In this document: in pieces, positions 1 to 64,000 of the stretch
How the letters are laid out: each line of letters begins with the position of its first letter
Numbering within the stretch: the stretch's first letter is position 1
Origin: Nitrospirota bacterium
Lineage (GTDB): Bacteria > Nitrospirota > UBA9217
Reading direction: 5' to 3'
Assembly: GCA_963796285.1 (NCBI GenBank)
Contig: CAWCKW010000003.1
Span: 290,128-354,127, forward strand
Length of the DNA: 64,000 bases
The notes under the pieces: generated by a model
What the model was told of the DNA's origin: nothing
What the model saw: the letters and a program-made list of their open reading frames with translations, nothing else
The model's database searches: none
Made by a program: the position numbers and the translations under genes

Positions 1-392
1 TCGAGCACGCCGTGCAGCTCTCGCTCCGTAAGCAGGCCCTGGCGAACCAGGACCTCGCCGAGCTTCTCGCCGCTTCTTTGTTGCTCGGCAATGGCATGCT
101 CAAGCTGTTCACTCGTGATGCGTCTTGCCTGAACGAGCAGTTCGCCCAGCAGCCGGCGAACACCCGCGGCAAGCTTGACCGCGTCCTCGACGCGGTCGAG
201 ATGTTCCTGTACTGCAAGGGCCACTTTGATGTCCGCCGGATCAAGAATATTCATCCTGACCAGGACCTGACCCAGGCGTTCGTTGGTATTCTTTTGCTCC
301 TCCAAAGCTGCCGCGATGTTCTGCTGGGGCAGAAATCCACCATCGATCAAGATCTGTCCGATGAAGCGCCTATTGTGTTTTTGTTTCAACAT
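1..392 (-). CDS. Tandem MshEN-motif (c-di-GMP receptor type) protein, 3' end runs off the window
   Basis: Absent from the ORF track and translated by hand: ATG at 392, AAGGAG SD at 399-404. MLKQKHNRRFIGQILIDGGFLPQQNIAAALEEQ..RLGQVLVRMNILDPADIKVALAVQ..LLGELLVQARRITSEQLEHAIAEQ..KLGEVLVRQGLLTERELHGVL gives four copies of the RLGxxLxxxGxxxxxxLxxxLxxQ pattern. Confidence 0.85.
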   Translation of the reverse strand, partial: MLKQKHNRRFIGQILIDGGFLPQQNIAAALEEQKNTNERLGQVLVRMNILDPADIKVALAVQEHLDRVEDAVKLAAGVRRLLGELLVQARRITSEQLEHAIAEQQRSGEKLGEVLVRQGLLTERELHGVL

Positions 393-574
393 GGGTTGCT
401 CCTTTGCGCTGTCACCTGCCGCGCTGTGCTCCTGGTTTCGTGATTTCGAAAATAACCGTTTACGGATAGAGTCCGTTCGTCCGATACTCCTGCAGGAAGT
501 ATGACAATTTTCATCCCTGTGTCCTGTGCGTTTTCCCTCAGATTCGTATTTGCCCATACTATCCTGCTTTCTTT

Positions 575-3500
575 TTACTGGCCGCTGAACCACTTGACGG
601 CATCTCGTATGCTCATCTGGTCAAACTTCATTCTCAGCTTGATGAACGGACCCGCGCTGGTGAAATCAGACTGGGAGAAGTCGCGGTCCTTAAATCCGGT
701 GAAATTATATCCCAGGCTGATCCATATATTGCTCCCCGCGTTAAAGCCCACGGACGCCCCGGTCCCGAACGTCTCCTGGTTGATGCTGTAGGAGTGGAGC
801 CGCATGCCGCGCAGGCCTGCATCCCACGTCTTTGTGATATCATAACGGCCCTCCAGCCCGATCAGGTCCGTGTATCCGCGATAATCGCTATCATCGATGG
901 TTTCCAGGACGTATTTTGCTCCATACTGCAGGGAAACCTGGGTCCTTTCGTCCGTCTTGATGTTCGCGACGAGATTGTTCACGACGCGCTGGTTGTTGTC
1001 ATAGGTCACGGTCCCGCCGTCCTGCTTATCGACGAGAAAATCGAGGCGGTCCAGAATAATGAGGCTGGTCGTGACCGGGCGGTATGCCAGGCTCAGCCTA
1101 AGATCGTCGCTTTGCGTATGCTGCCCGGTCGAGTCAACGGTGCGGAACATTTGCAGTCCGGCCGCGAGCGCGAATCCGCCCCCCACCTCGCCGTTCGCAC
1201 CCGTGAACAGGCCATACTTGTCCTCTGAATCCGAATTGCGCTTCTCGACCCGCGCTGTCCATGACCATTTTTCCTGATGGAATCCGGCGCCGAGGGAGAT
1301 TGCGGTGAAGTCCTCGCTGCTGGTTGATGTGGACGTATCATCGGTGCTCGTGGTGGACGTAGCCGTGCTGCGCAGTGTCTGGCTTCGGTCCAGGCTGCCG
1401 TCCACGCTCCACTGTTTTGTGATCTGCCAGGACTGCTTCAGGCCTGTGGTGGCGAAGAGCCGCACGCCGTTCTCGGTCGACTGCTGCTCCATGGTGGACC
1501 CGATCTGACCACCGGTCCACGGCGATGTCCTGACCCCGATCCGCGTGGTCGCGGTGTCTAACGCGGAGCCTTGCGTCCACTCCTGGTCCGCGTAGATCGT
1601 AGATTTCTCATTGAGCTTGTAGTCCGCCCCGACGGTTGTCTTTGTGGGATACTCAACGTTGTTGTTCGCTCCGATGGACTGATCCCGATTGATCCGGATC
1701 GCGGTCTTATCGGTCACCTGGTCCTTTACGCCGGCGAAGATCTGGTCGGACCGTTGCGTCTCGCCGAAGCTCTGCGTCTCGTCGGTGCTTAGGGTGTCTA
1801 TAGCCTGGCGCAGGCCCGCCGTCAGTGTATACCGGCCCACCGCGTAATTGCTCCGGACCTCGGCCATGTCGCGAACCGCGCCGGTGGACAAGTCGTTCTG
1901 CTCGAACACCTCACCGCTGACGGTCCACGGCTTGTTGATCCGGTAATTGAGGTCCGCCCCGACCTTCCGGGTTCCCGACTCGCTGGCGTTCTGCTGACCG
2001 AGTCCGAACCCGACTTGCTGTTCCCGAACGTATGCCTTCCCCTCCACTTTTTCAGAACGGTGCTGCAACTCCGCGAGATACGCGTCGCCGTTGCTCGTGA
2101 CACCGTCCTGGTCCGTCTTTGTCGTGGCGGCCTCGGCCCGGAGCGTATCGTGCTCACCGAGCTTGATCTTCGCATCGACCCCCTCGAGATTGCCCGAACC
2201 ACCCACCTGGCCCTCGTGGACATGGGAGGCGCCGACCTCGAGACGGCTGTCGAGGAACCGTGCCGCGACGCGGCCGCCATAGTTGTATTTCTTGTCCGAG
2301 TCGTCAAAGGAATCATATTCCGCAACAATGAAAATTGGATTGAAATCCCCGTCACTGCTGTTCACCGGACTCTTGAAGAAAATGGTCCCGGCATCGTAGT
2401 CGATGGTATAGTCAAGTTGGTTGGTCAGCTGTTGGCTCGAAAGAATGACCTCGCTCTTGAACCGGTCCCGGGTCTCGAGTGTGATCGTATCGGAATTGAG
2501 CACAATATTCTTCCGGGACAGGTGATACAGTCCCGAGGTGCCGTCTCCCGATAACTCGTCCCGCACGTGCGCCTGGTTCGTATCCGCAAGAAAAACGGCA
2601 TATTCGTAATCCTTGGTCTTCATCTCCGATTTGAACCCGGTGAAGTTCCGGCTGTACCGTGAAAGCTCGGTAAGGGAAAGGCCGGCGTTGAAATCGCCGA
2701 ACAGGGCATAGAACTGGTCGCGCTCCAGCTTGACATAGATGTGCTTTGCGCTGGCTGCGTCGTTGCTCTGCATTGTACCGTCGCCATACAACGTGTAATA
2801 TTTATTTGGATCGATGGTCTGGTACAGGCTCGCCTGGTCCGTGCTGTCTGTTTTTTTGCTGTCATAGGCCAGCGTAAGCAGCCACTCGCCCTTGATCCTG
2901 CCTTTGGCATAAAAGGCCAAACGGTCCTCTTCGAAGTATTTATCATCACCACTCCCGGACGCGAAGGTCTCCATGTTGCCCTTCACTGCATTGTATCCCA
3001 CCGTGCCTTCGGCCAGGCCGACGAGGACCCAATCCCGGTCCCCCGGCTTGAGCCACGTTCGGATTTCCTGGGTCGTGCCATCGGCAACCTGGAAGCGGAG
3101 GACTGCTTCACCGGTCTGCATGGTCGGCTGGAGCTCGATGAGGGCAATGCCGTTCTCTCCCACATGATATTTCTGGCGATCGTTGGTCGACGCGGTCAAG
3201 GGGTTCTGCTGGAGGTCTTCGACCCGCTGGCGCGCAAGATACGGCGGATCCACCCTGTACTCGCCCATGACGCCCTCCCGCGCGGGATGACCTTCCTTGT
3301 CGGTCAGCAGGACGGCTATGACCGGCGCATTCTTGCCGTCCGCCGCGAGTTTTGACTGTGCGGGAACAAATTCCGCCTTGACCGGAGACCCCGAATAATG
3401 CATGACCCGCTTCACGCGGGAAGTCTCGGTTTTGTTTTCATCGTATTCCACGCCCTCGAAAAGATTGTCGCCGTCAATCAAATGGATGCCTCTCCAGAAA

Positions 3501-6409
3501 CTGACCGCAACTCTGTTGTCTTGCCGCGCGGTCGTGTTGTCGAGATAAAACGCGTCCACTTCCTCTCCGTTCAGGAACAGTTTAAATGATTTCGAGGGAT
3601 CGTGTTTGATCACGATATTCGTGCTCGCGATCGGGGGATGGTATCCCTCAGAAGGCCAGAGCCAGGACAAACCTATCTGCGACTTCTCCATCCAGTCCAC
3701 ATCGTAATCGGGCATGGTTTTGCCGTCTTTTTCCTTTGCCCTCTGGTCCGGGGCCCATTCTTCACCCTGCGCCAGGCCAGTGATCGACACGGTCTTCTTG
3801 CCGCTCGTTTCCTTGTCGTTGCGGATAGAGGTCCAGGCGGAATCCCTGCGCGTGTCGAACGTGGGATGGAGCGCGACGTCGGGTTCGCTCGTCTGACGCT
3901 TCAACTCATAGCGGACAAGGTTCGTGTCAGCCACGGGAGTCTTCACTCCTTTTTCCGCCGGAGTGTCGAAAACCAGGAACGCCTTCGTGGACAGATTTCC
4001 TTCAACACCGTGCGCCGGCGCTGTCGCGAGTAAAGCGACGGACCCCTCCCACCCGGCGGGCCGCTCGCCCAGATGATAGGTCAGGACGCCATCGCCGAGG
4101 TCAGGATCGGGGACCCGACCGTCAGTCAGACTGCTGCTTCCCGCCGCGTACGATACGCCGTCCGGCATCATCACGATCAGCCGGAGGTTCCGCACCGGGA
4201 CCGCTCCCACATGCAGGTTGGCCGAGTAAGCGAGGGTGTACCGGCCGTTCGCGTCCGGGAGAAGGCAATTCTCGTTCACGAATGGCACCATGGCCGCATC
4301 ATCGTTATTGCCGTTCACGTACGGCTTCGCGGTGCCGGTCTGGGCCATGGCCGGGGAATTCTTCTTCTGTTCGCCGAAAGGAGTACACGTTTGGGCCGCA
4401 GCCAGGGAAGCCCCCGGCTCAACGTCAACAGGGTTAATCGACCCGGTCCGGGTCGTGACCAGAGAGGTCCGCAGTTCAAGGCCAACCTCGCCGGTCTGTT
4501 TCGCTTTCGGAGGACGGAGCGCCAGATGGAAATCGGCCCTCCACAAGGTGCCGCCTTGCAAATCCACGAACTGCGAAAAAGACCTGCCCGCGAAACGCGT
4601 GTTGTCCTCGCACTGCGCGGACTCGTATTGATCGGGTACCGTGACCGTATCAAGCTGCACCACGTGGGTCCCCGCGTTAACAGCCGCAAAGTGATACATC
4701 CCGTTCTTGTCGGTCACGACATAGGACCCTTCCTCGAGGAAGATGCGGACCCCTGCGATGCCGCGCCCGTTGTCGCCGCAGCCGTCGAGGACTCGGCCGA
4801 CAATGGTCGTCTTGGTCATAAAGAAGTCCTCGGTCACCTGGACCGTGGTTGTTGCCGTATTGGATTTCACTCCAGAGGTGCTGTTCGCCACGGCCGTGTT
4901 CACTGCCTTGCCAAGGTTGGCGCCCGCGCCTACCTCCGTGACATAGCTGACATCCGCCGTTGCCGCGGCGGCGAGATCGCCGACCGTAAAAGTTAAGCTC
5001 CGGCCGTCTCCGGAGATCGCAGGATCGGTCGCGCGGACGCTGTTCAGGCGCACCGACCCTTTTCGGTACCGGAAACCAACCGGCAGCCGGTCAATAATCG
5101 TCACCCCCGCTGCTGCAGCGGATTTGTTGATGTTCTCCACCGTGAGTGCGTAGGGAACAAAGTCGCCGATTGCCGCCGAGGCCTTGCCTGCGGATTTGAT
5201 CAGATAGAGCTGGGTGCTTGCCGGATCCGTGGGAATATCAATGCGGATAGCGGGCCCCGCGTTCACCACGAACTCCTCGCTTCGCGAGCCGGGCTCGGCA
5301 ATTGCGAAGGGGCCGCCCGACAGTGCCTGCAGAACGGCAGTCGCAACGTTCGAGGGAGACCGGTATCCAGAGGGCGGCAGGACATCGAGGCGATAGTGGC
5401 CCGGGCTGATGAAGGGGAAACGATAACCGCCCGGGGTCAGGGAATAGACCTTGCCGCTGCTGTCCACCGCTGTACCGCCGGTGGTGAGGGTGGAAGGAAA
5501 GGTCGCGACACCGTCATCACCATACACGGTCGCGGGACTGCCCGTGGCGGTGTTCACGAGGGTGACGCTCGCCCCGTCGACAGGCTGGCCGGTCGCGCTG
5601 TTGAAAACGATCCCAAAGGGATCAACGAGCGCCGAGACGGAAGTCTTGTCAACGGGATCGGACGGGTCTGTATAGGAAACAATGACGTTCGAGTCGTTCA
5701 CCATGCTGAGCATGCCGTTGTTCAGCGTGACCGACTGGGACGTGGATTGAATATATCCGAGGAACACGCCGGTATTGGGGCCCGTCTCCGTGAGGCGGAG
5801 CACCTCGGTGTCGCCTGTCTTGTCGTCGCGGATCGTTACGACAGCGGTCTCCGCGAGGGCAGGATCGTTGTTCTGGTCTTTGTCGGTCAGGCGGATGAAG
5901 ACCGGTTCGCCCGTGTGATATTGGGTCGGTGAAACAAGCGGCACCGGCTGGTTGATGTCAATGGCCGCGGAAGAGCCGGCAGGAACCGGCGCGCCGAGGA
6001 CAACAAAGGGCCCCGCGGTGTTTCCACTGGGACTGTACGATGTCGGTTTTACCGTGAGCTGTTGAACGCCGGTTGCGCCAGGCGCGTACTCCAGAAATTC
6101 TATGACCGCAGTCGTCCGCTGGACCATGGACGTCACTGACGCCGCTGGAGACGTTACGGTTACCGGACTGCCCGCGGATGCGGGTGTATACGTCGCGGTT
6201 GCGACATTGGTGATGATCGTGCCGGAAGGTGTGCTCGACCAGCCGACGGATGAGAACAGATGAATGAATAGGAATGATAACATCAAAATAACTATGGGAG
6301 AAAAAACCGGGACCGCTCCGGCGAACAGGCGCACCCCGGTTGTGCCTTCACCCTCGTGCGTGAAGGTACGGTCGGTTTGCGCGCCATTTGTGCTGAAGCG
6401 GTCCCTCAT
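575..6409 (-). CDS. Very large secreted DUF11/SdrD-B/Ig-repeat protein with C-terminal outer-membrane beta-barrel (putative fibre anchor/assembly platform)
   Basis: 1944 aa with a hydrophobic signal segment and N-terminal TPSGTIITNVATATY. It has a complete DUF11 domain (LIKSA..IIDRLP..AVNTA). The C-terminal ~800 aa are amphipathic beta-strands ending ..GPFIKLRMKFDQ. Confidence 0.85.
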   Translation of the reverse strand: MRDRFSTNGAQTDRTFTHEGEGTTGVRLFAGAVPVFSPIVILMLSFLFIHLFSSVGWSSTPSGTIITNVATATYTPASAGSPVTVTSPAASVTSMVQRTTAVIEFLEYAPGATGVQQLTVKPTSYSPSGNTAGPFVVLGAPVPAGSSAAIDINQPVPLVSPTQYHTGEPVFIRLTDKDQNNDPALAETAVVTIRDDKTGDTEVLRLTETGPNTGVFLGYIQSTSQSVTLNNGMLSMVNDSNVIVSYTDPSDPVDKTSVSALVDPFGIVFNSATGQPVDGASVTLVNTATGSPATVYGDDGVATFPSTLTTGGTAVDSSGKVYSLTPGGYRFPFISPGHYRLDVLPPSGYRSPSNVATAVLQALSGGPFAIAEPGSRSEEFVVNAGPAIRIDIPTDPASTQLYLIKSAGKASAAIGDFVPYALTVENINKSAAAAGVTIIDRLPVGFRYRKGSVRLNSVRATDPAISGDGRSLTFTVGDLAAAATADVSYVTEVGAGANLGKAVNTAVANSTSGVKSNTATTTVQVTEDFFMTKTTIVGRVLDGCGDNGRGIAGVRIFLEEGSYVVTDKNGMYHFAAVNAGTHVVQLDTVTVPDQYESAQCEDNTRFAGRSFSQFVDLQGGTLWRADFHLALRPPKAKQTGEVGLELRTSLVTTRTGSINPVDVEPGASLAAAQTCTPFGEQKKNSPAMAQTGTAKPYVNGNNDDAAMVPFVNENCLLPDANGRYTLAYSANLHVGAVPVRNLRLIVMMPDGVSYAAGSSSLTDGRVPDPDLGDGVLTYHLGERPAGWEGSVALLATAPAHGVEGNLSTKAFLVFDTPAEKGVKTPVADTNLVRYELKRQTSEPDVALHPTFDTRRDSAWTSIRNDKETSGKKTVSITGLAQGEEWAPDQRAKEKDGKTMPDYDVDWMEKSQIGLSWLWPSEGYHPPIASTNIVIKHDPSKSFKLFLNGEEVDAFYLDNTTARQDNRVAVSFWRGIHLIDGDNLFEGVEYDENKTETSRVKRVMHYSGSPVKAEFVPAQSKLAADGKNAPVIAVLLTDKEGHPAREGVMGEYRVDPPYLARQRVEDLQQNPLTASTNDRQKYHVGENGIALIELQPTMQTGEAVLRFQVADGTTQEIRTWLKPGDRDWVLVGLAEGTVGYNAVKGNMETFASGSGDDKYFEEDRLAFYAKGRIKGEWLLTLAYDSKKTDSTDQASLYQTIDPNKYYTLYGDGTMQSNDAASAKHIYVKLERDQFYALFGDFNAGLSLTELSRYSRNFTGFKSEMKTKDYEYAVFLADTNQAHVRDELSGDGTSGLYHLSRKNIVLNSDTITLETRDRFKSEVILSSQQLTNQLDYTIDYDAGTIFFKSPVNSSDGDFNPIFIVAEYDSFDDSDKKYNYGGRVAARFLDSRLEVGASHVHEGQVGGSGNLEGVDAKIKLGEHDTLRAEAATTKTDQDGVTSNGDAYLAELQHRSEKVEGKAYVREQQVGFGLGQQNASESGTRKVGADLNYRINKPWTVSGEVFEQNDLSTGAVRDMAEVRSNYAVGRYTLTAGLRQAIDTLSTDETQSFGETQRSDQIFAGVKDQVTDKTAIRINRDQSIGANNNVEYPTKTTVGADYKLNEKSTIYADQEWTQGSALDTATTRIGVRTSPWTGGQIGSTMEQQSTENGVRLFATTGLKQSWQITKQWSVDGSLDRSQTLRSTATSTTSTDDTSTSTSSEDFTAISLGAGFHQEKWSWTARVEKRNSDSEDKYGLFTGANGEVGGGFALAAGLQMFRTVDSTGQHTQSDDLRLSLAYRPVTTSLIILDRLDFLVDKQDGGTVTYDNNQRVVNNLVANIKTDERTQVSLQYGAKYVLETIDDSDYRGYTDLIGLEGRYDITKTWDAGLRGMRLHSYSINQETFGTGASVGFNAGSNIWISLGYNFTGFKDRDFSQSDFTSAGPFIKLRMKFDQMSIRDAVKWFSGQ

Positions 6410-6422
6410 AACAATCGGTCAG

Positions 6423-6452
6423 GCCCCCTGCCCGAGCCACTTGGCAGGGGGC
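6423..6452 (-). promoter_or_regulatory. Intercistronic 10-bp GC hairpin without a U-tail after the 370-aa gene (mRNA stabiliser or partial terminator)
   Basis: GCCCCCTGCC-N10-GGCAGGGGGC perfect inverted repeat. Confidence 0.6.
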
Positions 6453-6466
6453 GTCATCTCTTCCTC

Positions 6467-7552
6467 CTACTGGATAGTAGCCTGGTACACAATGGTCGCT
6501 GTTTGACCCGTGGCAAGAGAACTTATCGTGGCTGTCAGCGTTTGGCCGGCCCAACTGCTGGATCCGCTGCCGCCGGTAAGACAGGCCCAACCGCCACTGG
6601 CTATATTCGCCCTTGCCTGTCCCGCACATCCGGAGCCGCCGCCGGCAGTTACGCTGGTCCACGCCGCGGTAACGGGCACTAACGTTGCCGTCAGTGCGTC
6701 GGTGACCGTAACGGCTGTTGCGGTGCTCTGGCCCGCGGGGTTATTGATCACTACGAGATACTCCATGATAGCCCCGGGTATCGCCTTCGGGGTTGACGTG
6801 CCGTTGATCGGATCGCTGTACACGACCGACGACTTGCTGACCGTCAGGTTCGTCAGGGCCGCATGATAAGCGCTCCTTGCTGAATGCTTGCCGTCTCCGG
6901 CAGGATCATCCGTACCCGCAACATCGCCCAACACCACGTCCGCGGTGCATGTTCCATATGCGCTGGTAATGGTACTGGTATTGTTCGCCTCAGCCGTCGT
7001 CCCGTCGACTTTATAGGCCTGGGCACGCAGCGCGTAAACTGCATAGGCGCCGTTGGTCAACCCCGCCGGCATGGTCGCAATAATGGTCACGGTCGTGGAA
7101 GAACCCGCTGACACTATCGCTGTGGCGGCGGCCGATGCCGCGTAGCTTTGTGCGTTAAAAGCATCGGTCACCGTATTGTTTCCGGAGAAGACAGACGTTG
7201 TAGAACCGGATACTTCCTCGACTGCGGTCAAAGCATACGTCTGATTTGCGTTGCCGTTGTTCGTTATCGTGAACGTCAACACCGCGCCTGATTGATTCGA
7301 AACAACCGATACGCCCGGCGAGGCATCAGTGGTCGTCACCGTGAGGTTGACCCGGTTGCCCACCACAATAGTACTCGTATTGGAGCTGACCACCGCCTGC
7401 GCGAACCCCCCCACATTGTACGCGACAGCAGCTGTGTTGCCGATCGGGGTACAGGCCGGGGTAAACGCCGCCATGGCTGCTTGCGGCACTGCCAGCGCTA
7501 TGACCAGGCACAGAAGCAATCCGACGATTATTGGAACTTGTCTCATTTTCAT
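6467..7552 (-). CDS. Secreted DUF11 protein, putative major fibre subunit
   Basis: ATG at 7552 with AAGGAG SD. Signal peptide ends AMA|A. N-terminal FTPACTPIGNTAAVAY. C-terminal DUF11 (VSKSS..AIPGA..VTDAL) ends at VYQATIQ. Confidence 0.85.
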   Translation of the reverse strand: MKMRQVPIIVGLLLCLVIALAVPQAAMAAFTPACTPIGNTAAVAYNVGGFAQAVVSSNTSTIVVGNRVNLTVTTTDASPGVSVVSNQSGAVLTFTITNNGNANQTYALTAVEEVSGSTTSVFSGNNTVTDAFNAQSYAASAAATAIVSAGSSTTVTIIATMPAGLTNGAYAVYALRAQAYKVDGTTAEANNTSTITSAYGTCTADVVLGDVAGTDDPAGDGKHSARSAYHAALTNLTVSKSSVVYSDPINGTSTPKAIPGAIMEYLVVINNPAGQSTATAVTVTDALTATLVPVTAAWTSVTAGGGSGCAGQARANIASGGWACLTGGSGSSSWAGQTLTATISSLATGQTATIVYQATIQ

Positions 7553-7797
7553 GTTGCTCTCCTTTGGTTTATAATTCACTGTAAGCTTCCTGGATCGTTA
7601 TTGTTGTCATGCCGAAAATACCGGCTCGATCGATTACTTCGCCTTTTCACACACTCGGTGATTTCGGGCTATGGCGGATTTTCTATGCACCATTGCTGTT
7701 TCATAATCCTTACCTCCTAAATTTTTTTTAAATTCAAAGCTGAGAACCTTAAATCCTTAGAAGTTGTTCAGTTTAATACATTTGCCGGAACGTTCGT

Positions 7798-8292
7798 CTA
7801 TTGCACCCTGGCCCTGAAGGAAACACTGCCCTTAGCGCCTTTTTGCAAGGGTTTCTCAATGGTCCATCGTATATGTGTGTAATCCGCCGCCGCCGCGCGC
7901 CGCTCCTTCCCGTCGGAGGACGTTACCTTCAATTTATCGGCCGCCGCGTAGGTCTTGCCCTTGTCAACGGAAAATTCGATCCTCGTCCCATTGCCCTCGG
8001 CCGTGCCGTCCACGTAGAGCATGTGCTCGGGCACCGGATTTTTTATAACAACATCGGTTGCCGGCTTATCTCCGGCATAGGTATAATTATTGGTAAAAAT
8101 GACCGTTTGTCCGGGCGCGACATTCCTAGTCGTGGCATCGATCCGTTTCACCTCCTTTTTGCCCTCAGCATTGGTCTGCGTAACTTCAACCTCGGATACC
8201 GTTTTGATATCGAGTACGCCTTTTTGCTGCGCCCACACCGCCGCCGGCGCGAGAAGCGCAGCGGTAAATACCAGATACAATACTTTTTTCAT
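7798..8292 (-). CDS. Small periplasmic single DUF11-like domain protein (putative chaperone/cap)
   Basis: 164 aa with signal peptide ending VWA|Q. VAPGQTVIFTNNY..VVIKNPVP..HIRW..VSFRARVQ. Composition is charged and Lys-rich, unlike the Thr/Ser-rich neighbours. Confidence 0.85.
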   Translation of the reverse strand: MKKVLYLVFTAALLAPAAVWAQQKGVLDIKTVSEVEVTQTNAEGKKEVKRIDATTRNVAPGQTVIFTNNYTYAGDKPATDVVIKNPVPEHMLYVDGTAEGNGTRIEFSVDKGKTYAAADKLKVTSSDGKERRAAAADYTHIRWTIEKPLQKGAKGSVSFRARVQ

Positions 8293-8309
8293 AGTCCTAT
8301 CCTCCTCGT

Positions 8310-9341
8310 TTATTTGATCTTCACTTCAAAAGTTATCGTCTGTATCGGCGACGAACTCGTCAGGTTCCCGAGTTTCACGGTCACCGCATTCGGCGTCGTC
8401 AATCCAACGTCCCCGGCGTCGGTGTCGGCGATATCGGTGAGGGCCGTGTTGTTCAGCCGGAGCGAATTGGCGGTATACGTCGTGTTCACCGGCAGCGGAT
8501 CGCTGATCACCACGTTGTTCGCCGTGCCGCCTCCCTTTGTGCTCGCCGCAATCGTGTACCGGAGCGTCGCGCCCGGTATGGCCAGGTTTCCGCCCCATTG
8601 GTCGAGGATTGTCACGGTCTTGTTCAGGTTCACGTTCAATGCCGCAACGGATACGCCGAAGACGCCGGTTGCCGAATGTTTTCCGTCCCGTGCCCCATCG
8701 CCGACAGCGCTTCCCGCGACGTCCAAAAATACCGTGTCGATACCCGATGAATTGGGCCCCGTGGATTGCATCGAACTGTTCAAGGTGCCGGCATCGACAG
8801 CTGTTGCCACCAGGTCGTAAAGCGCTGTTTGGCCGGTTGTCAGGCCCGCAGGCGCGTCCGCCACGATCAATACGGTGACCGACACGCCGGAGGCAAGGTT
8901 CCCGAAGGTGCTTGCGTTGCTGTACAGGGTGTCTCCCGAGTCCCAGGTGCCGCCGTTGTTATTGTCGCGAAAGATACGAACATTGTTCATGGTCCATGTG
9001 TTCGTAGCCTTTGACACGGCCGATAATGCGAAGCGCATGGCCGTATTGCTCGTATTGGAGACGAGGAACGACAAAGCCACGTTGCTGGAGGTCGGCGCGG
9101 TATTCACGTCGGAGTTCTTGGTCACAACCACGTTGATCGCCCGGTCCACCGTGAAGGAATTCCCGGCTGTCGCGGTATGGGTCAGGCCGTCCTGGACAAA
9201 ACTCACGGCGACGGTGTTCGTGATGACCGTCCCCGCAATCGTGCCCGCGGCCCCGGCCGTGCCTACCGCAAAAAGACAACAGGCAAAGCAGGTGATGATC
9301 GCCCAGTATGCCGCGTAATATGTTTTCTTGCTGTTTTGCAT
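8310..9341 (-). CDS. Secreted DUF11 protein, putative minor/adaptor subunit (paralog of 6467..7552)
   Basis: Signal peptide then AGTIAGTVITNTVAVSF. Shares DVAG...DGKHSA with the 370-aa protein. C-terminal DUF11 ends ITFEVKIK. Start is uncertain (9341, 9368 or 9383). Confidence 0.85.
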   Translation of the reverse strand: MQNSKKTYYAAYWAIITCFACCLFAVGTAGAAGTIAGTVITNTVAVSFVQDGLTHTATAGNSFTVDRAINVVVTKNSDVNTAPTSSNVALSFLVSNTSNTAMRFALSAVSKATNTWTMNNVRIFRDNNNGGTWDSGDTLYSNASTFGNLASGVSVTVLIVADAPAGLTTGQTALYDLVATAVDAGTLNSSMQSTGPNSSGIDTVFLDVAGSAVGDGARDGKHSATGVFGVSVAALNVNLNKTVTILDQWGGNLAIPGATLRYTIAASTKGGGTANNVVISDPLPVNTTYTANSLRLNNTALTDIADTDAGDVGLTTPNAVTVKLGNLTSSSPIQTITFEVKIK

Positions 9342-9396
9342 AGTCGTATTCGTTCGGCCATCGTCCATCGCCGGCAGGGACAATAGCGTAAGCGCC

Positions 9397-12300
9397 TTAG
9401 TTGATCTGCATCTTGAACATCACGGTAAAACTTGCACCGCCTCCGTTCAGCGTCCCGCTGGGTTTGATGCGCACCCCTTTGACCAGCGGATCGTAACCGA
9501 TGGTTGTGGGGGGATAGACATAAGGCGGACCGCCGCCGGACTGATACGAATAGGAAACCGCGTTCGCATAGGTCCACGGCGTCGTCAGGCCGCAGCTGCT
9601 GCACGAGAAGGTTACCGCGATGCCGGCGGTATCGACGTACATGGTCGTATTGGCCGGGACGACGTCCGAGACGACAATCGAGTCCGCGTCCGCCACGCCG
9701 CCGCCATTGTTGATCACCTGAATCGTATATTGGATCTCCGCGCCGGGGATCGCCTTAGCTGACGCTGACACCCCGTTGATGGGATCGGAGATGACCGACG
9801 CTGATTTCACGACCATGATATTCGGCAGCAACTGCACGAGGAACGTGCCCACGCCGGTGTCCGATACCGTGTTTTCCGTCCCTTCCTTGGCCGTGATGCT
9901 ATAGGTCCAGATTCCGCCGGGGCCGGCGCCGGGCACCGTGTACGCGTACTCGTATGTATTGGTCCCTGAGGTGGACGATACTATGTTGGTTAACGTGGCG
10001 GCGCTCACGAGCGTATTGTTGTTCGGGTCCTTGATCGTGATCGCTGCTGAGGAGATATCGAAGCTTCCGAAGGGATCGCTCACCACCGGCCGCAGATAGA
10101 CCGTCTGACCGCCGGCATAGTTGCCTGATGCGGGGGTCGACGTACTGGGATACGTCGCAAGATAGGCGTTGACGCTGTTCACGGTGATGACTGTTGAGAC
10201 CGGCAGTACTGTTTTGGAGATGCTATTGCCCAAGGTAGTGTCCACCGGATACACCAGGATGCTGCGGCCTGCAGAGCTGTTGTTGGTTATCGTAAGGGTC
10301 AGGTAGTTGCCCGCGGTGCACGTGCGGGGGAGCGCGGCGCTCGTCAGGGTCACGTTCATCGTGGTTGTGGCTGCGGAGAAGAGCGTCCGCGTCGTGGTTC
10401 CGGTGAAGGCATTGGCGCCCCAGCTCGCCGAGCAGTTGAGCGTTGCCGCCGCGGTGTGATTGGTGTTATTGTTGCCCGCAAGGCTTCGCAGATAGAGCGT
10501 CAGGGGGACGTTCGCGGTGATCGTGACGTCTTTACGCAGAGGCTGGGTCTGGAGCGACCAGACAGCGGAGGCGGCGCTCGCGATCGTGATCGCGGTCGTG
10601 TTCGGCGCGACTGCAGATGACGGCGTTCTCGACATAAGGTAGGGGGAGCTTGCCCCGCCGTAGAAATAGAGCGGCTTATTGCCGATCAGCGAGACGATCG
10701 TGGCCGTGGTCGAGGACACTGCAGGCCCTGCGCCCACCGGAAGGGTGATGTTCGCTGTGTTGGCGATCGAGCCCGACATTGCCGAGACCGTGGCGTTGAA
10801 GACGATGGTTACTGAGCCACTCGCCGGGACCGTGATGCTCCGGATGTCAAGCGTTGTGGCGGTGGAAAAGTCCGCGGCGCCGGAAGGTATGCTTACCACC
10901 AGGAGGCTCGATAGATTTGTCGAAATCGTGTCAGTGACCTGCGCGCCGAAGGCCGTCACCGTCGAAGAACTGTTGATGAGCGTGATCGTGTACTGCAGGA
11001 CATCGCCGGGATTCACGTTGCCGCCGCCGGGGCCGCCGCTCAGGTCCGTCCAGGTCTTCGTGGATGTCGAGAGGTTCGGCGTTTGAACCGTGGTGGTGTC
11101 GGTAACCGTATAAGCATTTACTACCGGCCCCGATGAATTGGTGAACGTGAACGTGGCCCGTGTTACGATCTGGTCGATGGTGCCGGTCGGCGCGGACGAG
11201 AGGACCGTGTCCTTCACCAGGATGCAGATCGGCGTTCCCGCAGTCGCGCTGATGGAACCCGGCAATGCAATATCGCCCGCGTTGTAGATTCCACTGCAAT
11301 CCACATCCTGATACAGAACGACCGCAGGCCAGGTCGGCTGACTTCTGCTGTTCACAGCGAAACTGACCATACCGCCCGACCCGGGCGAAAATGTATGTGC
11401 GTAATAAAGCTGGGCAAGCTGCCCGCCGCTCAGAGCGAGCGAGGACGGAGACAGGATATTGTCCGGGACATTGCTGAGTACAAGGCCGGTGATCTCGGTC
11501 CCCCGGGTAAACGTGAAGGTGACATCGCGACTGCCGAGGTTCACCCCAGAACCAACGGCGCTGCCAGGGTTGTAGTTCACCATGGAGTATCCTGCCGGAA
11601 TCGTAGTCTCCGTGACCCGAGCCTTCGTGAAGTTAGTGCCCCAGGGCACGTAGAGCGAATAGGCCCCGTTAGCGTCGGTTGTGGCCGTGTCGATGGAAGT
11701 ACAGCTGCTGTCGTCACAGATGCTCACGTTCATGCCGGAGAGGCCCGTCTCTCCTGCGTTCTGGACACCGTTGTTGGCGTTCGCACCCACGGCGGCCCCA
11801 TCGTCCTTTAACGCAAGTCCGTCGATGCGGGTCCCGTTCAAGACACCGAAGTTCTGGTTGGTCAGATTCGATGAGCCCACCGCCACGCCGGAGAGGGTGT
11901 AATTGACCGGACTCGTGTAGATCCACTGGGTAGAGGGGAAGGACGGGTCGAAGGCAGTGTTGTTCGTGGTACTCAGGATAATCGTGTACGTGTCGTTGGT
12001 CGGCACGAGATTGAATGTGTAGGTTCCCGCGGCCTGATCGACCGATGTGATCGAAAGTGCGGAAACGAGATTGCTCGACCGGAAGAGCTTCGCATAAATG
12101 CCGGCAAGATTGGGGCTGTTCTCACCAGCGTCCCGGATGCCGCTGTGGTTGGCGTCGTTGTAGACCATGCCCGAGACAGTTGTTGAAGGACCCGACAGCG
12201 CGACCGTGGTGGTGTCGGTCACGTTGTAAGTGCCGGTCAGCGGCCCGATGGAGTTGGTGAACACGAATGTCGCCCGGGTGACAATCTGGTCCGTGATCCC

Positions 12301-14604
12301 GAGCGTTATGCCTGCGGGGATCGTTTCTTTGACCAGGATGCAGAGCGGCGTTCCAACGCTGGCAATAAACGAGGCGGGCAGCGCGATGTCGCCCGCGTCA
12401 TAGGAACCGTTGCAGTTTACGTCCTTATAGAGCGTCTTCAGCCATGTCTGGGTCTGGCTGGAAACAACGAAACTGACCGTCCCGCCGCTCCCGGGCGTAA
12501 ACACATGACCAAAATAGACCAAGGAGGGGGAACTGCCTATCTGTGTTAGAGAAGAAGGCGAGAACACATTGTCTTGTATGTCGCCGAAGATGATGCCGTT
12601 GTACTTGTTGTATAGCGTGTAAGTGAACTGGATGTATTCGGGCGGTCCCATGGTGTAAGCGCCGCCGGTGCTCCCGACATTGGCGTTCACCGACAGGTAA
12701 CCCGCGGGATTGGTCTCGTAAACCCTCAGCGTCTTACTTGCCGTGTTCGTAAACAGCATGAAGGTGCCGCCGCTGTCAGTGGTTGTAGTGTCATAGGTCG
12801 TGCCGCCGGTATTGTTCGTAAGCCAGACCGTCACGCCGGAGACCCCGGTCTCGGCCGCGTTCAGCACACCGTCGTTGGCATTTGATGGAGCGCCATTGTA
12901 CCCGTTGTCATTGATCACCCTGCCAAAAATGCGGGAGCCATGGTACACGCCGAAGTTCTGGCTGCTCACGCTGGAGCCGCCAACGATCACATTCGAGAGC
13001 GTGAAATTGAGAGGGTTCGTGTCGACCCATTGGGCCGTAAATAGCGGCGTCGGGTCGATCAGGCTGTTGTTTGTACTCAGAATGATCGTGTAATTCTCAT
13101 AGGAAGGCACGTTCACAAACGTGTAAGACCCCGCGGTTACCAGCACGGCCTGCAGGGCCGTGATCATATTGCTGGATCGGAATAGTTTCGCGTAATAATT
13201 ACTTCCCGTGTTGGCCGCCGTTTCACCGCCATCAAGGGTACCGTTATGGTTGGCATCATTGAAGACAAAGCCCGAAACAGAAACAGTAGCGCCGGTCACG
13301 GTTGCAAGCACGGACGCGCTGTTGTTGCCGGAGTTGTAGTCCGTGATCACCGCAGGCACGGTCAATGAAGCCGTGTTCATGATCTGGGTGCCTGGCGTCG
13401 CGGAGCCGCTCACCGTCCCCCGTACCGTATAGGTCACCGAACCGTTAAAAGGCAGTGTAGCGGTGCCGGCGCTCGCGATGTTGATCGTGCCGGTACCCGA
13501 AGCGCTGCCGCAGACTCCGCCGCCTGAGCCGGTACAGGTCCAGGTGACGCCGGTCACGAGGGCCGGAAAAGTATCATCGATCGGCACATTGACGGCTGTC
13601 GTATTGGCAGGACCGTAGTTCTTCGCTGTGATCGTATAATTGATCTGACCGTTCGCCGTAACCGAGGGATTCGAAACGAGTTTGGTGATCGCGAGATCAA
13701 TGTCCGTCTGGAGCGGGTCTATCAGCAGGTTTCGGATCTCATGGTAGTTCGTGGAGCCGCCGGTGCTTGCCGCATAACCGATCTTGACCGAAGCTGGTAT
13801 CGGCCTGCCGGTAAAGAGTCCCGTGATCACCGGCGTCACTGGCTGGTTATAGCCGAACTGGATATAGGTATCGACCTGCAGGTAATTTGGCGCAGGGACC
13901 GGCGTCAGTTTGATCACGACCTTGCGGTATTGGGAACTATACTGGATCGGCCGATAAAACTGGTTGTTGAAAGCGAGTTGATTTCCTGCTATGGCGCCCG
14001 ATCCGCCAAGCCAGTAATAGGCACCCGAGGGATGATTGTACGGCCCGCGAACGCCCACTTCGTTCACCTGCTGACCTGGCCCGCCAAGGCGTCCCTCGCT
14101 GGGATTCGAGAAGTTCCCATACTCGTCAATGCCGATGCCGATGTATCCGCCGGTGAGGCCTGAATGAAGCGGGGCCACGGTTTTTTTATCGTATCCGAGG
14201 GAACCGCCTGAAGCGCCGGGCGCGAAGGTCATTGCATCATAGGACCCGTCAAAAAGAAAGACGCTGTATCCGTCGGCCCCATTCCCGCCCCAGGTCGCGT
14301 AATCGAACTGGATGACCACACCCGTGGAGATATCAAAGGGAGAATCGAAGAAGGCGAACCCCGACTGATTTGTGAGAGGTTCGGTGATTCGCAGCCAGCC
14401 GTCCCCGGCGGTGTCGACGCCGGTACTTGCAGTAAGGTAGGCGCTTCCGCCGATCACCCATCCGGGAGAGGACATGCCGGTCATTGGCTCATTGACGATC
14501 GAGGCCCAGGCGCTGTTACTGAAAAGCCACCCCGAAACTACCAGGATAAATACGAGTATTCTCAGTGAGGAACGAAACCCCGAACTTCTATTTGGGATTG
14601 TCAT
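9397..14604 (-). CDS. Large secreted adhesin: L-type lectin-like N-domain, DUF11 domains, duplicated SdrD-B modules, C-terminal DUF11
   Basis: 1735 aa. Legume-lectin-like motifs GADGYSVFL, GASGGSLGY, GIGIDEYGNF and GYAASTGGSTNYHEI. Ca-binding-type DxNxNG motifs (NDANHNG, NDANHSG). Three DUF11 domains. Confidence 0.85.
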   Translation of the reverse strand: MTIPNRSSGFRSSLRILVFILVVSGWLFSNSAWASIVNEPMTGMSSPGWVIGGSAYLTASTGVDTAGDGWLRITEPLTNQSGFAFFDSPFDISTGVVIQFDYATWGGNGADGYSVFLFDGSYDAMTFAPGASGGSLGYDKKTVAPLHSGLTGGYIGIGIDEYGNFSNPSEGRLGGPGQQVNEVGVRGPYNHPSGAYYWLGGSGAIAGNQLAFNNQFYRPIQYSSQYRKVVIKLTPVPAPNYLQVDTYIQFGYNQPVTPVITGLFTGRPIPASVKIGYAASTGGSTNYHEIRNLLIDPLQTDIDLAITKLVSNPSVTANGQINYTITAKNYGPANTTAVNVPIDDTFPALVTGVTWTCTGSGGGVCGSASGTGTINIASAGTATLPFNGSVTYTVRGTVSGSATPGTQIMNTASLTVPAVITDYNSGNNSASVLATVTGATVSVSGFVFNDANHNGTLDGGETAANTGSNYYAKLFRSSNMITALQAVLVTAGSYTFVNVPSYENYTIILSTNNSLIDPTPLFTAQWVDTNPLNFTLSNVIVGGSSVSSQNFGVYHGSRIFGRVINDNGYNGAPSNANDGVLNAAETGVSGVTVWLTNNTGGTTYDTTTTDSGGTFMLFTNTASKTLRVYETNPAGYLSVNANVGSTGGAYTMGPPEYIQFTYTLYNKYNGIIFGDIQDNVFSPSSLTQIGSSPSLVYFGHVFTPGSGGTVSFVVSSQTQTWLKTLYKDVNCNGSYDAGDIALPASFIASVGTPLCILVKETIPAGITLGITDQIVTRATFVFTNSIGPLTGTYNVTDTTTVALSGPSTTVSGMVYNDANHSGIRDAGENSPNLAGIYAKLFRSSNLVSALSITSVDQAAGTYTFNLVPTNDTYTIILSTTNNTAFDPSFPSTQWIYTSPVNYTLSGVAVGSSNLTNQNFGVLNGTRIDGLALKDDGAAVGANANNGVQNAGETGLSGMNVSICDDSSCTSIDTATTDANGAYSLYVPWGTNFTKARVTETTIPAGYSMVNYNPGSAVGSGVNLGSRDVTFTFTRGTEITGLVLSNVPDNILSPSSLALSGGQLAQLYYAHTFSPGSGGMVSFAVNSRSQPTWPAVVLYQDVDCSGIYNAGDIALPGSISATAGTPICILVKDTVLSSAPTGTIDQIVTRATFTFTNSSGPVVNAYTVTDTTTVQTPNLSTSTKTWTDLSGGPGGGNVNPGDVLQYTITLINSSSTVTAFGAQVTDTISTNLSSLLVVSIPSGAADFSTATTLDIRSITVPASGSVTIVFNATVSAMSGSIANTANITLPVGAGPAVSSTTATIVSLIGNKPLYFYGGASSPYLMSRTPSSAVAPNTTAITIASAASAVWSLQTQPLRKDVTITANVPLTLYLRSLAGNNNTNHTAAATLNCSASWGANAFTGTTTRTLFSAATTTMNVTLTSAALPRTCTAGNYLTLTITNNSSAGRSILVYPVDTTLGNSISKTVLPVSTVITVNSVNAYLATYPSTSTPASGNYAGGQTVYLRPVVSDPFGSFDISSAAITIKDPNNNTLVSAATLTNIVSSTSGTNTYEYAYTVPGAGPGGIWTYSITAKEGTENTVSDTGVGTFLVQLLPNIMVVKSASVISDPINGVSASAKAIPGAEIQYTIQVINNGGGVADADSIVVSDVVPANTTMYVDTAGIAVTFSCSSCGLTTPWTYANAVSYSYQSGGGPPYVYPPTTIGYDPLVKGVRIKPSGTLNGGGASFTVMFKMQIN

Positions 14605-14721
14605 GTGTTCATCCCCATGGTTGAACAGTTTTTTGCATTGTTGAACAAAATTTGCATATATAACCAGGTTATGATTTGCCCCCGTAATCCTTCAGGGCGT
14701 TATTAATATCCAATATGCTTG

Positions 14722-14749
14722 ATTATACAGAAATATAAATTATTGTCAA
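14722..14749 (-). promoter_or_regulatory. sigma70-type promoter of the DUF11 operon
   Basis: Minus strand reads TTGACA-16nt-TATAAT, preceded by an A-tract. Confidence 0.7.
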
Positions 14750-15392
14750 TACTTTTTTTTGTTGTTTTATCGGCATTAGAATAGCCGGTCTTTCTTCAAA
14801 GCGTCGGTGCCACAATGCGAGCTTGTAAGACTCCAAGTCCTCGCTCCGGGAGCTGATTATTTTAATAATGCAGGGCTTTTCTTAGTGCTTTCGTATCATA
14901 GGTGGGGTAATTTTTTGCAGACTAACATCAAGCGGTAATGTTTAATCTAAAAAAAACAGCAGTTATGCACGCAAGGCCGCCCCGATAGATCCAGGCGAAG
15001 TCAGGCTCCGGACGTTAAGAAAAAAGAAAAGCTTGTTAATGACTTCATCCAGTTAGCGATGCCTTTTTTCGGATCAAGCGCTTATTTATTCTGTATGATC
15101 CGACCTATGTGGACCTTCACTTGTATATCTGTGACTAAATGCTCTTTATAGGTTTAAGAATTGTGCGCTTTTGTAATACAGGCTATTCTGGTTTTTTGAT
15201 CAAGACCATGAAGATAATTTTTCCTAACTTCTTTGCGATTGGCGTTTCGGTTAATATGCCATGGTATATTAACGATTAATACATGAAATCTCCCTCAAAT
15301 AATTACTGTGAAATGCGGCCGCTCATTATAGTACGGCATCAGCATGCGGAGAGGCCTTGCTCATCCTCGTTTCTACAGCCGGCCGGGCACGC

Positions 15393-15475
15393 AAAACAAC
15401 ACAGGCGGTGATTTCTCACCGCCTGTGTCATCATCCTGGTCATCAACGAGGGGCAGCCGCTCAGGGCTGCCCCTC
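15393..15475 (-). terminator. Two tandem hairpins downstream of the small membrane-protein pair
   Basis: GAGGGGCAGCC/GGCTGCCCCTC (15448-15475) and ACACAGGCGGTGA/TCACCGCCTGTGT (15399-15428). The second has a T-rich tail on the minus strand. Confidence 0.7.
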
Positions 15476-15510
15476 CAAAATAATTTTATGATCAGCTTGC
15501 AGAAATTCGA

Positions 15511-15822
15511 CTACGCCTTCTCTGCTGCCTTCTCTCTCATCGCACTCGGCGCGGATACGAGGTAGCCCATCGCCGTGCCGATCAGCCCGCCGACCACGAG
15601 GCAGACCGCTGCTGCGCAGGCGATCCCGACCACGATCCCCATCACGATTATTGCCCGCGCTATGAGGGTCGGCTCAACTGTCCCGCCCATCAGCTTCTGG
15701 AGCAGGATCAGCGTCCCGAAGCTGCCGAAGTAGAACCCCGGCATGATCCCGAATACCAGAAACACCACCCCCCCTATTGATGCTCCGATCTTCATTCCTG
15801 TTTTGACTGTCTCGTTCTTCAT
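15511..15822 (-). CDS. Small Gly-rich membrane protein, unknown function
   Basis: 103 aa with AAAGGAG SD and hydrophobic helices. Paralogous to the upstream gene (FGIMPGFYFG versus FGLLPGSLLGG). Confidence 0.85.
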   Translation of the reverse strand: MKNETVKTGMKIGASIGGVVFLVFGIMPGFYFGSFGTLILLQKLMGGTVEPTLIARAIIVMGIVVGIACAAAVCLVVGGLIGTAMGYLVSAPSAMREKAAEKA

Positions 15823-15882
15823 GGCGAATCTCCTTTCAGCCGCAGCTGTTATATTTTGTTGAATAGTATCTTGCCCCTCTGT

Positions 15883-16203
15883 TTATCTCTGGCCCGCTTT
15901 TGCTTCTTCCGGCTCTTTGGCATGCGTGCCCGATTCAAGGGCCTTGCCGACAAGCCAGCCGACCGTTGATGTGGCCGTTACCATCACGATGCCGGCTACC
16001 AGAACTCCGAGGAGCATGGATGCGAGTACGATGACCCTCGATACCAGTCCCGGCTGGAGGGGAAGCCCAAAGAACCATCCCGCGATATTGATGCCCATCG
16101 CGCCGCCCAGCAGGCTGCCCGGCAGAAGCCCAAAGAGCGCGAAGAGCACCAGTCCTGCGCCTGCCCCGATGTATGCTGTCTTTCTTGCTATTGTGGTCTT
16201 CAT
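15883..16203 (-). CDS. Small Gly-rich membrane protein, unknown function
   Basis: True start is MKTTIARK at 16203 with AAGGAGG SD. The longer ORF-track start would overlap its own promoter. Confidence 0.85.
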   Translation of the reverse strand: MKTTIARKTAYIGAGAGLVLFALFGLLPGSLLGGAMGINIAGWFFGLPLQPGLVSRVIVLASMLLGVLVAGIVMVTATSTVGWLVGKALESGTHAKEPEEAKAGQR

Positions 16204-16241
16204 TGTCGTTTCCTCCTTTTCGTTCGTCTTGCTTAGATAAA

Positions 16242-16258
16242 TTGCATCAACCATGCCA
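16242..16258 (-). promoter_or_regulatory. sigma54 (-24/-12) promoter
   Basis: Minus strand TGGCAT-GGTTG-ATGCA with GG-N10-GC spacing, about 40 nt upstream of ATG 16203. Confidence 0.75.
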
Positions 16259-16494
16259 AAACCCAACTGATTGATTTTATGAATATCGGCCGGGCCAATG
16301 ATTTTGCAAAACTGAGAAAATAGCAATGACAAACGACATAAGTGCGAAGAACGCACCAGCAGACGGAAGGGAAAAATCACCGATCAAAGCGAATGCCTCG
16401 TTACGATAATTAACAGAGAATCTTACTCTTGTTGCCGGATACAGTGGGAAAAACAGCCTTGACTGCCATTAAAAAAATATGATAGACTCCGCAA

Positions 16495-17817
16495 ATGCAC
16501 GTACCATTCACTAAACAGATCATTTTTATCGGTCTTTTGTTACATCTCGTCATGACGGTTTCCCCCTCCTGTGCGCAGGAACACGCGAACAGGGATTATG
16601 AAATAGCGGTTGCCAAGGGCACGCTGCAAATTGAGACCGGTGAATACAGTGAAGCCATTGCGTCACTTAACAAAGCGCTGGAAATCAAAGAAGATGACAA
16701 GGCGGCCACCCAGTCGCTCGGCATCGCTTATTCACGGTCAGGAGACTTTACTGCCGCCCACAGGGTCCTGCTGAAGGCCCTTGAGATCGACAGAACCGAT
16801 TTTCGGACCCGCTATGAACTTGGCATTTCGAGTTACAAGCTCGGGGATTCGGAAAATGCCGGGCGCCTGTTCCGTGAAGTTGCCGACGGCGGTGCTGAGG
16901 AGCAACTGACGATCGGCGCAAAAAGGTATCTTGACCTCCTGTCTTCAGAAGAAGCTGGACATAAGAAAGAGGCGTTCACCCTGGACGTGCTCGCCGGGCT
17001 CCAGTATGACTCGAACGTTATTCTGGAACCGTCTGACGCAGCAGCCTCGGACGGAAAAAAGGCGGATTGGCGCGCTATCGCGATGGTGAACGCCGCATAC
17101 CCGTTGATAAAGATGGAACGCACAACCGCCGAAGCAGGGTACCGCTTTTACCAGAGCGTGCACAACAGCATTCAGGGCTTCAATGTCCAGCAGCACAATC
17201 TCGGCCTCGGCGCAAAGATCGTTGTTGCCGATGATGTGCGGGCAGGCCTGAACTACCAGTATAGCTATTCACTTGTGGGAGGAGACCGCTACAGCATTAT
17301 TCACCAGATCATGCCGTTAGTGTCCCTGGATCTCTCTTCATATCAGACCGCAGAACTTGCCTATACCCATGAGTCAAAGAAGTTCTTCGATAACAGCGAC
17401 TTTATCGGGAATACCGACCGGTCCGGGAACAACAACGCTGTTGGTTTGACCTATCGTCATGAACTTGGCAAGGACCTTGGTGTTTCAGCGGGCTATGCCT
17501 ATGACAAGGATTTCACATCCGCATCCAATTGGTCATATACGGGTCACAAAGGGTCCGCGGGCGCACACGCGGTATTCTCCGGCTTCACGTTTTTTGCGGG
17601 ACTGTCGTACACTGCCAGGAACTATGGTGACACGTTTCCCGGGTTTACGGACAAGCGGAACGACCGAGTGCAGGAATATTCATTGAACATCGTCCGGGAA
17701 ATCTCCAGGCGCATGAGAATCGACCTATCGGAGCTGTATGTGAAGAACCAGTCGACCCTTTCACCCTATGACTACAGCAGAAATATAGTGGGGCTCTCGG
17801 TGGTCGTGACATTATGA
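16495..17817 (+). CDS. TPR-containing outer-membrane beta-barrel protein (Slam/DUF560-like or NsrA-like)
   Basis: Signal peptide and N-terminal TPRs. The barrel starts at AGLQYDSNV and ends YDYSRNIVGLSVVVTL. Confidence 0.75.
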   Translation: MHVPFTKQIIFIGLLLHLVMTVSPSCAQEHANRDYEIAVAKGTLQIETGEYSEAIASLNKALEIKEDDKAATQSLGIAYSRSGDFTAAHRVLLKALEIDRTDFRTRYELGISSYKLGDSENAGRLFREVADGGAEEQLTIGAKRYLDLLSSEEAGHKKEAFTLDVLAGLQYDSNVILEPSDAAASDGKKADWRAIAMVNAAYPLIKMERTTAEAGYRFYQSVHNSIQGFNVQQHNLGLGAKIVVADDVRAGLNYQYSYSLVGGDRYSIIHQIMPLVSLDLSSYQTAELAYTHESKKFFDNSDFIGNTDRSGNNNAVGLTYRHELGKDLGVSAGYAYDKDFTSASNWSYTGHKGSAGAHAVFSGFTFFAGLSYTARNYGDTFPGFTDKRNDRVQEYSLNIVREISRRMRIDLSELYVKNQSTLSPYDYSRNIVGLSVVVTL

Positions 17818-18605
17818 TGAATCTTCTGCGCATACACATCCTCGTTGCGTTCGCCGCGCTGCTCGCGGCCCCGTTCGCTTCCGCTGCCGCGGACAAAGCC
17901 GGCGACATTGTCTCCCTGCGCGGCAAGGCCGTCATCAAGCGACTGACTAAAAAAGATATCTCTGCGACGCCGAAGACGCCTCTTCTGGAGTCCGATCAGG
18001 TGATTACCCTGGAAAAGTCCCGCATGAAGATGCTCTTCAGGGACGATAGCGTACTCACCCTCGGCGCGAACAGCAAACTCATCATCAGGAAGTATCTCTA
18101 CAGCCCGGAAAACAAACGCAGTGAATCGATCTATGAGCTCGCCGACGGAAAATTACGGGCCGTTGTCGGAAGTAAGGAGTTCACGGTAACGACCCCAACC
18201 GCATTGACCGCTGCCCGTGGCACGGTGTTCATCACCTGGTACGACAAAGGAATAGACAGCACGGGCGTGGCTGTCATCGAAGGAAGCGTGCTTGTGCAGA
18301 GCAGTGACGAGACGATCAAGGGCTCGCGCACCCTGACGGCAGGTCAGATGGTGTTCGTGCCCGCGCATCAGCCCCCGGGAACGCCGGTCCCCATTAATTT
18401 TCAGTCGGACATCGGCCGGGGAAGCGAGGTCGGCGTGATCATCGCCGAGGTAAGCGGTGATGCGCCTCCGGACCCTCTTGTGCCGCCACGGGTGTTCGGC
18501 GGACGCGACATCAGAGACGTGATGCGGATCTTTCCTGCCGCCCCGCCGCTGGACCAGGCTCCAAAAAGTGTGACAACAGTAAATCTGAATCTGACATTCC
18601 AGTAG
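17814..18605 (+). CDS. Periplasmic FecR-domain protein
   Basis: Signal peptide, FRDDSVLTLGANS and TPTALTAARGTVF FecR motifs, Pro-rich tail. Start overlaps the upstream stop. Confidence 0.85.
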   Translation: MMNLLRIHILVAFAALLAAPFASAAADKAGDIVSLRGKAVIKRLTKKDISATPKTPLLESDQVITLEKSRMKMLFRDDSVLTLGANSKLIIRKYLYSPENKRSESIYELADGKLRAVVGSKEFTVTTPTALTAARGTVFITWYDKGIDSTGVAVIEGSVLVQSSDETIKGSRTLTAGQMVFVPAHQPPGTPVPINFQSDIGRGSEVGVIIAEVSGDAPPDPLVPPRVFGGRDIRDVMRIFPAAPPLDQAPKSVTTVNLNLTFQ

Positions 18606-18621
18606 CACGCGGGGCAATGAC

Positions 18622-20424
18622 ATGAAGAAGCTCCATTTCATCATACCAATTTGCATCTTATTCATGCTCCTGCTCCATTCCTGCAGCGGCGTGGGGCCGA
18701 CGCGCACGTCACTTGTCACCATCACCGTCGGAAGTTCCTCCAGCGCTGCCGTCCAGGTACAGCCCGCGAACACCTGGGCACGGTTTAAACACTTCATTGC
18801 GGGTCTGCTCCAGACCACCATAGCCACCGCAGCCATTCCGTCAGCGGTATCCGATATTAAAGTGACCGTGTCTGCAGCGGATATAACGAACATCATCTCA
18901 CTGGTTCCCGTTGCAGGGCTCCCGAGCGTCACTATCACCATCGAGGTCCCGAACGGCACAAACAGAACGTTCCTGGTGGAAGGGCTGGCCGCATCCGGCG
19001 TCGCGGCCTACCGCGGCCAGACAACCGCGGACCTTACCGGTGAGCCAGTCTCACTCGCGATCACCCTCACGGGAGTGAACTCGCCAACGTTCGCCGGTCT
19101 CGTCTCCGCGTCGATCTTGACCATATCGAGCTCACAACTGCAATGGAACGCGGCAGCAGACGTCGTATCTCCGTCTGCCAACATCGTGTATCTAATCTAT
19201 CAGGCGACAACGCCGACAGGGGAGCTCTTCACAACGCCGACGTATACGAGCCCGCCAGGTACAACCTCGTTCACGGTCTCGAACCTGACGCCCGGCACCA
19301 TCTATTACTTCGTGGTCAGGGCGATGAACGAGGCTGGCATCATCGACACCAATATGGTCGAACGGTCCTTTGTCTATCCCGGGTTGTATGTGGCAACGTC
19401 CGGAAGTGACACGACCGGAACAGGCGCGCAGGCCAACCCGTATCAGACCATATCGAAGGCCCTGACAGCAACTCCGGGGAACGAGGGTATTTTTGTCTCA
19501 GCGGGAACGTATACTCCGGTGACCACACTACAGCTCAAATCAGGTACCGCGTTGGCCTGCACGGGCCCAGGTCATACGACCATCATATACAGGCCGATCA
19601 GCGGGTCCCCGGTCGCTATCGCGGGGAACGTTGCAGCGATCATTGATGGCTGCACGGTGACGGAAACCGGATCGCTGGTAGTGAACCCTTTGATCGATGA
19701 TGCCTTGGGCGCTACGACGATCAATAATACCCTCGTGGAGTGCAGTTTGAACAACACCAATATCGGCATAGCATTACAAAATAATTCCGCGGTTATGAAC
19801 TCCAGAATGAGCAATTGTGCGTATAATGCGTCGCCTGGATACGGGATCAGCATTACCGGTGGAAGTGCCCTCATTTCGAGCAACACCTTTACCGCAAATA
19901 TCGGCGCAATACAGGTGTCCGGTGGAGCACCAACGATCACCAGCAATATGATCAATAACAACGTAAATGGCATTGTGGTTTCGGGAGGAACTTCAACGAT
20001 CAGCAGCAATACGATCGACAGCAACAGCTCAAGCGGGATTTCCCTGACTGGCGGGACGGCTTTAATCAATGACAATCAAGTTAGCACAAACGGTACCGGG
20101 ATATCGATATCCAATGTCAGCCCTGTGATCAATGGCAATACGATCATAAGCAACAGCACGGGAATATCGGTTATTGGCAGTCCTGCGTCACCCGCAATCA
20201 ACAACAACAGCATTTATTGTAATACCACTACGGATCTCAATCTTGCCGGCACGATCAGCGTCGATGCAACGGCAAACTCCTGGGATCACGACAGTAAGAC
20301 ATCACCCGTCGGGCCAACCACCGCCACAACGGGTTGCGCAGGTGGTGTTGATATCTGCTTAGGCGGCTCGGTCAGTTATTCTCCCACAATTTCGGCTGTG
20401 CCGGTACCACCCGCGTGCAGATGA
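18622..20424 (+). CDS. Lipoprotein with FN3, DUF1565 and right-handed parallel beta-helix domains
   Basis: Lipobox LLHSC. FN3 segment (VSNLTPGTIYYFVVRA). YVATSGSDTTGTG..NPYQTISKAL. Repeated I-x-x-N-x-I beta-helix rungs. Confidence 0.8.
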   Translation: MKKLHFIIPICILFMLLLHSCSGVGPTRTSLVTITVGSSSSAAVQVQPANTWARFKHFIAGLLQTTIATAAIPSAVSDIKVTVSAADITNIISLVPVAGLPSVTITIEVPNGTNRTFLVEGLAASGVAAYRGQTTADLTGEPVSLAITLTGVNSPTFAGLVSASILTISSSQLQWNAAADVVSPSANIVYLIYQATTPTGELFTTPTYTSPPGTTSFTVSNLTPGTIYYFVVRAMNEAGIIDTNMVERSFVYPGLYVATSGSDTTGTGAQANPYQTISKALTATPGNEGIFVSAGTYTPVTTLQLKSGTALACTGPGHTTIIYRPISGSPVAIAGNVAAIIDGCTVTETGSLVVNPLIDDALGATTINNTLVECSLNNTNIGIALQNNSAVMNSRMSNCAYNASPGYGISITGGSALISSNTFTANIGAIQVSGGAPTITSNMINNNVNGIVVSGGTSTISSNTIDSNSSSGISLTGGTALINDNQVSTNGTGISISNVSPVINGNTIISNSTGISVIGSPASPAINNNSIYCNTTTDLNLAGTISVDATANSWDHDSKTSPVGPTTATTGCAGGVDICLGGSVSYSPTISAVPVPPACR

Positions 20425-20462
20425 CATTTATTGCAGCACCTGCGAAAATAAAGGCTGAATGA

Positions 20463-22391
20463 ATGATCCCCTTCAAAAAACCTCACGTTGTCCTCATCTT
20501 CGGTGCCGTCTGTACCTCTCTGTTCCTCCTCCTGCATCTCTGGTCCCCGCGGTTCATTGAAGAGAACATCGAATCCGCATTCCTGGACTACCGGTTCAAG
20601 ATCCGAAACCTGCTCAAGCCGCCCGTGGTGCCCGAGAGCATCATGATCGTCGAGGTCGATGAAAAGAGCCTCGAGCGCTACGGCCGCTGGCCATGGAGGA
20701 GAACGCTCCAGGCACGGCTTATCAGCACGCTTGTGACAGGCGGTCCTGCGGTCCTTGCCGTTGACATCTTCTATCCCGAGCATGAAAATGCGAGGGCCGA
20801 TGCCGCGCTGGGCAGGGCCCTTGCACCGGCATACGGCAAGATCGTACTCGCGGCGGGATTTGACCTGGAGCCGGAAACTGGCCAGGACACCCCCGGTTAC
20901 CTGTTTGACAACGCGATCACCAGTATCAAGGACCAGTCGAGACTGAAGACTGTCGTGACCGTCACCAAGGGGAAGATGTCAATCCCGTCCCTGTCGGCAA
21001 ACACAGCACTTGGGCATGTGTTCAGCCCCGCAGACATGGATGGGAAATTGCGCTGGGAATGTTTGTATGTGAAATATGGGGGCGAGCTGTATCCGTCGCT
21101 TTCCCTGATAACGGCCGCATACTCGATGGGAAAGGATGTGACCGCGTTGACCGTCCATGCCGGGCGGGGTGTTCAGCTCGGAGATACCTTCATCCCCTCC
21201 GACGCGTCGGGACGGATGCGAATTAATTATCTCGGCCCTGAAAGGACTTTTCATTCTGTATCAGCCGCTGACGTGCTGGATGGGCGGGTACCTCTATCGG
21301 TTTTCCAGAACAAGATCGTGTTCCTCGGCACATCAGCGCTCTCAACGTTTGATTTCGCAGTCACCCCTTTTTCTGCGCGCATGCCCGGCGTTGAAAAGAA
21401 CGCCACCGTGTCCGCTAACATCCTGGAAAAGAGCTTCATTCATGACGTCCCGGTTTCCGTTGCGTCGCTGATCATCCTGTTTACCGGATTGGCGCTTACG
21501 GTGCTGTTCTCCCGGTTCCAGGCATCCCGGGTGATCGGCGCAGCCGCTTTTCTGATGATTGCTTATGTGGTCGTCAACCAGTATCTCTTTAGCTATCAGG
21601 GGCTGTACCTGAATTTTGTCTATCCGTTTTTCAACCTGGTCCTGATCGCGGGGTTCTCCGGCTCGTTCAAATATCTTACCGAGGAACGCAGGGCGCACGA
21701 ACTCAAAGCCATGTTTAGCCGCTATGTTTCCCCCAAGATCGTGGAGCAGCTCATCGCGCATCCTGAGATGGCGAAGCTTGGCGGCTATCGCAAGGAGGTT
21801 ACGGTGCTGTTTTCCGATGTGCGCGGCTTCACCACCTTCTCCGAGCACAGGCAGCCAGAGGAGGTCGTAGCCCATCTGAACGAGTATCTCCGCGAGATGA
21901 CGAACCTCATCTTCCGGTGGGACGGAACCCTTGACAAGTTTGTAGGTGACGAGATCATGGCATTCTGGGGAGCGCCGCTCGACCAGCCGAACCACGCCGA
22001 GCTGGCGGTCAAATGCGCGCTGAACATGTCGAACCGGCTTGATCAGCTTCAAAAGAAATGGCGGGACGAGGGCAAGGCTCCGCTGGACATCGGCATCGGG
22101 CTGAATACCGGATCAGTGCTCATCGGCAATATCGGTTCAGCGGACAAAAAAATGGATTTCACGATCATCGGCGACCATGTAAACCTCGGCGCCCGCGTCG
22201 AGAGACTCACGCGGAAGTATGATTCTCGCATCCTGATCACGGAGTTTACCATGGCCAAGATCGAGCACTTGATCAAAGAAGGGACGCTGTGGCGCGTCGA
22301 GATGAAGGAGATCGACGCGGTAACGGTGAAAGGAAAGGATGTCTCGGTCAAGATCTTCAGCATAGCATCAAAACCTTCCCCGGAAAAATAA
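20463..22391 (+). CDS. CHASE2-domain class III adenylate cyclase
   Basis: CHASE2 (GRWPWRR, DMDGKLR, MPGVE), three TM helices, then FSDVRGFT, DKFVGD and TIIGDHVNLGARVE. The Lys of DKFVGD indicates ATP specificity. Confidence 0.92.
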   Translation: MIPFKKPHVVLIFGAVCTSLFLLLHLWSPRFIEENIESAFLDYRFKIRNLLKPPVVPESIMIVEVDEKSLERYGRWPWRRTLQARLISTLVTGGPAVLAVDIFYPEHENARADAALGRALAPAYGKIVLAAGFDLEPETGQDTPGYLFDNAITSIKDQSRLKTVVTVTKGKMSIPSLSANTALGHVFSPADMDGKLRWECLYVKYGGELYPSLSLITAAYSMGKDVTALTVHAGRGVQLGDTFIPSDASGRMRINYLGPERTFHSVSAADVLDGRVPLSVFQNKIVFLGTSALSTFDFAVTPFSARMPGVEKNATVSANILEKSFIHDVPVSVASLIILFTGLALTVLFSRFQASRVIGAAAFLMIAYVVVNQYLFSYQGLYLNFVYPFFNLVLIAGFSGSFKYLTEERRAHELKAMFSRYVSPKIVEQLIAHPEMAKLGGYRKEVTVLFSDVRGFTTFSEHRQPEEVVAHLNEYLREMTNLIFRWDGTLDKFVGDEIMAFWGAPLDQPNHAELAVKCALNMSNRLDQLQKKWRDEGKAPLDIGIGLNTGSVLIGNIGSADKKMDFTIIGDHVNLGARVERLTRKYDSRILITEFTMAKIEHLIKEGTLWRVEMKEIDAVTVKGKDVSVKIFSIASKPSPEK

Positions 22392-22584
22392 TGCATCCCT
22401 GCGTCAGGCTCTCCCGCGCCTCCTAACCAGGGCAGACGACCGCGGATGTACGAGGAGTAAAGCGGATTTTCTCAAGCCTGGCCCCGGATCAGCAAGTCGT
22501 CATGCCGGTTAATTCCCCCACAGGATCATTGCAGCAGTGCATCAAAAAACTGCGTTCATCTGCGTCTACCTGCTGTAGGTCGGG

Positions 22585-23547
22585 TTATCCCCTCAGATGG
22601 CAATCAACGAAATGACCGTTACCAAGGTCGGTTGTCTTCGGTACGGTCTTGTCGCAAGGCTCGAAGCGGTAGATGCAGCGGGTGTGAAAGCGGCATCCGG
22701 TCGGGATCTGTGTAGGGCTTGGGATATCACCCTTGAGCAGGATGTGCTGCTTTTTCACCGTGGGATCGGCAACCGGGATGTCAGCCAGAAGCGCTTCGGT
22801 GTAGGGATGGGAAGGGTTCTTGTAGATCCCTTCAGCGGGCGCGATCTCCATGATCTTGCCGAGGTACATCACGGCAACACGGTCCGAGAAGTGGCGCACG
22901 ATGTTCAGATCGTGGGCAATGAACAGGAACGAAAGTTTCAGCTCCTCCCGCAGGTCCCCAAGCAAGTTGATGATCTGAGCCTGGACCGACACATCGAGCG
23001 CCGAGACCGGCTCGTCAGCCACGATGAACGACGGCCCGCTCGCAAGTGCGCGAGCAATGCCGATGCGCTGGCGCTGGCCGCCGGAGAACTCGTGCGGGTA
23101 CCGCCGCAGAGCATCAACCGGCAGCCCTACTTTTTCGAGCAGGGCAGCTCCCCGCGCTTCTAGCGCATCGTCTTTCGCCAGGCCGTGGATCACGAGCGGC
23201 TCGGTGATGATCTCCTGAATGCGCATGCGGGGATTGAGCGATGCAAAAGGGTCCTGGAAGATGATCTGCATCTTTTTCCGGAGCTCCCTGAGTTCCTGCT
23301 TGCGGAGCGAGCCCAGGTCCTTCCCCTCGAACGAGACGCTTCCGGATGTAGGCTCCAGCAGCCTGAGCGCAAGCCTGCCGAGTGTTGACTTGCCGCACCC
23401 GCTCTCACCCACAAGGCCGACGGCCTCGCCGCGACCCACCGAGAGCGTAACACCGTCCACAGCCGTCGCCCGCATGGTCCTGCCCAGTCCGGCTTTCACG
23501 GGAAACGTTTTTCTCAGATTCTCTATATGAAGAAGAACGTCATTCAT
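22585..23547 (-). CDS. oppF: Oligopeptide/dipeptide ABC transporter ATPase (OppF/DppF type)
   Basis: GESGCGKST, FSGGQRQR, HPYT and a C-terminal Cys cluster. Confidence 0.9.
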   Translation of the reverse strand: MNDVLLHIENLRKTFPVKAGLGRTMRATAVDGVTLSVGRGEAVGLVGESGCGKSTLGRLALRLLEPTSGSVSFEGKDLGSLRKQELRELRKKMQIIFQDPFASLNPRMRIQEIITEPLVIHGLAKDDALEARGAALLEKVGLPVDALRRYPHEFSGGQRQRIGIARALASGPSFIVADEPVSALDVSVQAQIINLLGDLREELKLSFLFIAHDLNIVRHFSDRVAVMYLGKIMEIAPAEGIYKNPSHPYTEALLADIPVADPTVKKQHILLKGDIPSPTQIPTGCRFHTRCIYRFEPCDKTVPKTTDLGNGHFVDCHLRG

Positions 23548-23681
23548 CTAAATGCCAAAATTCAAATTACACAACTCGAATAATTCCCTGTCATAAGTTC
23601 TCAGTCGTTAAACAGTCTATATGTTACTTATTGCGGTTTGGAGCTCACTTGTCATTTGCTGCTTGGCAATTGGAGCTTGTT

Positions 23682-24641
<960 letters not shown>

Positions 24642-24654
24642 AAGCGGCGCTCCG

Positions 24655-25380
24655 TCAGGGCTGTTGGGGTTTGACGAAATTCAGGTACGTCCTCACGGCG
24701 GAGTTGTCAGGATCGTATAAAAGCGCCTCCTGCCACTCCTCCTCGGCGAGACCGACGAACCCCTGCGAATAATAGGTGATGCCGAGGTGCAGCCGCGCAG
24801 CAATGTAGCGGGGATTGCTTATCTTGGCGCGGTTAAATTCCTTGATGGCCTCGTCGTAGTGCCCCTGGTCACGCAAGGCAATGCCGAGCTGCGTGATGAT
24901 ATCGGCAAAATTCGGCGAAAGGCGCAGGGCCTTTTTATATTCGTCGATCGCCTCATCCAGGAGCCGCAGACCATAGTACATGTTCCCAAGCCGCAAATGC
25001 TCGGCCGCGAGCTTGCCTTTGATGAAGGGGTCGATTCCGGAGGCCGCGGAGGTCTTGTCCGCCGTCAACTCGGTGAAGTGGGCAGCGCGCTCAAAGACCT
25101 GGCGAGCCCTCTCATACATGCCGAGGTCGCTGTACGTAATAGCCAGATTGAGCGACGCCTCGGTGTACCCGGCATTCAGGTCTAGCGCCTTTTCAAAGGA
25201 CTGTGCGGCGAGTTTGAGCCGGTTGGTCTGGTTATAGATGATCCCCAACTTGTTCTGAATGTCGGCGAACCGGGGATTAATGGCCAGGAGGTCCTGAAAG
25301 ATACGCCCTGCCTTTTCGTAATCCTTAGCATCGAACGCCTCCATCCCCTGCTTGTACAGCTCATCGAGCTTTGTCTGCAT
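24655..25380 (-). CDS. Tetratricopeptide repeat protein
   Basis: Multiple TPRs (NPRFADIQNKLG, SPNFADIITQLG). Start MQTK at 25380. Confidence 0.85.
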   Translation of the reverse strand: MQTKLDELYKQGMEAFDAKDYEKAGRIFQDLLAINPRFADIQNKLGIIYNQTNRLKLAAQSFEKALDLNAGYTEASLNLAITYSDLGMYERARQVFERAAHFTELTADKTSAASGIDPFIKGKLAAEHLRLGNMYYGLRLLDEAIDEYKKALRLSPNFADIITQLGIALRDQGHYDEAIKEFNRAKISNPRYIAARLHLGITYYSQGFVGLAEEEWQEALLYDPDNSAVRTYLNFVKPQQP

Positions 25381-25865
25381 GTTCACCCCGTCCAGATAAG
25401 ATAGTTGGCGTGTTGTTCCGAATGTAAAAAATTTATCACACCTCGGCATGACATGTCAATGGAAAACCAAGAGAAGCGTTTTGCATATGTTCGCTCTATT
25501 CGCCATATAGGTTCACGCAGATAGACATGATAGTTTCCCACTGTGCAAACCAGGACACAAAGAAGAATTGAAAAATTATAGGGTTGATCTAACACCTGAT
25601 TTACTCTGATTTCTCTTCGTGCCGGAGCCTGCTGCCGATCTGATCTTGGCTGCTTTCGTGGTATACGTGGCATACGTGGTTCAGATGTGTACGGACGAGG
25701 ACGTTGAACTTGATTTGACAGCTATTGATAATATTGTTTTTTTTACTCCCAACTGTGTCTTCATGGCAACATTACCTTACCGAAATAGAGTCATTTTAAC
25801 CACTGCATACGTTTCATCACTATTTAACATGTTGATTTTAAATAATTTTAATAGAAACAAATAAA

Positions 25866-25881
25866 TGGCATACCTATTGCT
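25866..25881 (+). promoter_or_regulatory. sigma54 (-24/-12) promoter of lpxC
   Basis: TGGCAT-ACCTA-TTGCT with an AT-rich upstream tract. Confidence 0.8.
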
Positions 25882-25912
25882 ATTGTCTATGGTGAAAAAA
25901 GGGCATATCATC

Positions 25913-26821
25913 ATGATAAGATATCAGCGAACAATAAAGAACAACATCCTCTGCAAAGGCATCGGTTTGCATACCGGTAAGACCGGGCAGATGACGCTTA
26001 AGCCCGCTTCGGCGGGCACCGGCGTAGTATTCATCCGGACCGACCTGTCCAACACCCGGATCAGGGCCATGGCCGCCAATACCGATTCCACAAGCTATGC
26101 CACCACGCTCAGCCAGAACAACGCGTCCGTGAAAACCGTTGAGCACCTGCTCGCGGCCTTCGCCGGGCTCAATATTGACAACGTGTACGTTGAGATCGAT
26201 ACTGAAGAAGTGCCGATCATGGACGGGAGCGCGCGGCCTTTCGTGAAGCTCATCGCCGATGCCGGCATTGTGACCCAGGAAATGGCCCAACCCGCGCTCA
26301 AGGTCATTAAACCAATCTTCGTGCGCGAGGGGAACAAGCACCTCGCAATCTGGCCCTCGGAGACAACGAGCATTTCCTACTTCATCGACTTCAACCATCC
26401 CCTGCTCAAAGAACAGAGCCTGCAGTATCAGCCCACGGAAGAGACGTTCCTGCGCGAGATATCAGAAGCCCGCACGTTTGGATTTATGAGCGACGTCAAG
26501 ACCCTCCAGGCCAACGGCCTGGCAAAGGGCGCGTCTCTGGAAAACGCCGTGGCGCTCGGCGAGGACTCGATCCTGAATGAGGACGGCCTGCGGTACCGGG
26601 ACGAGTTCGTGCGCCACAAGATCCTCGACCTCATCGGCGACCTTTCTTTGGCAGGCATGCCGATCATCGGCCACATTGTCGCGCATAAATCCGGACACGG
26701 TCTGAACGCGCAGATGGTCAGCAAACTTCTGAACAGTCCGCAGAACTGGATCCTGGTAGGTACTCCGGAGAATGCCGGCGTCCATCAGCAGGAGCCGGTT
26801 CTCCAGCAAGCCGCGTTATAA
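25913..26821 (+). CDS. lpxC: UDP-3-O-acyl-N-acetylglucosamine deacetylase
   Basis: QRT..GIGLHTG, TVEHLLAA, PIMDGSA, ARTFGF, RHKILDLIGD, GH. Confidence 0.97.
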   Translation: MIRYQRTIKNNILCKGIGLHTGKTGQMTLKPASAGTGVVFIRTDLSNTRIRAMAANTDSTSYATTLSQNNASVKTVEHLLAAFAGLNIDNVYVEIDTEEVPIMDGSARPFVKLIADAGIVTQEMAQPALKVIKPIFVREGNKHLAIWPSETTSISYFIDFNHPLLKEQSLQYQPTEETFLREISEARTFGFMSDVKTLQANGLAKGASLENAVALGEDSILNEDGLRYRDEFVRHKILDLIGDLSLAGMPIIGHIVAHKSGHGLNAQMVSKLLNSPQNWILVGTPENAGVHQQEPVLQQAAL

Positions 26822-26851
26822 TATCAAGTCTGTTCCCTTTTCCAAAAAGCG

Positions 26852-26886
26852 AAAGCCGACGTTCAAATTGAACGTCGGCTTTTTTG
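26852..26886 (+). terminator. Rho-independent terminator after lpxC
   Basis: AAAGCCGACGTTCAA/TTGAACGTCGGCTTT followed by a T tract. Confidence 0.85.
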
Positions 26887-27032
26887 TTTGGACTGGATTG
26901 GATTTCAGAGCTGTTTCAAACAGAGACACCCGGCAGGCATTTCTCTTTCCGCATTCAAACGAATTTGAGTATCGGCAAGGTTTATGCCTGCTGCGGATAT
27001 TGCGCCAAGACCTGTTATTAAAATCAAGGAGT

Positions 27033-27449
27033 CTACTCGTTTTTATTGACTTCGATAGCGGTCAACTGTTGATCCCCGCCGGAATTGAAAGTCAACCTGC
27101 CCTCTTTTTTGTATGAGCATTCCACCACCCAACGGTCATCCCCAAAATAAAACGGGATGTGCGCTTTGCCTGTGGGACGTTGCCATTGGTTGTCCGGTCT
27201 ACCTATCTTGGCAAATACTTCTTTCATGGTCATGCCGACTTTCAGCTTGGCAAATTTGCTGCCGCGCGCAGGAGTGCCGATCACGCCATTTTTGCTTTCA
27301 TCTTTCTTGTCGGCCTTTTCGGATTTCTCTTGTTTCTGGGGCGTAGCAGTATCATCCTTGGACTTGTTATGCACGCAGCCCGCAAGTACCGCAAGCACAG
27401 TAAGCGCACTGAGCGCAACAATAAAACTCTTCTTGATATCCATGTTCAT
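27033..27449 (-). CDS. Small lipoprotein, BamE/SmpA-like fold
   Basis: AGGAGG SD, lipobox LAGC, and KLKVGMTMKEVFAKIGRPD. Confidence 0.75.
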   Translation of the reverse strand: MNMDIKKSFIVALSALTVLAVLAGCVHNKSKDDTATPQKQEKSEKADKKDESKNGVIGTPARGSKFAKLKVGMTMKEVFAKIGRPDNQWQRPTGKAHIPFYFGDDRWVVECSYKKEGRLTFNSGGDQQLTAIEVNKNE

Positions 27450-27648
27450 GGCAACCCCTCCTGTTTTTAATGACATATATTTGATTTCTTCTTTATAACC
27501 ATTTGCAAAATCTAAGTCAATGTATTTATTGCTAGCCCTCTTCAGATATTCCAACGCCGCCGTGAGGGACGCGTTTTTCAGCGACCCTCTCGACGGCATC
27601 GTTGGATCATTGCGTCGAGTTGCGCTCTAATGTCCTCGACCTACGGCA

Positions 27649-28104
27649 CTATTCGCTTTTGTTTTCTATTCCGTATGCGAACACCGCACCTTTAACAGCA
27701 TTGAGCATCCGTTCGAGACGTAGGGTCAGAACTCTTTGAGTGAACGGACTAAATAGAAAAAATTTCCCGGCTTTGCTTGTTATACCGACTTCCACCTCGG
27801 TTCGACTTGCCTTCTCATGAACATAAATCGGATAGAGGGAACCATAGCTATTCCATGAGATTCTTTCGTTTAATATTACTGCAAGATTCTTTTCGTCGAA
27901 GTCATCAATTCGATAGCGGTTTTGCGTCGCGAATGCCATTATTGCTTTAAACGTTTCGATGGGCGAACGATTCGTGAAAAATGTCTCGCTATAATGTGCT
28001 GTCGTTTTTTTAAGTGATCCTTTTCGAATTTGATCATTGATTAAATAGAGTGCAATAATCCAAAGCGGGAGTAGGTACGGAATGTAATCTATCATCATGC
28101 TCAC
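27649..28104 (-). CDS. Hypothetical membrane-anchored protein (AT-rich)
   Basis: 151-aa ORF with an N-terminal TM segment and no recognised motif. Confidence 0.6.
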   Translation of the reverse strand: MSMMIDYIPYLLPLWIIALYLINDQIRKGSLKKTTAHYSETFFTNRSPIETFKAIMAFATQNRYRIDDFDEKNLAVILNERISWNSYGSLYPIYVHEKASRTEVEVGITSKAGKFFLFSPFTQRVLTLRLERMLNAVKGAVFAYGIENKSE

Positions 28105-28435
28105 CCTTAAAGTGATAATAAATATTTTAAATTGTCACGAAACAATGCGAAATGAGAAACTACAATCAGTTATTGATGGGATGGAATCATGCATCTACAT
28201 ATATATGCAAGCATATACAGGTAGATGCTTTTCTAGCATGCGTGCCACGAATATATATCCGATTTTCAGAGATGTCAATAAAATCGAATCAGTATATCGA
28301 ATCAGTATTTACGGGTATGCATTAACAAATTCAGGTTGATACTTTATGAGATTGGAGGAAAGGCAATTTCACCGACTACAGGAAGGAGTCTTTACATGTT
28401 TTGATAAAAAGCTGTGTGTTTCTCGGCGAGAAGAA

Positions 28436-29110
28436 CTACCTTCTGCTTTTCAGATATTCTTCCATGATCGCAACGCCCGCGCTGGTGCCGATACGCTCGG
28501 CGCCGGCCTCGATCAAAGAGGTGAGCGATGCAAGGTCCTTGATCCCGCCCGATGCCTTGATGCGGCATGCGGACCCGACAGCCTGGCGGATAAGATGAAT
28601 GTCCTCAACCGTTGCACCCCGGGGCCCATATCCTGTCGAGGTCTTGATGAACTCAGCGCCGGCGCTTACCGCGATCCGGCACACGCGGCTGATCTCATCA
28701 TGCGTCAGGCTGCCGGTCTCGATGATGACCTTGTGAATCTTCTGCGGCGTCATGGCGATCACGTTCTTGAGGTCGACCTCGACGACGTTGAACTGCTCCG
28801 ATTTCACCATGCCGATGTTGATGACGATGTCGAGCTCACTGGCGCCGTTCTTCATGGCCTCCATGGCCTCGACGATCTTTACCGTAGTCGTGTTCGCGCC
28901 GTGAGGAAAGCCAACGACCGAGCAGACCTTCACGAGCGTACCGGACAACAGCTCCCGTGCCTGCGCCACATAACAACCATTCACTACCACACACGCGAAG
29001 CCGTACTTTCTGGCGGCCTTGCAGGTCTCGGCAAGGTCGTTAAGCGTCGCGTCCGGTCTGACCAGCGTGTGGTCGATGACCTGCGCTAAATGGCCTGCGT
29101 CTTTAAACAC
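28436..29110 (-). CDS. deoC: Deoxyribose-phosphate aldolase
   Basis: IDHTL, VVGFPHG, KVIIET, FIKTSTG, IKASGGI, RIGTS. Confidence 0.95.
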   Translation of the reverse strand: MFKDAGHLAQVIDHTLVRPDATLNDLAETCKAARKYGFACVVVNGCYVAQARELLSGTLVKVCSVVGFPHGANTTTVKIVEAMEAMKNGASELDIVINIGMVKSEQFNVVEVDLKNVIAMTPQKIHKVIIETGSLTHDEISRVCRIAVSAGAEFIKTSTGYGPRGATVEDIHLIRQAVGSACRIKASGGIKDLASLTSLIEAGAERIGTSAGVAIMEEYLKSRR

Positions 29111-29958
29111 GCGCGCACCTCTTTCCGATAGGCCTGGTGCAGGGCGGCCGTGACCGGGCCGGGGGTTCCCTTCCCGATCTTCTTCTCATCTATGGTCGTT
29201 ACCGGCATGATCTCCATGGTCGTGTTCGTGATGAAACACTCGTTCGATGCTCTGAGGTCCTTTGGCCGGAGCATGACTTCCCTTACCGGGATCTTTTTTC
29301 GTTTCGCGAGACGAATCACCAGATCGCGCGTAACACCCTCGAGAATGCCGGTGTCCAGGTGGGGAGTATACAGGACCCCCTTTCTGACCATGAAGATGTT
29401 GCTGATGGTCCCTTCTGCAACATAGCCTTCCCAGTTGAGCATGATCCCTTCGTACGCGCCGGCCTGAATGGCCTCGATCTTGGCAAGGATATTGTTCAGA
29501 AAGTTCGTGCCCTTGACGGACGGCGGGAGCGCAAGCGGGTGGTTGCGACGTGTTGTTACGACCGCGACAGAAACCCCATGTTCATAGTATGCAGCGGGAT
29601 AGTCGTGGAACGGTTTGGCGACGATCACCATGGTCGGCGCGACGCAGAGGGCCGGATCGAGCCCGATCTCACCGGGGCCGCGGGAGAGATGGAGCCGGAC
29701 ATAGGCCTCCTGGAGCTTGTTGATGCTCAGCGCTTCATTCAGCGCGTCTCCGATCTTGTCGAGCCGCATGGGAAGCTTGAGGGATATGGCATCGGCGGAG
29801 TGCTTCAGACGGGAGAGGTGCCTCTTGAGGAGAAAGAACTTCCCCCCGTACGCGCGCATGGTCTCGTAGATCCCATCGCCGTAAAGGAAACCGTGATCGA
29901 AAACTGAAACCCGCGCCTGTTCCTTGGCCACAAAGCGGCCGTTGAGATATACGAGCAT
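29086..29958 (-). CDS. Class IV PLP aminotransferase (branched-chain aminotransferase/ADC lyase family)
   Basis: VFDHGFLYGDGIYET, EGTISNIF, ILEGVTR. Confidence 0.9.
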   Translation of the reverse strand: MLVYLNGRFVAKEQARVSVFDHGFLYGDGIYETMRAYGGKFFLLKRHLSRLKHSADAISLKLPMRLDKIGDALNEALSINKLQEAYVRLHLSRGPGEIGLDPALCVAPTMVIVAKPFHDYPAAYYEHGVSVAVVTTRRNHPLALPPSVKGTNFLNNILAKIEAIQAGAYEGIMLNWEGYVAEGTISNIFMVRKGVLYTPHLDTGILEGVTRDLVIRLAKRKKIPVREVMLRPKDLRASNECFITNTTMEIMPVTTIDEKKIGKGTPGPVTAALHQAYRKEVRACLKTQAI

Positions 29959-30042
29959 GTTAAAAAAGTAGCATTAATGTGTTTGAGAGTCAAGAAGGAA
30001 AGGAAGGAAAAGCGGCACCAATGCTGGTTTTCCAGGATTGCA

Positions 30043-30366
30043 CTAATCCGTCATGAGTTCGCCCCGCATCACGGTTACCGCCTTGCCGGAGAGCATCACC
30101 CGGTCCGCGTCAATGCACACGCGCACCTCGCCGCCCCGTGCAGAGGCTTGATATGCGTTGAGTTGATAGCGTTTCAATTTCTTCTGCCAGTACGGCCCGA
30201 GACAGCAGTGAGCCGAACCGGTCACCGGGTCTTCGTTGATCCCGACACGGGGGGCAAAGAAGCGCGAGATAAAATCGTACTCCTTCGAAATAGATTGCGC
30301 CGTAACCATGACCCCGCGCATAGGCACGGTCTTGAGGAGCGAAAAATCAGGCGAGAGGCCGCGCAA
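30043..30366 (-). pseudogene. C-terminal fragment of a PhzF-family isomerase
   Basis: SRFFAPRVGINEDPVTGSAHC and QASARGG are present. The N-terminal half is absent, with only about 30 nt before the upstream gene. Confidence 0.8.
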
Positions 30367-30394
30367 ATACCAGCCGTAAGCGTGTCACTGAGGC

Positions 30395-31456
30395 CTACAC
30401 CTTGTCCAGCTTCTTCAGGAACCCGAACATGTCGAAGCCGGCGCTGATCAGCTCCTTCGCCCGCTCGACCTTCCGCTTCTCGCGGATGCTGGACCTCCCC
30501 ATGCGGAGTTCGATCTTGTTGATGGCGGAGAAGGTGTCGTCGGTAACGGTCAGTATGGGGACACCGCGGACGCGGGCCTTGTCGAGCACAACCTCATTCG
30601 TCCTGAACCCGCCGGTCAGGATGATGCACTTCGTCGAGGTCTCGAGCGCCGCCAGTTGAATGTCGGTGCGGTGAGCGCCGGTAATCACGGCCTTGTTCGG
30701 CGTCCTGCGGAAATAATTGAGCGCGCTGTCCACGTCCATGGCGCCGATCAGAAAGTTCTCCACGAATTCGCCGAGCTTGTCCTCGCAGCAGAGCACGTTG
30801 CCGTTCAAGATTTCATTCAACTGCCCCACGGTCACGGACTCGAGGAACTTGTCCTTGGGGATCACGCCAAAGACCGGCACGCCCTTCTTCTCGATAAAGG
30901 GTTTCACAATGTTCTTCACGTGCTCGATCATGCCTTCCGGCACCTTGTTGATCACGCTGCCTGCGTACCGCTTGCCGAGGATCGCCCGCACTCCGAAGAG
31001 CGAGTCCGCGGAGCTGTCTCCCCTCCAGGGCTCCACCATAAGCACCTTGGCCTTCATGTCTTCGGCAAGGGACAGCGCATCGATACCCAGGAGCGCGCCA
31101 TCAAAGAGGTCGCTGGCCCCACAGATGATGATGAAGTCCTTCTTCTTGATCGATTTGAATGCGGCCAGGACACGCTTCTTCGCGTCAACGGCCTTCCCCT
31201 GATAGAGCAGCGTCTGTTCCTCGTAGCTCATGACAAAAGGTGATATCACGTCGAGCGGCTCCTCAAGCTCAAGCATCTCCTTGAAGAACAGGCCATCGGC
31301 GTCATACACGTCCTTTCCGCTCTTCACCGGAATGGTGCCGAAAGGATGCATCACGCCCACCTTGTAGTCCATGTCCCTGAGCTTCAGGGCAAGGCCGAGG
31401 GTGAGAAAGGTCCGGCCGGCGAAACCGGTATTGGATGCGACGAAAATGGGAATCAT
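30395..31456 (-). CDS. Phosphotransacetylase-family protein (BioD-like N-domain plus DRTGG)
   Basis: Degenerate P-loop at the N-terminus. IGAM, VITGAHRTDIQLAALE, ILTGG. Confidence 0.88.
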   Translation of the reverse strand: MIPIFVASNTGFAGRTFLTLGLALKLRDMDYKVGVMHPFGTIPVKSGKDVYDADGLFFKEMLELEEPLDVISPFVMSYEEQTLLYQGKAVDAKKRVLAAFKSIKKKDFIIICGASDLFDGALLGIDALSLAEDMKAKVLMVEPWRGDSSADSLFGVRAILGKRYAGSVINKVPEGMIEHVKNIVKPFIEKKGVPVFGVIPKDKFLESVTVGQLNEILNGNVLCCEDKLGEFVENFLIGAMDVDSALNYFRRTPNKAVITGAHRTDIQLAALETSTKCIILTGGFRTNEVVLDKARVRGVPILTVTDDTFSAINKIELRMGRSSIREKRKVERAKELISAGFDMFGFLKKLDKV

Positions 31457-31534
31457 GAGAACCTCCTAAAAGAGTCAAGTAGCTTGAAGCAAGGGGCCAG
31501 GAAAATCAAAAGCCTGCATAACTATCAACCTCGT

Positions 31535-31883
31535 TCATCCCAGTGATTTAATAAGCCCCTTGATGATACGTGATGTTTCTTCCCGGATACTACCTACGAC
31601 ACAATACTCACTATCTGTCAAATATCCAAGATCTTTTGTCAGCAGTAGATAAGTCTCTACTTCTCCCAACGAGCCTTTTGCGATGTATAAAAACTGAAGA
31701 TATTCCTTACGATGCTTGAGCTCATATCCTTCCGCGATATTTGCCGGCACTGATACGGCGGCCCTCTGGAGATGAGAGTCCTTCTCGAGGAAATTTTTTT
31801 GACAGCTGGTAGACCACGAGAGTCAGTTCATATGCCTTCTTCCACGCATTCAGTGTCCGAAATCCTTTAACCTCTCTTTCCAT
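31535..31883 (-). pseudogene. Four-helix-bundle (23S rRNA IVS-like) protein, frameshifted
   Basis: ATG at 31883: MEREVKGFRTLNAWKKAYEL..KKFPRE. The frame changes near 31780, then SHLQRAAVSVPANIAEG..FLYIAKGSLGEVETYL. Confidence 0.8.
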
Positions 31884-31965
31884 AATGGTTTTCTCCTTTT
31901 CCCTTACTCCTTGACCCTTGGTGCATGCTACTTGATCCTAAATCCTTAACCCTTGCCCTATGACC

Positions 31966-34056
31966 CTATTTTTTAAAAATGATCCTCGCATCAAGCGCCA
32001 TCGCGCCCTGTTCCATCACCAAGAGCGGGTTCACATCCAGCTCCTGGATCTCGGGGAAGTCCGTCACGAGGCACGAGAGGTTAACGATGGAACCGGCAAT
32101 GGCGTCGATGTCAGCCGGCGGCTCGCCGCGGGCGCCGCGCAGAAGGCCGATGGTCTTGATCTCGTTCACCATGGCGACGGCGTTTTGCCGCGTCACGGGC
32201 ACGATCCTGAAGGCCACGTCCTTCAGCACCTCGACATAGATTCCGCCGAGGCCGAACATGATCATGTGGCCGAAGGTGCGGTCGTAGGTCACGCCGAGGA
32301 TCACTTCCTTGCCGCCTTTCAGCATTTCAGAGATCATCACTCCCTTGATGAAGGCATCGGGCATGATGCGCCGCGCATTGGATGTTATCTCCAGGAATGC
32401 GTCTTCCGCCTTGTTCGGCGTTTTCACGTTCACCCGCACTCCGCCTACGTCGGTCTTGTGCAGGATATCGGGTGACGAGATCTTCATCACCACCGGGAAC
32501 CCGATCTGCGAAGCCATCTGGACCGCCTCTTTAGAGGTCCTGGCGAGCGCCCGCTTCGGGAACCGGAATCCGTAATAGGTCAGGATCTGCATGGCCTCGT
32601 CTTCGCCCACCTGGGTGACGCCATTCTTGAGAATGGAAGCGATAGTATCCGCTGCTGCGTCGACATTATGCCAGCAGGTCACCGCTTCATCGCCGGCGAC
32701 GGCTGTCCACGCCCGCTGGTCCGCCAGACGCTTGAAGGCCTTGACGGCCAGCTCGGGGTAGGAGAAATTCGGGATCGATGCGGCCTTGAGCAGTTCGATG
32801 CCCGCGCGCACACGCTTCGCGCCCATGAAGGACGTGATGACCGGCTTCTCCGTGGACTTCGCCGTTGTGATGACCGCTGCGGCGGTCTTTTCCATGTCCG
32901 TCATGGCCTGGGGCGTAAGGATCACGAGGATCCCGTCCACGTTCGGGTCTTTGGCAGCCTGTTCGAGCACGACCGCATAGCGCTCGGATGTAGCGTCACC
33001 GATCACGTCGATAGGATTGAAGACCGAGGCGTTCAACGGGAGCTTGCCGACCACGGCGTCGATGTGTGCTTTAGTCATGTGCGGCAGCTTTATGCCGAGC
33101 CGTTCGGCCGCATCCGCTGCAATGATCCCCGGCCCCCCCGCGTTCGTGATCACGAGCAGGCTGTTCCCTGCCGGGATCTTACCCTCGGAAAAGGCGAGTG
33201 CGGTATCGAACAGGTCCTGCACGCCCTGGGCGCGTATCACGCCGGTCTGCTTGAACGCCGCGTCAAAGGAAACGTCGGACCCCGCGAGCGCGCCGGTGTG
33301 GGAAGAGGCCGCGCGCGCACCTGCTTCGGTGCCGCCGGATTTGAGAAGAATGATGGGTTTGACCTTGGTGACTTTTTGCGCGATCTCGATAAAGCGTTTG
33401 CCGTCGACCACGTCCTCGATATAGCCGAGGATGAGGCTCGTGTCAGGGTCGTTCATAAAGTACTCGATAAGGTCGATCTCCGACAGGTCCGCCTTGTTCC
33501 CGAGGCTGATGAACTTCGAGAACCCGACATCGTTCCCGATGGCCCAGTCCATGATCGCGATGCCCATGGCGCCGGACTGGGAGAAGAAGCCGATCGTGCC
33601 TTTTGGCAGCATGTCCGCCGCAAAGGTGGCGTTCATATCATTTGCGGTGTTGATGAGACCGAGGCAGTTCGGCCCCAGGATGCGGATGTGCTGCACCTGG
33701 CTTATCTGTTTAAGCTCTTCTTCGAGAAGCGTGCCGCCTGCGCCCGCTTCTTTGAACCCCGCGCTGATGACGATGGCCGACTTGATGCCCGCTGCCGCGC
33801 ATTCACGGAGCGAGGCGGGAACGAATTTCGCGGGGATGACGATGATCGCAAGGTCGACGGGTTGTCCGATGTCCGATACGTTTGCGTATACCTTGAGCCC
33901 CAGGATCTCTCCGCGCGACAGGTTGACAGGATACAACGCGCCCCTGAACTTGAACCGCAGGAGATTGTTCAGCACTGCATGCCCGACCTTCTTCGGGTCC
34001 GCGGACGCGCCGATGACGGCAATGGCATTGGGATTGAAAAGGCTTTCGAGCATCAT
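31966..34056 (-). CDS. ADP-forming acetate/acyl-CoA ligase (fused alpha/beta)
   Basis: IAVIGAS, GPNCLG, SQSGA, SHTGALAG, NPIDVIGDA, HKTDVGGV, ELDVNPL. Confidence 0.92.
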   Translation of the reverse strand: MMLESLFNPNAIAVIGASADPKKVGHAVLNNLLRFKFRGALYPVNLSRGEILGLKVYANVSDIGQPVDLAIIVIPAKFVPASLRECAAAGIKSAIVISAGFKEAGAGGTLLEEELKQISQVQHIRILGPNCLGLINTANDMNATFAADMLPKGTIGFFSQSGAMGIAIMDWAIGNDVGFSKFISLGNKADLSEIDLIEYFMNDPDTSLILGYIEDVVDGKRFIEIAQKVTKVKPIILLKSGGTEAGARAASSHTGALAGSDVSFDAAFKQTGVIRAQGVQDLFDTALAFSEGKIPAGNSLLVITNAGGPGIIAADAAERLGIKLPHMTKAHIDAVVGKLPLNASVFNPIDVIGDATSERYAVVLEQAAKDPNVDGILVILTPQAMTDMEKTAAAVITTAKSTEKPVITSFMGAKRVRAGIELLKAASIPNFSYPELAVKAFKRLADQRAWTAVAGDEAVTCWHNVDAAADTIASILKNGVTQVGEDEAMQILTYYGFRFPKRALARTSKEAVQMASQIGFPVVMKISSPDILHKTDVGGVRVNVKTPNKAEDAFLEITSNARRIMPDAFIKGVMISEMLKGGKEVILGVTYDRTFGHMIMFGLGGIYVEVLKDVAFRIVPVTRQNAVAMVNEIKTIGLLRGARGEPPADIDAIAGSIVNLSCLVTDFPEIQELDVNPLLVMEQGAMALDARIIFKK

Positions 34057-34606
34057 AGTGTTAGTCTAGATGAGAATCAGCAAGGGGTCAAGAGAGAAAG
34101 AAAAACGACTCATGTCCGCTCAACCGCCGGGGCCGCCTGCTACGATACTTCGTGACCCGTCCAAACCGCAGCCGAAAGGTCATGGCTAAAAGGCGTCTCG
34201 CGCAAAGCCGTACCCTGCTGTTGCCAATGCGCGGGCACAAGCAAAGGACACAAGGGAAGTCTTTATGTCGCGGCTAAAAACAATCGATTTGGCCTTTCTT
34301 TTCGGGCATACCGACTCAGTGTTCGCCTCATTCTTGGTCATTGAGCGATATATCATTCTTACAACGCATTTCCGTGTGTCTCTGCAAACCGGAATATTAT
34401 GTATACGATCCTCACTTTATGCTATACTTCGACCTACGCTGAGAATGTCAAAGAGGGAGAATCTATGCAGCTTTCATCCGTTGTCAGTACTGCCGCTTGC
34501 GTCATGCGGCTGATCTATTATTGCCTAGATTCGGCATCAGGTATATATTCACCCATGATACTGCTATAAGGTGACGAAGTATACGATCAGGGAGCGATAA
34601 GATAAT

Positions 34607-34840
34607 ATGAAAAGTACTTGGCCGTTGATCATCGCAGCTCTCGTAATAATCCTTGTGCTCGTTTTTCTTTCATCCGCAGGGAAGAAGGCGCCGTTTATTC
34701 CGCCCGACAATATTCACCATGCTATAACGACACAGGAGGTTTGTGTAGCTTGTCATGCACCCGGCAAAGAGGCGCCGTTGAAAGCGAGCCATCCCCCGAA
34801 AGAACAATGCCTTATTTGCCACAAGGTAAATAAAAGTTGA
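34607..34840 (+). CDS. Small membrane-anchored diheme cytochrome c
   Basis: 77 aa with N-terminal TM, CVACH and CLICH, and extra His residues as candidate distal ligands. Confidence 0.85.
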   Translation: MKSTWPLIIAALVIILVLVFLSSAGKKAPFIPPDNIHHAITTQEVCVACHAPGKEAPLKASHPPKEQCLICHKVNKS

Positions 34841-35314
34841 TCCTTTATATGGACAGGAAGTGAGAAGCTATACCCGAACTTGTTGTAGTTTCCATTTTTT
34901 GAAACTCATAACGTATCAACCTGTATTCTTTACTGTCTACCCATAATATCCCCATTCGAATTTGAAAAATATGCTCTTGTATTGACTTGCTCGTTTGTAT
35001 ATAGTATCGGACAGACTGGCTGAGTTGCTGGCGCCGGCCGCGGGCTTCAACCCCGTTGGGCAACCGTGCATGGTTTGTCTTCGGTTCGATTCCGTAGCCT
35101 GTCTCCATATGACATCAAGGTCGAGAGAAGAAACATCTTCATAGCGTTCCACTTCGCTCCACGATATTGAGTGCATAGTACAATCAGTTGCCGACAATGG
35201 CTTACACTTCCCGAATATACAGGTTTGTAGGTGAAGCAATTAACTTTGAGAAGATAATTCCATTCAAGATTTACAGATGATGTCTATCCTCTGCATTTCA
35301 GATATGAGGTGCTT

Positions 35315-35785
35315 ATGAAACTCTCCTGGTTCTCCTTTTATAGTCTCATCCTCGCCCTCTGGGTCGGCGGCATGTCGATCTTCACCTTCATCGTCACCCC
35401 GGTGATCTTCAAGTCCTACCCTAGGGACCAGGCGGGCGAGATCGTCGGGAGACTTTTCCCCGGCTATTTTCTGTACAACCTTGTCCTTGCCGCTCTGGTC
35501 CTCATTTTGTTCTTTATCGTGGCGAATGACCAGTCAAAACTCGCATATCGGCTCTCGCTGGTGTGTGCGGTAACGGCACTACTCATCAACCTGTTCATCG
35601 TGTTCAAGCTCCATCCCGACGCGGTCAGGATAAAACAGCAGGTGACGTCTTTCGAGCGCGAATCGCCCGATTCTCCGGCGAGAAAACAGTTCAGGAAGCT
35701 GCATGGTGTCAGCGCGGTCCTGAACCTAGTCCTGCTCGCGGAAGGGATTACGCTGCTGGTCACCGGGCCGCTGGTCAGGAAATGA
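35315..35785 (+). CDS. DUF4149/TMEM205-like membrane protein
   Basis: Four TMs. P..F..PRDQAGEIVGRLFPGY and FRKLHGVS..LN. Confidence 0.85.
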   Translation: MKLSWFSFYSLILALWVGGMSIFTFIVTPVIFKSYPRDQAGEIVGRLFPGYFLYNLVLAALVLILFFIVANDQSKLAYRLSLVCAVTALLINLFIVFKLHPDAVRIKQQVTSFERESPDSPARKQFRKLHGVSAVLNLVLLAEGITLLVTGPLVRK

Positions 35786-35896
35786 CAACGCGTCGTTGTT
35801 GGCTAAAATCACGGTATAGCATAATGTATTCTGTAATTTTTTCTTGACTTTTATTGCCGAATAATAGATATTACCACTCTCCAAGTGGTTGGAACC

Positions 35897-35972
35897 GGGC
35901 GGATAGCTCAGCTGGGAGAGCACAGCCCTTACAAGGCTGGGGTCACAGGTTCGATCCCTGTTCCGCCTACCA
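35897..35972 (+). tRNA. tRNA-Val(TAC)
   Basis: 76-nt cloverleaf, anticodon loop CTTACAA, GTTCGAT T-loop, CCA end. Confidence 0.97.
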
Positions 35973-36050
35973 TTATTTCGAAATACAGTTTTGAATTTAG
36001 TTCATAGTCTCTACTACGAGCTCACAACGCAGCACTCACAACTCATTCCT

Positions 36051-36127
<77 letters not shown>

Positions 36128-36156
36128 TTTATTTTGAACACCAGCAGAAGATAACA

Positions 36157-36188
36157 AAAAAGCCGGGGCATGCTGCCTCGGCTTTTTT
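36157..36188. terminator. Bidirectional terminator between the tRNAs and pepF
   Basis: AAAAAGCCGGGGCA-TGC-TGCCTCGGCTTTTTT. Confidence 0.8.
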
Positions 36189-36215
36189 GTGTCTGAACCA
36201 TCACCATGTATCTAT

Positions 36216-38045
36216 TTATTTTTTGATCTTCCCCAGCCGCTTCGCCAGGCGCTCGGTCTCGTCCAGCAGATTCTCCACCTCATCCAACCCCTTGTCCCAG
36301 AACCGCTCGTCCGAAATATCGATCCCGAGCCTGCTAAAGATGTTCTTCGGCGAGTCAGAGAGTCCTGCAGAGAGAAATTCTTTTACCTGGACGATGAACG
36401 CCGGGTCCCGCTTCACCGAATTCTGGAGCGACTTGGAAATGAGCAGGCCGCTCGCGTAGGAGTAGACATAGAAGAAATACCGGATATGGTTCCAGTAGAC
36501 CCACCAGTTCTCCGAACCCTCTGATTGCTCAACGGCACGCCCCATGTATGCCGCCATGTGCTTCTGGAACAGTTTGCCGATCTCCTCTTTCGAAAGATAT
36601 CCCTTTGCCCTGAAATCCTTGTGCAATTCCTGCTCGAAGCGATAGCACGCCACCTGTCGAAAGATGGAGGAGACATCGTCGTTCAGCTTCTGCATCATGA
36701 TGGCAAGCCGCAGCTCGTCGTCCGCAGCGTGCAGGATCTCGTCGAGCACGAAGTCTTCCATGAACGTGCTCGCGACCTCGGCAGTCGAAGTCGGAGTGCC
36801 GAAGTCCAGGGCGTGCTGCTTCCTTTTAATGAGCTCGTTGTTGATGCCGTGGCCCAGCTCGTGCGCAATGGTCAGCACATCGTGCAGCTTGCCGGTATGG
36901 TTCAGGAGAATATAGGTAGGCTGGACCATGAGGTGATGCATGCAGAACGCGCCGCTGTCCTTGCCCTTTTTCGGATAGGCGTCGATCTGGCCGTTGTGAA
37001 CGAACCCGGCAAAGATGTCGGCGAAATCCGGGTCAAGTTTGCCCATCACCCTGTGGACGAGGTCCACGGACATCGAATAGGGGTAGCGCCGTGCCATCGT
37101 CCCGTATTCCACGTTTCGTTCGTGATAGGCGAGTTTCCTGACCTTCAGCAGCCTTGCCTTGAGCGCGTAATACCGCACCGGGATAGCGAAACGCCTTGAT
37201 ACCGATTCGATCAGAGCGTCCACCACCTCGCTATCGATATCATCGGCAAGGTGACGGAGCGTATCGGGCCGGGGCGAGCTGCGGAGCTCGTCGTCGATCT
37301 TTTTGTTTGCGAACACGGAATTGATCTCGGCCTCGGCGACCTCGGCGTTCTTCGCCAGAACATCGTTGAACGCCTTTGCCGCACTGTCGCGCACCCGTTT
37401 TTTCTTGCTGTTCATCATCCCGACGATTTCCGAGAAGGGCATGACCTTCCGCTTCCCCTCCTCCGTAACCACAGCGCGTTCTTCCTTCGACAGGAACCCC
37501 GCCGTCATCCGCGTCCAGTTCGACGAGGACGTTGCGGACTTGAGGTTCAGGATCTTCTCTTCTGGCTCGCTCAGGTGATAGCGCGACTCGGCAAAGATCC
37601 GCTCCAAAAAATGGCGGTATCTGGCAAGACCCTCGTACTCAATAAATCCTTTCTGCAATTCAGGTTTTATCCTGGCGATGCGCAGGTAAAAGAACTGGCT
37701 CTCGTTCTCGAGCTTTTTGCTGAACTCATCGATCTTGTTGAACCTGGCCTTCAGCTTCGGATCGTTCTGGTCCTGGTGGATCCTGAGCCAGAAATAGTAG
37801 CCTTCATTACCGTCGGTAAAATACTCTCGCTTCCACGATTCATATTGGTCCAGCGCCTGCCGCAGGATTGCCGGGTCTTCGAGATAATCAGCGCGGTCCT
37901 TCCAGGCGTTGATGAACTCATAGCTCTTTTTCTCGACGAGTTTCCGCGATTCCCCGATCCGTGGATCGTTATCGCCCGCGAACAGCGGCTTCAGGTTCCA
38001 GGCAGACCGGCCGACCTTTAATGATATTTTTTGAAAACGAGGCAT
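36216..38045 (-). CDS. pepF: M3B oligoendopeptidase F
   Basis: GKDSGAFC, TIAHELGH, AEVASTF, FYVYSYASG. Confidence 0.88.
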   Translation of the reverse strand: MPRFQKISLKVGRSAWNLKPLFAGDNDPRIGESRKLVEKKSYEFINAWKDRADYLEDPAILRQALDQYESWKREYFTDGNEGYYFWLRIHQDQNDPKLKARFNKIDEFSKKLENESQFFYLRIARIKPELQKGFIEYEGLARYRHFLERIFAESRYHLSEPEEKILNLKSATSSSNWTRMTAGFLSKEERAVVTEEGKRKVMPFSEIVGMMNSKKKRVRDSAAKAFNDVLAKNAEVAEAEINSVFANKKIDDELRSSPRPDTLRHLADDIDSEVVDALIESVSRRFAIPVRYYALKARLLKVRKLAYHERNVEYGTMARRYPYSMSVDLVHRVMGKLDPDFADIFAGFVHNGQIDAYPKKGKDSGAFCMHHLMVQPTYILLNHTGKLHDVLTIAHELGHGINNELIKRKQHALDFGTPTSTAEVASTFMEDFVLDEILHAADDELRLAIMMQKLNDDVSSIFRQVACYRFEQELHKDFRAKGYLSKEEIGKLFQKHMAAYMGRAVEQSEGSENWWVYWNHIRYFFYVYSYASGLLISKSLQNSVKRDPAFIVQVKEFLSAGLSDSPKNIFSRLGIDISDERFWDKGLDEVENLLDETERLAKRLGKIKK

Positions 38046-38308
38046 CCCCGCTCCTTCGTTACAGCAGATTATATATATGATTGTGCACAGTATACTCGCT
38101 CTTGCTCATACTGTCCAGTAACTGCCGGGAGCGTGTAAATGAATACATACTGTATTGCCGCGATGAACTCCGCATTTTCCAAAGGAACTGGTCTTTACCA
38201 TCTGTATTTGTCCCCCGGCCTTCTCAGGACAAGTTTCACCTCGCGGTCTTCAATCCGATTAATTCCGCCCTACTTAAGGACCTGATTAACGTGGCCTCTC
38301 ACCAGGAA

Positions 38309-38668
38309 TCATAGTACCTCTTCATCCTCTTTATGCCAGGCCGGATCAACGATGCATATGAATTTGAGGTCTGTGTTTCCGGAATTCGTGATGCACTGCG
38401 CCGCCATCGGCGGGATATACACCGTCGAGCCGGAACGGACAGGCGCGTTCTCGTTCTCGATATGCATAACGCCTTCGCCTTCCAGTATATAGTAGACCTC
38501 CGATGTCTTGAGCCGGTGCCGCCATGTTGTATCGCCGGGCTTCACAATAGCGTGTGCCAGGCTGTAACGAAGCGCGAGGTTTTCCTTGGCCGGGTGCAGG
38601 ATTTCACGCAGCGTGCAGTTGTCTCCTGCGATGAATTCTTCACAGTCTTTTAATTCGCGGATGAACAT
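38309..38668 (-). CDS. Cupin domain protein
   Basis: SLAHA..HRLKTSEVYYILEGEG..VYIPP. Confidence 0.88.
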   Translation of the reverse strand: MFIRELKDCEEFIAGDNCTLREILHPAKENLALRYSLAHAIVKPGDTTWRHRLKTSEVYYILEGEGVMHIENENAPVRSGSTVYIPPMAAQCITNSGNTDLKFICIVDPAWHKEDEEVL

Positions 38669-39005
38669 TGTAAAAGATCCTCCTTCCACGGGATATCTAA
38701 CCCGGACAGACCGGACCCTAGAGAAACCAAGTCAAAGTCATTGATAGGGATAACGACGGATGAAACTTATGCAAAATCTTGATCCTTCATCATTCGAGCA
38801 GTGAGAATCAGCGTCAATGAAGTCGACTTTTTCCTGCCCATTTTTAGTAGAAAACGATTCGTTAATCACTCCAGTTACCATAGCATACCGTGAGGTTTTA
38901 ATCAAAATAAAGAGGGAGACCGTCGGAAAAAGATCCGACCGGAGTTGATTTCCTATCCAACTTCATATACAATTATATTATCAGGAAAGGGCCGGGGCAT
39001 GCATC

Positions 39006-40313
39006 GTGGACAGCACAGGCAAAACAACCGACGAGTTGACAAATAAGACCGAAGCGCTGCCGCTGCAGGAGGATTCGCTGTTCAGGACGCTCTTCCAAAA
39101 AGCCGCGATGGGTATGGCAATCGTCGATGCCGCCGGCCGCTTTGTCGAATACAATCCCAGGCTCGCGACAATGCTCGGCTACGACAAGCAGGAACTCATC
39201 AACAGGCATTTCACCGAGTTCACCCACCCTGAAGACCGGCCCTCAGATGCCGCCCAGTACAGGGAACTGCTCGAAAAAATGAGGGGTTCCTACCAGATGG
39301 CGATCCGTTGTATCAGAAAGGACGGAGGAATCATCTGGGGACTTCTTGCCGTCTCCCTTATCCGCGACTGGGAGGGCGCACCTCTTTTTGCAATCCGCAT
39401 GATCGAGGACATCACGGACCGCAAGCGGGCCGAAGAGGCCATTGTCAAGTCGCGCAATTTTTATCTTTCGCTGATCGATGAGCTGCCGAACCCCATCCGC
39501 CGCACCGATGCCGATGGAAAGTGCGAATATTTCAATAAGTCATGGCTCGCGCACACGGGGAGGACATTGAAACAGGAGATCGGTGAGGCCTGGGCCCAGA
39601 ACGTCCATCCCGAAGACAGGGACCGGCTCCTGACACGCCAGTCCAAATCGTTCAGCTCCCGCCGTTCTTACGTGACGGAATACCGGCTCCGGTATTATAA
39701 CGGGAACTACCGCTGGGTCGTGGAATTCGGGAGCCCCTTCCACGAAATTGACGGGTCATTCGGCGGATACATCAGTTCTTGCTATGACATACAGGACCGA
39801 AAGACCATGGAGAAGACGCTCCAGATCATGTCCACGACCGACGAACTCACCGGCCTCCTCAACCGTCGCGGATTTTTTACCTTCGCCAAGCAGCAGGTGA
39901 AGCTGGCGAACAGAAACAATAAAAAGCTCCTCCTCTTCTATATGGACCTCGACGGACTGAAAAAGATCAATGACACGATCGGCCATTCCGAAGGGGACTT
40001 GGCGCTGGTCGAAGCCGCGACGGTCCTCAAGGAGATCTTCCGCGACTCAGACATCATCGGCCGGCTGGGAGGGGACGAGTTCGCGGTCCTGCTGTTCGAA
40101 CCGATAAGCTCCTCCGACGAGCAGGCAATCTTCACCCGCTTGAGCGAGACACTGCGGGAGAGAAATGCACGGCCGGGGCGCCTCTATACCCTTGAGCTCA
40201 GCACCGGGATAAAATCCTATGATCCGGCATATCCGTGTTCCCTTAGCGAACTTATCTCACGGGCGGACACCCTCATGTACAAGGAGAAGAGATCGAAATC
40301 CCGGGCACAGTGA
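39006..40313 (+). CDS. PAS-PAS-GGDEF diguanylate cyclase
   Basis: Two PAS/PAC units (THPED, VHPED), DELTGLLNRR, RDSD I-site, GGDEF. Confidence 0.93.
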   Translation: MDSTGKTTDELTNKTEALPLQEDSLFRTLFQKAAMGMAIVDAAGRFVEYNPRLATMLGYDKQELINRHFTEFTHPEDRPSDAAQYRELLEKMRGSYQMAIRCIRKDGGIIWGLLAVSLIRDWEGAPLFAIRMIEDITDRKRAEEAIVKSRNFYLSLIDELPNPIRRTDADGKCEYFNKSWLAHTGRTLKQEIGEAWAQNVHPEDRDRLLTRQSKSFSSRRSYVTEYRLRYYNGNYRWVVEFGSPFHEIDGSFGGYISSCYDIQDRKTMEKTLQIMSTTDELTGLLNRRGFFTFAKQQVKLANRNNKKLLLFYMDLDGLKKINDTIGHSEGDLALVEAATVLKEIFRDSDIIGRLGGDEFAVLLFEPISSSDEQAIFTRLSETLRERNARPGRLYTLELSTGIKSYDPAYPCSLSELISRADTLMYKEKRSKSRAQ

Positions 40314-40329
40314 TCATTAGCCCCCATCC

Positions 40330-41118
40330 ATGAACGCCGACGCATCACAATCCCTCAAAACCTGGTTCCTGAACTATGTACATTCGTGCGCCCTGTCGGT
40401 TCAGGAGGACCAGCGAAACATCGACATCAAGCAGGAGCACACGCACCGGGTCTGCCTGAACGCCGTGCGGATCGCAGAGGACCTGGGCCTGGATCAGCAG
40501 GAAACCCGGCTCGCCGAGGCCATCGCCCTTTTCCATGACGTCGGCAGATTTTCTCAATATCAGCAGTACAAGACCTTCGACGACAGCATCTCGGTCAATC
40601 ACGCGGTCCTTGGCGTGAAGCTGCTGGCAAAACACAACGTACTCCATGACCTGCCAAAGCATGACCAGGACATCATTGTCCGATCGATAACACTGCACAA
40701 TATCTTTTCTCTTCCCAATGGGCTCGACGAGAAATCCCTGCTCTTCGCCCGGCTCATCCGCGATGCGGACAAGCTCGATATCCTGCGGGTGGTGATCGAA
40801 TACTTCGAGCAGGACGAAGGGGATAGGGCTGAGGCGGTCGCGCTCGGACTGCCCGACCTGCCGGGCTATTCGCAGGCAGTCCTTGCCTGCCTGGCACGGG
40901 GTGAGCTCGCCAGAAAGGACGCACTCACGACCTTGAACGATTTCAAGCTGCTGCAATTGGCCTGGCTCTATGACATCAATTTCACGTGCTCCCTGCGGAT
41001 GGTTGAAGAGCGGGGCTACATTCGAACGCTTGCGGAAATGCTGCCCCGGAACGAGGAGATCGCCGGCGCGGTCGAGGTCGTAAGCAAATACGTAACTGGA
41101 AGGCTGACGATACGCTGA
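40330..41118 (+). CDS. HD-domain phosphohydrolase
   Basis: HTHRV, LFHDVGRF, RDADKLD. Confidence 0.88.
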   Translation: MNADASQSLKTWFLNYVHSCALSVQEDQRNIDIKQEHTHRVCLNAVRIAEDLGLDQQETRLAEAIALFHDVGRFSQYQQYKTFDDSISVNHAVLGVKLLAKHNVLHDLPKHDQDIIVRSITLHNIFSLPNGLDEKSLLFARLIRDADKLDILRVVIEYFEQDEGDRAEAVALGLPDLPGYSQAVLACLARGELARKDALTTLNDFKLLQLAWLYDINFTCSLRMVEERGYIRTLAEMLPRNEEIAGAVEVVSKYVTGRLTIR

Positions 41119-41266
41119 CCCGGTATTGCCTGGCCTTGTTTATCATAATAATTCGCTTTACTCAGCCCCCCATTATTTGGTAATATAAAAAAGAATTGCG
41201 GAAGGAAGCGGCTTTCACAGAGCTGGCAGAGCGCACAGATAAGATGAGAAAGCAGGAAAATAAGGA

Positions 41267-42568
41267 ATGAGAAATAACATCGTATCCATCGGTGCCGACG
41301 AACTGAAGTATGAGATTCGTGAGATCGTTGCTGTTGCCAAGGAATTCGGCAAGCTCGGCGTCGAAGTCATCTGGGAGAATATCGGCGACCCGGTGCAGAA
41401 GGGTGAAACGATCCCTGAGTGGATCAAGGACATCGTGGTTGCGGCGACGCGTGAAGACGCGACCTACGCCTATTCACCGACCAAGGGGCTCGAGGCGACC
41501 CGAGAGTTCCTGGCGCAACTCGCAAACAAGAACGGTAAGGTCAGGATCACGAAAGAGGACATCATCTTCTTCAACGGTCTTGGCGATGCGATCGGCAAGA
41601 TCTACGGCCGGCTTAAAAAAGAATACCGGGTGATCGGGCCGAGCCCTGCCTACAGCACGCACTCCTCGGCAGAAGCGTCACATGCGGGGTCGGAATACCT
41701 TTCCTACAACCTGGACCCGAAGAACCTGTGGTATCCCGACGTCGACGACCTCAGGATGAAGGTGAAGTACAATCCCGCGATCTCCGGAATCCTCATCATC
41801 AATCCCGACAATCCCACCGGCGCGGTCTATCCCAAGAAGATCCTGCAGGAAATCGTAGCCATCGCGAAGGAATTCGATCTCTTCATCGTCTGCGACGAGA
41901 TCTATACCAACATGGCCTACAATGGGAAAAAGGCGGTGCCGCTCGCCGAGGTGATCGGTGATGTGTGCGGCATCTCCATGAAGGGCATCTCAAAGGAGCT
42001 GCCGTGGCCGGGTTCGAGGTGCGGCTGGATCGAAGTCTATAACCAGAAGAACGACCCGGTCTTCACGAAATACGTGAAGAGCGTCCTGGACGACAAGATG
42101 CTCGAAGTCTGCTCCACCACTCTGCCTCAGACGGTAATACCGCGCATTCTCGGGGACAAGCGCTATCCCGCCAATGTTGAACAGAGGAACAAGAGGTATG
42201 AGAAGCGCTCCAACATCGCATACGATCTGCTCAAGGGCATCAAGGGGACCATCGTGAACAGGACGAACGGCGCATTCTATATGACCCTGATGTTCGAGGA
42301 CAATGCGCTGAACGGCAAGCAGTCCCTTCCGATAAAGGACAAAGCCGTTAAACAGCTGGTCGAAAAAATCACCAGCAGCGTGGCACTCGACAAGCGGTTC
42401 GTGTACTATCTTCTCGCCGCCACCGGAATCTGCGTCGTCCCGCTGACCGGGTTCAACTGCGATCTCAAAGGGTTCAGGGTCACACTCCTCGAATCGGACG
42501 ATGCCAAGTTCGAGCACATCTTCACGACCATCCGGGACAAGATCACCGAATATCTCGCAAGTGCATAG
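41267..42568 (+). CDS. Class I/II PLP aminotransferase (AlaA-like)
   Basis: NIGDP, NPDNPTG, DEIY, SKELPWPGSRCGW. Confidence 0.9.
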   Translation: MRNNIVSIGADELKYEIREIVAVAKEFGKLGVEVIWENIGDPVQKGETIPEWIKDIVVAATREDATYAYSPTKGLEATREFLAQLANKNGKVRITKEDIIFFNGLGDAIGKIYGRLKKEYRVIGPSPAYSTHSSAEASHAGSEYLSYNLDPKNLWYPDVDDLRMKVKYNPAISGILIINPDNPTGAVYPKKILQEIVAIAKEFDLFIVCDEIYTNMAYNGKKAVPLAEVIGDVCGISMKGISKELPWPGSRCGWIEVYNQKNDPVFTKYVKSVLDDKMLEVCSTTLPQTVIPRILGDKRYPANVEQRNKRYEKRSNIAYDLLKGIKGTIVNRTNGAFYMTLMFEDNALNGKQSLPIKDKAVKQLVEKITSSVALDKRFVYYLLAATGICVVPLTGFNCDLKGFRVTLLESDDAKFEHIFTTIRDKITEYLASA

Positions 42569-42584
42569 CCTCTCCCCCGGCAAG

Positions 42585-43148
42585 TCAATGCGGCTGTTTT
42601 TCGAAGAGTGGCAGATATTTCCCATACCCCTCTTTCACCAGGTCTTCCTGGGGAATGAACCTGAGTGACGCCGAGTTCATGCAGTAACGCAGACCCGTCG
42701 GTTTGGGGCCGTCATTGAAAACGTGGCCCAAGTGCGATTCCGCATGCTTGCTCCGGACCTCTGTCCGAACAGAAAACAAACCCCGATCCTCTTTCTCCAC
42801 GATATTACCCGGTTCCATGGGTCTGGTGAAGCTCGGCCAGCCGGTTCCTGAATCGTATTTATCGATCGAGCTGAACAGAGGTTCGCCGGATACGATATCC
42901 ACGTAGATCCCAGGTCTTTTATTGGCATTATACTCGTTATTGAACGGCTGTTCCGTGCCTTCCTGCTGCGTCACCTTGTACTGCAGGGGTGTAAGCTTTT
43001 TCTTCAATTCCTCTTGAGATGGTTTCATAAAGGTTTTCTCCATAACTTTCGCTTTTCCGTCCTGCTGATCGCTACCGGCATAAGCAGGCACACCGACAAG
43101 TATCAACAGCGGAAGGATCATGAAACCTAATACTTTTTTTCTTAACAT
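42585..43148 (-). CDS. msrB: Exported peptide-methionine (R)-S-oxide reductase
   Basis: Signal peptide. [24 protein letters not shown]. Confidence 0.95.
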
Positions 43149-43319
43149 GGCCTTTTCCTTCCTTTCCTACCTATATTATACACCCGGAGAAGAAGCGGGG
43201 GGACTTTTTATCGGATGAATGTCATCCCGTATTAACGTTTCCATCGTCGTTGCAATGTATTACCGGCAGCCGGTACCATACCCCTGCTCTATCAGCGTAA
43301 TAAACAAGAGGTATAACCC

Positions 43320-43628
43320 ATGAGCATCCGCATAAAAGTCTTTTCCGACACTATCTGACCCTTCTGCTACATCCGCATGGGCATTGCCGACAAGCTGAAG
43401 AAGGAATTTGGCCTCTCCGTGGAATGGAACGGCAGGTTCGATCAGTTCCACAGCGCACACTTTCGGACATATTTTTCAGGGGGCATGGATATCAGCAGCC
43501 TCGAGGTGTTGACGCAGATAGGCAATGAGTCGGGCCTGGATCGGGATGCCCTTGTGCAGGTTCTGCAAACAGGGAGATACCGGCCAAGGATCGAAAATAT
43601 CTGCAAAGAGAGGGCCCGACTGGAATGA
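43320..43628 (+). pseudogene. Degenerate DsbA/FrnE-family oxidoreductase with in-frame TGA (UPFC, probable selenocysteine)
   Basis: ATG at 43320: MSIRIKVFSDTI-TGA(43356)-PFCYIRMG. The frame continues into ORF 43377..43628. It is about half the usual length. Confidence 0.7.
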
Positions 43629-43686
43629 CAGGGATTTCCGGAGGGATCGTCGGGTCAATAACCAAGATTGAACCGGCAACAAAGAG

Positions 43687-43715
43687 AAGGCCCCCCGGAC
43701 AAGCCGGAGGGCCTT
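43687..43715 (-). terminator. Terminator hairpin after the small lipoprotein
   Basis: AAGGCCCCCCGG/CCGGAGGGCCTT with a pyrimidine tail on the minus strand. Confidence 0.6.
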
Positions 43716-43737
43716 GGGTGGTTTGCTTGCTGGAATG

Positions 43738-43911
43738 CTACTTCATTCCAGGTGTTGCCGCAGGCATTGTCGAGGTTGACATAGATGCAGGAGTTGTCGG
43801 GGTCATAGACGACTGTTCCGCAGGCTTCGGGGCCTCCTGCTTCTGGCAGCCAGCAAAAGCAAAGACCGCGGCTACTGCCAGGACTGCTATAATTGCACTG
43901 ATCTTCTTCAC
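43738..43911 (-). CDS. Small 57-aa lipoprotein with P/T/S-rich disordered tail
   Basis: Below the ORF-track cutoff. GTG start with AAAGGGGG SD: MKKISAIIAVLAVAAVFAFAGCQKQEAPKPAEQSSMTPTTPASMSTSTMPAATPGMK. Confidence 0.8.
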   Translation of the reverse strand: MKKISAIIAVLAVAAVFAFAGCQKQEAPKPAEQSSMTPTTPASMSTSTMPAATPGMK

Positions 43912-44287
43912 GTTAATTCACCCCCTTTCTTCTCATGAGAGTAAATGCAGCGCGCTTGTCACAATAAGATAAATTGGATGAAAAACGCACTACAGCAATG
44001 ATGACTTTTTGAGTATCGTGGGCCCACAACGGGATCAGCCCAGCCTGTGAATAGGTAGATCAGGTCCGCAGCATCAACACAAAACGGCAGAATTATATTC
44101 CTTTTCTTGAAAAAATCAACTGAATAAAAATCGAACGTAAAAAACACTTTTTTTCATTGTTTAGAATGGAAACGACATACGACATCGACCAAGGATTCAT
44201 CGGGAGTTGTCCTCGCAATAGCTATCAGAAATCACAATTGTACCTCTATCCTCCCCAACACGGTTTTTCTGTTCTTCATTAAATCCC

Positions 44288-44316
44288 TTGACAGAAGCTA
44301 ACGGTATAGGTATAAA
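44288..44316 (+). promoter_or_regulatory. sigma70-type promoter upstream of htpG
   Basis: TTGACA-17-TATAAA. Confidence 0.55.
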
Positions 44317-44426
44317 GTGTCTTTTGAAAACCCTGCCGTTTTTGTATCTCTCTGCAGTCTGTGGGCCGTGCGTCTAACGTCCATCAAGCTGCTGACGTAC
44401 ATTTAATCACATCATGAGGTGGACCG

Positions 44427-46334
44427 ATGGCTGCTGAAAAAATGGAATTCAAGACGGAAGTAAAAGAGCTGCTGGATCTCATGATCCACTCCCTCTATTC
44501 GCACAAGGAGATCTTCCTGAGGGAGCTGATCTCGAATGCCTCCGATGCCATAGACAAGGCGCGCCACGAATCGCTCACAAACAAGGACGTCCTGGCGAAC
44601 ACGGGTGAATGGAAGATCAAGATCATCGTCGACAAAACAGCAGGCACGCTGACGATCAGCGACAACGGCATTGGCATGACCCATGATGAGGTGATCGCGG
44701 AGCTCGGGACCATCGCGCATTCGGGCACGAGGGATTTCCTGCGGGCGCTCCAGAGCAAGGCATTGAAGGACAAGCCCGAGCTCATCGGGCAGTTCGGCGT
44801 CGGGTTCTACTCATCCTTCATGGTCGCCGACAAGGTCGTCGTGGTAACCCGGAAAGCGACGGAGATGACGAACAAGGCCGTCAAATGGGAATCCACCGCC
44901 GACGGGTCGTTCATCATCGACGAAGCGGAAAAGGCGCGGGCCGGCACCGACGTGGTCCTCCATCTCAAGTCAGAGGACAAGCAGTACCTGAACGAATGGG
45001 AGATCAGGTCGATTGTCAGGAAATACTCCGATTACATCGCCCATCCCGTGGTCATGGACATAGAGCAGGAAAAAGAAGATCCGGCGGACAAAAGCAAAAA
45101 GATCAAGGTCACGGAAGAAGAGACCATGAATGCGGGAAAGGCCATCTGGCTCAAAGACCAGTCGGAAATAACGGCCGAGGAATACAACGATTTTTACAAG
45201 CATATATCCCACGATTTCGGCGAACCGGCAAAGGTCATCCATTACCGCGCCGAGGGCACGTCGGAGTTCACTGCGCTGCTCTACCTCCCTGCAAAGGCGC
45301 CCTACGGGATCTTGTATAAGGACTACAAGATCGGCCCGACCCTCTATGTCAAGCGGGTCCAGATCATGGACCACTGCGAACAGCTCATTCCCGAATATCT
45401 CCGCTTTGTGAAGGGAGTGGTCGACTCCTCTGATCTTCCGCTGAACGTATCGCGCGAGATCCTGCAGTCCAACAAGCATGTCGAGGTCATCAAAAAGAAC
45501 ATTACCAGGAAAGTGCTCGATACCCTTGGGGACATGAAAAAGAACACCTATGACGCCTATGTCACCTTTTATGCGGAATTCGGCAGGGTCCTGAAAGAAG
45601 GCATCCATTTCGATTTTTCCCGGAAAGAGCAGATCGCCGATCTGCTGCTGTTCCCTTCAACAAAAACGGAGCCGGGGAAATACACGACCCTTGACGACTA
45701 CGTGAAGAACATGCCGATCGCGCAGGCAGAGATCTATTACATCACCGGCAGGCCTGATGAGAATGTCATGCACTCGCCCTACCTCGAGGTGTTCCGCGAG
45801 AAGGGATACGAGGTCCTGATCATGACCGATGATATCGATGACTTCATCATGCTTGATCTTCAGGAGTACAAGGGCAAAAAGATAAAATCGGTCATCAAAG
45901 GGGATATCAGTCTCGATAAGACTGAACAGGCGGACAAGGACAGATCAAAAGAGAAATTCGGGAAGTTGCTCGGCATGATAAAAGAGCAGTTAAAGAACGA
46001 GGTAAAAGATGTGCGCCTGTCGGGCAGGCTCAAGGACTCTGCCTGTTGCCTTGTTGCCGACGAAGGTGAGCTTGATGCCCAGATGGAGAAACTGCTTAAG
46101 TCCATGGGACAGGAGGTGCCGTCTAACAAAAGGATCCTCGAGATCAACGCGAACCATAAGGTTTTCGAGGCCATGAACAACCTGATCAGCATGGGCAGCA
46201 AGGACGAGCTCTTAAAAGAATATATCGACCTGCTGTACAACCAGGCGCTTCTGCTCGAAGGCTCGAAACTCAAGGACCCTGCTGAGTTTGCGAAGTCCGT
46301 AGCAAAGCTTATGTCGGAAAACGTACGGCAGTAA
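44427..46334 (+). CDS. htpG: Hsp90 chaperone
   Basis: YSHKEIFLRELISNASDA, IGQFGVGFYS, DLPLNVSRE, LEIN. Confidence 0.97.
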   Translation: MAAEKMEFKTEVKELLDLMIHSLYSHKEIFLRELISNASDAIDKARHESLTNKDVLANTGEWKIKIIVDKTAGTLTISDNGIGMTHDEVIAELGTIAHSGTRDFLRALQSKALKDKPELIGQFGVGFYSSFMVADKVVVVTRKATEMTNKAVKWESTADGSFIIDEAEKARAGTDVVLHLKSEDKQYLNEWEIRSIVRKYSDYIAHPVVMDIEQEKEDPADKSKKIKVTEEETMNAGKAIWLKDQSEITAEEYNDFYKHISHDFGEPAKVIHYRAEGTSEFTALLYLPAKAPYGILYKDYKIGPTLYVKRVQIMDHCEQLIPEYLRFVKGVVDSSDLPLNVSREILQSNKHVEVIKKNITRKVLDTLGDMKKNTYDAYVTFYAEFGRVLKEGIHFDFSRKEQIADLLLFPSTKTEPGKYTTLDDYVKNMPIAQAEIYYITGRPDENVMHSPYLEVFREKGYEVLIMTDDIDDFIMLDLQEYKGKKIKSVIKGDISLDKTEQADKDRSKEKFGKLLGMIKEQLKNEVKDVRLSGRLKDSACCLVADEGELDAQMEKLLKSMGQEVPSNKRILEINANHKVFEAMNNLISMGSKDELLKEYIDLLYNQALLLEGSKLKDPAEFAKSVAKLMSENVRQ

Positions 46335-46432
46335 CCGCTGCAGGGCCGGACGCTGCCGACAGGCCATCAGGCACAAAAGACCCAATATGCTAAGCACTGC
46401 AGATGTGAGCTGAACTCAGCTCAGTTAGAGCT

Positions 46433-46615
46433 TCAGGTGGGGCCGCAGTTCAAGGAGCAGACCTTCGCAGCGGTTGCCTCGTCTTCGAGAAAATGACACT
46501 TTTTGTACTTCTTCCCGCTTCCACACCAGCAGGGCTCGTTCCTGCCCGGTTTTACCGCGACAGCGTTCGCTTCTTTGCCCTTCAACAGGCCCACGACTCG
46601 GTCAAACAAACCCAT
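46433..46615 (-). CDS. SEC-C motif protein
   Basis: [18 protein letters not shown] with AGGAGG SD. Confidence 0.85.
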
Positions 46616-46785
46616 ACTTCCTCCTGCATAAGACTTTTGTGAGTTACGTATGATAACAAATTATCAACCATTTATCCACTGAATTTTGCTCGGGTTGACT
46701 CGGTCTTACTTGACTTCATCTGCAACGTCTGATATGTTTGGTCTCACGAAAACGACACCACAGCGAATTGCCAAGGAGATGCTCC

Positions 46786-47409
46786 ATGCTGCCCGATGCT
46801 GCTGTTTTCCTCCGGAATGAAACCCTGAGAACGATCAAGGACCGCCACAGCGTCAGGACCTTCACTAGGGACGATGTGACCGACGAAGAGATCTCGCTTC
46901 TGCTGCAAGCGGCAAACGCGGCGCCATCGGCCCACAACCAGCAGGCTTGGCGGTTCATCATCCTCCGCGGCGAGAAGAAACAAGAACTGGCGCAGCTCGT
47001 GACCACTCGATCCGTTGCGTTTCCCCGGCCGGCCGCGGCACTCCTCCGGATGGGAGCGAAGAGCATCCTCTCGGCGCCGGTGGTCATTGCCGTAGCGAAC
47101 ACGGGGGACCTCATCAAACACGGGACCGAGCTCTTCAAGGTGGAAAAGGAAACGGCCCACGATTTCTTCCGTACCATGGAGATCCAGAGCTCGGCCGCTG
47201 CGGTCGAGAACCTCCTGCTCGCCGCCACCTCCCTCGGCCTCGGCACAGTCTGGCTCGGCGTGCTCTATCTGATCAAGGATGAAGTGCTCCGCTTCCTCGG
47301 CGAGCCCGGAGGTGAATTCATGGCCGTGGTCCCCGTAGGCCATCCGGCCAAGGTCAGCTGCGGACCAACGAAGCAGCCGGTTGAGATGAAGATTCGATCG
47401 TTGAGCTGA
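46786..47409 (+). CDS. Nitroreductase family protein
   Basis: RHSVR, APSAHNQQAW, ENLLLAATSLGLGTVW. AAGGAG SD before ATG 46786. Confidence 0.9.
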   Translation: MLPDAAVFLRNETLRTIKDRHSVRTFTRDDVTDEEISLLLQAANAAPSAHNQQAWRFIILRGEKKQELAQLVTTRSVAFPRPAAALLRMGAKSILSAPVVIAVANTGDLIKHGTELFKVEKETAHDFFRTMEIQSSAAAVENLLLAATSLGLGTVWLGVLYLIKDEVLRFLGEPGGEFMAVVPVGHPAKVSCGPTKQPVEMKIRSLS

Positions 47410-47548
47410 ATTGCGAAGTGCCTCCGGCGCTGATCCAGCCATGAAAAATCTTGATATTTTTTTGCTCGCTTCTAATGTTGTTCTTTGCTACAATGGATCA
47501 ATTTCTATGTGCCGGTAGTAATTCTAGAGCATAATCTGGAGGTGATGG

Positions 47549-47866
47549 ATGGAATCGGAACTGTTATTTGCGGATGTTATCGAGGATTTGCTCAGAGCAA
47601 AAAAAAATGGTGCCCTGTATGTCGCTGTCGTCGAAACCAGCGAAGATCTCATCCGGATGTATTTCAAGGATGGGCAGATATATCACCTCCGGTATGGAAC
47701 GGCCCTTGGCAATGACTGTCTGGACATCCTTGAATACTACAATCTCTATAGTGCCACGTTTTTTGAGGGAATAAAAGCACCGGATAAACCTGCCACGGAC
47801 CTCCCCTCGACTGATAAGATCATGGCGAGGATCAAACTCATGAACAAGAAGATCAAAGTAAAATAG
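47549..47866 (+). CDS. Hypothetical protein (DUF4388/PATAN-like)
   Basis: GGAGG SD. G.L.V....RMYFKDGQIYH pattern. Confidence 0.65.
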   Translation: MESELLFADVIEDLLRAKKNGALYVAVVETSEDLIRMYFKDGQIYHLRYGTALGNDCLDILEYYNLYSATFFEGIKAPDKPATDLPSTDKIMARIKLMNKKIKVK

Positions 47867-48390
47867 AGTGTAATGTTGCCGTTTGCGTCAACCTTGTGAT
47901 CTTGCACCCGGTAGTCATCAAGAATGGCTGCTTCTTCGACCCGAACTACTTGCGCAGGGAGCCAGCTGCAACGTGCAATATTTATTCGATACACTCGTGA
48001 ACCAACTTCCTTCCTGTGTTTATCCTCTTTCGCAATTATGTCAAACGTTCTCTGAGATTCGAAGATGCAAGTATGCAACCCAGAGGGCACTGAGGAATAC
48101 ATGGGGAAAAATGGTGTGAAGACAAAACTGTCACAAGGTATTCGATTCGTCAGAGAGAGATGGTACAGCCCAACTTTTCGCTTCGAAGGAAGCGGCAAAA
48201 CCGCGCCGCTGAGCCTCGGGATTATGCTGCTGACAACGGGAAAATTGTTATTTAGCGCATTCTTGAAATCAATCTAGTTTTAAGTGTACGCTGCAGCCTG
48301 CCATGGCCTGCTATGGGTCGTCAACCCCATCCTGCTACTCGCCTCCCTCTGGGCAGGTTGATTGATGACAACCTACCAGATAATTTTCAT

Positions 48391-48424
48391 AAAAAAGGGA
48401 CATCCTTTACGAACAGGATGTCCC
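48391..48424 (-). terminator. Terminator downstream of the cytochrome gene
   Basis: GGGACATCCT/AGGATGTCCC followed by TTTTTT on the minus strand. Confidence 0.8.
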
Positions 48425-48574
48425 AAATAATTATTGATAGTCCCTACTTACTTTACGACAGCCAATTGCCTCGGCTTGTACGGTTGCGCTGTCCAAGTAC
48501 TAACGCCTTCTGCCGAAGTTGTTGTTCTCAACAACTGGTGCAGCGCCGCACGAAGGCGCAGGTTCAGGCCGCTG

Positions 48575-50081
48575 TTAAGGAAGTGCTGCCAGGAAATCTG
48601 CATAATTCTGGGCGGTTGTGCCAGACGCCAGTGAGGCGCCCTTCCCGACCATACTGTTGACCGTCGATAGCCAACTGCTTGCAGTCCGTCCGGTAACAGT
48701 GTACCCGCCGGATTTGAATACGGTGGTGTTCACCGTGAGGCCGTGGCAACCTGTACATGACGAGGTTACGTTAGCCTTCGTAACCGTCGATGACGTGCAG
48801 GACTGTGACAAAGCAGCAGGAGTTCCTCCGGTGCAGCCTGTGGGAGTCGACGTAGCTATTGTCCTGGTCTGCGTACCGTTAGTGCATGTTCCCCAGCCAG
48901 AGTACGTGAACGAGGTGCAGGTTGACGTGCAGGACTGTGACAAAGCAGCAGGAGTTCCTCCGGTGCAGCCTGTGGGAGTCGACGTAGCTATTGTCCTGGT
49001 CTGCGTACCGTTAGTGCATGTTCCCCAGCCAGAGTACGTGAACGAAGTGCAGCTCGTGACCGGCGGGACATAGGTGCACGCCTGAGACAGTATGGGTGTC
49101 CCTGTACAACCCGCAGGAGACGATGTTGCCGTTCTGGTCTGCGTGTTGTTTGACTGGCAAGCACCCCAGGCGGAGTAATTGTAGGTGCAGGCCGAGGGAG
49201 TTGGCGGTACATAGGTGCAGGCCTGTGACACGACCGGTGTCCCCGTACAGCCCGAGGGAGTCGATGTCAGCATCGACCTGAGCTGCGTGCTGTCCGACTG
49301 GCATACACCCCAATCAGAGTAGGTGTATGTGCATGCGGTCGTACCACCCGGCCCGGCAGGCATGTTATCCGGGTAGAAGGTTCCAGAGGCAAGATCCTTG
49401 AGAGAACCTGAAAAGATAATACCACCGGTTGCCTTATTCGTTACCGTTACGGTGCCATTGCGTCACTTTAAACGACACGTCGCGGAGCAGCGCACGAAGT
49501 CCGCTGCTGCTGTGTTCGTTATCGTCACCTTCATCGTCGGTGACCGGATTCCCCGAAACCTGATACAGCGCAAACAGGGGCGCCAGCACGGTGCGCAGGC
49601 TGTCAATGACTTCTGTAAATTTGTCCGAGGTCCTGTTGTGCTCATAGTTATTGAACCGCGAGTAGAGGATACTCCCATCGGTATTCTGGTCATCCGCTGC
49701 TGCAGCTACAGCCGTATCCGATACCTGGTTGATGTTGGCACGTCCGCTGTTTGTCGATAAGGAATACAGAACAGTATTCACTCCTGCCTGGTCGGTCCCC
49801 GAGGCCTTGAGCACGAAAGGCGCCGTGAGTCCGCTCACGTCGGCAGTGTAAGATCCGTTGCTGCTGATCGCAACCGTTTTTTCCTGCGGCGTCGCAGAAG
49901 AATCCTTCACGGAAACTGTACTGTTAGTAGTTGTGGCCAGTGATGCGACACCGTAAACCGTTGATTGAGAAGTATTTGTTCCTGAAGATGCTGTCGGTGA
50001 ATTTGCGGAACCGCAACCGCTCACTATGAAGATCAAAGTAACCGCGAAGAATAAGAGTGTATTGGTGAAGTTTTTACTCAT
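48575..50081 (-). CDS. Lipoprotein c-type cytochrome with four thrombospondin-1-like Cys repeats, split by a 1-nt frameshift near 49463
   Basis: Lipobox VSGC. Removing one base joins ..DVSFKV to RNGTVTVTNKATGG..DNMPAG. Four C-x-Y/F-x-YSxWGxC..Q.R..GC..C repeats and a C-terminal CTGCH heme site. Confidence 0.8.
48791..49052. repeat. 132-bp tandem duplication (two copies) encoding TSP1-like repeats 3 and 4
   Basis: TGACGTGCAGGACTGTGACAAAG starts at 48791 and 48923. The copies are near-identical, with one mismatch seen at 49046. Confidence 0.9.
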
Positions 50082-50261
50082 CGTCCATTTTCTCCTTATT
50101 GTTTAATTTCTTGTGCCCTGCGAACACAAGTCATGCAGTCCTGCTTGCATCCGTCTCTTCTTCACCTCTCGCCTTGTCTGCTAAATAAGGCAAGAGGTTG
50201 TTTCATGGCACTACCTGCCGGCATCACCTCCTGACACGCTGTCGATAGACTATGTTAAATA

Positions 50262-50310
50262 CAAAAAGCCGGGCTGCCGAAATATTCCCTGATATTTCGG
50301 CAGCCCGGCT
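50262..50310 (-). terminator. Riboswitch expression-platform terminator
   Basis: AGCCGGGCTGCCGAAATAT/ATATTTCGGCAGCCCGGCT followed by TTTT. The 5' arm is the aptamer 3' end. Confidence 0.9.
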
Positions 50311-50375
50311 GTCTCATGGAGATCCTGAAGGCTTTCCGCCCCACCCTCGCGGATGGTTGAGTATTATCGTCTATC
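50291..50375 (-). ncRNA. GEMM-I (c-di-GMP-I family) riboswitch, c-AMP-GMP-type (GEMM-Ib) variant
   Basis: GAUAGACGAUAAUACUCAACCAUCCGCGAGGGUGGGGCGGAAAGCCUUCAGGAUCUCCAUGAGACAGCCGGGCUGCCGAAAUAUC has a GCGA tetraloop P2, the GGAAAGCC junction and A at the G20-equivalent position. Confidence 0.92.
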
Positions 50376-51354
50376 TGATGCTGTGTGAAGCGAAATGCTG
50401 AAACCGTCCTCGATCCGTGCGTGGCGCCCTGGCATCACAAAAGCCGATTGATGGTAATTGCTGAGTCGAATCAAGAATGAGACACTGACTGATTTATAAC
50501 CTGCACCTGTATTGAGAGACCAGGCATTTCGAATTATTGTGATTAGCAGCTTGACATGTAGCCGCATGATACTCTTTTAAAAAATTTTGCCGGTGATCTG
50601 CATCACAATTAAGATAAAAAATCGCAGAGGTCCAAGGGAAAACTGCTGATTCTTATTATTAGTGTTTGTATGAATTGTATATCCGTAGAAGAACCGTATT
50701 GTCACGAGCAGATATCGGCGTATGGAAATTATATCTCCACTGATAGTCGGCAAACTGATCCGTTTGTACTGAGGATTCGCAAGGTAACTATAAGCGACAA
50801 CTCCCCTCACATAGACTTGCCAAGATCATGATGGGTATGCTACACTGTGAAGAATCGTGATATTCATTCTCGGCAATCATCAGTGAGGGGACCACAATAA
50901 CCACGGGGCTCCTGGGGAAGATTGTTTTTCTCATGATGGAATAGTTGAAAAAAACTGCTGCCGGGAACGGCAATGAGACTACCGCCCCTGATTCCCGTGC
51001 GTTGCTCAGCAACATCCGGCAACGATACAATAGTACGATCGGGGACGGGTCATCTGTGCACCGGCGACTTTGAAGGATCATAACTTTGTTCCGAAGCGTC
51101 CAGCTGCAATTGTCGGGTAATCTTGTTTTAAGAGATGGTTATTGCCGGTATTAGATATCGCATCCAACATGCAACTGAAAGCACGAACAGGCCCGAAGCT
51201 AAAAGGTCCTACGCGCGGCGTTCTTGAGTCGAGACAACCTTTCGGAGCGTTCGATTAGAATACGCTCGAAAAGATCAAAAAATGGCCTGACAAAATCCTG
51301 AAACGGAAAACACGCATTTCGAGTGAGGCGAGTTGAAAAAGGAGATAGAACAAA

Positions 51355-51573
51355 ATGAAGGTGGCCCTCTTTGCAGTAAGCAATAATCTCTGTGACGAAT
51401 GCTCGCTCGCGCTGCGGCGTTTCGTCGGCAACATCGACGGTGTTGAGTCCATCGAAGTGGAGCGAGGAAAGATCGCCGTCAAGTTCGATGAAACCGCTAT
51501 CGACGAAGAAAAACTGACGAAAATCACGAAGGACAGCATAGAAAAATTGGGATATCGAATCGAAGAAGAGTGA
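51355..51573 (+). CDS. Heavy-metal-associated (CopZ-like) domain protein
   Basis: 72 aa with CDEC, GV..I.V and LGY. AAGGAG SD. Confidence 0.85.
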   Translation: MKVALFAVSNNLCDECSLALRRFVGNIDGVESIEVERGKIAVKFDETAIDEEKLTKITKDSIEKLGYRIEEE

Positions 51574-51764
51574 GAATGCATTTTAACAGAAGAACGGTGG
51601 ATGTGCTTAAAGAAAAACTTGATTTATTCGTTATGCCTTCCATCGTGCCGGAGCCTGCCCTCGGCTGATCTACTCGGGGTTGCCTTCGTGTGAACAATTG
51701 ACCTCTTAAGAGATTTTCGAGTTTAAGAGACTATAGTAAGTTGAACACTGCTGTAGGACTAAAC

Positions 51765-52559
51765 ATGATTCCATATCCTTCAATAGAACCCGAGATTGTG
51801 CACATTGGCCCTCTTGCCATCAGATGGTATGGCGTCATGTACCTGTTCGGATTTGCCGCGTCCTACTTTCTCGTAAAAAAACAAATTATAAAACGGGGCC
51901 TACCGCTCAGCAGCGATTTCCTCGAGTCCCTCTATACCTACATCATTCTCGGCCTCGTGATCGGCGCGCGGCTGGGCTATGTGCTCTTCTACGACCTGTC
52001 TGCTTATCTTACCCATCCTCTTGAGATCTTCGCTGTGTGGCACGGAGGGATGTCCTTCCACGGCGGTCTCATTGGGAGCGTGGTTTGCGGGGTATGGTAT
52101 TGCAAGCGGTCACATGCTGACGCCTGGCGGGTCGCAGACCTCGTTAGTGCTACTGCACCGATCGGCCTCGGCCTGGGCAGGCTTGGGAACTTCATCAATG
52201 GCGAGCTCTACGGACGAGTCACGGACATGCCATGGGGCATGATCTTTCCAAATGGCGGATTGCTTCCACGTCACCCATCACAGCTCTATGAGTTCTTCCT
52301 CGAAGGTGTTGTCCTCTTCGCCGTTTTGTGGATCATGAAAGACCGGGTTAACAGAAGCGGCATTCTCCTCTCACTTTTCATCATGCTCTATGGAATGATC
52401 AGGTTTCTCGTCGAGTTCTTCAGGGAACCTGATTCACAGCTCGGCTTTGTTCTCGGCCACTTCACCATGGGCCAAGTCCTGAGCGCCTGCATGGTGCTGG
52501 GAGGCGTGGTCTTGTACTCTGTGCGTCGAAAAGAACGCGCATCAAGTACGGGTATTTGA
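51765..52559 (+). CDS. lgt: Prolipoprotein diacylglyceryl transferase
   Basis: IRWYG, GGMSFHGG, GRLGNFINGELYG, HPSQLYE, EFFREPD. Confidence 0.97.
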   Translation: MIPYPSIEPEIVHIGPLAIRWYGVMYLFGFAASYFLVKKQIIKRGLPLSSDFLESLYTYIILGLVIGARLGYVLFYDLSAYLTHPLEIFAVWHGGMSFHGGLIGSVVCGVWYCKRSHADAWRVADLVSATAPIGLGLGRLGNFINGELYGRVTDMPWGMIFPNGGLLPRHPSQLYEFFLEGVVLFAVLWIMKDRVNRSGILLSLFIMLYGMIRFLVEFFREPDSQLGFVLGHFTMGQVLSACMVLGGVVLYSVRRKERASSTGI

Positions 52560-53019
52560 AAACCATCCGCACCTGTCAGGTCATATACGAAATCCGATAT
52601 TGGAAGAATGCAAATGATATACCTTGTTTTGATACTTGGCCGCCTCGATGGTAAGTCAGCATTTCCCGATATGGAGGATTTGCTTGGGCAAAACTGCGGC
52701 ACTGACGAAGATCCCCTGGAGGAAAATATCTCGGCATAGTCCCGGGGCTCCGGGTACTGCAGGCGAAATAATAAGCCATCGTGAGGAAAAGACACAGCCG
52801 TCAACCTGACGCTCCTTGAAGCGCGGCGAAGTGCCTGGCTGATACGGTGGTACTTTCAGGCACCCGGTGAAGATCATGTTCTGGGCCCCCATTGCCGCGC
52901 TTCTCGTGGCTTTAGCGGCTCTCGCCGTGGCACTGCAGGAATGACGGTTGTGAGGCCGCATTAAGGAGTCTGTTTACGGTCGGTTTTATGTGATATAATT
53001 TAATAAAAGGGAGTGAGAA

Positions 53020-53430
53020 ATGAACTATATGCTTCTGAACATCGGCGCTGTCGTCTTTATCGCATTTGCCGTCGTTTCTATCGCCTATCAGATAAATAAC
53101 TATCGCGCTGCAGAGGCGTTGCGGCAGTTCATTCGGCAGTCCTCGGGTGAAATGCAGAACGTTCTTGCTGAGCTCAGGGTCACGCTCGAGAATTTCAGAA
53201 GGATTACCGACAATGTTAACGTGGTAACGGAAGACGTGCGGGAGATCGCGAACTCGGTTGCCGATCTTCAGCGTGATATAAAAACACTGTATAGTTTCAT
53301 CAGGGAAACCTTGGGAGGCACTGTGAAAGCGGACATAGCGGGCCTGAAGGCAGGTGTCAAAATCGGAATGGCGACCCTGGTGAAAAACCTCAGAGAAGAA
53401 AGGAGTGATCATGATGAAAGAAAGACTTGA
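53020..53430 (+). CDS. DUF948 (YtxG-like) membrane-anchored coiled-coil protein
   Basis: N-terminal TM plus heptads, adjacent to a YtxH gene. Confidence 0.75.
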   Translation: MNYMLLNIGAVVFIAFAVVSIAYQINNYRAAEALRQFIRQSSGEMQNVLAELRVTLENFRRITDNVNVVTEDVREIANSVADLQRDIKTLYSFIRETLGGTVKADIAGLKAGVKIGMATLVKNLREERSDHDERKT

Positions 53431-53695
53431 AATAAAAGAACGGTCCGTGTTCGTCCCCTTTATTTTGGGTGGACTGGTCGGAGCGGGGATAGCACTTTTG
53501 CTTGCTCCGAAATCTGGCAAGGATGTCAGGAAGGACATTGAGGACCTTGCCGAGAACACAAGGGAAACAATAACCTCGACCATGCACAGGGGCAAGGAGC
53601 TGATTGAGGAGGGGAGAATAGCCGTTTCCAGCGCTATTGACGCAGGAAAAGCCGCATATGTGCACGAAAAGGAGCAGCATCTTAAGGCAGTATGA
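53411..53695 (+). CDS. YtxH domain protein
   Basis: FILGGLVGAGIALLLAPKSGKDVR. Confidence 0.9.
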   Translation: MMKERLEIKERSVFVPFILGGLVGAGIALLLAPKSGKDVRKDIEDLAENTRETITSTMHRGKELIEEGRIAVSSAIDAGKAAYVHEKEQHLKAV

Positions 53696-54463
53696 GGCTT
53701 TCGGTCAGGGTGCCCACGGATCGGCTATGCGTGAGCACCCTTTTCATTGCGGGGAGGAACATAACATATAAATAAAAACACTTACAATTGATCGTTTCAG
53801 CAGGTCTTATAGTCGTAGTCGGCATTCTTTATATGAGAGTGCAGATGAGAGACATAGAAACCGTTATTTTCGGCTTCATTGCGGCGATCCTCCTGATGAT
53901 GAACGAAGTAGGATTCTCCCCCGTTAGTACCCCTCGGCAATTCAACGATAAGGATACAATAAACGCTGTATTGGACTACACATTGCGGGATTCATTGTTA
54001 TTCCACCGGTCAGACATTTTGCCGCTGATACCCTGCACTACTTCAGCGCTTTTCTGAAAACCTAAAGAGTGGGTTCTAACATATTAACGAAGGATGATCT
54101 CCATCCGTTCTAGAATGACTATTTTTCACGCGTTCATTTAGCCGGTCTGTTCACGACCTCTGCACCCTGTTTGTCGTTTTCTGCTTGCCCCATCCGTTTC
54201 TATCCTATATATGAATATCCACACAACGATCTTTCGAGGTAAATGATCAGGATGCAATGACCACGGGTACTGAATGTTCATTTGCGTCGGAGTACTTTGG
54301 TGGGACGATCACGTGCGCTTTGCATAAAGAGTACCAAATCAGTCCTGTAATTGTCCTTGACATCGCTGTCGATCGAGCTATAGTTAAATTAGAAAGAGGA
54401 TGCATATAGTCCCGTTAAGTGGTTGACTGTTGCTGATAGTAAGTTTCACAAAGGAGGTATATT

Positions 54464-54790
54464 ATGGCAACCGCAAAAGAAATAAAAGAGAAGGTCTATT
54501 TTGAGGAGGTCTACAACGTACTTGACGGATTCAAAATGAGACTCTACCTGCTGCGAGAGGAACTTGCAAAGACTTACGGTAGGGAAAGCAGAGTGTTTAT
54601 GGATCATGACCGTCATCTGCTCGAGATGGTGGAGTATGTAGATTGGCAGATCCAGGTGCTTGAGAAGGGTACGTCGTTCGACTGGAAGACCGCGAAAGGG
54701 AACAGGGAGGGGATTGAGAGCGATGTTTCAGTATTGCCAGCCGAAGCCGTGACAGGCTCGGAAATCTCCGGCGGGTATTTGGGCGGGTAA
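54464..54790 (+). CDS. Hypothetical helical protein ending SGGYLGG
   Basis: Strong AAGGAGGT SD and a downstream terminator at 54818-54852. Confidence 0.8.
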   Translation: MATAKEIKEKVYFEEVYNVLDGFKMRLYLLREELAKTYGRESRVFMDHDRHLLEMVEYVDWQIQVLEKGTSFDWKTAKGNREGIESDVSVLPAEAVTGSEISGGYLGG

Positions 54791-55281
54791 CTGGATAAGC
54801 ACGAAAGGGAGAATTTGAGGCCGGCGGGAGTATTTTCGCCGGCCTTTGTTTTGATCAAAACGGAGGGGGGTTGTTTGAAGACCAATATACTCATAACGGA
54901 AGCCATCGGAAATACCGGATTGCCCGCAGTCGTTCGTTTTATTGTTCAGAGTAAGCACCGCACAAATATGAGTTCATGGCTTTAAATCAGTGTGTACATT
55001 TTATATCGGAACGGCTTCAACTCTTTGCTCGACAGTTGGCCTTGAGCGTCTTTTGCCTCAATTGATTCGCGTAAGTACGTGAATGTTCCATCCCTGCTCT
55101 CGGGCATACCTTCGTCTTTGATGGTCAAGAGTAGTGTGAACAGCCCTATTCCGGCACCAATGATATCCCGAGAGCAAAGTACCCTGCAATGATGATCACA
55201 AGGAGGTACCTGGCAATAAATAACTTTTTTATTTCTTTTTTTGCGGTCATACCCATGGGCACCGTGATTTCCGCGTACGCT

Positions 55282-55791
55282 CTATCCTCCCGTTTGTTTA
55301 GTTTTCTTTATCGGCTTGTTTACTTCCGGGGAAAGGATGAGCTGAGGAGGTATCCCTTGCGCGCCAAGGAGCACAACGAGCTGGTCCAGCCCCTCCGCGA
55401 TATTCTTGAGCCTTTTTATCGGCAGCTTTTTAAGACCGGCGACGAGAAGACCTTGAGCCACTTCAGGCGCTTTCTTTACAAGGGCCTCTCCCTTCAAAGT
55501 CAGCTCCACCCGCACCACGCGACGATCTTCCATCGAGCGCACCCGCGTGACAAAATCCTGTTTTTGGAGGCGGTCCAATATGCCCACAACGGTCGCGGGA
55601 TGCAGATACATCTGCCGTGCTATCTCAGACACCATGATCGGCGCGCCCTGCGAGATGGTCTTGATCGCCCAAAGCTGCGGACCGGTGAGACCCGTCTCCC
55701 GCTCAGCCTTCTTCGACTGCCCATTGACGACCTGGAAAACCCGCCGCAAATTATCGATGATCGCTGATACCGTGTCCGGATTGGTGGGCAT
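55282..55791 (-). CDS. MarR-family transcriptional regulator
   Basis: GLTGPQLWA, HPATVVGILDRL, DRRVVRVELT. Confidence 0.92.
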   Translation of the reverse strand: MPTNPDTVSAIIDNLRRVFQVVNGQSKKAERETGLTGPQLWAIKTISQGAPIMVSEIARQMYLHPATVVGILDRLQKQDFVTRVRSMEDRRVVRVELTLKGEALVKKAPEVAQGLLVAGLKKLPIKRLKNIAEGLDQLVVLLGAQGIPPQLILSPEVNKPIKKTKQTGG

Positions 55792-56124
55792 GACGTCTCC
55801 TTATAAATAGCTTGACAAAAAAACTCGTTCGTGGTAAACAGTTTGTACGCAAATGATTTTAACACAAACTATAAATGCGTGCAAGCGAAATCAGCGCTGC
55901 CTCGTCCCTTCTGCAGAAAAGAGGGTCCCTGTAATAATCATGCGAACAATATCCTCTCTATTTCATAAAAAAGTAACTATCCGTGGTGGAATGCCGATGC
56001 GTTCATGATGATATCGCGTCTCCGCGCTGGCGGGTAGATGCTTCCGTGCCAGACAGGCCGTACTCGTTCAATACGGATAAAGAATAGACCGGAACAACTA
56101 ATTATACTAAAAGGAGGTTTTGCT

Positions 56125-56688
56125 ATGAAGAAGCATGTTCAGTTGTATCTCTTGGCAATAATGGCACTGGGATTGCTGGTACTCTGGGGGTGTCCGAAGA
56201 AGACCCAAATGACGACTACTCAGGAAACGCAGACGGAAAAAGTGACCGCCCCCTCGACCCCGTCAGCAGCGAACGATTATGACAGCAGGTCTGCGGCGGC
56301 AGCAGCTGAAGGACGCGGTGAAGGGTACGGAGAGCGGGCATTGGCCGCTGGGGGTGGCCTTCAGTCGGTTTATTTCGATTATGACAGATCCTCCATCCGT
56401 GCTGATGCCGGAGCGACCATGAAAGCGATTGCTGATTGGCTGAAGGCACACCCTGCCGCAAAGATACGGATCGAGGGGAACTGTGACGAACGGGGAGCAA
56501 AGGAGTACAACGTGGCGCTTGGCCAGCGGCGCGCCGCAACTGCGAAGAAGTATCTCACTGACCTGGGCATTGCCTCCGGCAGGATATCGCTGCTCAGCTA
56601 TGGCAAGGAAAAGCCTGTCTGCACTGCTGGCAGCGAGGCGTGTTGGCAGAAAAACAGGAGAGATGATTTTATTGTCGTAAGCCCGTAG
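56125..56688 (+). CDS. pal: Peptidoglycan-associated lipoprotein
   Basis: Lipobox LWGC. VYFDYD, IEGNCDERG..YN..LGQRRA, SYGKEKP, NRR. Confidence 0.93.
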   Translation: MKKHVQLYLLAIMALGLLVLWGCPKKTQMTTTQETQTEKVTAPSTPSAANDYDSRSAAAAAEGRGEGYGERALAAGGGLQSVYFDYDRSSIRADAGATMKAIADWLKAHPAAKIRIEGNCDERGAKEYNVALGQRRAATAKKYLTDLGIASGRISLLSYGKEKPVCTAGSEACWQKNRRDDFIVVSP

Positions 56689-56984
56689 TGGGTGACGCCG
56701 GGGCGCCTTGTCCAACGAACCGCACCTCCGGACCCGATAGAGTCGCCCTGCCGGGGTACTGGCGCGCGGTGAAAGAAATCGTATTTTCATCATGTGTCGT
56801 CAGGTTCTTTTAATGGTTGCGTCGCGATGCCTCGCGGGCCATGCTCCGGGTGACCCCGTTCCCGCATATTGCAGCGTAGGATCCGTTCGAGGTACCGTAA
56901 GAATCCAGCGTCTTGCGGTGCCTTCCTTTTTTGTATGGTATAATAACATCACGCACCCGAATATCATTTCACACGGAGGACACG

Positions 56985-57323
56985 ATGAGCTATTTTGAAA
57001 GCATCAACTGGGAAACGATCAAGAAGGACCTGCAAAAGGGCCTGGATAAAGGCATGGTGGCCGTAAAAAAAGGGGCGATCGTAGCACAAAAGAAAGCCGG
57101 AGAGCTGAGCGATGAAGGAAAACGGCAATATAAGCTTTTTGCGCTCAAGACAAAGGTCCACCAGGGGTTCTCCGACCTCGGTGCCCGCGTATACGCACTC
57201 ATGGGCACCAGAACAAAAAACCCCTCACTTGATGCAAACGTAAGGGACATCGTCTCCCAACTGAAAAAGCTCGAGATGCAGATCGCAGCCCTCGAAACAG
57301 TAAAAAAAACCACGCGTCAGTAA
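56985..57323 (+). CDS. Hypothetical helical protein
   Basis: GGAGG SD before ATG 56985 and amphipathic helices. Confidence 0.75.
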   Translation: MSYFESINWETIKKDLQKGLDKGMVAVKKGAIVAQKKAGELSDEGKRQYKLFALKTKVHQGFSDLGARVYALMGTRTKNPSLDANVRDIVSQLKKLEMQIAALETVKKTTRQ

Positions 57324-57623
57324 AAAAGCAGTCAAACGATAAATCCGCCGCGCATCGCGACAATGACCATACCCGTTTTATGTTCCGGGCGCGCTGGTCT
57401 CGAGAAGTGACCAAGGCACCCGACCTTTTCATGGGCATTGCCGGGCGTTCTCTGCAGGTCGAAGCGGTCGAAATACACTGACTCTCATGAACACCCGCCT
57501 GATAACCGCTGCGCCAGCGACCGCGTCATGACCCGACCATACCCACCTGATACGTACGGCGCAGTCGCCTGGCAACGGGATTTTCTTGATCATGGCGTTC
57601 ACGGGCAAGCGAAAGGAGGCTGC

Positions 57624-57875
57624 ATGATTACGCTCGTTATTGTGATTATCGCGGTATCCGTAATGGTCCTCTTTTCAGTTCAGAACGCGGCGCCGGTTGT
57701 CGTCTCCTTTCTGTCGTGGAAATTTGGGGCATCTCTCGCCGTAATCATTGTTCTTTCCGTGCTCATCGGCATCCTTATTGGAGGGACAGCGGTTTCTTTC
57801 TGTAGGCTCAAGCGATCGATCAAAAACAAAAAGGCCATGTCACGAGCGACAATGGAAAATAAACAACATCCATGA
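57624..57875 (+). CDS. LapA/DUF1049 family membrane protein
   Basis: AAGGAGG SD. FSVQN..V.V.FL.W motif with two TMs. Confidence 0.85.
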   Translation: MITLVIVIIAVSVMVLFSVQNAAPVVVSFLSWKFGASLAVIIVLSVLIGILIGGTAVSFCRLKRSIKNKKAMSRATMENKQHP

Positions 57876-57914
57876 AAAACGGTATCCGCAGCGAACACTT
57901 CACCGGGAGGCACC

Positions 57915-58983
57915 ATGGATACTTTGGGACAACAAATAATCATCCCCATCATCATCGTCATGGGGTCCGCAGCGGTTTTGCTGATCATCCGCGCAGTACT
58001 CTTCCGCATTCTCCACCAGTGGGCGAAGCGGACAGAGACGCAATTCGATGACATCATCATCTCCTCGATCAAGAACCCATCCCTGCTCCTTGCCGTGGCG
58101 ATCGGCATCCATCTCGGATTGTCCTTCTCGGACATTCCCGCGAAGCACCTTAGCTATTTAAGCAAGATCATCCATATTATCATTATTCTGTCAGTGACTC
58201 TCGCTTCAGCGAATATGGCAGGCCGGCTGTTCAAGAATTACATCCAGAAGTCCAACCTCCCGATCCCTACGACGGGCCTCGCATACGGCATATTCAAGGG
58301 GACGATCTTGATGATCGGGTTCCTGATCATCTTGAGCGTTCTCGGTATTTCCATTGCCCCCCTCCTCACGGCCCTCGGTGTCGGCGGCCTTGCCGTGGCC
58401 CTGGCGCTCCAGGACACCCTGGCGAACCTTTTCGCCGGCATCCACATCCTCATGGAACGATCCATCCGGGTCGGTGATTTCGTCAAGCTCGAGACAGGGC
58501 AGGAAGGCTACATTGACGACATTACATGGCGAACGACCCGGGTCCGCATGCTTCCGAACAACATCGTCGTGGTCCCGAACAACAAGCTTGCCCAGAGCGT
58601 GGTCACGAACTATTATCTTCCGGAAAAGCAGATGTCGCTCCTGATATCGATCGGGGTGAGCTACTCCTCTGATCCGGAACAGGTGGAGCGGATCCTCGTC
58701 GAGGAGGCCAAAAAAGGCGCCCTGGATATCCCGGGACTCCTGGCGGAACCGGAGCCGTTTGTGCGTTTTATTCCCGGCTTCGGTGACAAGCTCGCTGGAC
58801 TTTACCCTCATCTGCCAGGTCAAGGAATTTGTGGACCAGTACCTTGCCCAGCATGAGCTTAGGAAAAGGATCTTTAAGCGGTTCAAAGAAGAAGGCATCG
58901 AGATCCCCTTCCCGCACCGGACCGTGTACCTGAGGGAGGAAAAGGAATGGAACAAGACCATGAGGAATCATGGTTCTTCATAG
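57915..58983 (+). CDS. mscS: Small-conductance mechanosensitive channel, 1-nt frameshift near 58788
   Basis: LGVGGLAVALALQDTLAN and VPNN. Removing one A from GAC-A-AGC restores FGDSSLDF..EIPFPHRTV. Confidence 0.85.
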
Positions 58984-59063
58984 GTTCACCTCGGCCGTGA
59001 TCGGTGGTAACGTTTTTGCTGTTTATTTATCAATTCCTGTTCCTTACAAAGGTGGGAGACACT

Positions 59064-61040
59064 ATGGCAAAAAAGAAAGAGACAAAGAAAGAAGCAATGC
59101 CGACGGCCAAACGACGTGCAGACGTCATCCCCGGCATGAGCCTCTTGACGGACCACGACATCTACCTGTTCAAGGAAGGGAACCACTTCAGCCTCTATGA
59201 CAAGCTCGGGGCCCATCCCCTGGTCCGCGATAACGTGAAGGGCACGCACTTCGCGGTCTGGGCGCCCGAAGCGGAACGGGTGTCGGTCATTGGAGAGTTC
59301 AACGATTGGGACAAGGACCGGCATCTCTTGAGCGTGCGCTGGGACGGGTCGGGCATCTGGGAGGGGTTCATCCCGGGGATTGAAGCGGGGGCAGTCTACA
59401 AATATCACGTCGTCTCGCGCCATGCGGGCTACCGCGCCGACAAAGGCGATCCGTTTGCCTTCCGCTGGGAGGCTCCTCCAAGAACAGCTTCCATTGTCTG
59501 CGACCTTGCGTATCAGTGGGAAGACAAGGAGTGGATGAAGGACCGGCACCGCGCAAATGATCTGAACGCCCCCTTATCGGTCTACGAAGTGCACCTGGGC
59601 TCGTGGAGGCGGTCCGTGGAGCGGAACAACGGCTTTCTCACCTACCGGGAAATGGCGGAATCTCTCGCGGACTACGTAAAGGAAATGGGCTTTACCCACG
59701 TGCAGTTCATGCCGGTGACGGAGCACCCTTTCTACGGGTCCTGGGGGTACCAGACCACGGGCTATTTCGCCCCATCGGGCCGGTACGGAAGTCCTCAGGA
59801 CTTCATGTATCTCGTGGACCGTTTGCATCAGAACGGGATCGGCGTGATCCTCGACTGGGTGCCGTCGCACTTTCCGAGCGACGAACACGGTCTTGCCTAT
59901 TTTGACGGGACCCACCTCTATGAGCACGCGGACCCGCAAAAGGGTTTTCATCCGGACTGGAAGAGCTACATTTTTAATTACGGCAGGCACGAGGTGCGCG
60001 CCTTCCTGGTGAGCAGCGCCCTGTTCTGGCTTGAAAAATACCATATTGACGGCATCAGGATCGATGCCGTCGCGTCCATGCTCTACCTCGACTACTCGCG
60101 CAAGGAGGGCGAGTGGAGCCCCAACCAGTTCGGCGGCAGCGAGAACCTCGAGGCCATCACCTTCCTCCGGCGGCTGAATGAAGAGGTCTATCGCAGGAAC
60201 CCCGACGTCCAGACCATTGCCGAGGAATCCACGGCCTGGCCCATGGTCTCGCGGCCAGTGTATGTGGGAGGACTCGGCTTCGGGCTGAAGTGGAACATGG
60301 GCTGGATGCACGACACGCTCGCGTATTTTTCGCTTGATCCCGTGTTCCGGAAATACCACCATAATCAGCTGACCTTCAGCATCTGGTACGCCTTTTTCGA
60401 GAACTTCATGCTCTCACTGTCCCACGATGAAGTGGTGCACGGCAAGGGCTCCCTCATGAACAAGATGCCCGGCGATGACTGGCAGAAGTTCGCTAACATG
60501 CGGCTTCTCCTCGGCTATATGTTTACCCACCCGGGCAAAAAGCTCCTGTTCATGGGTGCGGAGTTCGGCCAGTGGAACGAGTGGGACCATGAGAAGAGCC
60601 TTGATTGGCACTTGCTGCAGTATCCTCCTCACCAGGCGCTCCAGACCTGGATGAAACACCTGAACATCCTGTATCGCCACGAGCCCGCGCTCAATGAACT
60701 TGACTTCGTGAACGCAGGTTTCGAGTGGGACGACGTCAGCGATTGGGAACAGAGCATCGTGAGCTATTTCCGAAAAGGGAAAGCTCCCGAAGAGGTGATC
60801 CTCGTGGTCTGCAATTTCACGCCAATGCCGCGCCAAAACTACCGAGTCGGGGTACCGACTGGCGGCTTCTGGCGCGAGGTCCTGAACAGCGATGCGCGTG
60901 AGTACGGCGGGAGCGGGCAGGGCAATATGGGCGGGGTCGAGGCAACGCCCGTGTCCATGCACGGGAAATATCATTCCCTCTCGATCACCGTGCCTCCTCT
61001 GGGCATAGTCATCTTTAAAAAAGAAGGAAAAAAAGTGTGA
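59064..61040 (+). CDS. glgB: 1,4-alpha-glucan branching enzyme
   Basis: [40 protein letters not shown]. Confidence 0.97.
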
Positions 61041-61176
61041 GGTCCGGAGCGTGGTATATCGGGGACGGTATGCAGAGCACGCGGAGTTTTAAAAAGTGTA
61101 TTCTTTCTCTGCGTCTCTGCTTGTGCCCGCGTAATCGCAAGAGCAGGGTACGAGAAATTTTATTCCCATTTTGCAT

Positions 61177-62504
61177 CATAAGTGTCCCAACGTTACAGCA
61201 ATAGATTCAATTGGTTATCACCATCAATGTTGTCATTTTCGTAATTCGGTGAAGAAAGAACCTGCAAAATGGGCGTTTTCTCGAACTGGGTCACACTTAA
61301 AATCTGTAGAATTGTGTAAAGGCTCCGATCCAGCTTCAATTGTTTCTTGACAATGGCCACGAGAACATATACAGAAATGGCGATCCATATTTGGGTCTTC
61401 ACAGCGTTCTCACTGGTACCATAAAACGCTTTGATCCGCAGGTGCTGCTTGATCCATTTGAAGAACAGTTCCACCTGCCAGCGACATTTGTAAAGATTCG
61501 CGATCACGATTGACGGTAGGATAAAATTGTTCGTCAAAAAGACAAACCGCTTCTTGGTATCTACGTCGTAGTAACGGATTCGCCTGAGCTTCTCGGGATA
61601 GTCTATCAACGTATAGAAGCCCGTAACCATAATGATCTGGTCTGACCGTACACCGGTCGATTTGTCCACTGGTTGAGAGTAGAGACGTTTGAAAACAAAA
61701 TTGCTCTTCGCGCGAGTTACGAAGAACGCAAGAGATTGATGAATCCGATAGAGCCGGGAGAAATCGATATAAGCCCTGTCGAAAATATAGATCGCCCCGG
61801 CTTCGAAGATGAGATCGTCGAGCGCGCTGACATCGTCTATTTTTCCACTGGTAATGCTGATCACAACGGGGATGTTGCCCCGGAGATCCAATAGCGTATG
61901 AAGCTTCACCGCAGCTTTGGTTTTGCGGAACTTGGCCCAGGGAAATACCGAAAGACAGAGATCGATGGTTGTTGAGTCGAAAGCGTAGACGGTATTCTTC
62001 AACTCCAGGCCAAAGGTTTCGTTTGCGTACAACTCCCTGGCGATTTTGATCAGCACTTGTGCGAAGTCGGCATAGATTCGCCAGTCGCGGTTCTCGTTTG
62101 CATGTGCCAGCGTATTTCGTGAGATGTTTCCCCTGATGCCCATGTGGTACAGTTTTGGTTTTGCCACACGAAGACAAGCTTCGATGTCCCTCAGACTTTC
62201 TCGATAAGTAAGTTGCGCGAAGGCCATGCAAAGGAACTGATCCAGACAGGTGAACGTAATCACCTTGAAGTTTCCGTTGTACCGAGAAACACACTGCTGA
62301 AATTGAAACGATGGGGCGAAATCCATGATTTGAGAAAAAACCGTTCTGCCGATATTCATGATAGACGATCTCCTTCCGCAGGGCTGCGGAATTATCGCCT
62401 ATTGGCAGAAAATATTTCAAATCGAAAAGTTGTATTTGAGAAGAATAGTTCATGTTTTTCTATGTGTTAATCGATGTTCCAAGTTCATCCTTGGGACACT
62501 TATG
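61177..62504 (-). mobile_element. IS4-family insertion sequence, 1328 bp
   Basis: Perfect 14-bp terminal IR CATAAGTGTCCCAA / TTGGGACACTTATG. 9-bp target duplication ATTTTGCAT at 61168-61176 and 62505-62513. Confidence 0.95.
61193..62359 (-). CDS. IS4-family DDE transposase (DUF4372 N-domain)
   Basis: FAQLTYRESLRDIE, DSTTI, FDRAY, YKCRWQVELFFKWIKQ (YREK motif). Confidence 0.95.
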   Translation of the reverse strand: MNIGRTVFSQIMDFAPSFQFQQCVSRYNGNFKVITFTCLDQFLCMAFAQLTYRESLRDIEACLRVAKPKLYHMGIRGNISRNTLAHANENRDWRIYADFAQVLIKIARELYANETFGLELKNTVYAFDSTTIDLCLSVFPWAKFRKTKAAVKLHTLLDLRGNIPVVISITSGKIDDVSALDDLIFEAGAIYIFDRAYIDFSRLYRIHQSLAFFVTRAKSNFVFKRLYSQPVDKSTGVRSDQIIMVTGFYTLIDYPEKLRRIRYYDVDTKKRFVFLTNNFILPSIVIANLYKCRWQVELFFKWIKQHLRIKAFYGTSENAVKTQIWIAISVYVLVAIVKKQLKLDRSLYTILQILSVTQFEKTPILQVLSSPNYENDNIDGDNQLNLLL

Positions 62505-62548
62505 ATTTTGCATAGAAATTAATTTGTAACTGAGTAAGGAGGATCCAT

Positions 62549-63780
62549 TTGTCACACCCCAAGATACTCGCATTCATTCTCGCCGGGGGCAAGGGCGAGA
62601 GGCTTGCTCCGCTCACGGATTATCGGTCAAAGCCGTCCGTCCCGTTCGGGGGTCGGTACCGGATCGTGGATTTCGTCCTGAGCAACTTCGTGAACTCGCG
62701 CATCTATTCCATTTACCTCCTGGTGCAGTACAAGTCCCAGTCGCTTATCGAGCATGTTCGCCAGAACTGGGTCCTGTCCCCTATCGTCCGGGCGCATTTC
62801 GTAACCGTGGTCCCGCCGCAGATGCGCATGGGGCCGGGGTGGTTCCAGGGTACGGCCGACGCCGTGTACCAGAACATCAACCTGATCTATGACCAGCAGC
62901 CGGAACTTGTCGCCGTGTTCGGGGCCGACCATATCTACCGGATGGACATCCGCCAGATGATCGATTTTCACCTCGAGCGAAACGCTGCCGTAACGGTCGC
63001 CGCCCGGCCGGTGCCAATGGGTCAGGCATCTGCATTCGGCATCATCAAGACGGACCAATCCAAAAGGATCACCGGATTCCAGGAAAAGCCGGCCCACCCC
63101 GCCCCCATGGCCGATGATCCACAGCGGGCCTATGCATCCATGGGGAACTACATTTTCAACAAGGAGGTCCTGCTGGACGCGCTCGTCAAGGGGCAGCAGA
63201 AGGACCACCATGATTTCGGGACCCATCTGCTCCCTGATCTTGTAGATACCGGGAAGGTGTTCGCGTATGACTTTGCAACCAACATCATCCCCGGCTTCAT
63301 GCCCTACGAGGAGCAGGGGTATTGGCGGATGTGGGCACGATCCCGGCTTTTTTCGATGCCCACATGGACATGCTGGGCGAACGGCCGAAATTTGAACTGC
63401 ATAACCGACAATGGCCCATCCATCCATCGGAATATGAGGGTCCTTCAGCGAAGATCTTGAAGGGCGATATTCAGAACAGCTTCATTTCCGAGGGTGCATT
63501 GATCAAGGACGCCCGGATCGTCAATTCAGTGATACGGCGGGACGTCGTTGTCGAAGAAGACGTCGTTATCGAAGATTGTATCATCATGGACCACTCGGTG
63601 ATCAAGAAAGGCTGCCGCCTCAAGCGGGTGATCGTGGACAAGTTCAATGAACTCGCAGAAGGCGAGCGGATCGGGTTCGGGCCCGATGTCGATCGGCTCC
63701 AATGCGCCTGCCACCGCGATCCATCCGGCATATCGATGATCCCCAAAGGCGAACGGCTGATGAAGTGTCCGCCATGGTAG
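62549..63780 (+). CDS. glgC: Glucose-1-phosphate adenylyltransferase, 1-nt frameshift near 63327
   Basis: [29 protein letters not shown]. Adding one G restores YWRDVGT and joins ORF 63322..63780. Confidence 0.9.
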
Positions 63781-64000
63781 CAGCAATGTCGCAGTTATTC
63801 GGGGAGAAGGCATGCTGTCCCGGTTGAAATTCCCGATCTGTTCCATATTCATCATCGATAGCGGATCGTCAGGAAGTACTGAACAAACCGGCTTGGGCCA
63901 ATCATTGAGGGGCGCGTGCAACAACGTCGAGCGCGAAAAAAATTCCCCCCGATCGATTTTATTGATCACAGGAAAAGCAAACATGAGACGAAAAGTAGTG

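Follow-up and report, generated by a model that had tools for sequence, protein, structure and literature searches.

Five neighbouring genes on the minus strand, at positions 575-14604 of the window (the whole stretch of 64,000 nucleotides that was analysed), probably form an operon through which a diderm bacterium makes a pilus-like fibre on its surface from split DUF11/CLIPPER domains of CnaA-like type. Our in silico analysis established the split domain architecture, its conservation and synteny, a modelled head-to-tail interface between subunits and a predicted outer-membrane barrel. The fibre appears to be an uncharacterised kind of pilus in outer-membrane bacteria, and no description of this system was found in the literature searched. 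The open reading frames encode proteins of 1735, 357, 164, 370 and 1944 aa, and they are located with their parts as follows.

14722..14749, minus strand: promoter-like site TTGACA-16-TATAAT, about 118 nt upstream of the first gene, by consensus match only
9397..14604, minus strand: tip protein (P0001), 1735 aa, from translation and profile matches
9400..9831, minus strand: tip acceptor domain, residues ~1592-1735, with Lys1600 at 9805-9807 and Asp1647 at 9664-9666
8310..9383, minus strand: adaptor-type pilin (P0002), 357 aa, TTG start, from translation
9198..9248, minus strand: adaptor donor strand, residues 46-62, AGTIAGTVITNTVAVSF, with Asn56 at 9216-9218
7798..8292, minus strand: small secreted protein (P0003), 164 aa, DUF11 at 25.5 bits
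6467..7579, minus strand: major pilin candidate (P0004), 370 aa, GTG start, from translation
7412..7468, minus strand: pilin donor strand, residues 38-56, with the invariant Asn48 at 7436-7438
6470..6856, minus strand: pilin acceptor domain, residues ~242-370, with Lys249 at 6833-6835 and Asp294 at 6698-6700
575..6409, minus strand: anchor, possibly translocon (P0005), 1944 aa, from translation
6188..6235, minus strand: anchor donor strand, residues 59-74, STPSGTIITNVATATY, with Asn68 at 6206-6208
3856..3857, minus strand: junction of an in-frame 108-aa deletion, from alignment with the homologue P0127 (93% identical)
623..2731, minus strand: predicted outer-membrane beta-barrel, residues ~1227-1929, from the AF2 model and structural matches

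All five products are secreted proteins of the DUF11/CLIPPER type. Profiles of DUF11 or TIGR01451 (Pfam and NCBIfam) were matched by four of them. Scores for PF01345 (cut-off 24.6 bits) were 69.5 for the tip, 35.1 for the anchor and 25.5 for the 164-aa protein, and the adaptor, at 19.4 bits below this cut-off, reached 32.9 in TIGR01451 (cut-off 24). The exception is the 370-aa pilin, which had no direct DUF11 profile match in Pfam or NCBIfam; it is a paralogue of the 357-aa protein (profile E 2e-63), and PF01345 is carried by some of its homologues. Pfam families in the five proteins were restricted to DUF11-type and other Ig-like ones. The signal peptides have A-x-A at their ends, and their cleavage sites lack a lipobox Cys. 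Translation of the adaptor more likely begins at the ATG at 9341 (343 aa, as in homologues) than at TTG, and that of the pilin likely at the ATG at 7552 (361 aa) rather than at GTG. The promoter-like site agrees with the consensus at 12/12 positions, and 10 promoter-like sites were observed in the searched region against 7.7 expected from shuffles. The host genome is 96% complete, and because Omp85 is present the host is a diderm. No Pfam match was found for Usher PF00577 in the operon proteins or the whole genome, or in the genome for the PapD-like chaperone (PF00345, PapD_N), with E. coli as a positive control for both, or for sortase PF04203, for which three controls were positive. An earlier sequence-only reading of this DNA, in which usher, PapD and sortase were absent from the operon, is thus extended to the whole genome.

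Positions of the Lys, Asp and Asn residues that form isopeptide bonds in this domain family reveal the split. Complete, internal DUF11 domains hold all three residues together, as K308/D344/N410 and K1183/D1225/N1282 in the tip and K405/D440/N504 in the anchor. The C-terminal domains of four proteins (1735, 357, 164 and 370 aa) do not; they are one strand short, so that the tip, adaptor, 164-aa protein and pilin each end on the penultimate DUF11 strand, with neither LPXTG nor a hydrophobic tail behind it. Lys and Asp are kept and the Asn strand is absent in the terminal domains of the tip (K1600/D1647, ending ...FKMQIN*), the adaptor (K255/D295, ...FEVKIK*) and the pilin (K249/D294, ...YQATIQ*). 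An Asn strand of the consensus G-T-x-x-G-T-x-I-x-N-x-A-x-V-x-Y stands right after the signal peptide of the 357-aa (N56), 370-aa (N48) and 1944-aa (N68) proteins, and the Asn for the truncated domains is hence found on the N-terminus of another polypeptide. The motifs and gene positions on which the sequence-only reading was built were all recovered, and it was right that complete domains carry the triad (three intact copies in tip and anchor) and that the missing strand reappears at the mature N-termini of these three proteins. Its list of truncated acceptors was correct for the 1735-, 357- and 370-aa proteins, and missed the 164-aa protein, which ends ...VSFRARVQ*.

This distribution of donors and acceptors is kept in homologous operons. 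In an alignment of 117 pilin homologues, from which 4 fragments had been removed beforehand, donor N48 and acceptor K249 and D294 are each present in 117/117, at a mean column identity of 32%. The pilin consists of a signal peptide, the donor strand, a first Ig-like domain and the truncated C-terminal acceptor domain. In the tip, the signal peptide is followed by a weakly lectin-like head (PF18483 L-type lectin, E 4e-5, 24 bits, below the cut-off of 78.3), complete DUF11 (69.5 bits) and SdrD_B (68.7 bits) domains and the truncated DUF11 acceptor. The acceptor Lys occurs in 13/13 aligned tips, as does the Asp wherever the alignment covered it, and in none of these 13 was a donor strand found. 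Anchors have the donor strand and end in a barrel instead of an acceptor domain. A strict Asn-strand pattern was found in the first 200 aa of 62/82 anchor homologues with a signal-like N-terminus, versus 0/82 control windows (residues 1201-1400); the remaining 20 comprise 18 with a shorter xNTAxAxY variant, recognised by eye, and 2 truncated gene calls. Completion in cis is impossible for the tip, the anchor and the small protein, each of which has a lone donor or a lone acceptor. Because tips have an acceptor without a donor and anchors a donor without an acceptor, self-complementation is insufficient.

Structure prediction for two mature pilins gave a head-to-tail pair with the N-terminal strand of one copy in the C-domain of the other, as the sequence-only reading had anticipated. 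The pair scored ipSAE 0.72 (best of 3 controls, 0.00), with at least 85% contact agreement between runs and a partner pLDDT of at least 91. The ipSAE mark was passed by 20/30 solved one-chain pairs and by 1/23 solved single chains, counts that apply only roughly to this model, which used a custom alignment. The interface is asymmetric, formed by residues 242-300, 355 and 369-370 of copy 1 and by residues 39-76, 109-110, 213-218 and 228 of copy 2, and the donor strand of copy 2 (residues 39-58) lies inside its confident part. Contacts include D294-A50 and V247-V52; the K249-N48 pair is absent among the 25 contacts listed, with both residues in the interface. Since the pilin profile had no sequence relative in the PDB at E<=1, a template memorised by sequence can be discounted. 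The fold of the pilin C-domain resembles isopeptide domains of the Gram-positive pilins PitA, SpaD, RrgB, EbpB/C and SpaA (Z 7.8-8.5). In the AF2 monomer (pLDDT 90) the N-terminal strand, residues 41-60, reaches ~95, and for this reason a closed, self-complemented form of the pilin may also exist.

The adaptor has both a donor strand and an acceptor domain. Its acceptor residues are invariant among homologues (K 112/112, D 112/112), and the donor Asn is present in 72/112, the others having S (23), C (7), T (5), D (2), G (2) or F (1). The tip Lys is retained in 6/6 loci with a non-Asn adaptor. Hence, either some of these joints are non-covalent or the adaptor has a different acceptor as its partner, and its place in the fibre is uncertain. 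The 164-aa protein consists of one truncated DUF11 domain and is an acceptor lacking a donor strand. Across 122 aligned relatives, the position of the Lys is occupied by K (31), T (27), E (13) or S (11) and the Asp position by N (99) or D (14). From sequence comparison, it is a universal acceptor without conserved Lys or Asp.

In the 1944-aa anchor, a long signal peptide and the donor strand are followed by Ig-like domains, among them CarboxypepD_reg and the complete DUF11 at residues 403-519; a pair of beta-sandwich domains comes next, and the C-terminal part is a predicted giant beta-barrel whose last strand, GPFIKLRMKF, has a terminal Phe. The AF2 model of residues 880-1944 is of moderate confidence (mean pLDDT 69.5, pTM 0.50) and shows ~32 long antiparallel strands from residue 1359. 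The best structural match of the barrel is the FimD usher (Z 16.9, rmsd 5.8, 320 aligned), with PapC at Z 14.0; TonB-dependent transporters reach Z 14.9, ~2 Z below the best usher match. Look-alikes in the structure atlas are clusters of stand-alone 'outer membrane protein' of ~850 aa (scores 0.97-0.98). The C-terminal 1100 aa are the best conserved stretch of the operon, with 55-75% identity at most loci and 38-45% in the most distant, L036 and L038, compared with ~33% for most pilins. An OmpA domain (PF00691) is carried by ~97/120 anchor homologues among the matches listed, and was mapped to residues 855-957 of P0127. The anchor studied here has no such peptidoglycan-binding domain, which was removed by the 108-aa in-frame deletion; the same deletion occurs in homologue P0130, and metatranscriptome contigs of a relative diverge from the window at 3856/3858. 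OmpA-like domains are periplasmic. In most homologues this domain stands between donor region and barrel, so that the anchor chain has to traverse the membrane, for which its own very wide barrel would be the simplest path.

Related loci were fetched from 23/29 other genomes with a match, giving 23 loci. The small protein, the pilin and the anchor N-region are each present at 23/23 and homologous tips, by their C-domain, at 21/23; the barrel is present at 19/23, and the remaining 4 stop at contig ends. The adaptor gene is absent from 3/23. The co-conservation of the five genes, which the sequence-only reading had suggested testing, was thus observed, apart from the adaptor at these three loci. 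The ordered chain which that reading proposed agrees at both ends with an acceptor-only tip and a donor-only anchor, and is less certain for the adaptor. Of the 14 loci examined for flanks, none had a counterpart of the upstream flanking ORFs, the ORF immediately downstream recurred in only 2, and no further conserved companion gene was found beside the five. At least 1582 anchor homologues were found at E<=0.001 among 8000 candidates scored. Source names of the family include Nitrospirota, Desulfuromonadales/Geobacter, Alphaproteobacteria, Acidobacteriota and Verrucomicrobiota, and the annotations of its members go no further than 'uncharacterized repeat protein' or 'OmpA family protein'. As judged by homology and these names, the family is large and spread across several phyla.

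In the mechanism we propose, the C-terminal domain of each structural subunit, missing its last strand, would present an open groove, and the pilin-type subunits and the anchor would begin, after removal of the signal peptide, with the strand that fits it. The donor strand of each incoming subunit would complete the C-terminal domain of the previous one, and on this basis the fibre would grow tip first, in the order tip, optional adaptor, many 370-aa pilins and finally the 1944-aa protein, whose N-terminal donor strand would end the fibre and tie it to the cell. Once docked, the donor Asn would be joined to the acceptor Lys in an autocatalytic isopeptide bond, assisted by the acceptor Asp, and such a lock would make each joint covalent without a sortase. 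We infer this inter-subunit bond from the conserved residues and from the homology of these domains to CnaA-like ones, and likewise infer the order in which subunits follow one another, the passage of the fibre through the barrel and the function of the 164-aa protein. Besides anchoring, the barrel protein may serve as a translocon: the fibre could be exported through it in an usher-like manner, and its base left threaded in the barrel and clamped to the wall, by the OmpA-like domain in most relatives. The 164-aa protein could bind donor strands reversibly, acting either as a cap or as a chaperone that keeps polymerisation or termination from happening too early.

Putting these elements together yields a broader reading, which is possible and which we hold tentatively: a distinct and widespread diderm pilus pathway, without sequence relationship to the chaperone-usher, type IV, type V, curli and sortase pili. 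Its subunits would be the equivalent of an isopeptide adhesin with tandem repeats, 'cut' ahead of the final strand of a domain, polymerising like a natural SpyTag/SpyCatcher, with every joint covalent and doubling as an energy-free export ratchet. One giant barrel protein would act as translocon, terminator and peptidoglycan-clamped anchor, and a Lys/Asp-free 'decoy' acceptor as a chaperone of reverse polarity, offering a groove instead of a strand.

The same sequences might instead encode circularly permuted monomers, in which the N-terminal strand enters its own C-domain and is fixed by an intramolecular isopeptide, giving five separate adhesins that do not polymerise. Predictors and some real pilins do show self-complementation, as described for the 'closed form' of TafA (PMC11821415), and the confident AF2 monomer, its N-terminal strand included, fits such a form. 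However, the acceptors of the tip and small protein and the donors of the anchors would then stay incomplete or orphaned, the two-copy model is asymmetric and head to tail, at an ipSAE its controls do not approach, and the five genes stay together across 23 loci; we regard this explanation as highly improbable. Four independent computational lines, namely the triad conservation, the asymmetry, the synteny and the complex model, support the proposal of the sequence-only reading that subunits complement one another with donor strands by way of a split DUF11 domain. It is also quite improbable that the fibre is a non-covalent, chaperone-usher-like one, in which Lys, Asp and Asn serve packing or folding and form no isopeptide. 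Replacement of the adaptor donor Asn in 40/112 homologues would agree with such a fibre, and the bond proposed here is itself deduced from residue patterns. Moreover, the small protein keeps the same truncated fold without Lys/Asp, and hence the triad is not needed for docking; oligomers of BsaA N35A are described as SDS-stable until heating (bioRxiv 10.1101/2024.11.04.621531). By contrast, N48, K249 and D294 are invariant in an alignment whose columns average 32% identity, the same triad in intact DUF11/CLIPPER domains bonds in crystal structures, as reported (PMC12617251), and loss of the triad is confined to the small protein, where a non-polymer role is plausible.

A further alternative accepts the fibre and limits the 1944-aa protein to anchor and terminator, with subunits exported otherwise, for example by a general secretion system. 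This is rather unlikely, though it deserves weight, since the barrel has no Pfam usher signature, its model is of moderate confidence with usher matches poorly separated from other barrels, and similar stand-alone barrels of ~850 aa exist elsewhere. On the other hand, a sixth conserved gene is missing from the 14 loci examined for flanks, most homologues have an OmpA-like domain between the donor region and the very wide barrel, and no other part of the system is as well conserved as the barrel region.

Gram-positive bacteria have covalent pili, whose joints are made by sortase, and the pili of diderms rely on strand complementation of a non-covalent kind or on the packing of helices. If the proposed mechanism is true, a self-locking diderm fibre would bridge these two groups and give outer-membrane bacteria a further class of pilus. 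As a natural protein-ligation module that polymerises, the system may also be of use in biotechnology.

Type 1 and P pili divide their roles between the subunits FimH, FimG, FimF, FimA and FimI, the chaperone FimC and the usher FimD. Chaperone-usher pili share with the fibre proposed here the tip-first order, the acceptor-only tip adhesin and a terminator subunit, and their N-terminal extension completes the previous Ig fold, as it does here at the level of the model. They also use a large outer-membrane barrel, and FimD and PapC are the best structural matches to the predicted barrel described above, with TonB-dependent barrels scoring in the same range (Z 14.9). The present system differs in having no Pfam Usher or PapD_N match and probably covalent joints, in a barrel fused to the terminator and usually also to an OmpA-like domain, and in a candidate chaperone that offers a groove and not a strand. 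In type V pili (Bacteroidota Fim/Mfa), subunits are lipoprotein precursors whose N-terminal strand is removed by proteolysis and whose donor strand is C-terminal; assignment to this type was rejected, because the signal peptides here are of the A-x-A kind without a lipobox Cys and the donor strand is N-terminal.

Sortase pili (SpaA, RrgB, Spy0128) likewise consist of CnaA/CnaB-type Ig pilins with Lys-Asn isopeptide chemistry. In these, sortase joins the Thr of LPXTG to a pilin Lys and the autocatalytic bonds are intramolecular, whereas here, with no sortase match and no LPXTG C-terminus, the joint itself is proposed to be the autocatalytic bond. SpyTag/SpyCatcher is an engineered split CnaB2, in which a strand-peptide and the remainder of the domain lock spontaneously by a Lys-Asp/Asn isopeptide. 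It is man-made, derived from CnaB and joins two partners once; the split domain here would be natural, polymerising and CnaA-like.

The principle of such a fibre has precedents in archaeal threads (PMC9715654) and in BsaA of Clostridium perfringens (bioRxiv 10.1101/2024.11.04.621531), as far as these accounts describe them. According to the preprint, BsaA forms biofilm fibres by donor-strand exchange with an Asn-Lys-Glu lock, supported by mutants. As here, an N-terminal donor strand with Asn enters the sheet of a neighbour, and Lys and an acid lie in the acceptor of this TasA-family protein; its intermolecular isopeptide is autocatalytic and sortase-free, and we propose the same bond. The combination of conserved donor Asn, acceptor Lys and acid was found in 117/117 pilins. 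The folds are unrelated, TasA/camelysin-like in the BsaA account and DUF11/CnaA-like Ig here; the acid is Glu in BsaA and Asp here, and the host is monoderm there and diderm here. An outer-membrane barrel, a set of tip, adaptor and anchor, and a Lys/Asp-free acceptor, all predicted here, do not form part of BsaA as the preprint portrays it. Membership of our proteins in the TasA/camelysin family was rejected, there being no Pfam TasA-type match in the five proteins and no PDB match at E<=1. The Saci_0406 thread of Sulfolobus acidocaldarius is described as head-to-tail, with an N-terminal donor strand and proposed intermolecular isopeptides, as here, and also has a co-transcribed putative cap protein (PMC9715654). 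In that account Asn57 is bonded to the amine at the N-terminus of subunit n+2, whereas here Lys and Asn of neighbours would be joined; the thread is archaeal, with no outer membrane, and showed no sequence relation to the pilin (pilin profile against PDB, E<=1).

Also related are the DUF11/CLIPPER fibrillar adhesins, for which crystallography, as reported, has confirmed an intramolecular isopeptide domain (PMC12617251). They belong to the same family with the same Lys/Asp/Asn signature, and intact copies occur in our tip and anchor. By that report they are tandem repeats in one long polypeptide with intramolecular bonds, whereas here the terminal domain is severed between its two final strands, with the parts carried by separate polypeptides. 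In topology, the polymer would be a tandem-repeat adhesin assembled from individual subunits.

The five minus-strand genes at 575-14604 encode proteins in which the Lys/Asp/Asn signature of DUF11 domains is divided between an acceptor, a C-terminal domain lacking its last strand, and a donor, an N-terminal strand carrying the Asn. This observation of the sequence-only reading is confirmed, and its interpretation as a covalent fibre built by donor-strand complementation is supported in silico, with corrections concerning mainly the adaptor and the small protein. The genes, named here after their proposed roles, and an upstream site are as follows.

Genes of the operon and upstream consensus site
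9397-14604, minus strand: P0001, tip, ORF of 1735 aa, first of the five head-to-tail genes
8310-9383, minus strand: P0002, adaptor, ORF of 357 aa
7798-8292, minus strand: P0003, small protein, ORF of 164 aa
6467-7579, minus strand: P0004, major pilin candidate, ORF of 370 aa
575-6409, minus strand: P0005, anchor, ORF of 1944 aa
14749-14722, minus strand: perfect TTGACA-16-TATAAT site, about 118 nt upstream of P0001, a consensus match only

From P0001 to P0005 the intergenic gaps are 13, 17, about 218-245 and 57 nt. The gap before the pilin gene (7580-7797) far exceeds the others (13-57 nt), and might contain an internal promoter, or an element acting through processing or attenuation, that boosts pilin expression. 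All five proteins begin with signal peptides. Searches of Pfam and NCBIfam gave DUF11/TIGR01451 matches in P0001, P0002, P0003 and P0005, together with SdrD_B in P0001 and CarboxypepD_reg in P0005; P0004 had no direct family match in either collection, and is a paralogue of P0002 (profile E 2e-63).

Intact DUF11 domains with the complete signature occur in the tip (K308/D344/N410 and K1183/D1225/N1282) and in the anchor (K405/D440/N504). The C-terminal domains of the tip (K1600/D1647), adaptor (K255/D295) and pilin (K249/D294) retain Lys and Asp and end directly past the penultimate strand, while the strand with Asn and its preceding G-T-x-x-G-T loop is found directly after the signal peptide of the adaptor (N56), pilin (N48) and anchor (N68). 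The residues thus located bear out the proposed split triad, with acceptors ending before the Asn strand and that strand at mature N-termini. The three truncated domains named by the sequence-only reading stand, and P0003, which ends in ...VSFRARVQ*, is a fourth that it had overlooked.

The division is preserved among homologues. Scoring of 8000 candidates gave 167 homologues of P0004 at E<=0.001, and an alignment of 117 sequences, from which 4 fragments had been removed beforehand, has T40, N48, K249, D256, P268 and D294 among its invariant positions; all 117 terminate at the same strand. Mean column identity is 32% in a 56-row pilin alignment. The strict Asn-strand pattern was found in 62 of 82 anchor homologues having a signal-like N-terminus, against 0/82 for control windows; visual inspection of the 20 misses shows a shorter xNTAxAxY form in 18, the other 2 being truncated calls. 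All 13 aligned tips retain the Lys, and none has a donor strand. Two cysteine pairs were also seen in the pilin. C43 (7451-7453, minus strand) and C211 (6947-6949, minus strand) are both present in 61 homologues and both absent in 56, with no mixed case among the 117, a pattern that suggests a disulfide holding domain 1 and the beginning of the donor strand together. The C318 and C333 pair is looser (both 57, neither 36, mixed 24).

Whether the strand is donated between or within chains was addressed by structure prediction. Two copies of the mature pilin (residues 38-370), modelled together with our own 56-row alignment, reached an ipSAE of 0.72, against 0.00 for the best of 3 controls, with contact agreement between runs of at least 85% and partner pLDDT of at least 91. 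Among proteins solved as one-chain pairs 20 of 30 attained the ipSAE mark, as did 1 of 23 solved as single chains; these counts are rough for a model built with its own alignment. The interface is asymmetric: copy 1 contributes the C-domain (residues 242-300, 355 and 369-370), and copy 2 the N-strand and adjoining domain 1 (residues 39-76, 109-110, 213-218 and 228). The stretch 287-294 lies antiparallel to 56-50, with contacts D294-A50 and V247-V52, and N48, K249 and D294 all lie within the modelled interface. The model thus agrees with the proposal of a 370+370 complex, and supports binding of pilin copies to one another, N-strand to C-domain. The model is unlikely to echo a known complex, because the pilin has no solved relative by sequence; its profile gave no match at E<=1 in a PDB sequence search. 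The same search gave no match at E<=0.1 for the tip, and just antibody light chains at E>0.2 for the small protein. By structure, Foldseek returned generic tandem Ig matches for the pilin model (integrin legs, CNA, Csu), and the C-domain resembles the isopeptide domains of Gram-positive pilins with a Z of only about 8.

The pilin may also be closed, complemented by its own strand in cis, and the AF2 monomer model (pLDDT 90, pTM 0.73) is indeed confident for residues 41-60 too. The asymmetric two-copy model, with its score so far from the best control, speaks against this form. The strongest argument for complementation in trans, however, comes from the other subunits: tip and small protein can only accept a strand, and the anchor can only donate one.

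Complementation in trans raises the question of which subunits pair. Among adaptor-type homologues no shorter than 320 aa, Lys and Asp of the acceptor are each conserved in 112/112, and the donor Asn in just 72/112 (replaced by S23, C7, T5, D2, G2 and F1). The residues that stand in homologues in place of Asn56 of P0002 (9216-9218) are mostly nucleophilic, S23, C7 and T5 among the 40. The small-protein family is large: at E<=0.001 it numbers 2017 representatives, and at E<=1e-10 it numbers 805, with giant multi-DUF11 proteins among them. Across 122 aligned proteins of 150-200 aa, all ending at the same strand, the Lys-equivalent position is K31/T27/E13/S11, and the position of the catalytic Asp is N99/D14. 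From these residue patterns, the nucleophilic adaptor replacements and the Asn at the catalytic-Asp position may reflect another cross-link (ester or thioester) or relaxed selection. A joint loss of tip Lys/Asp with adaptor Asn was looked for in a test of tip-adaptor covariation and was not seen, as the tip Lys is retained in 6/6 loci where the adaptor donor is non-Asn; the result neither supports that pairing nor assigns the adaptor a partner. Since the tip keeps its Lys in these loci, and three loci (L042, L050 and L051) have contiguous tip, small-protein, pilin and anchor genes with no adaptor gene, the tip can probably accept the pilin strand directly. The adaptor's partner may be the small protein.

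The window's genome holds a single locus of this kind. Matches at E<=1e-10 were found in 30 of 401 sampled genomes of the same phylum, and in 19 of 63 genomes of the window's own family. Extended loci were taken from 23 of the 29 other matching genomes, and components were scored by tblastn.

Components matched in the 23 related loci
Small protein: 23/23
Pilin: 23/23
Anchor N-region: 23/23
Barrel: 19/23, the remaining four stopping at contig ends
Tip C-domain: 21/23
Lectin-like tip head: 9/23

These counts agree with the suggested co-conservation of the five genes, save for the adaptor in the three loci lacking it. The commonest gene order is tip, adaptor, small protein, pilin and anchor. A tip-like gene is positioned elsewhere in L035, L036 and L038, and follows the anchor in the latter two. 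At L035 (G173:C10, 10206-13389) two pilin-type genes (423 and 374 aa) flank the small-protein gene, with the tip gene in the opposite orientation about 5.5 kb upstream, so systems differ in how many pilins they have and in where the tip gene is placed. In 14 loci, no counterpart was found of the ORFs upstream of the operon, and the ORF directly downstream recurs in just 2. The divergent neighbours at 16495-18605 (plus strand), a secreted TPR protein and a FecR-domain protein, are likewise missing next to the operon in the 14 related loci. The relatives that carry names are MAGs of Nitrospirae, Desulfuromonadales, Geobacter and Parasphingorhabdus, and one protein, the pilin homologue P0096, bears the source name Pontixanthobacter aquaemixtae. 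In addition, 79 contigs of a soil metatranscriptome (X1), 90-99% alike, cover all 30 operon bins at 400-15000, so a close relative was present in the RNA library; such contigs may include DNA, and neither rank genes nor prove transcription.

Conservation within the system is highest in the C-terminal 1100 aa of the anchor, with 55-75% identity in most loci (38-45% in L036 and L038), against about 33% for most pilins. An AF2 model of residues 880-1944 (49-row alignment; mean pLDDT 69.5, pTM 0.50) has in order two beta-sandwich domains, a poorly defined stretch and about 32 long antiparallel strands, the final one ending GPFIKLRMKF. Foldseek gave low TM matches only for the barrel model, at most 0.25 (the very large barrels SprA, SlpA and LptD, and TonB-dependent receptors), and the Atlas matches (0.97-0.98) were clusters named 'outer membrane protein' that stand alone and are about 850 aa long. 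In the VIA comparison the FimD usher came top (9fxs_D, Z 16.9, rmsd 5.8, 320 aligned), followed by another FimD entry (15.6), OprC and FoxA (14.9) and PapC (14.0). The modelled fold hints at an usher-like barrel, although the usher matches are poorly separated from other barrels.

OmpA-like domains are periplasmic and bind peptidoglycan. By our count, about 97 of 120 anchor homologues among the matches listed contain one (PF00691); in the homologue P0127 it spans residues 855-957, following the N-terminal Ig region and preceding the barrel. P0005 has lost it through a clean in-frame deletion of 108 aa after residue 851 (3856-3857), which it shares with the homologue P0130, while the 93%-identical P0127 and most relatives keep the domain. 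The point at which a relative's RNA-library contigs diverge is exactly this junction. Because the OmpA-like domain is periplasmic and the donor strand must reach the fibre, the anchor chain must pass through the outer membrane, and its own wide barrel is the simplest route. Two N-terminal features of P0005 were also seen. In residues 1-58 (6236-6409) about 35 partly conserved residues precede the hydrophobic core of the signal peptide, an unusual length found alike in homologues, which we take to resemble the extended signal peptides of autotransporters. Residues 262-357 (about 5339-5626) match designed 'Pizza' beta-propeller proteins (E 2e-6), the sole PDB sequence match of the anchor, and probably form one or two repeats of an N-terminal stalk, either propeller-blade-like or Ig-like.

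The genome contains Omp85, and the host is thus a diderm. Usher, PapD chaperone and sortase, said to be missing from the operon, have no Pfam match anywhere in the genome. We suggest that Sec would export the five proteins and BAM would insert the barrel. The tip would enter first, and incoming subunits would each dock their N-terminal strand in the open C-domain of the predecessor, where Lys, Asn and Asp, judging from their conservation, could form an isopeptide bond acting as an irreversible ratchet. The donor strand of the anchor would stop growth, leaving the fibre base threaded in the barrel, and the OmpA-like domain, where present, would tie the anchor to the wall. The small protein, a groove lacking the reactive residues and found in every locus, would most likely be a reversible donor-strand binder, a chaperone or cap.

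The elements of such a fibre have precedents. DUF11 has been renamed CLIPPER, and its intramolecular isopeptide bond was shown crystallographically (PMC12617251). The full-text literature searched, main texts only, describes no diderm split-DUF11 fibre; the list of predicted isopeptide domains in the supplements of PMC12617251 could mention truncated ones. In the literature found, the fold, the split CLIPPER domain, the diderm setting, the fused barrel/terminator/OmpA protein and the acceptor free of reactive residues are undescribed. That the operon represents a distinct pilus pathway has, in our estimate, somewhat less than an even chance. Donor-strand complementation with intermolecular isopeptide bonds is reported for an archaeal thread (PMC9715654) and, as 'exchange and lock' by N35/K74/E56 with mutational support, for BsaA of C. 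perfringens (bioRxiv 10.1101/2024.11.04.621531). The fibre proposed here would likewise combine the two, and its principle is therefore already known from the BsaA fibres and the archaeal thread.
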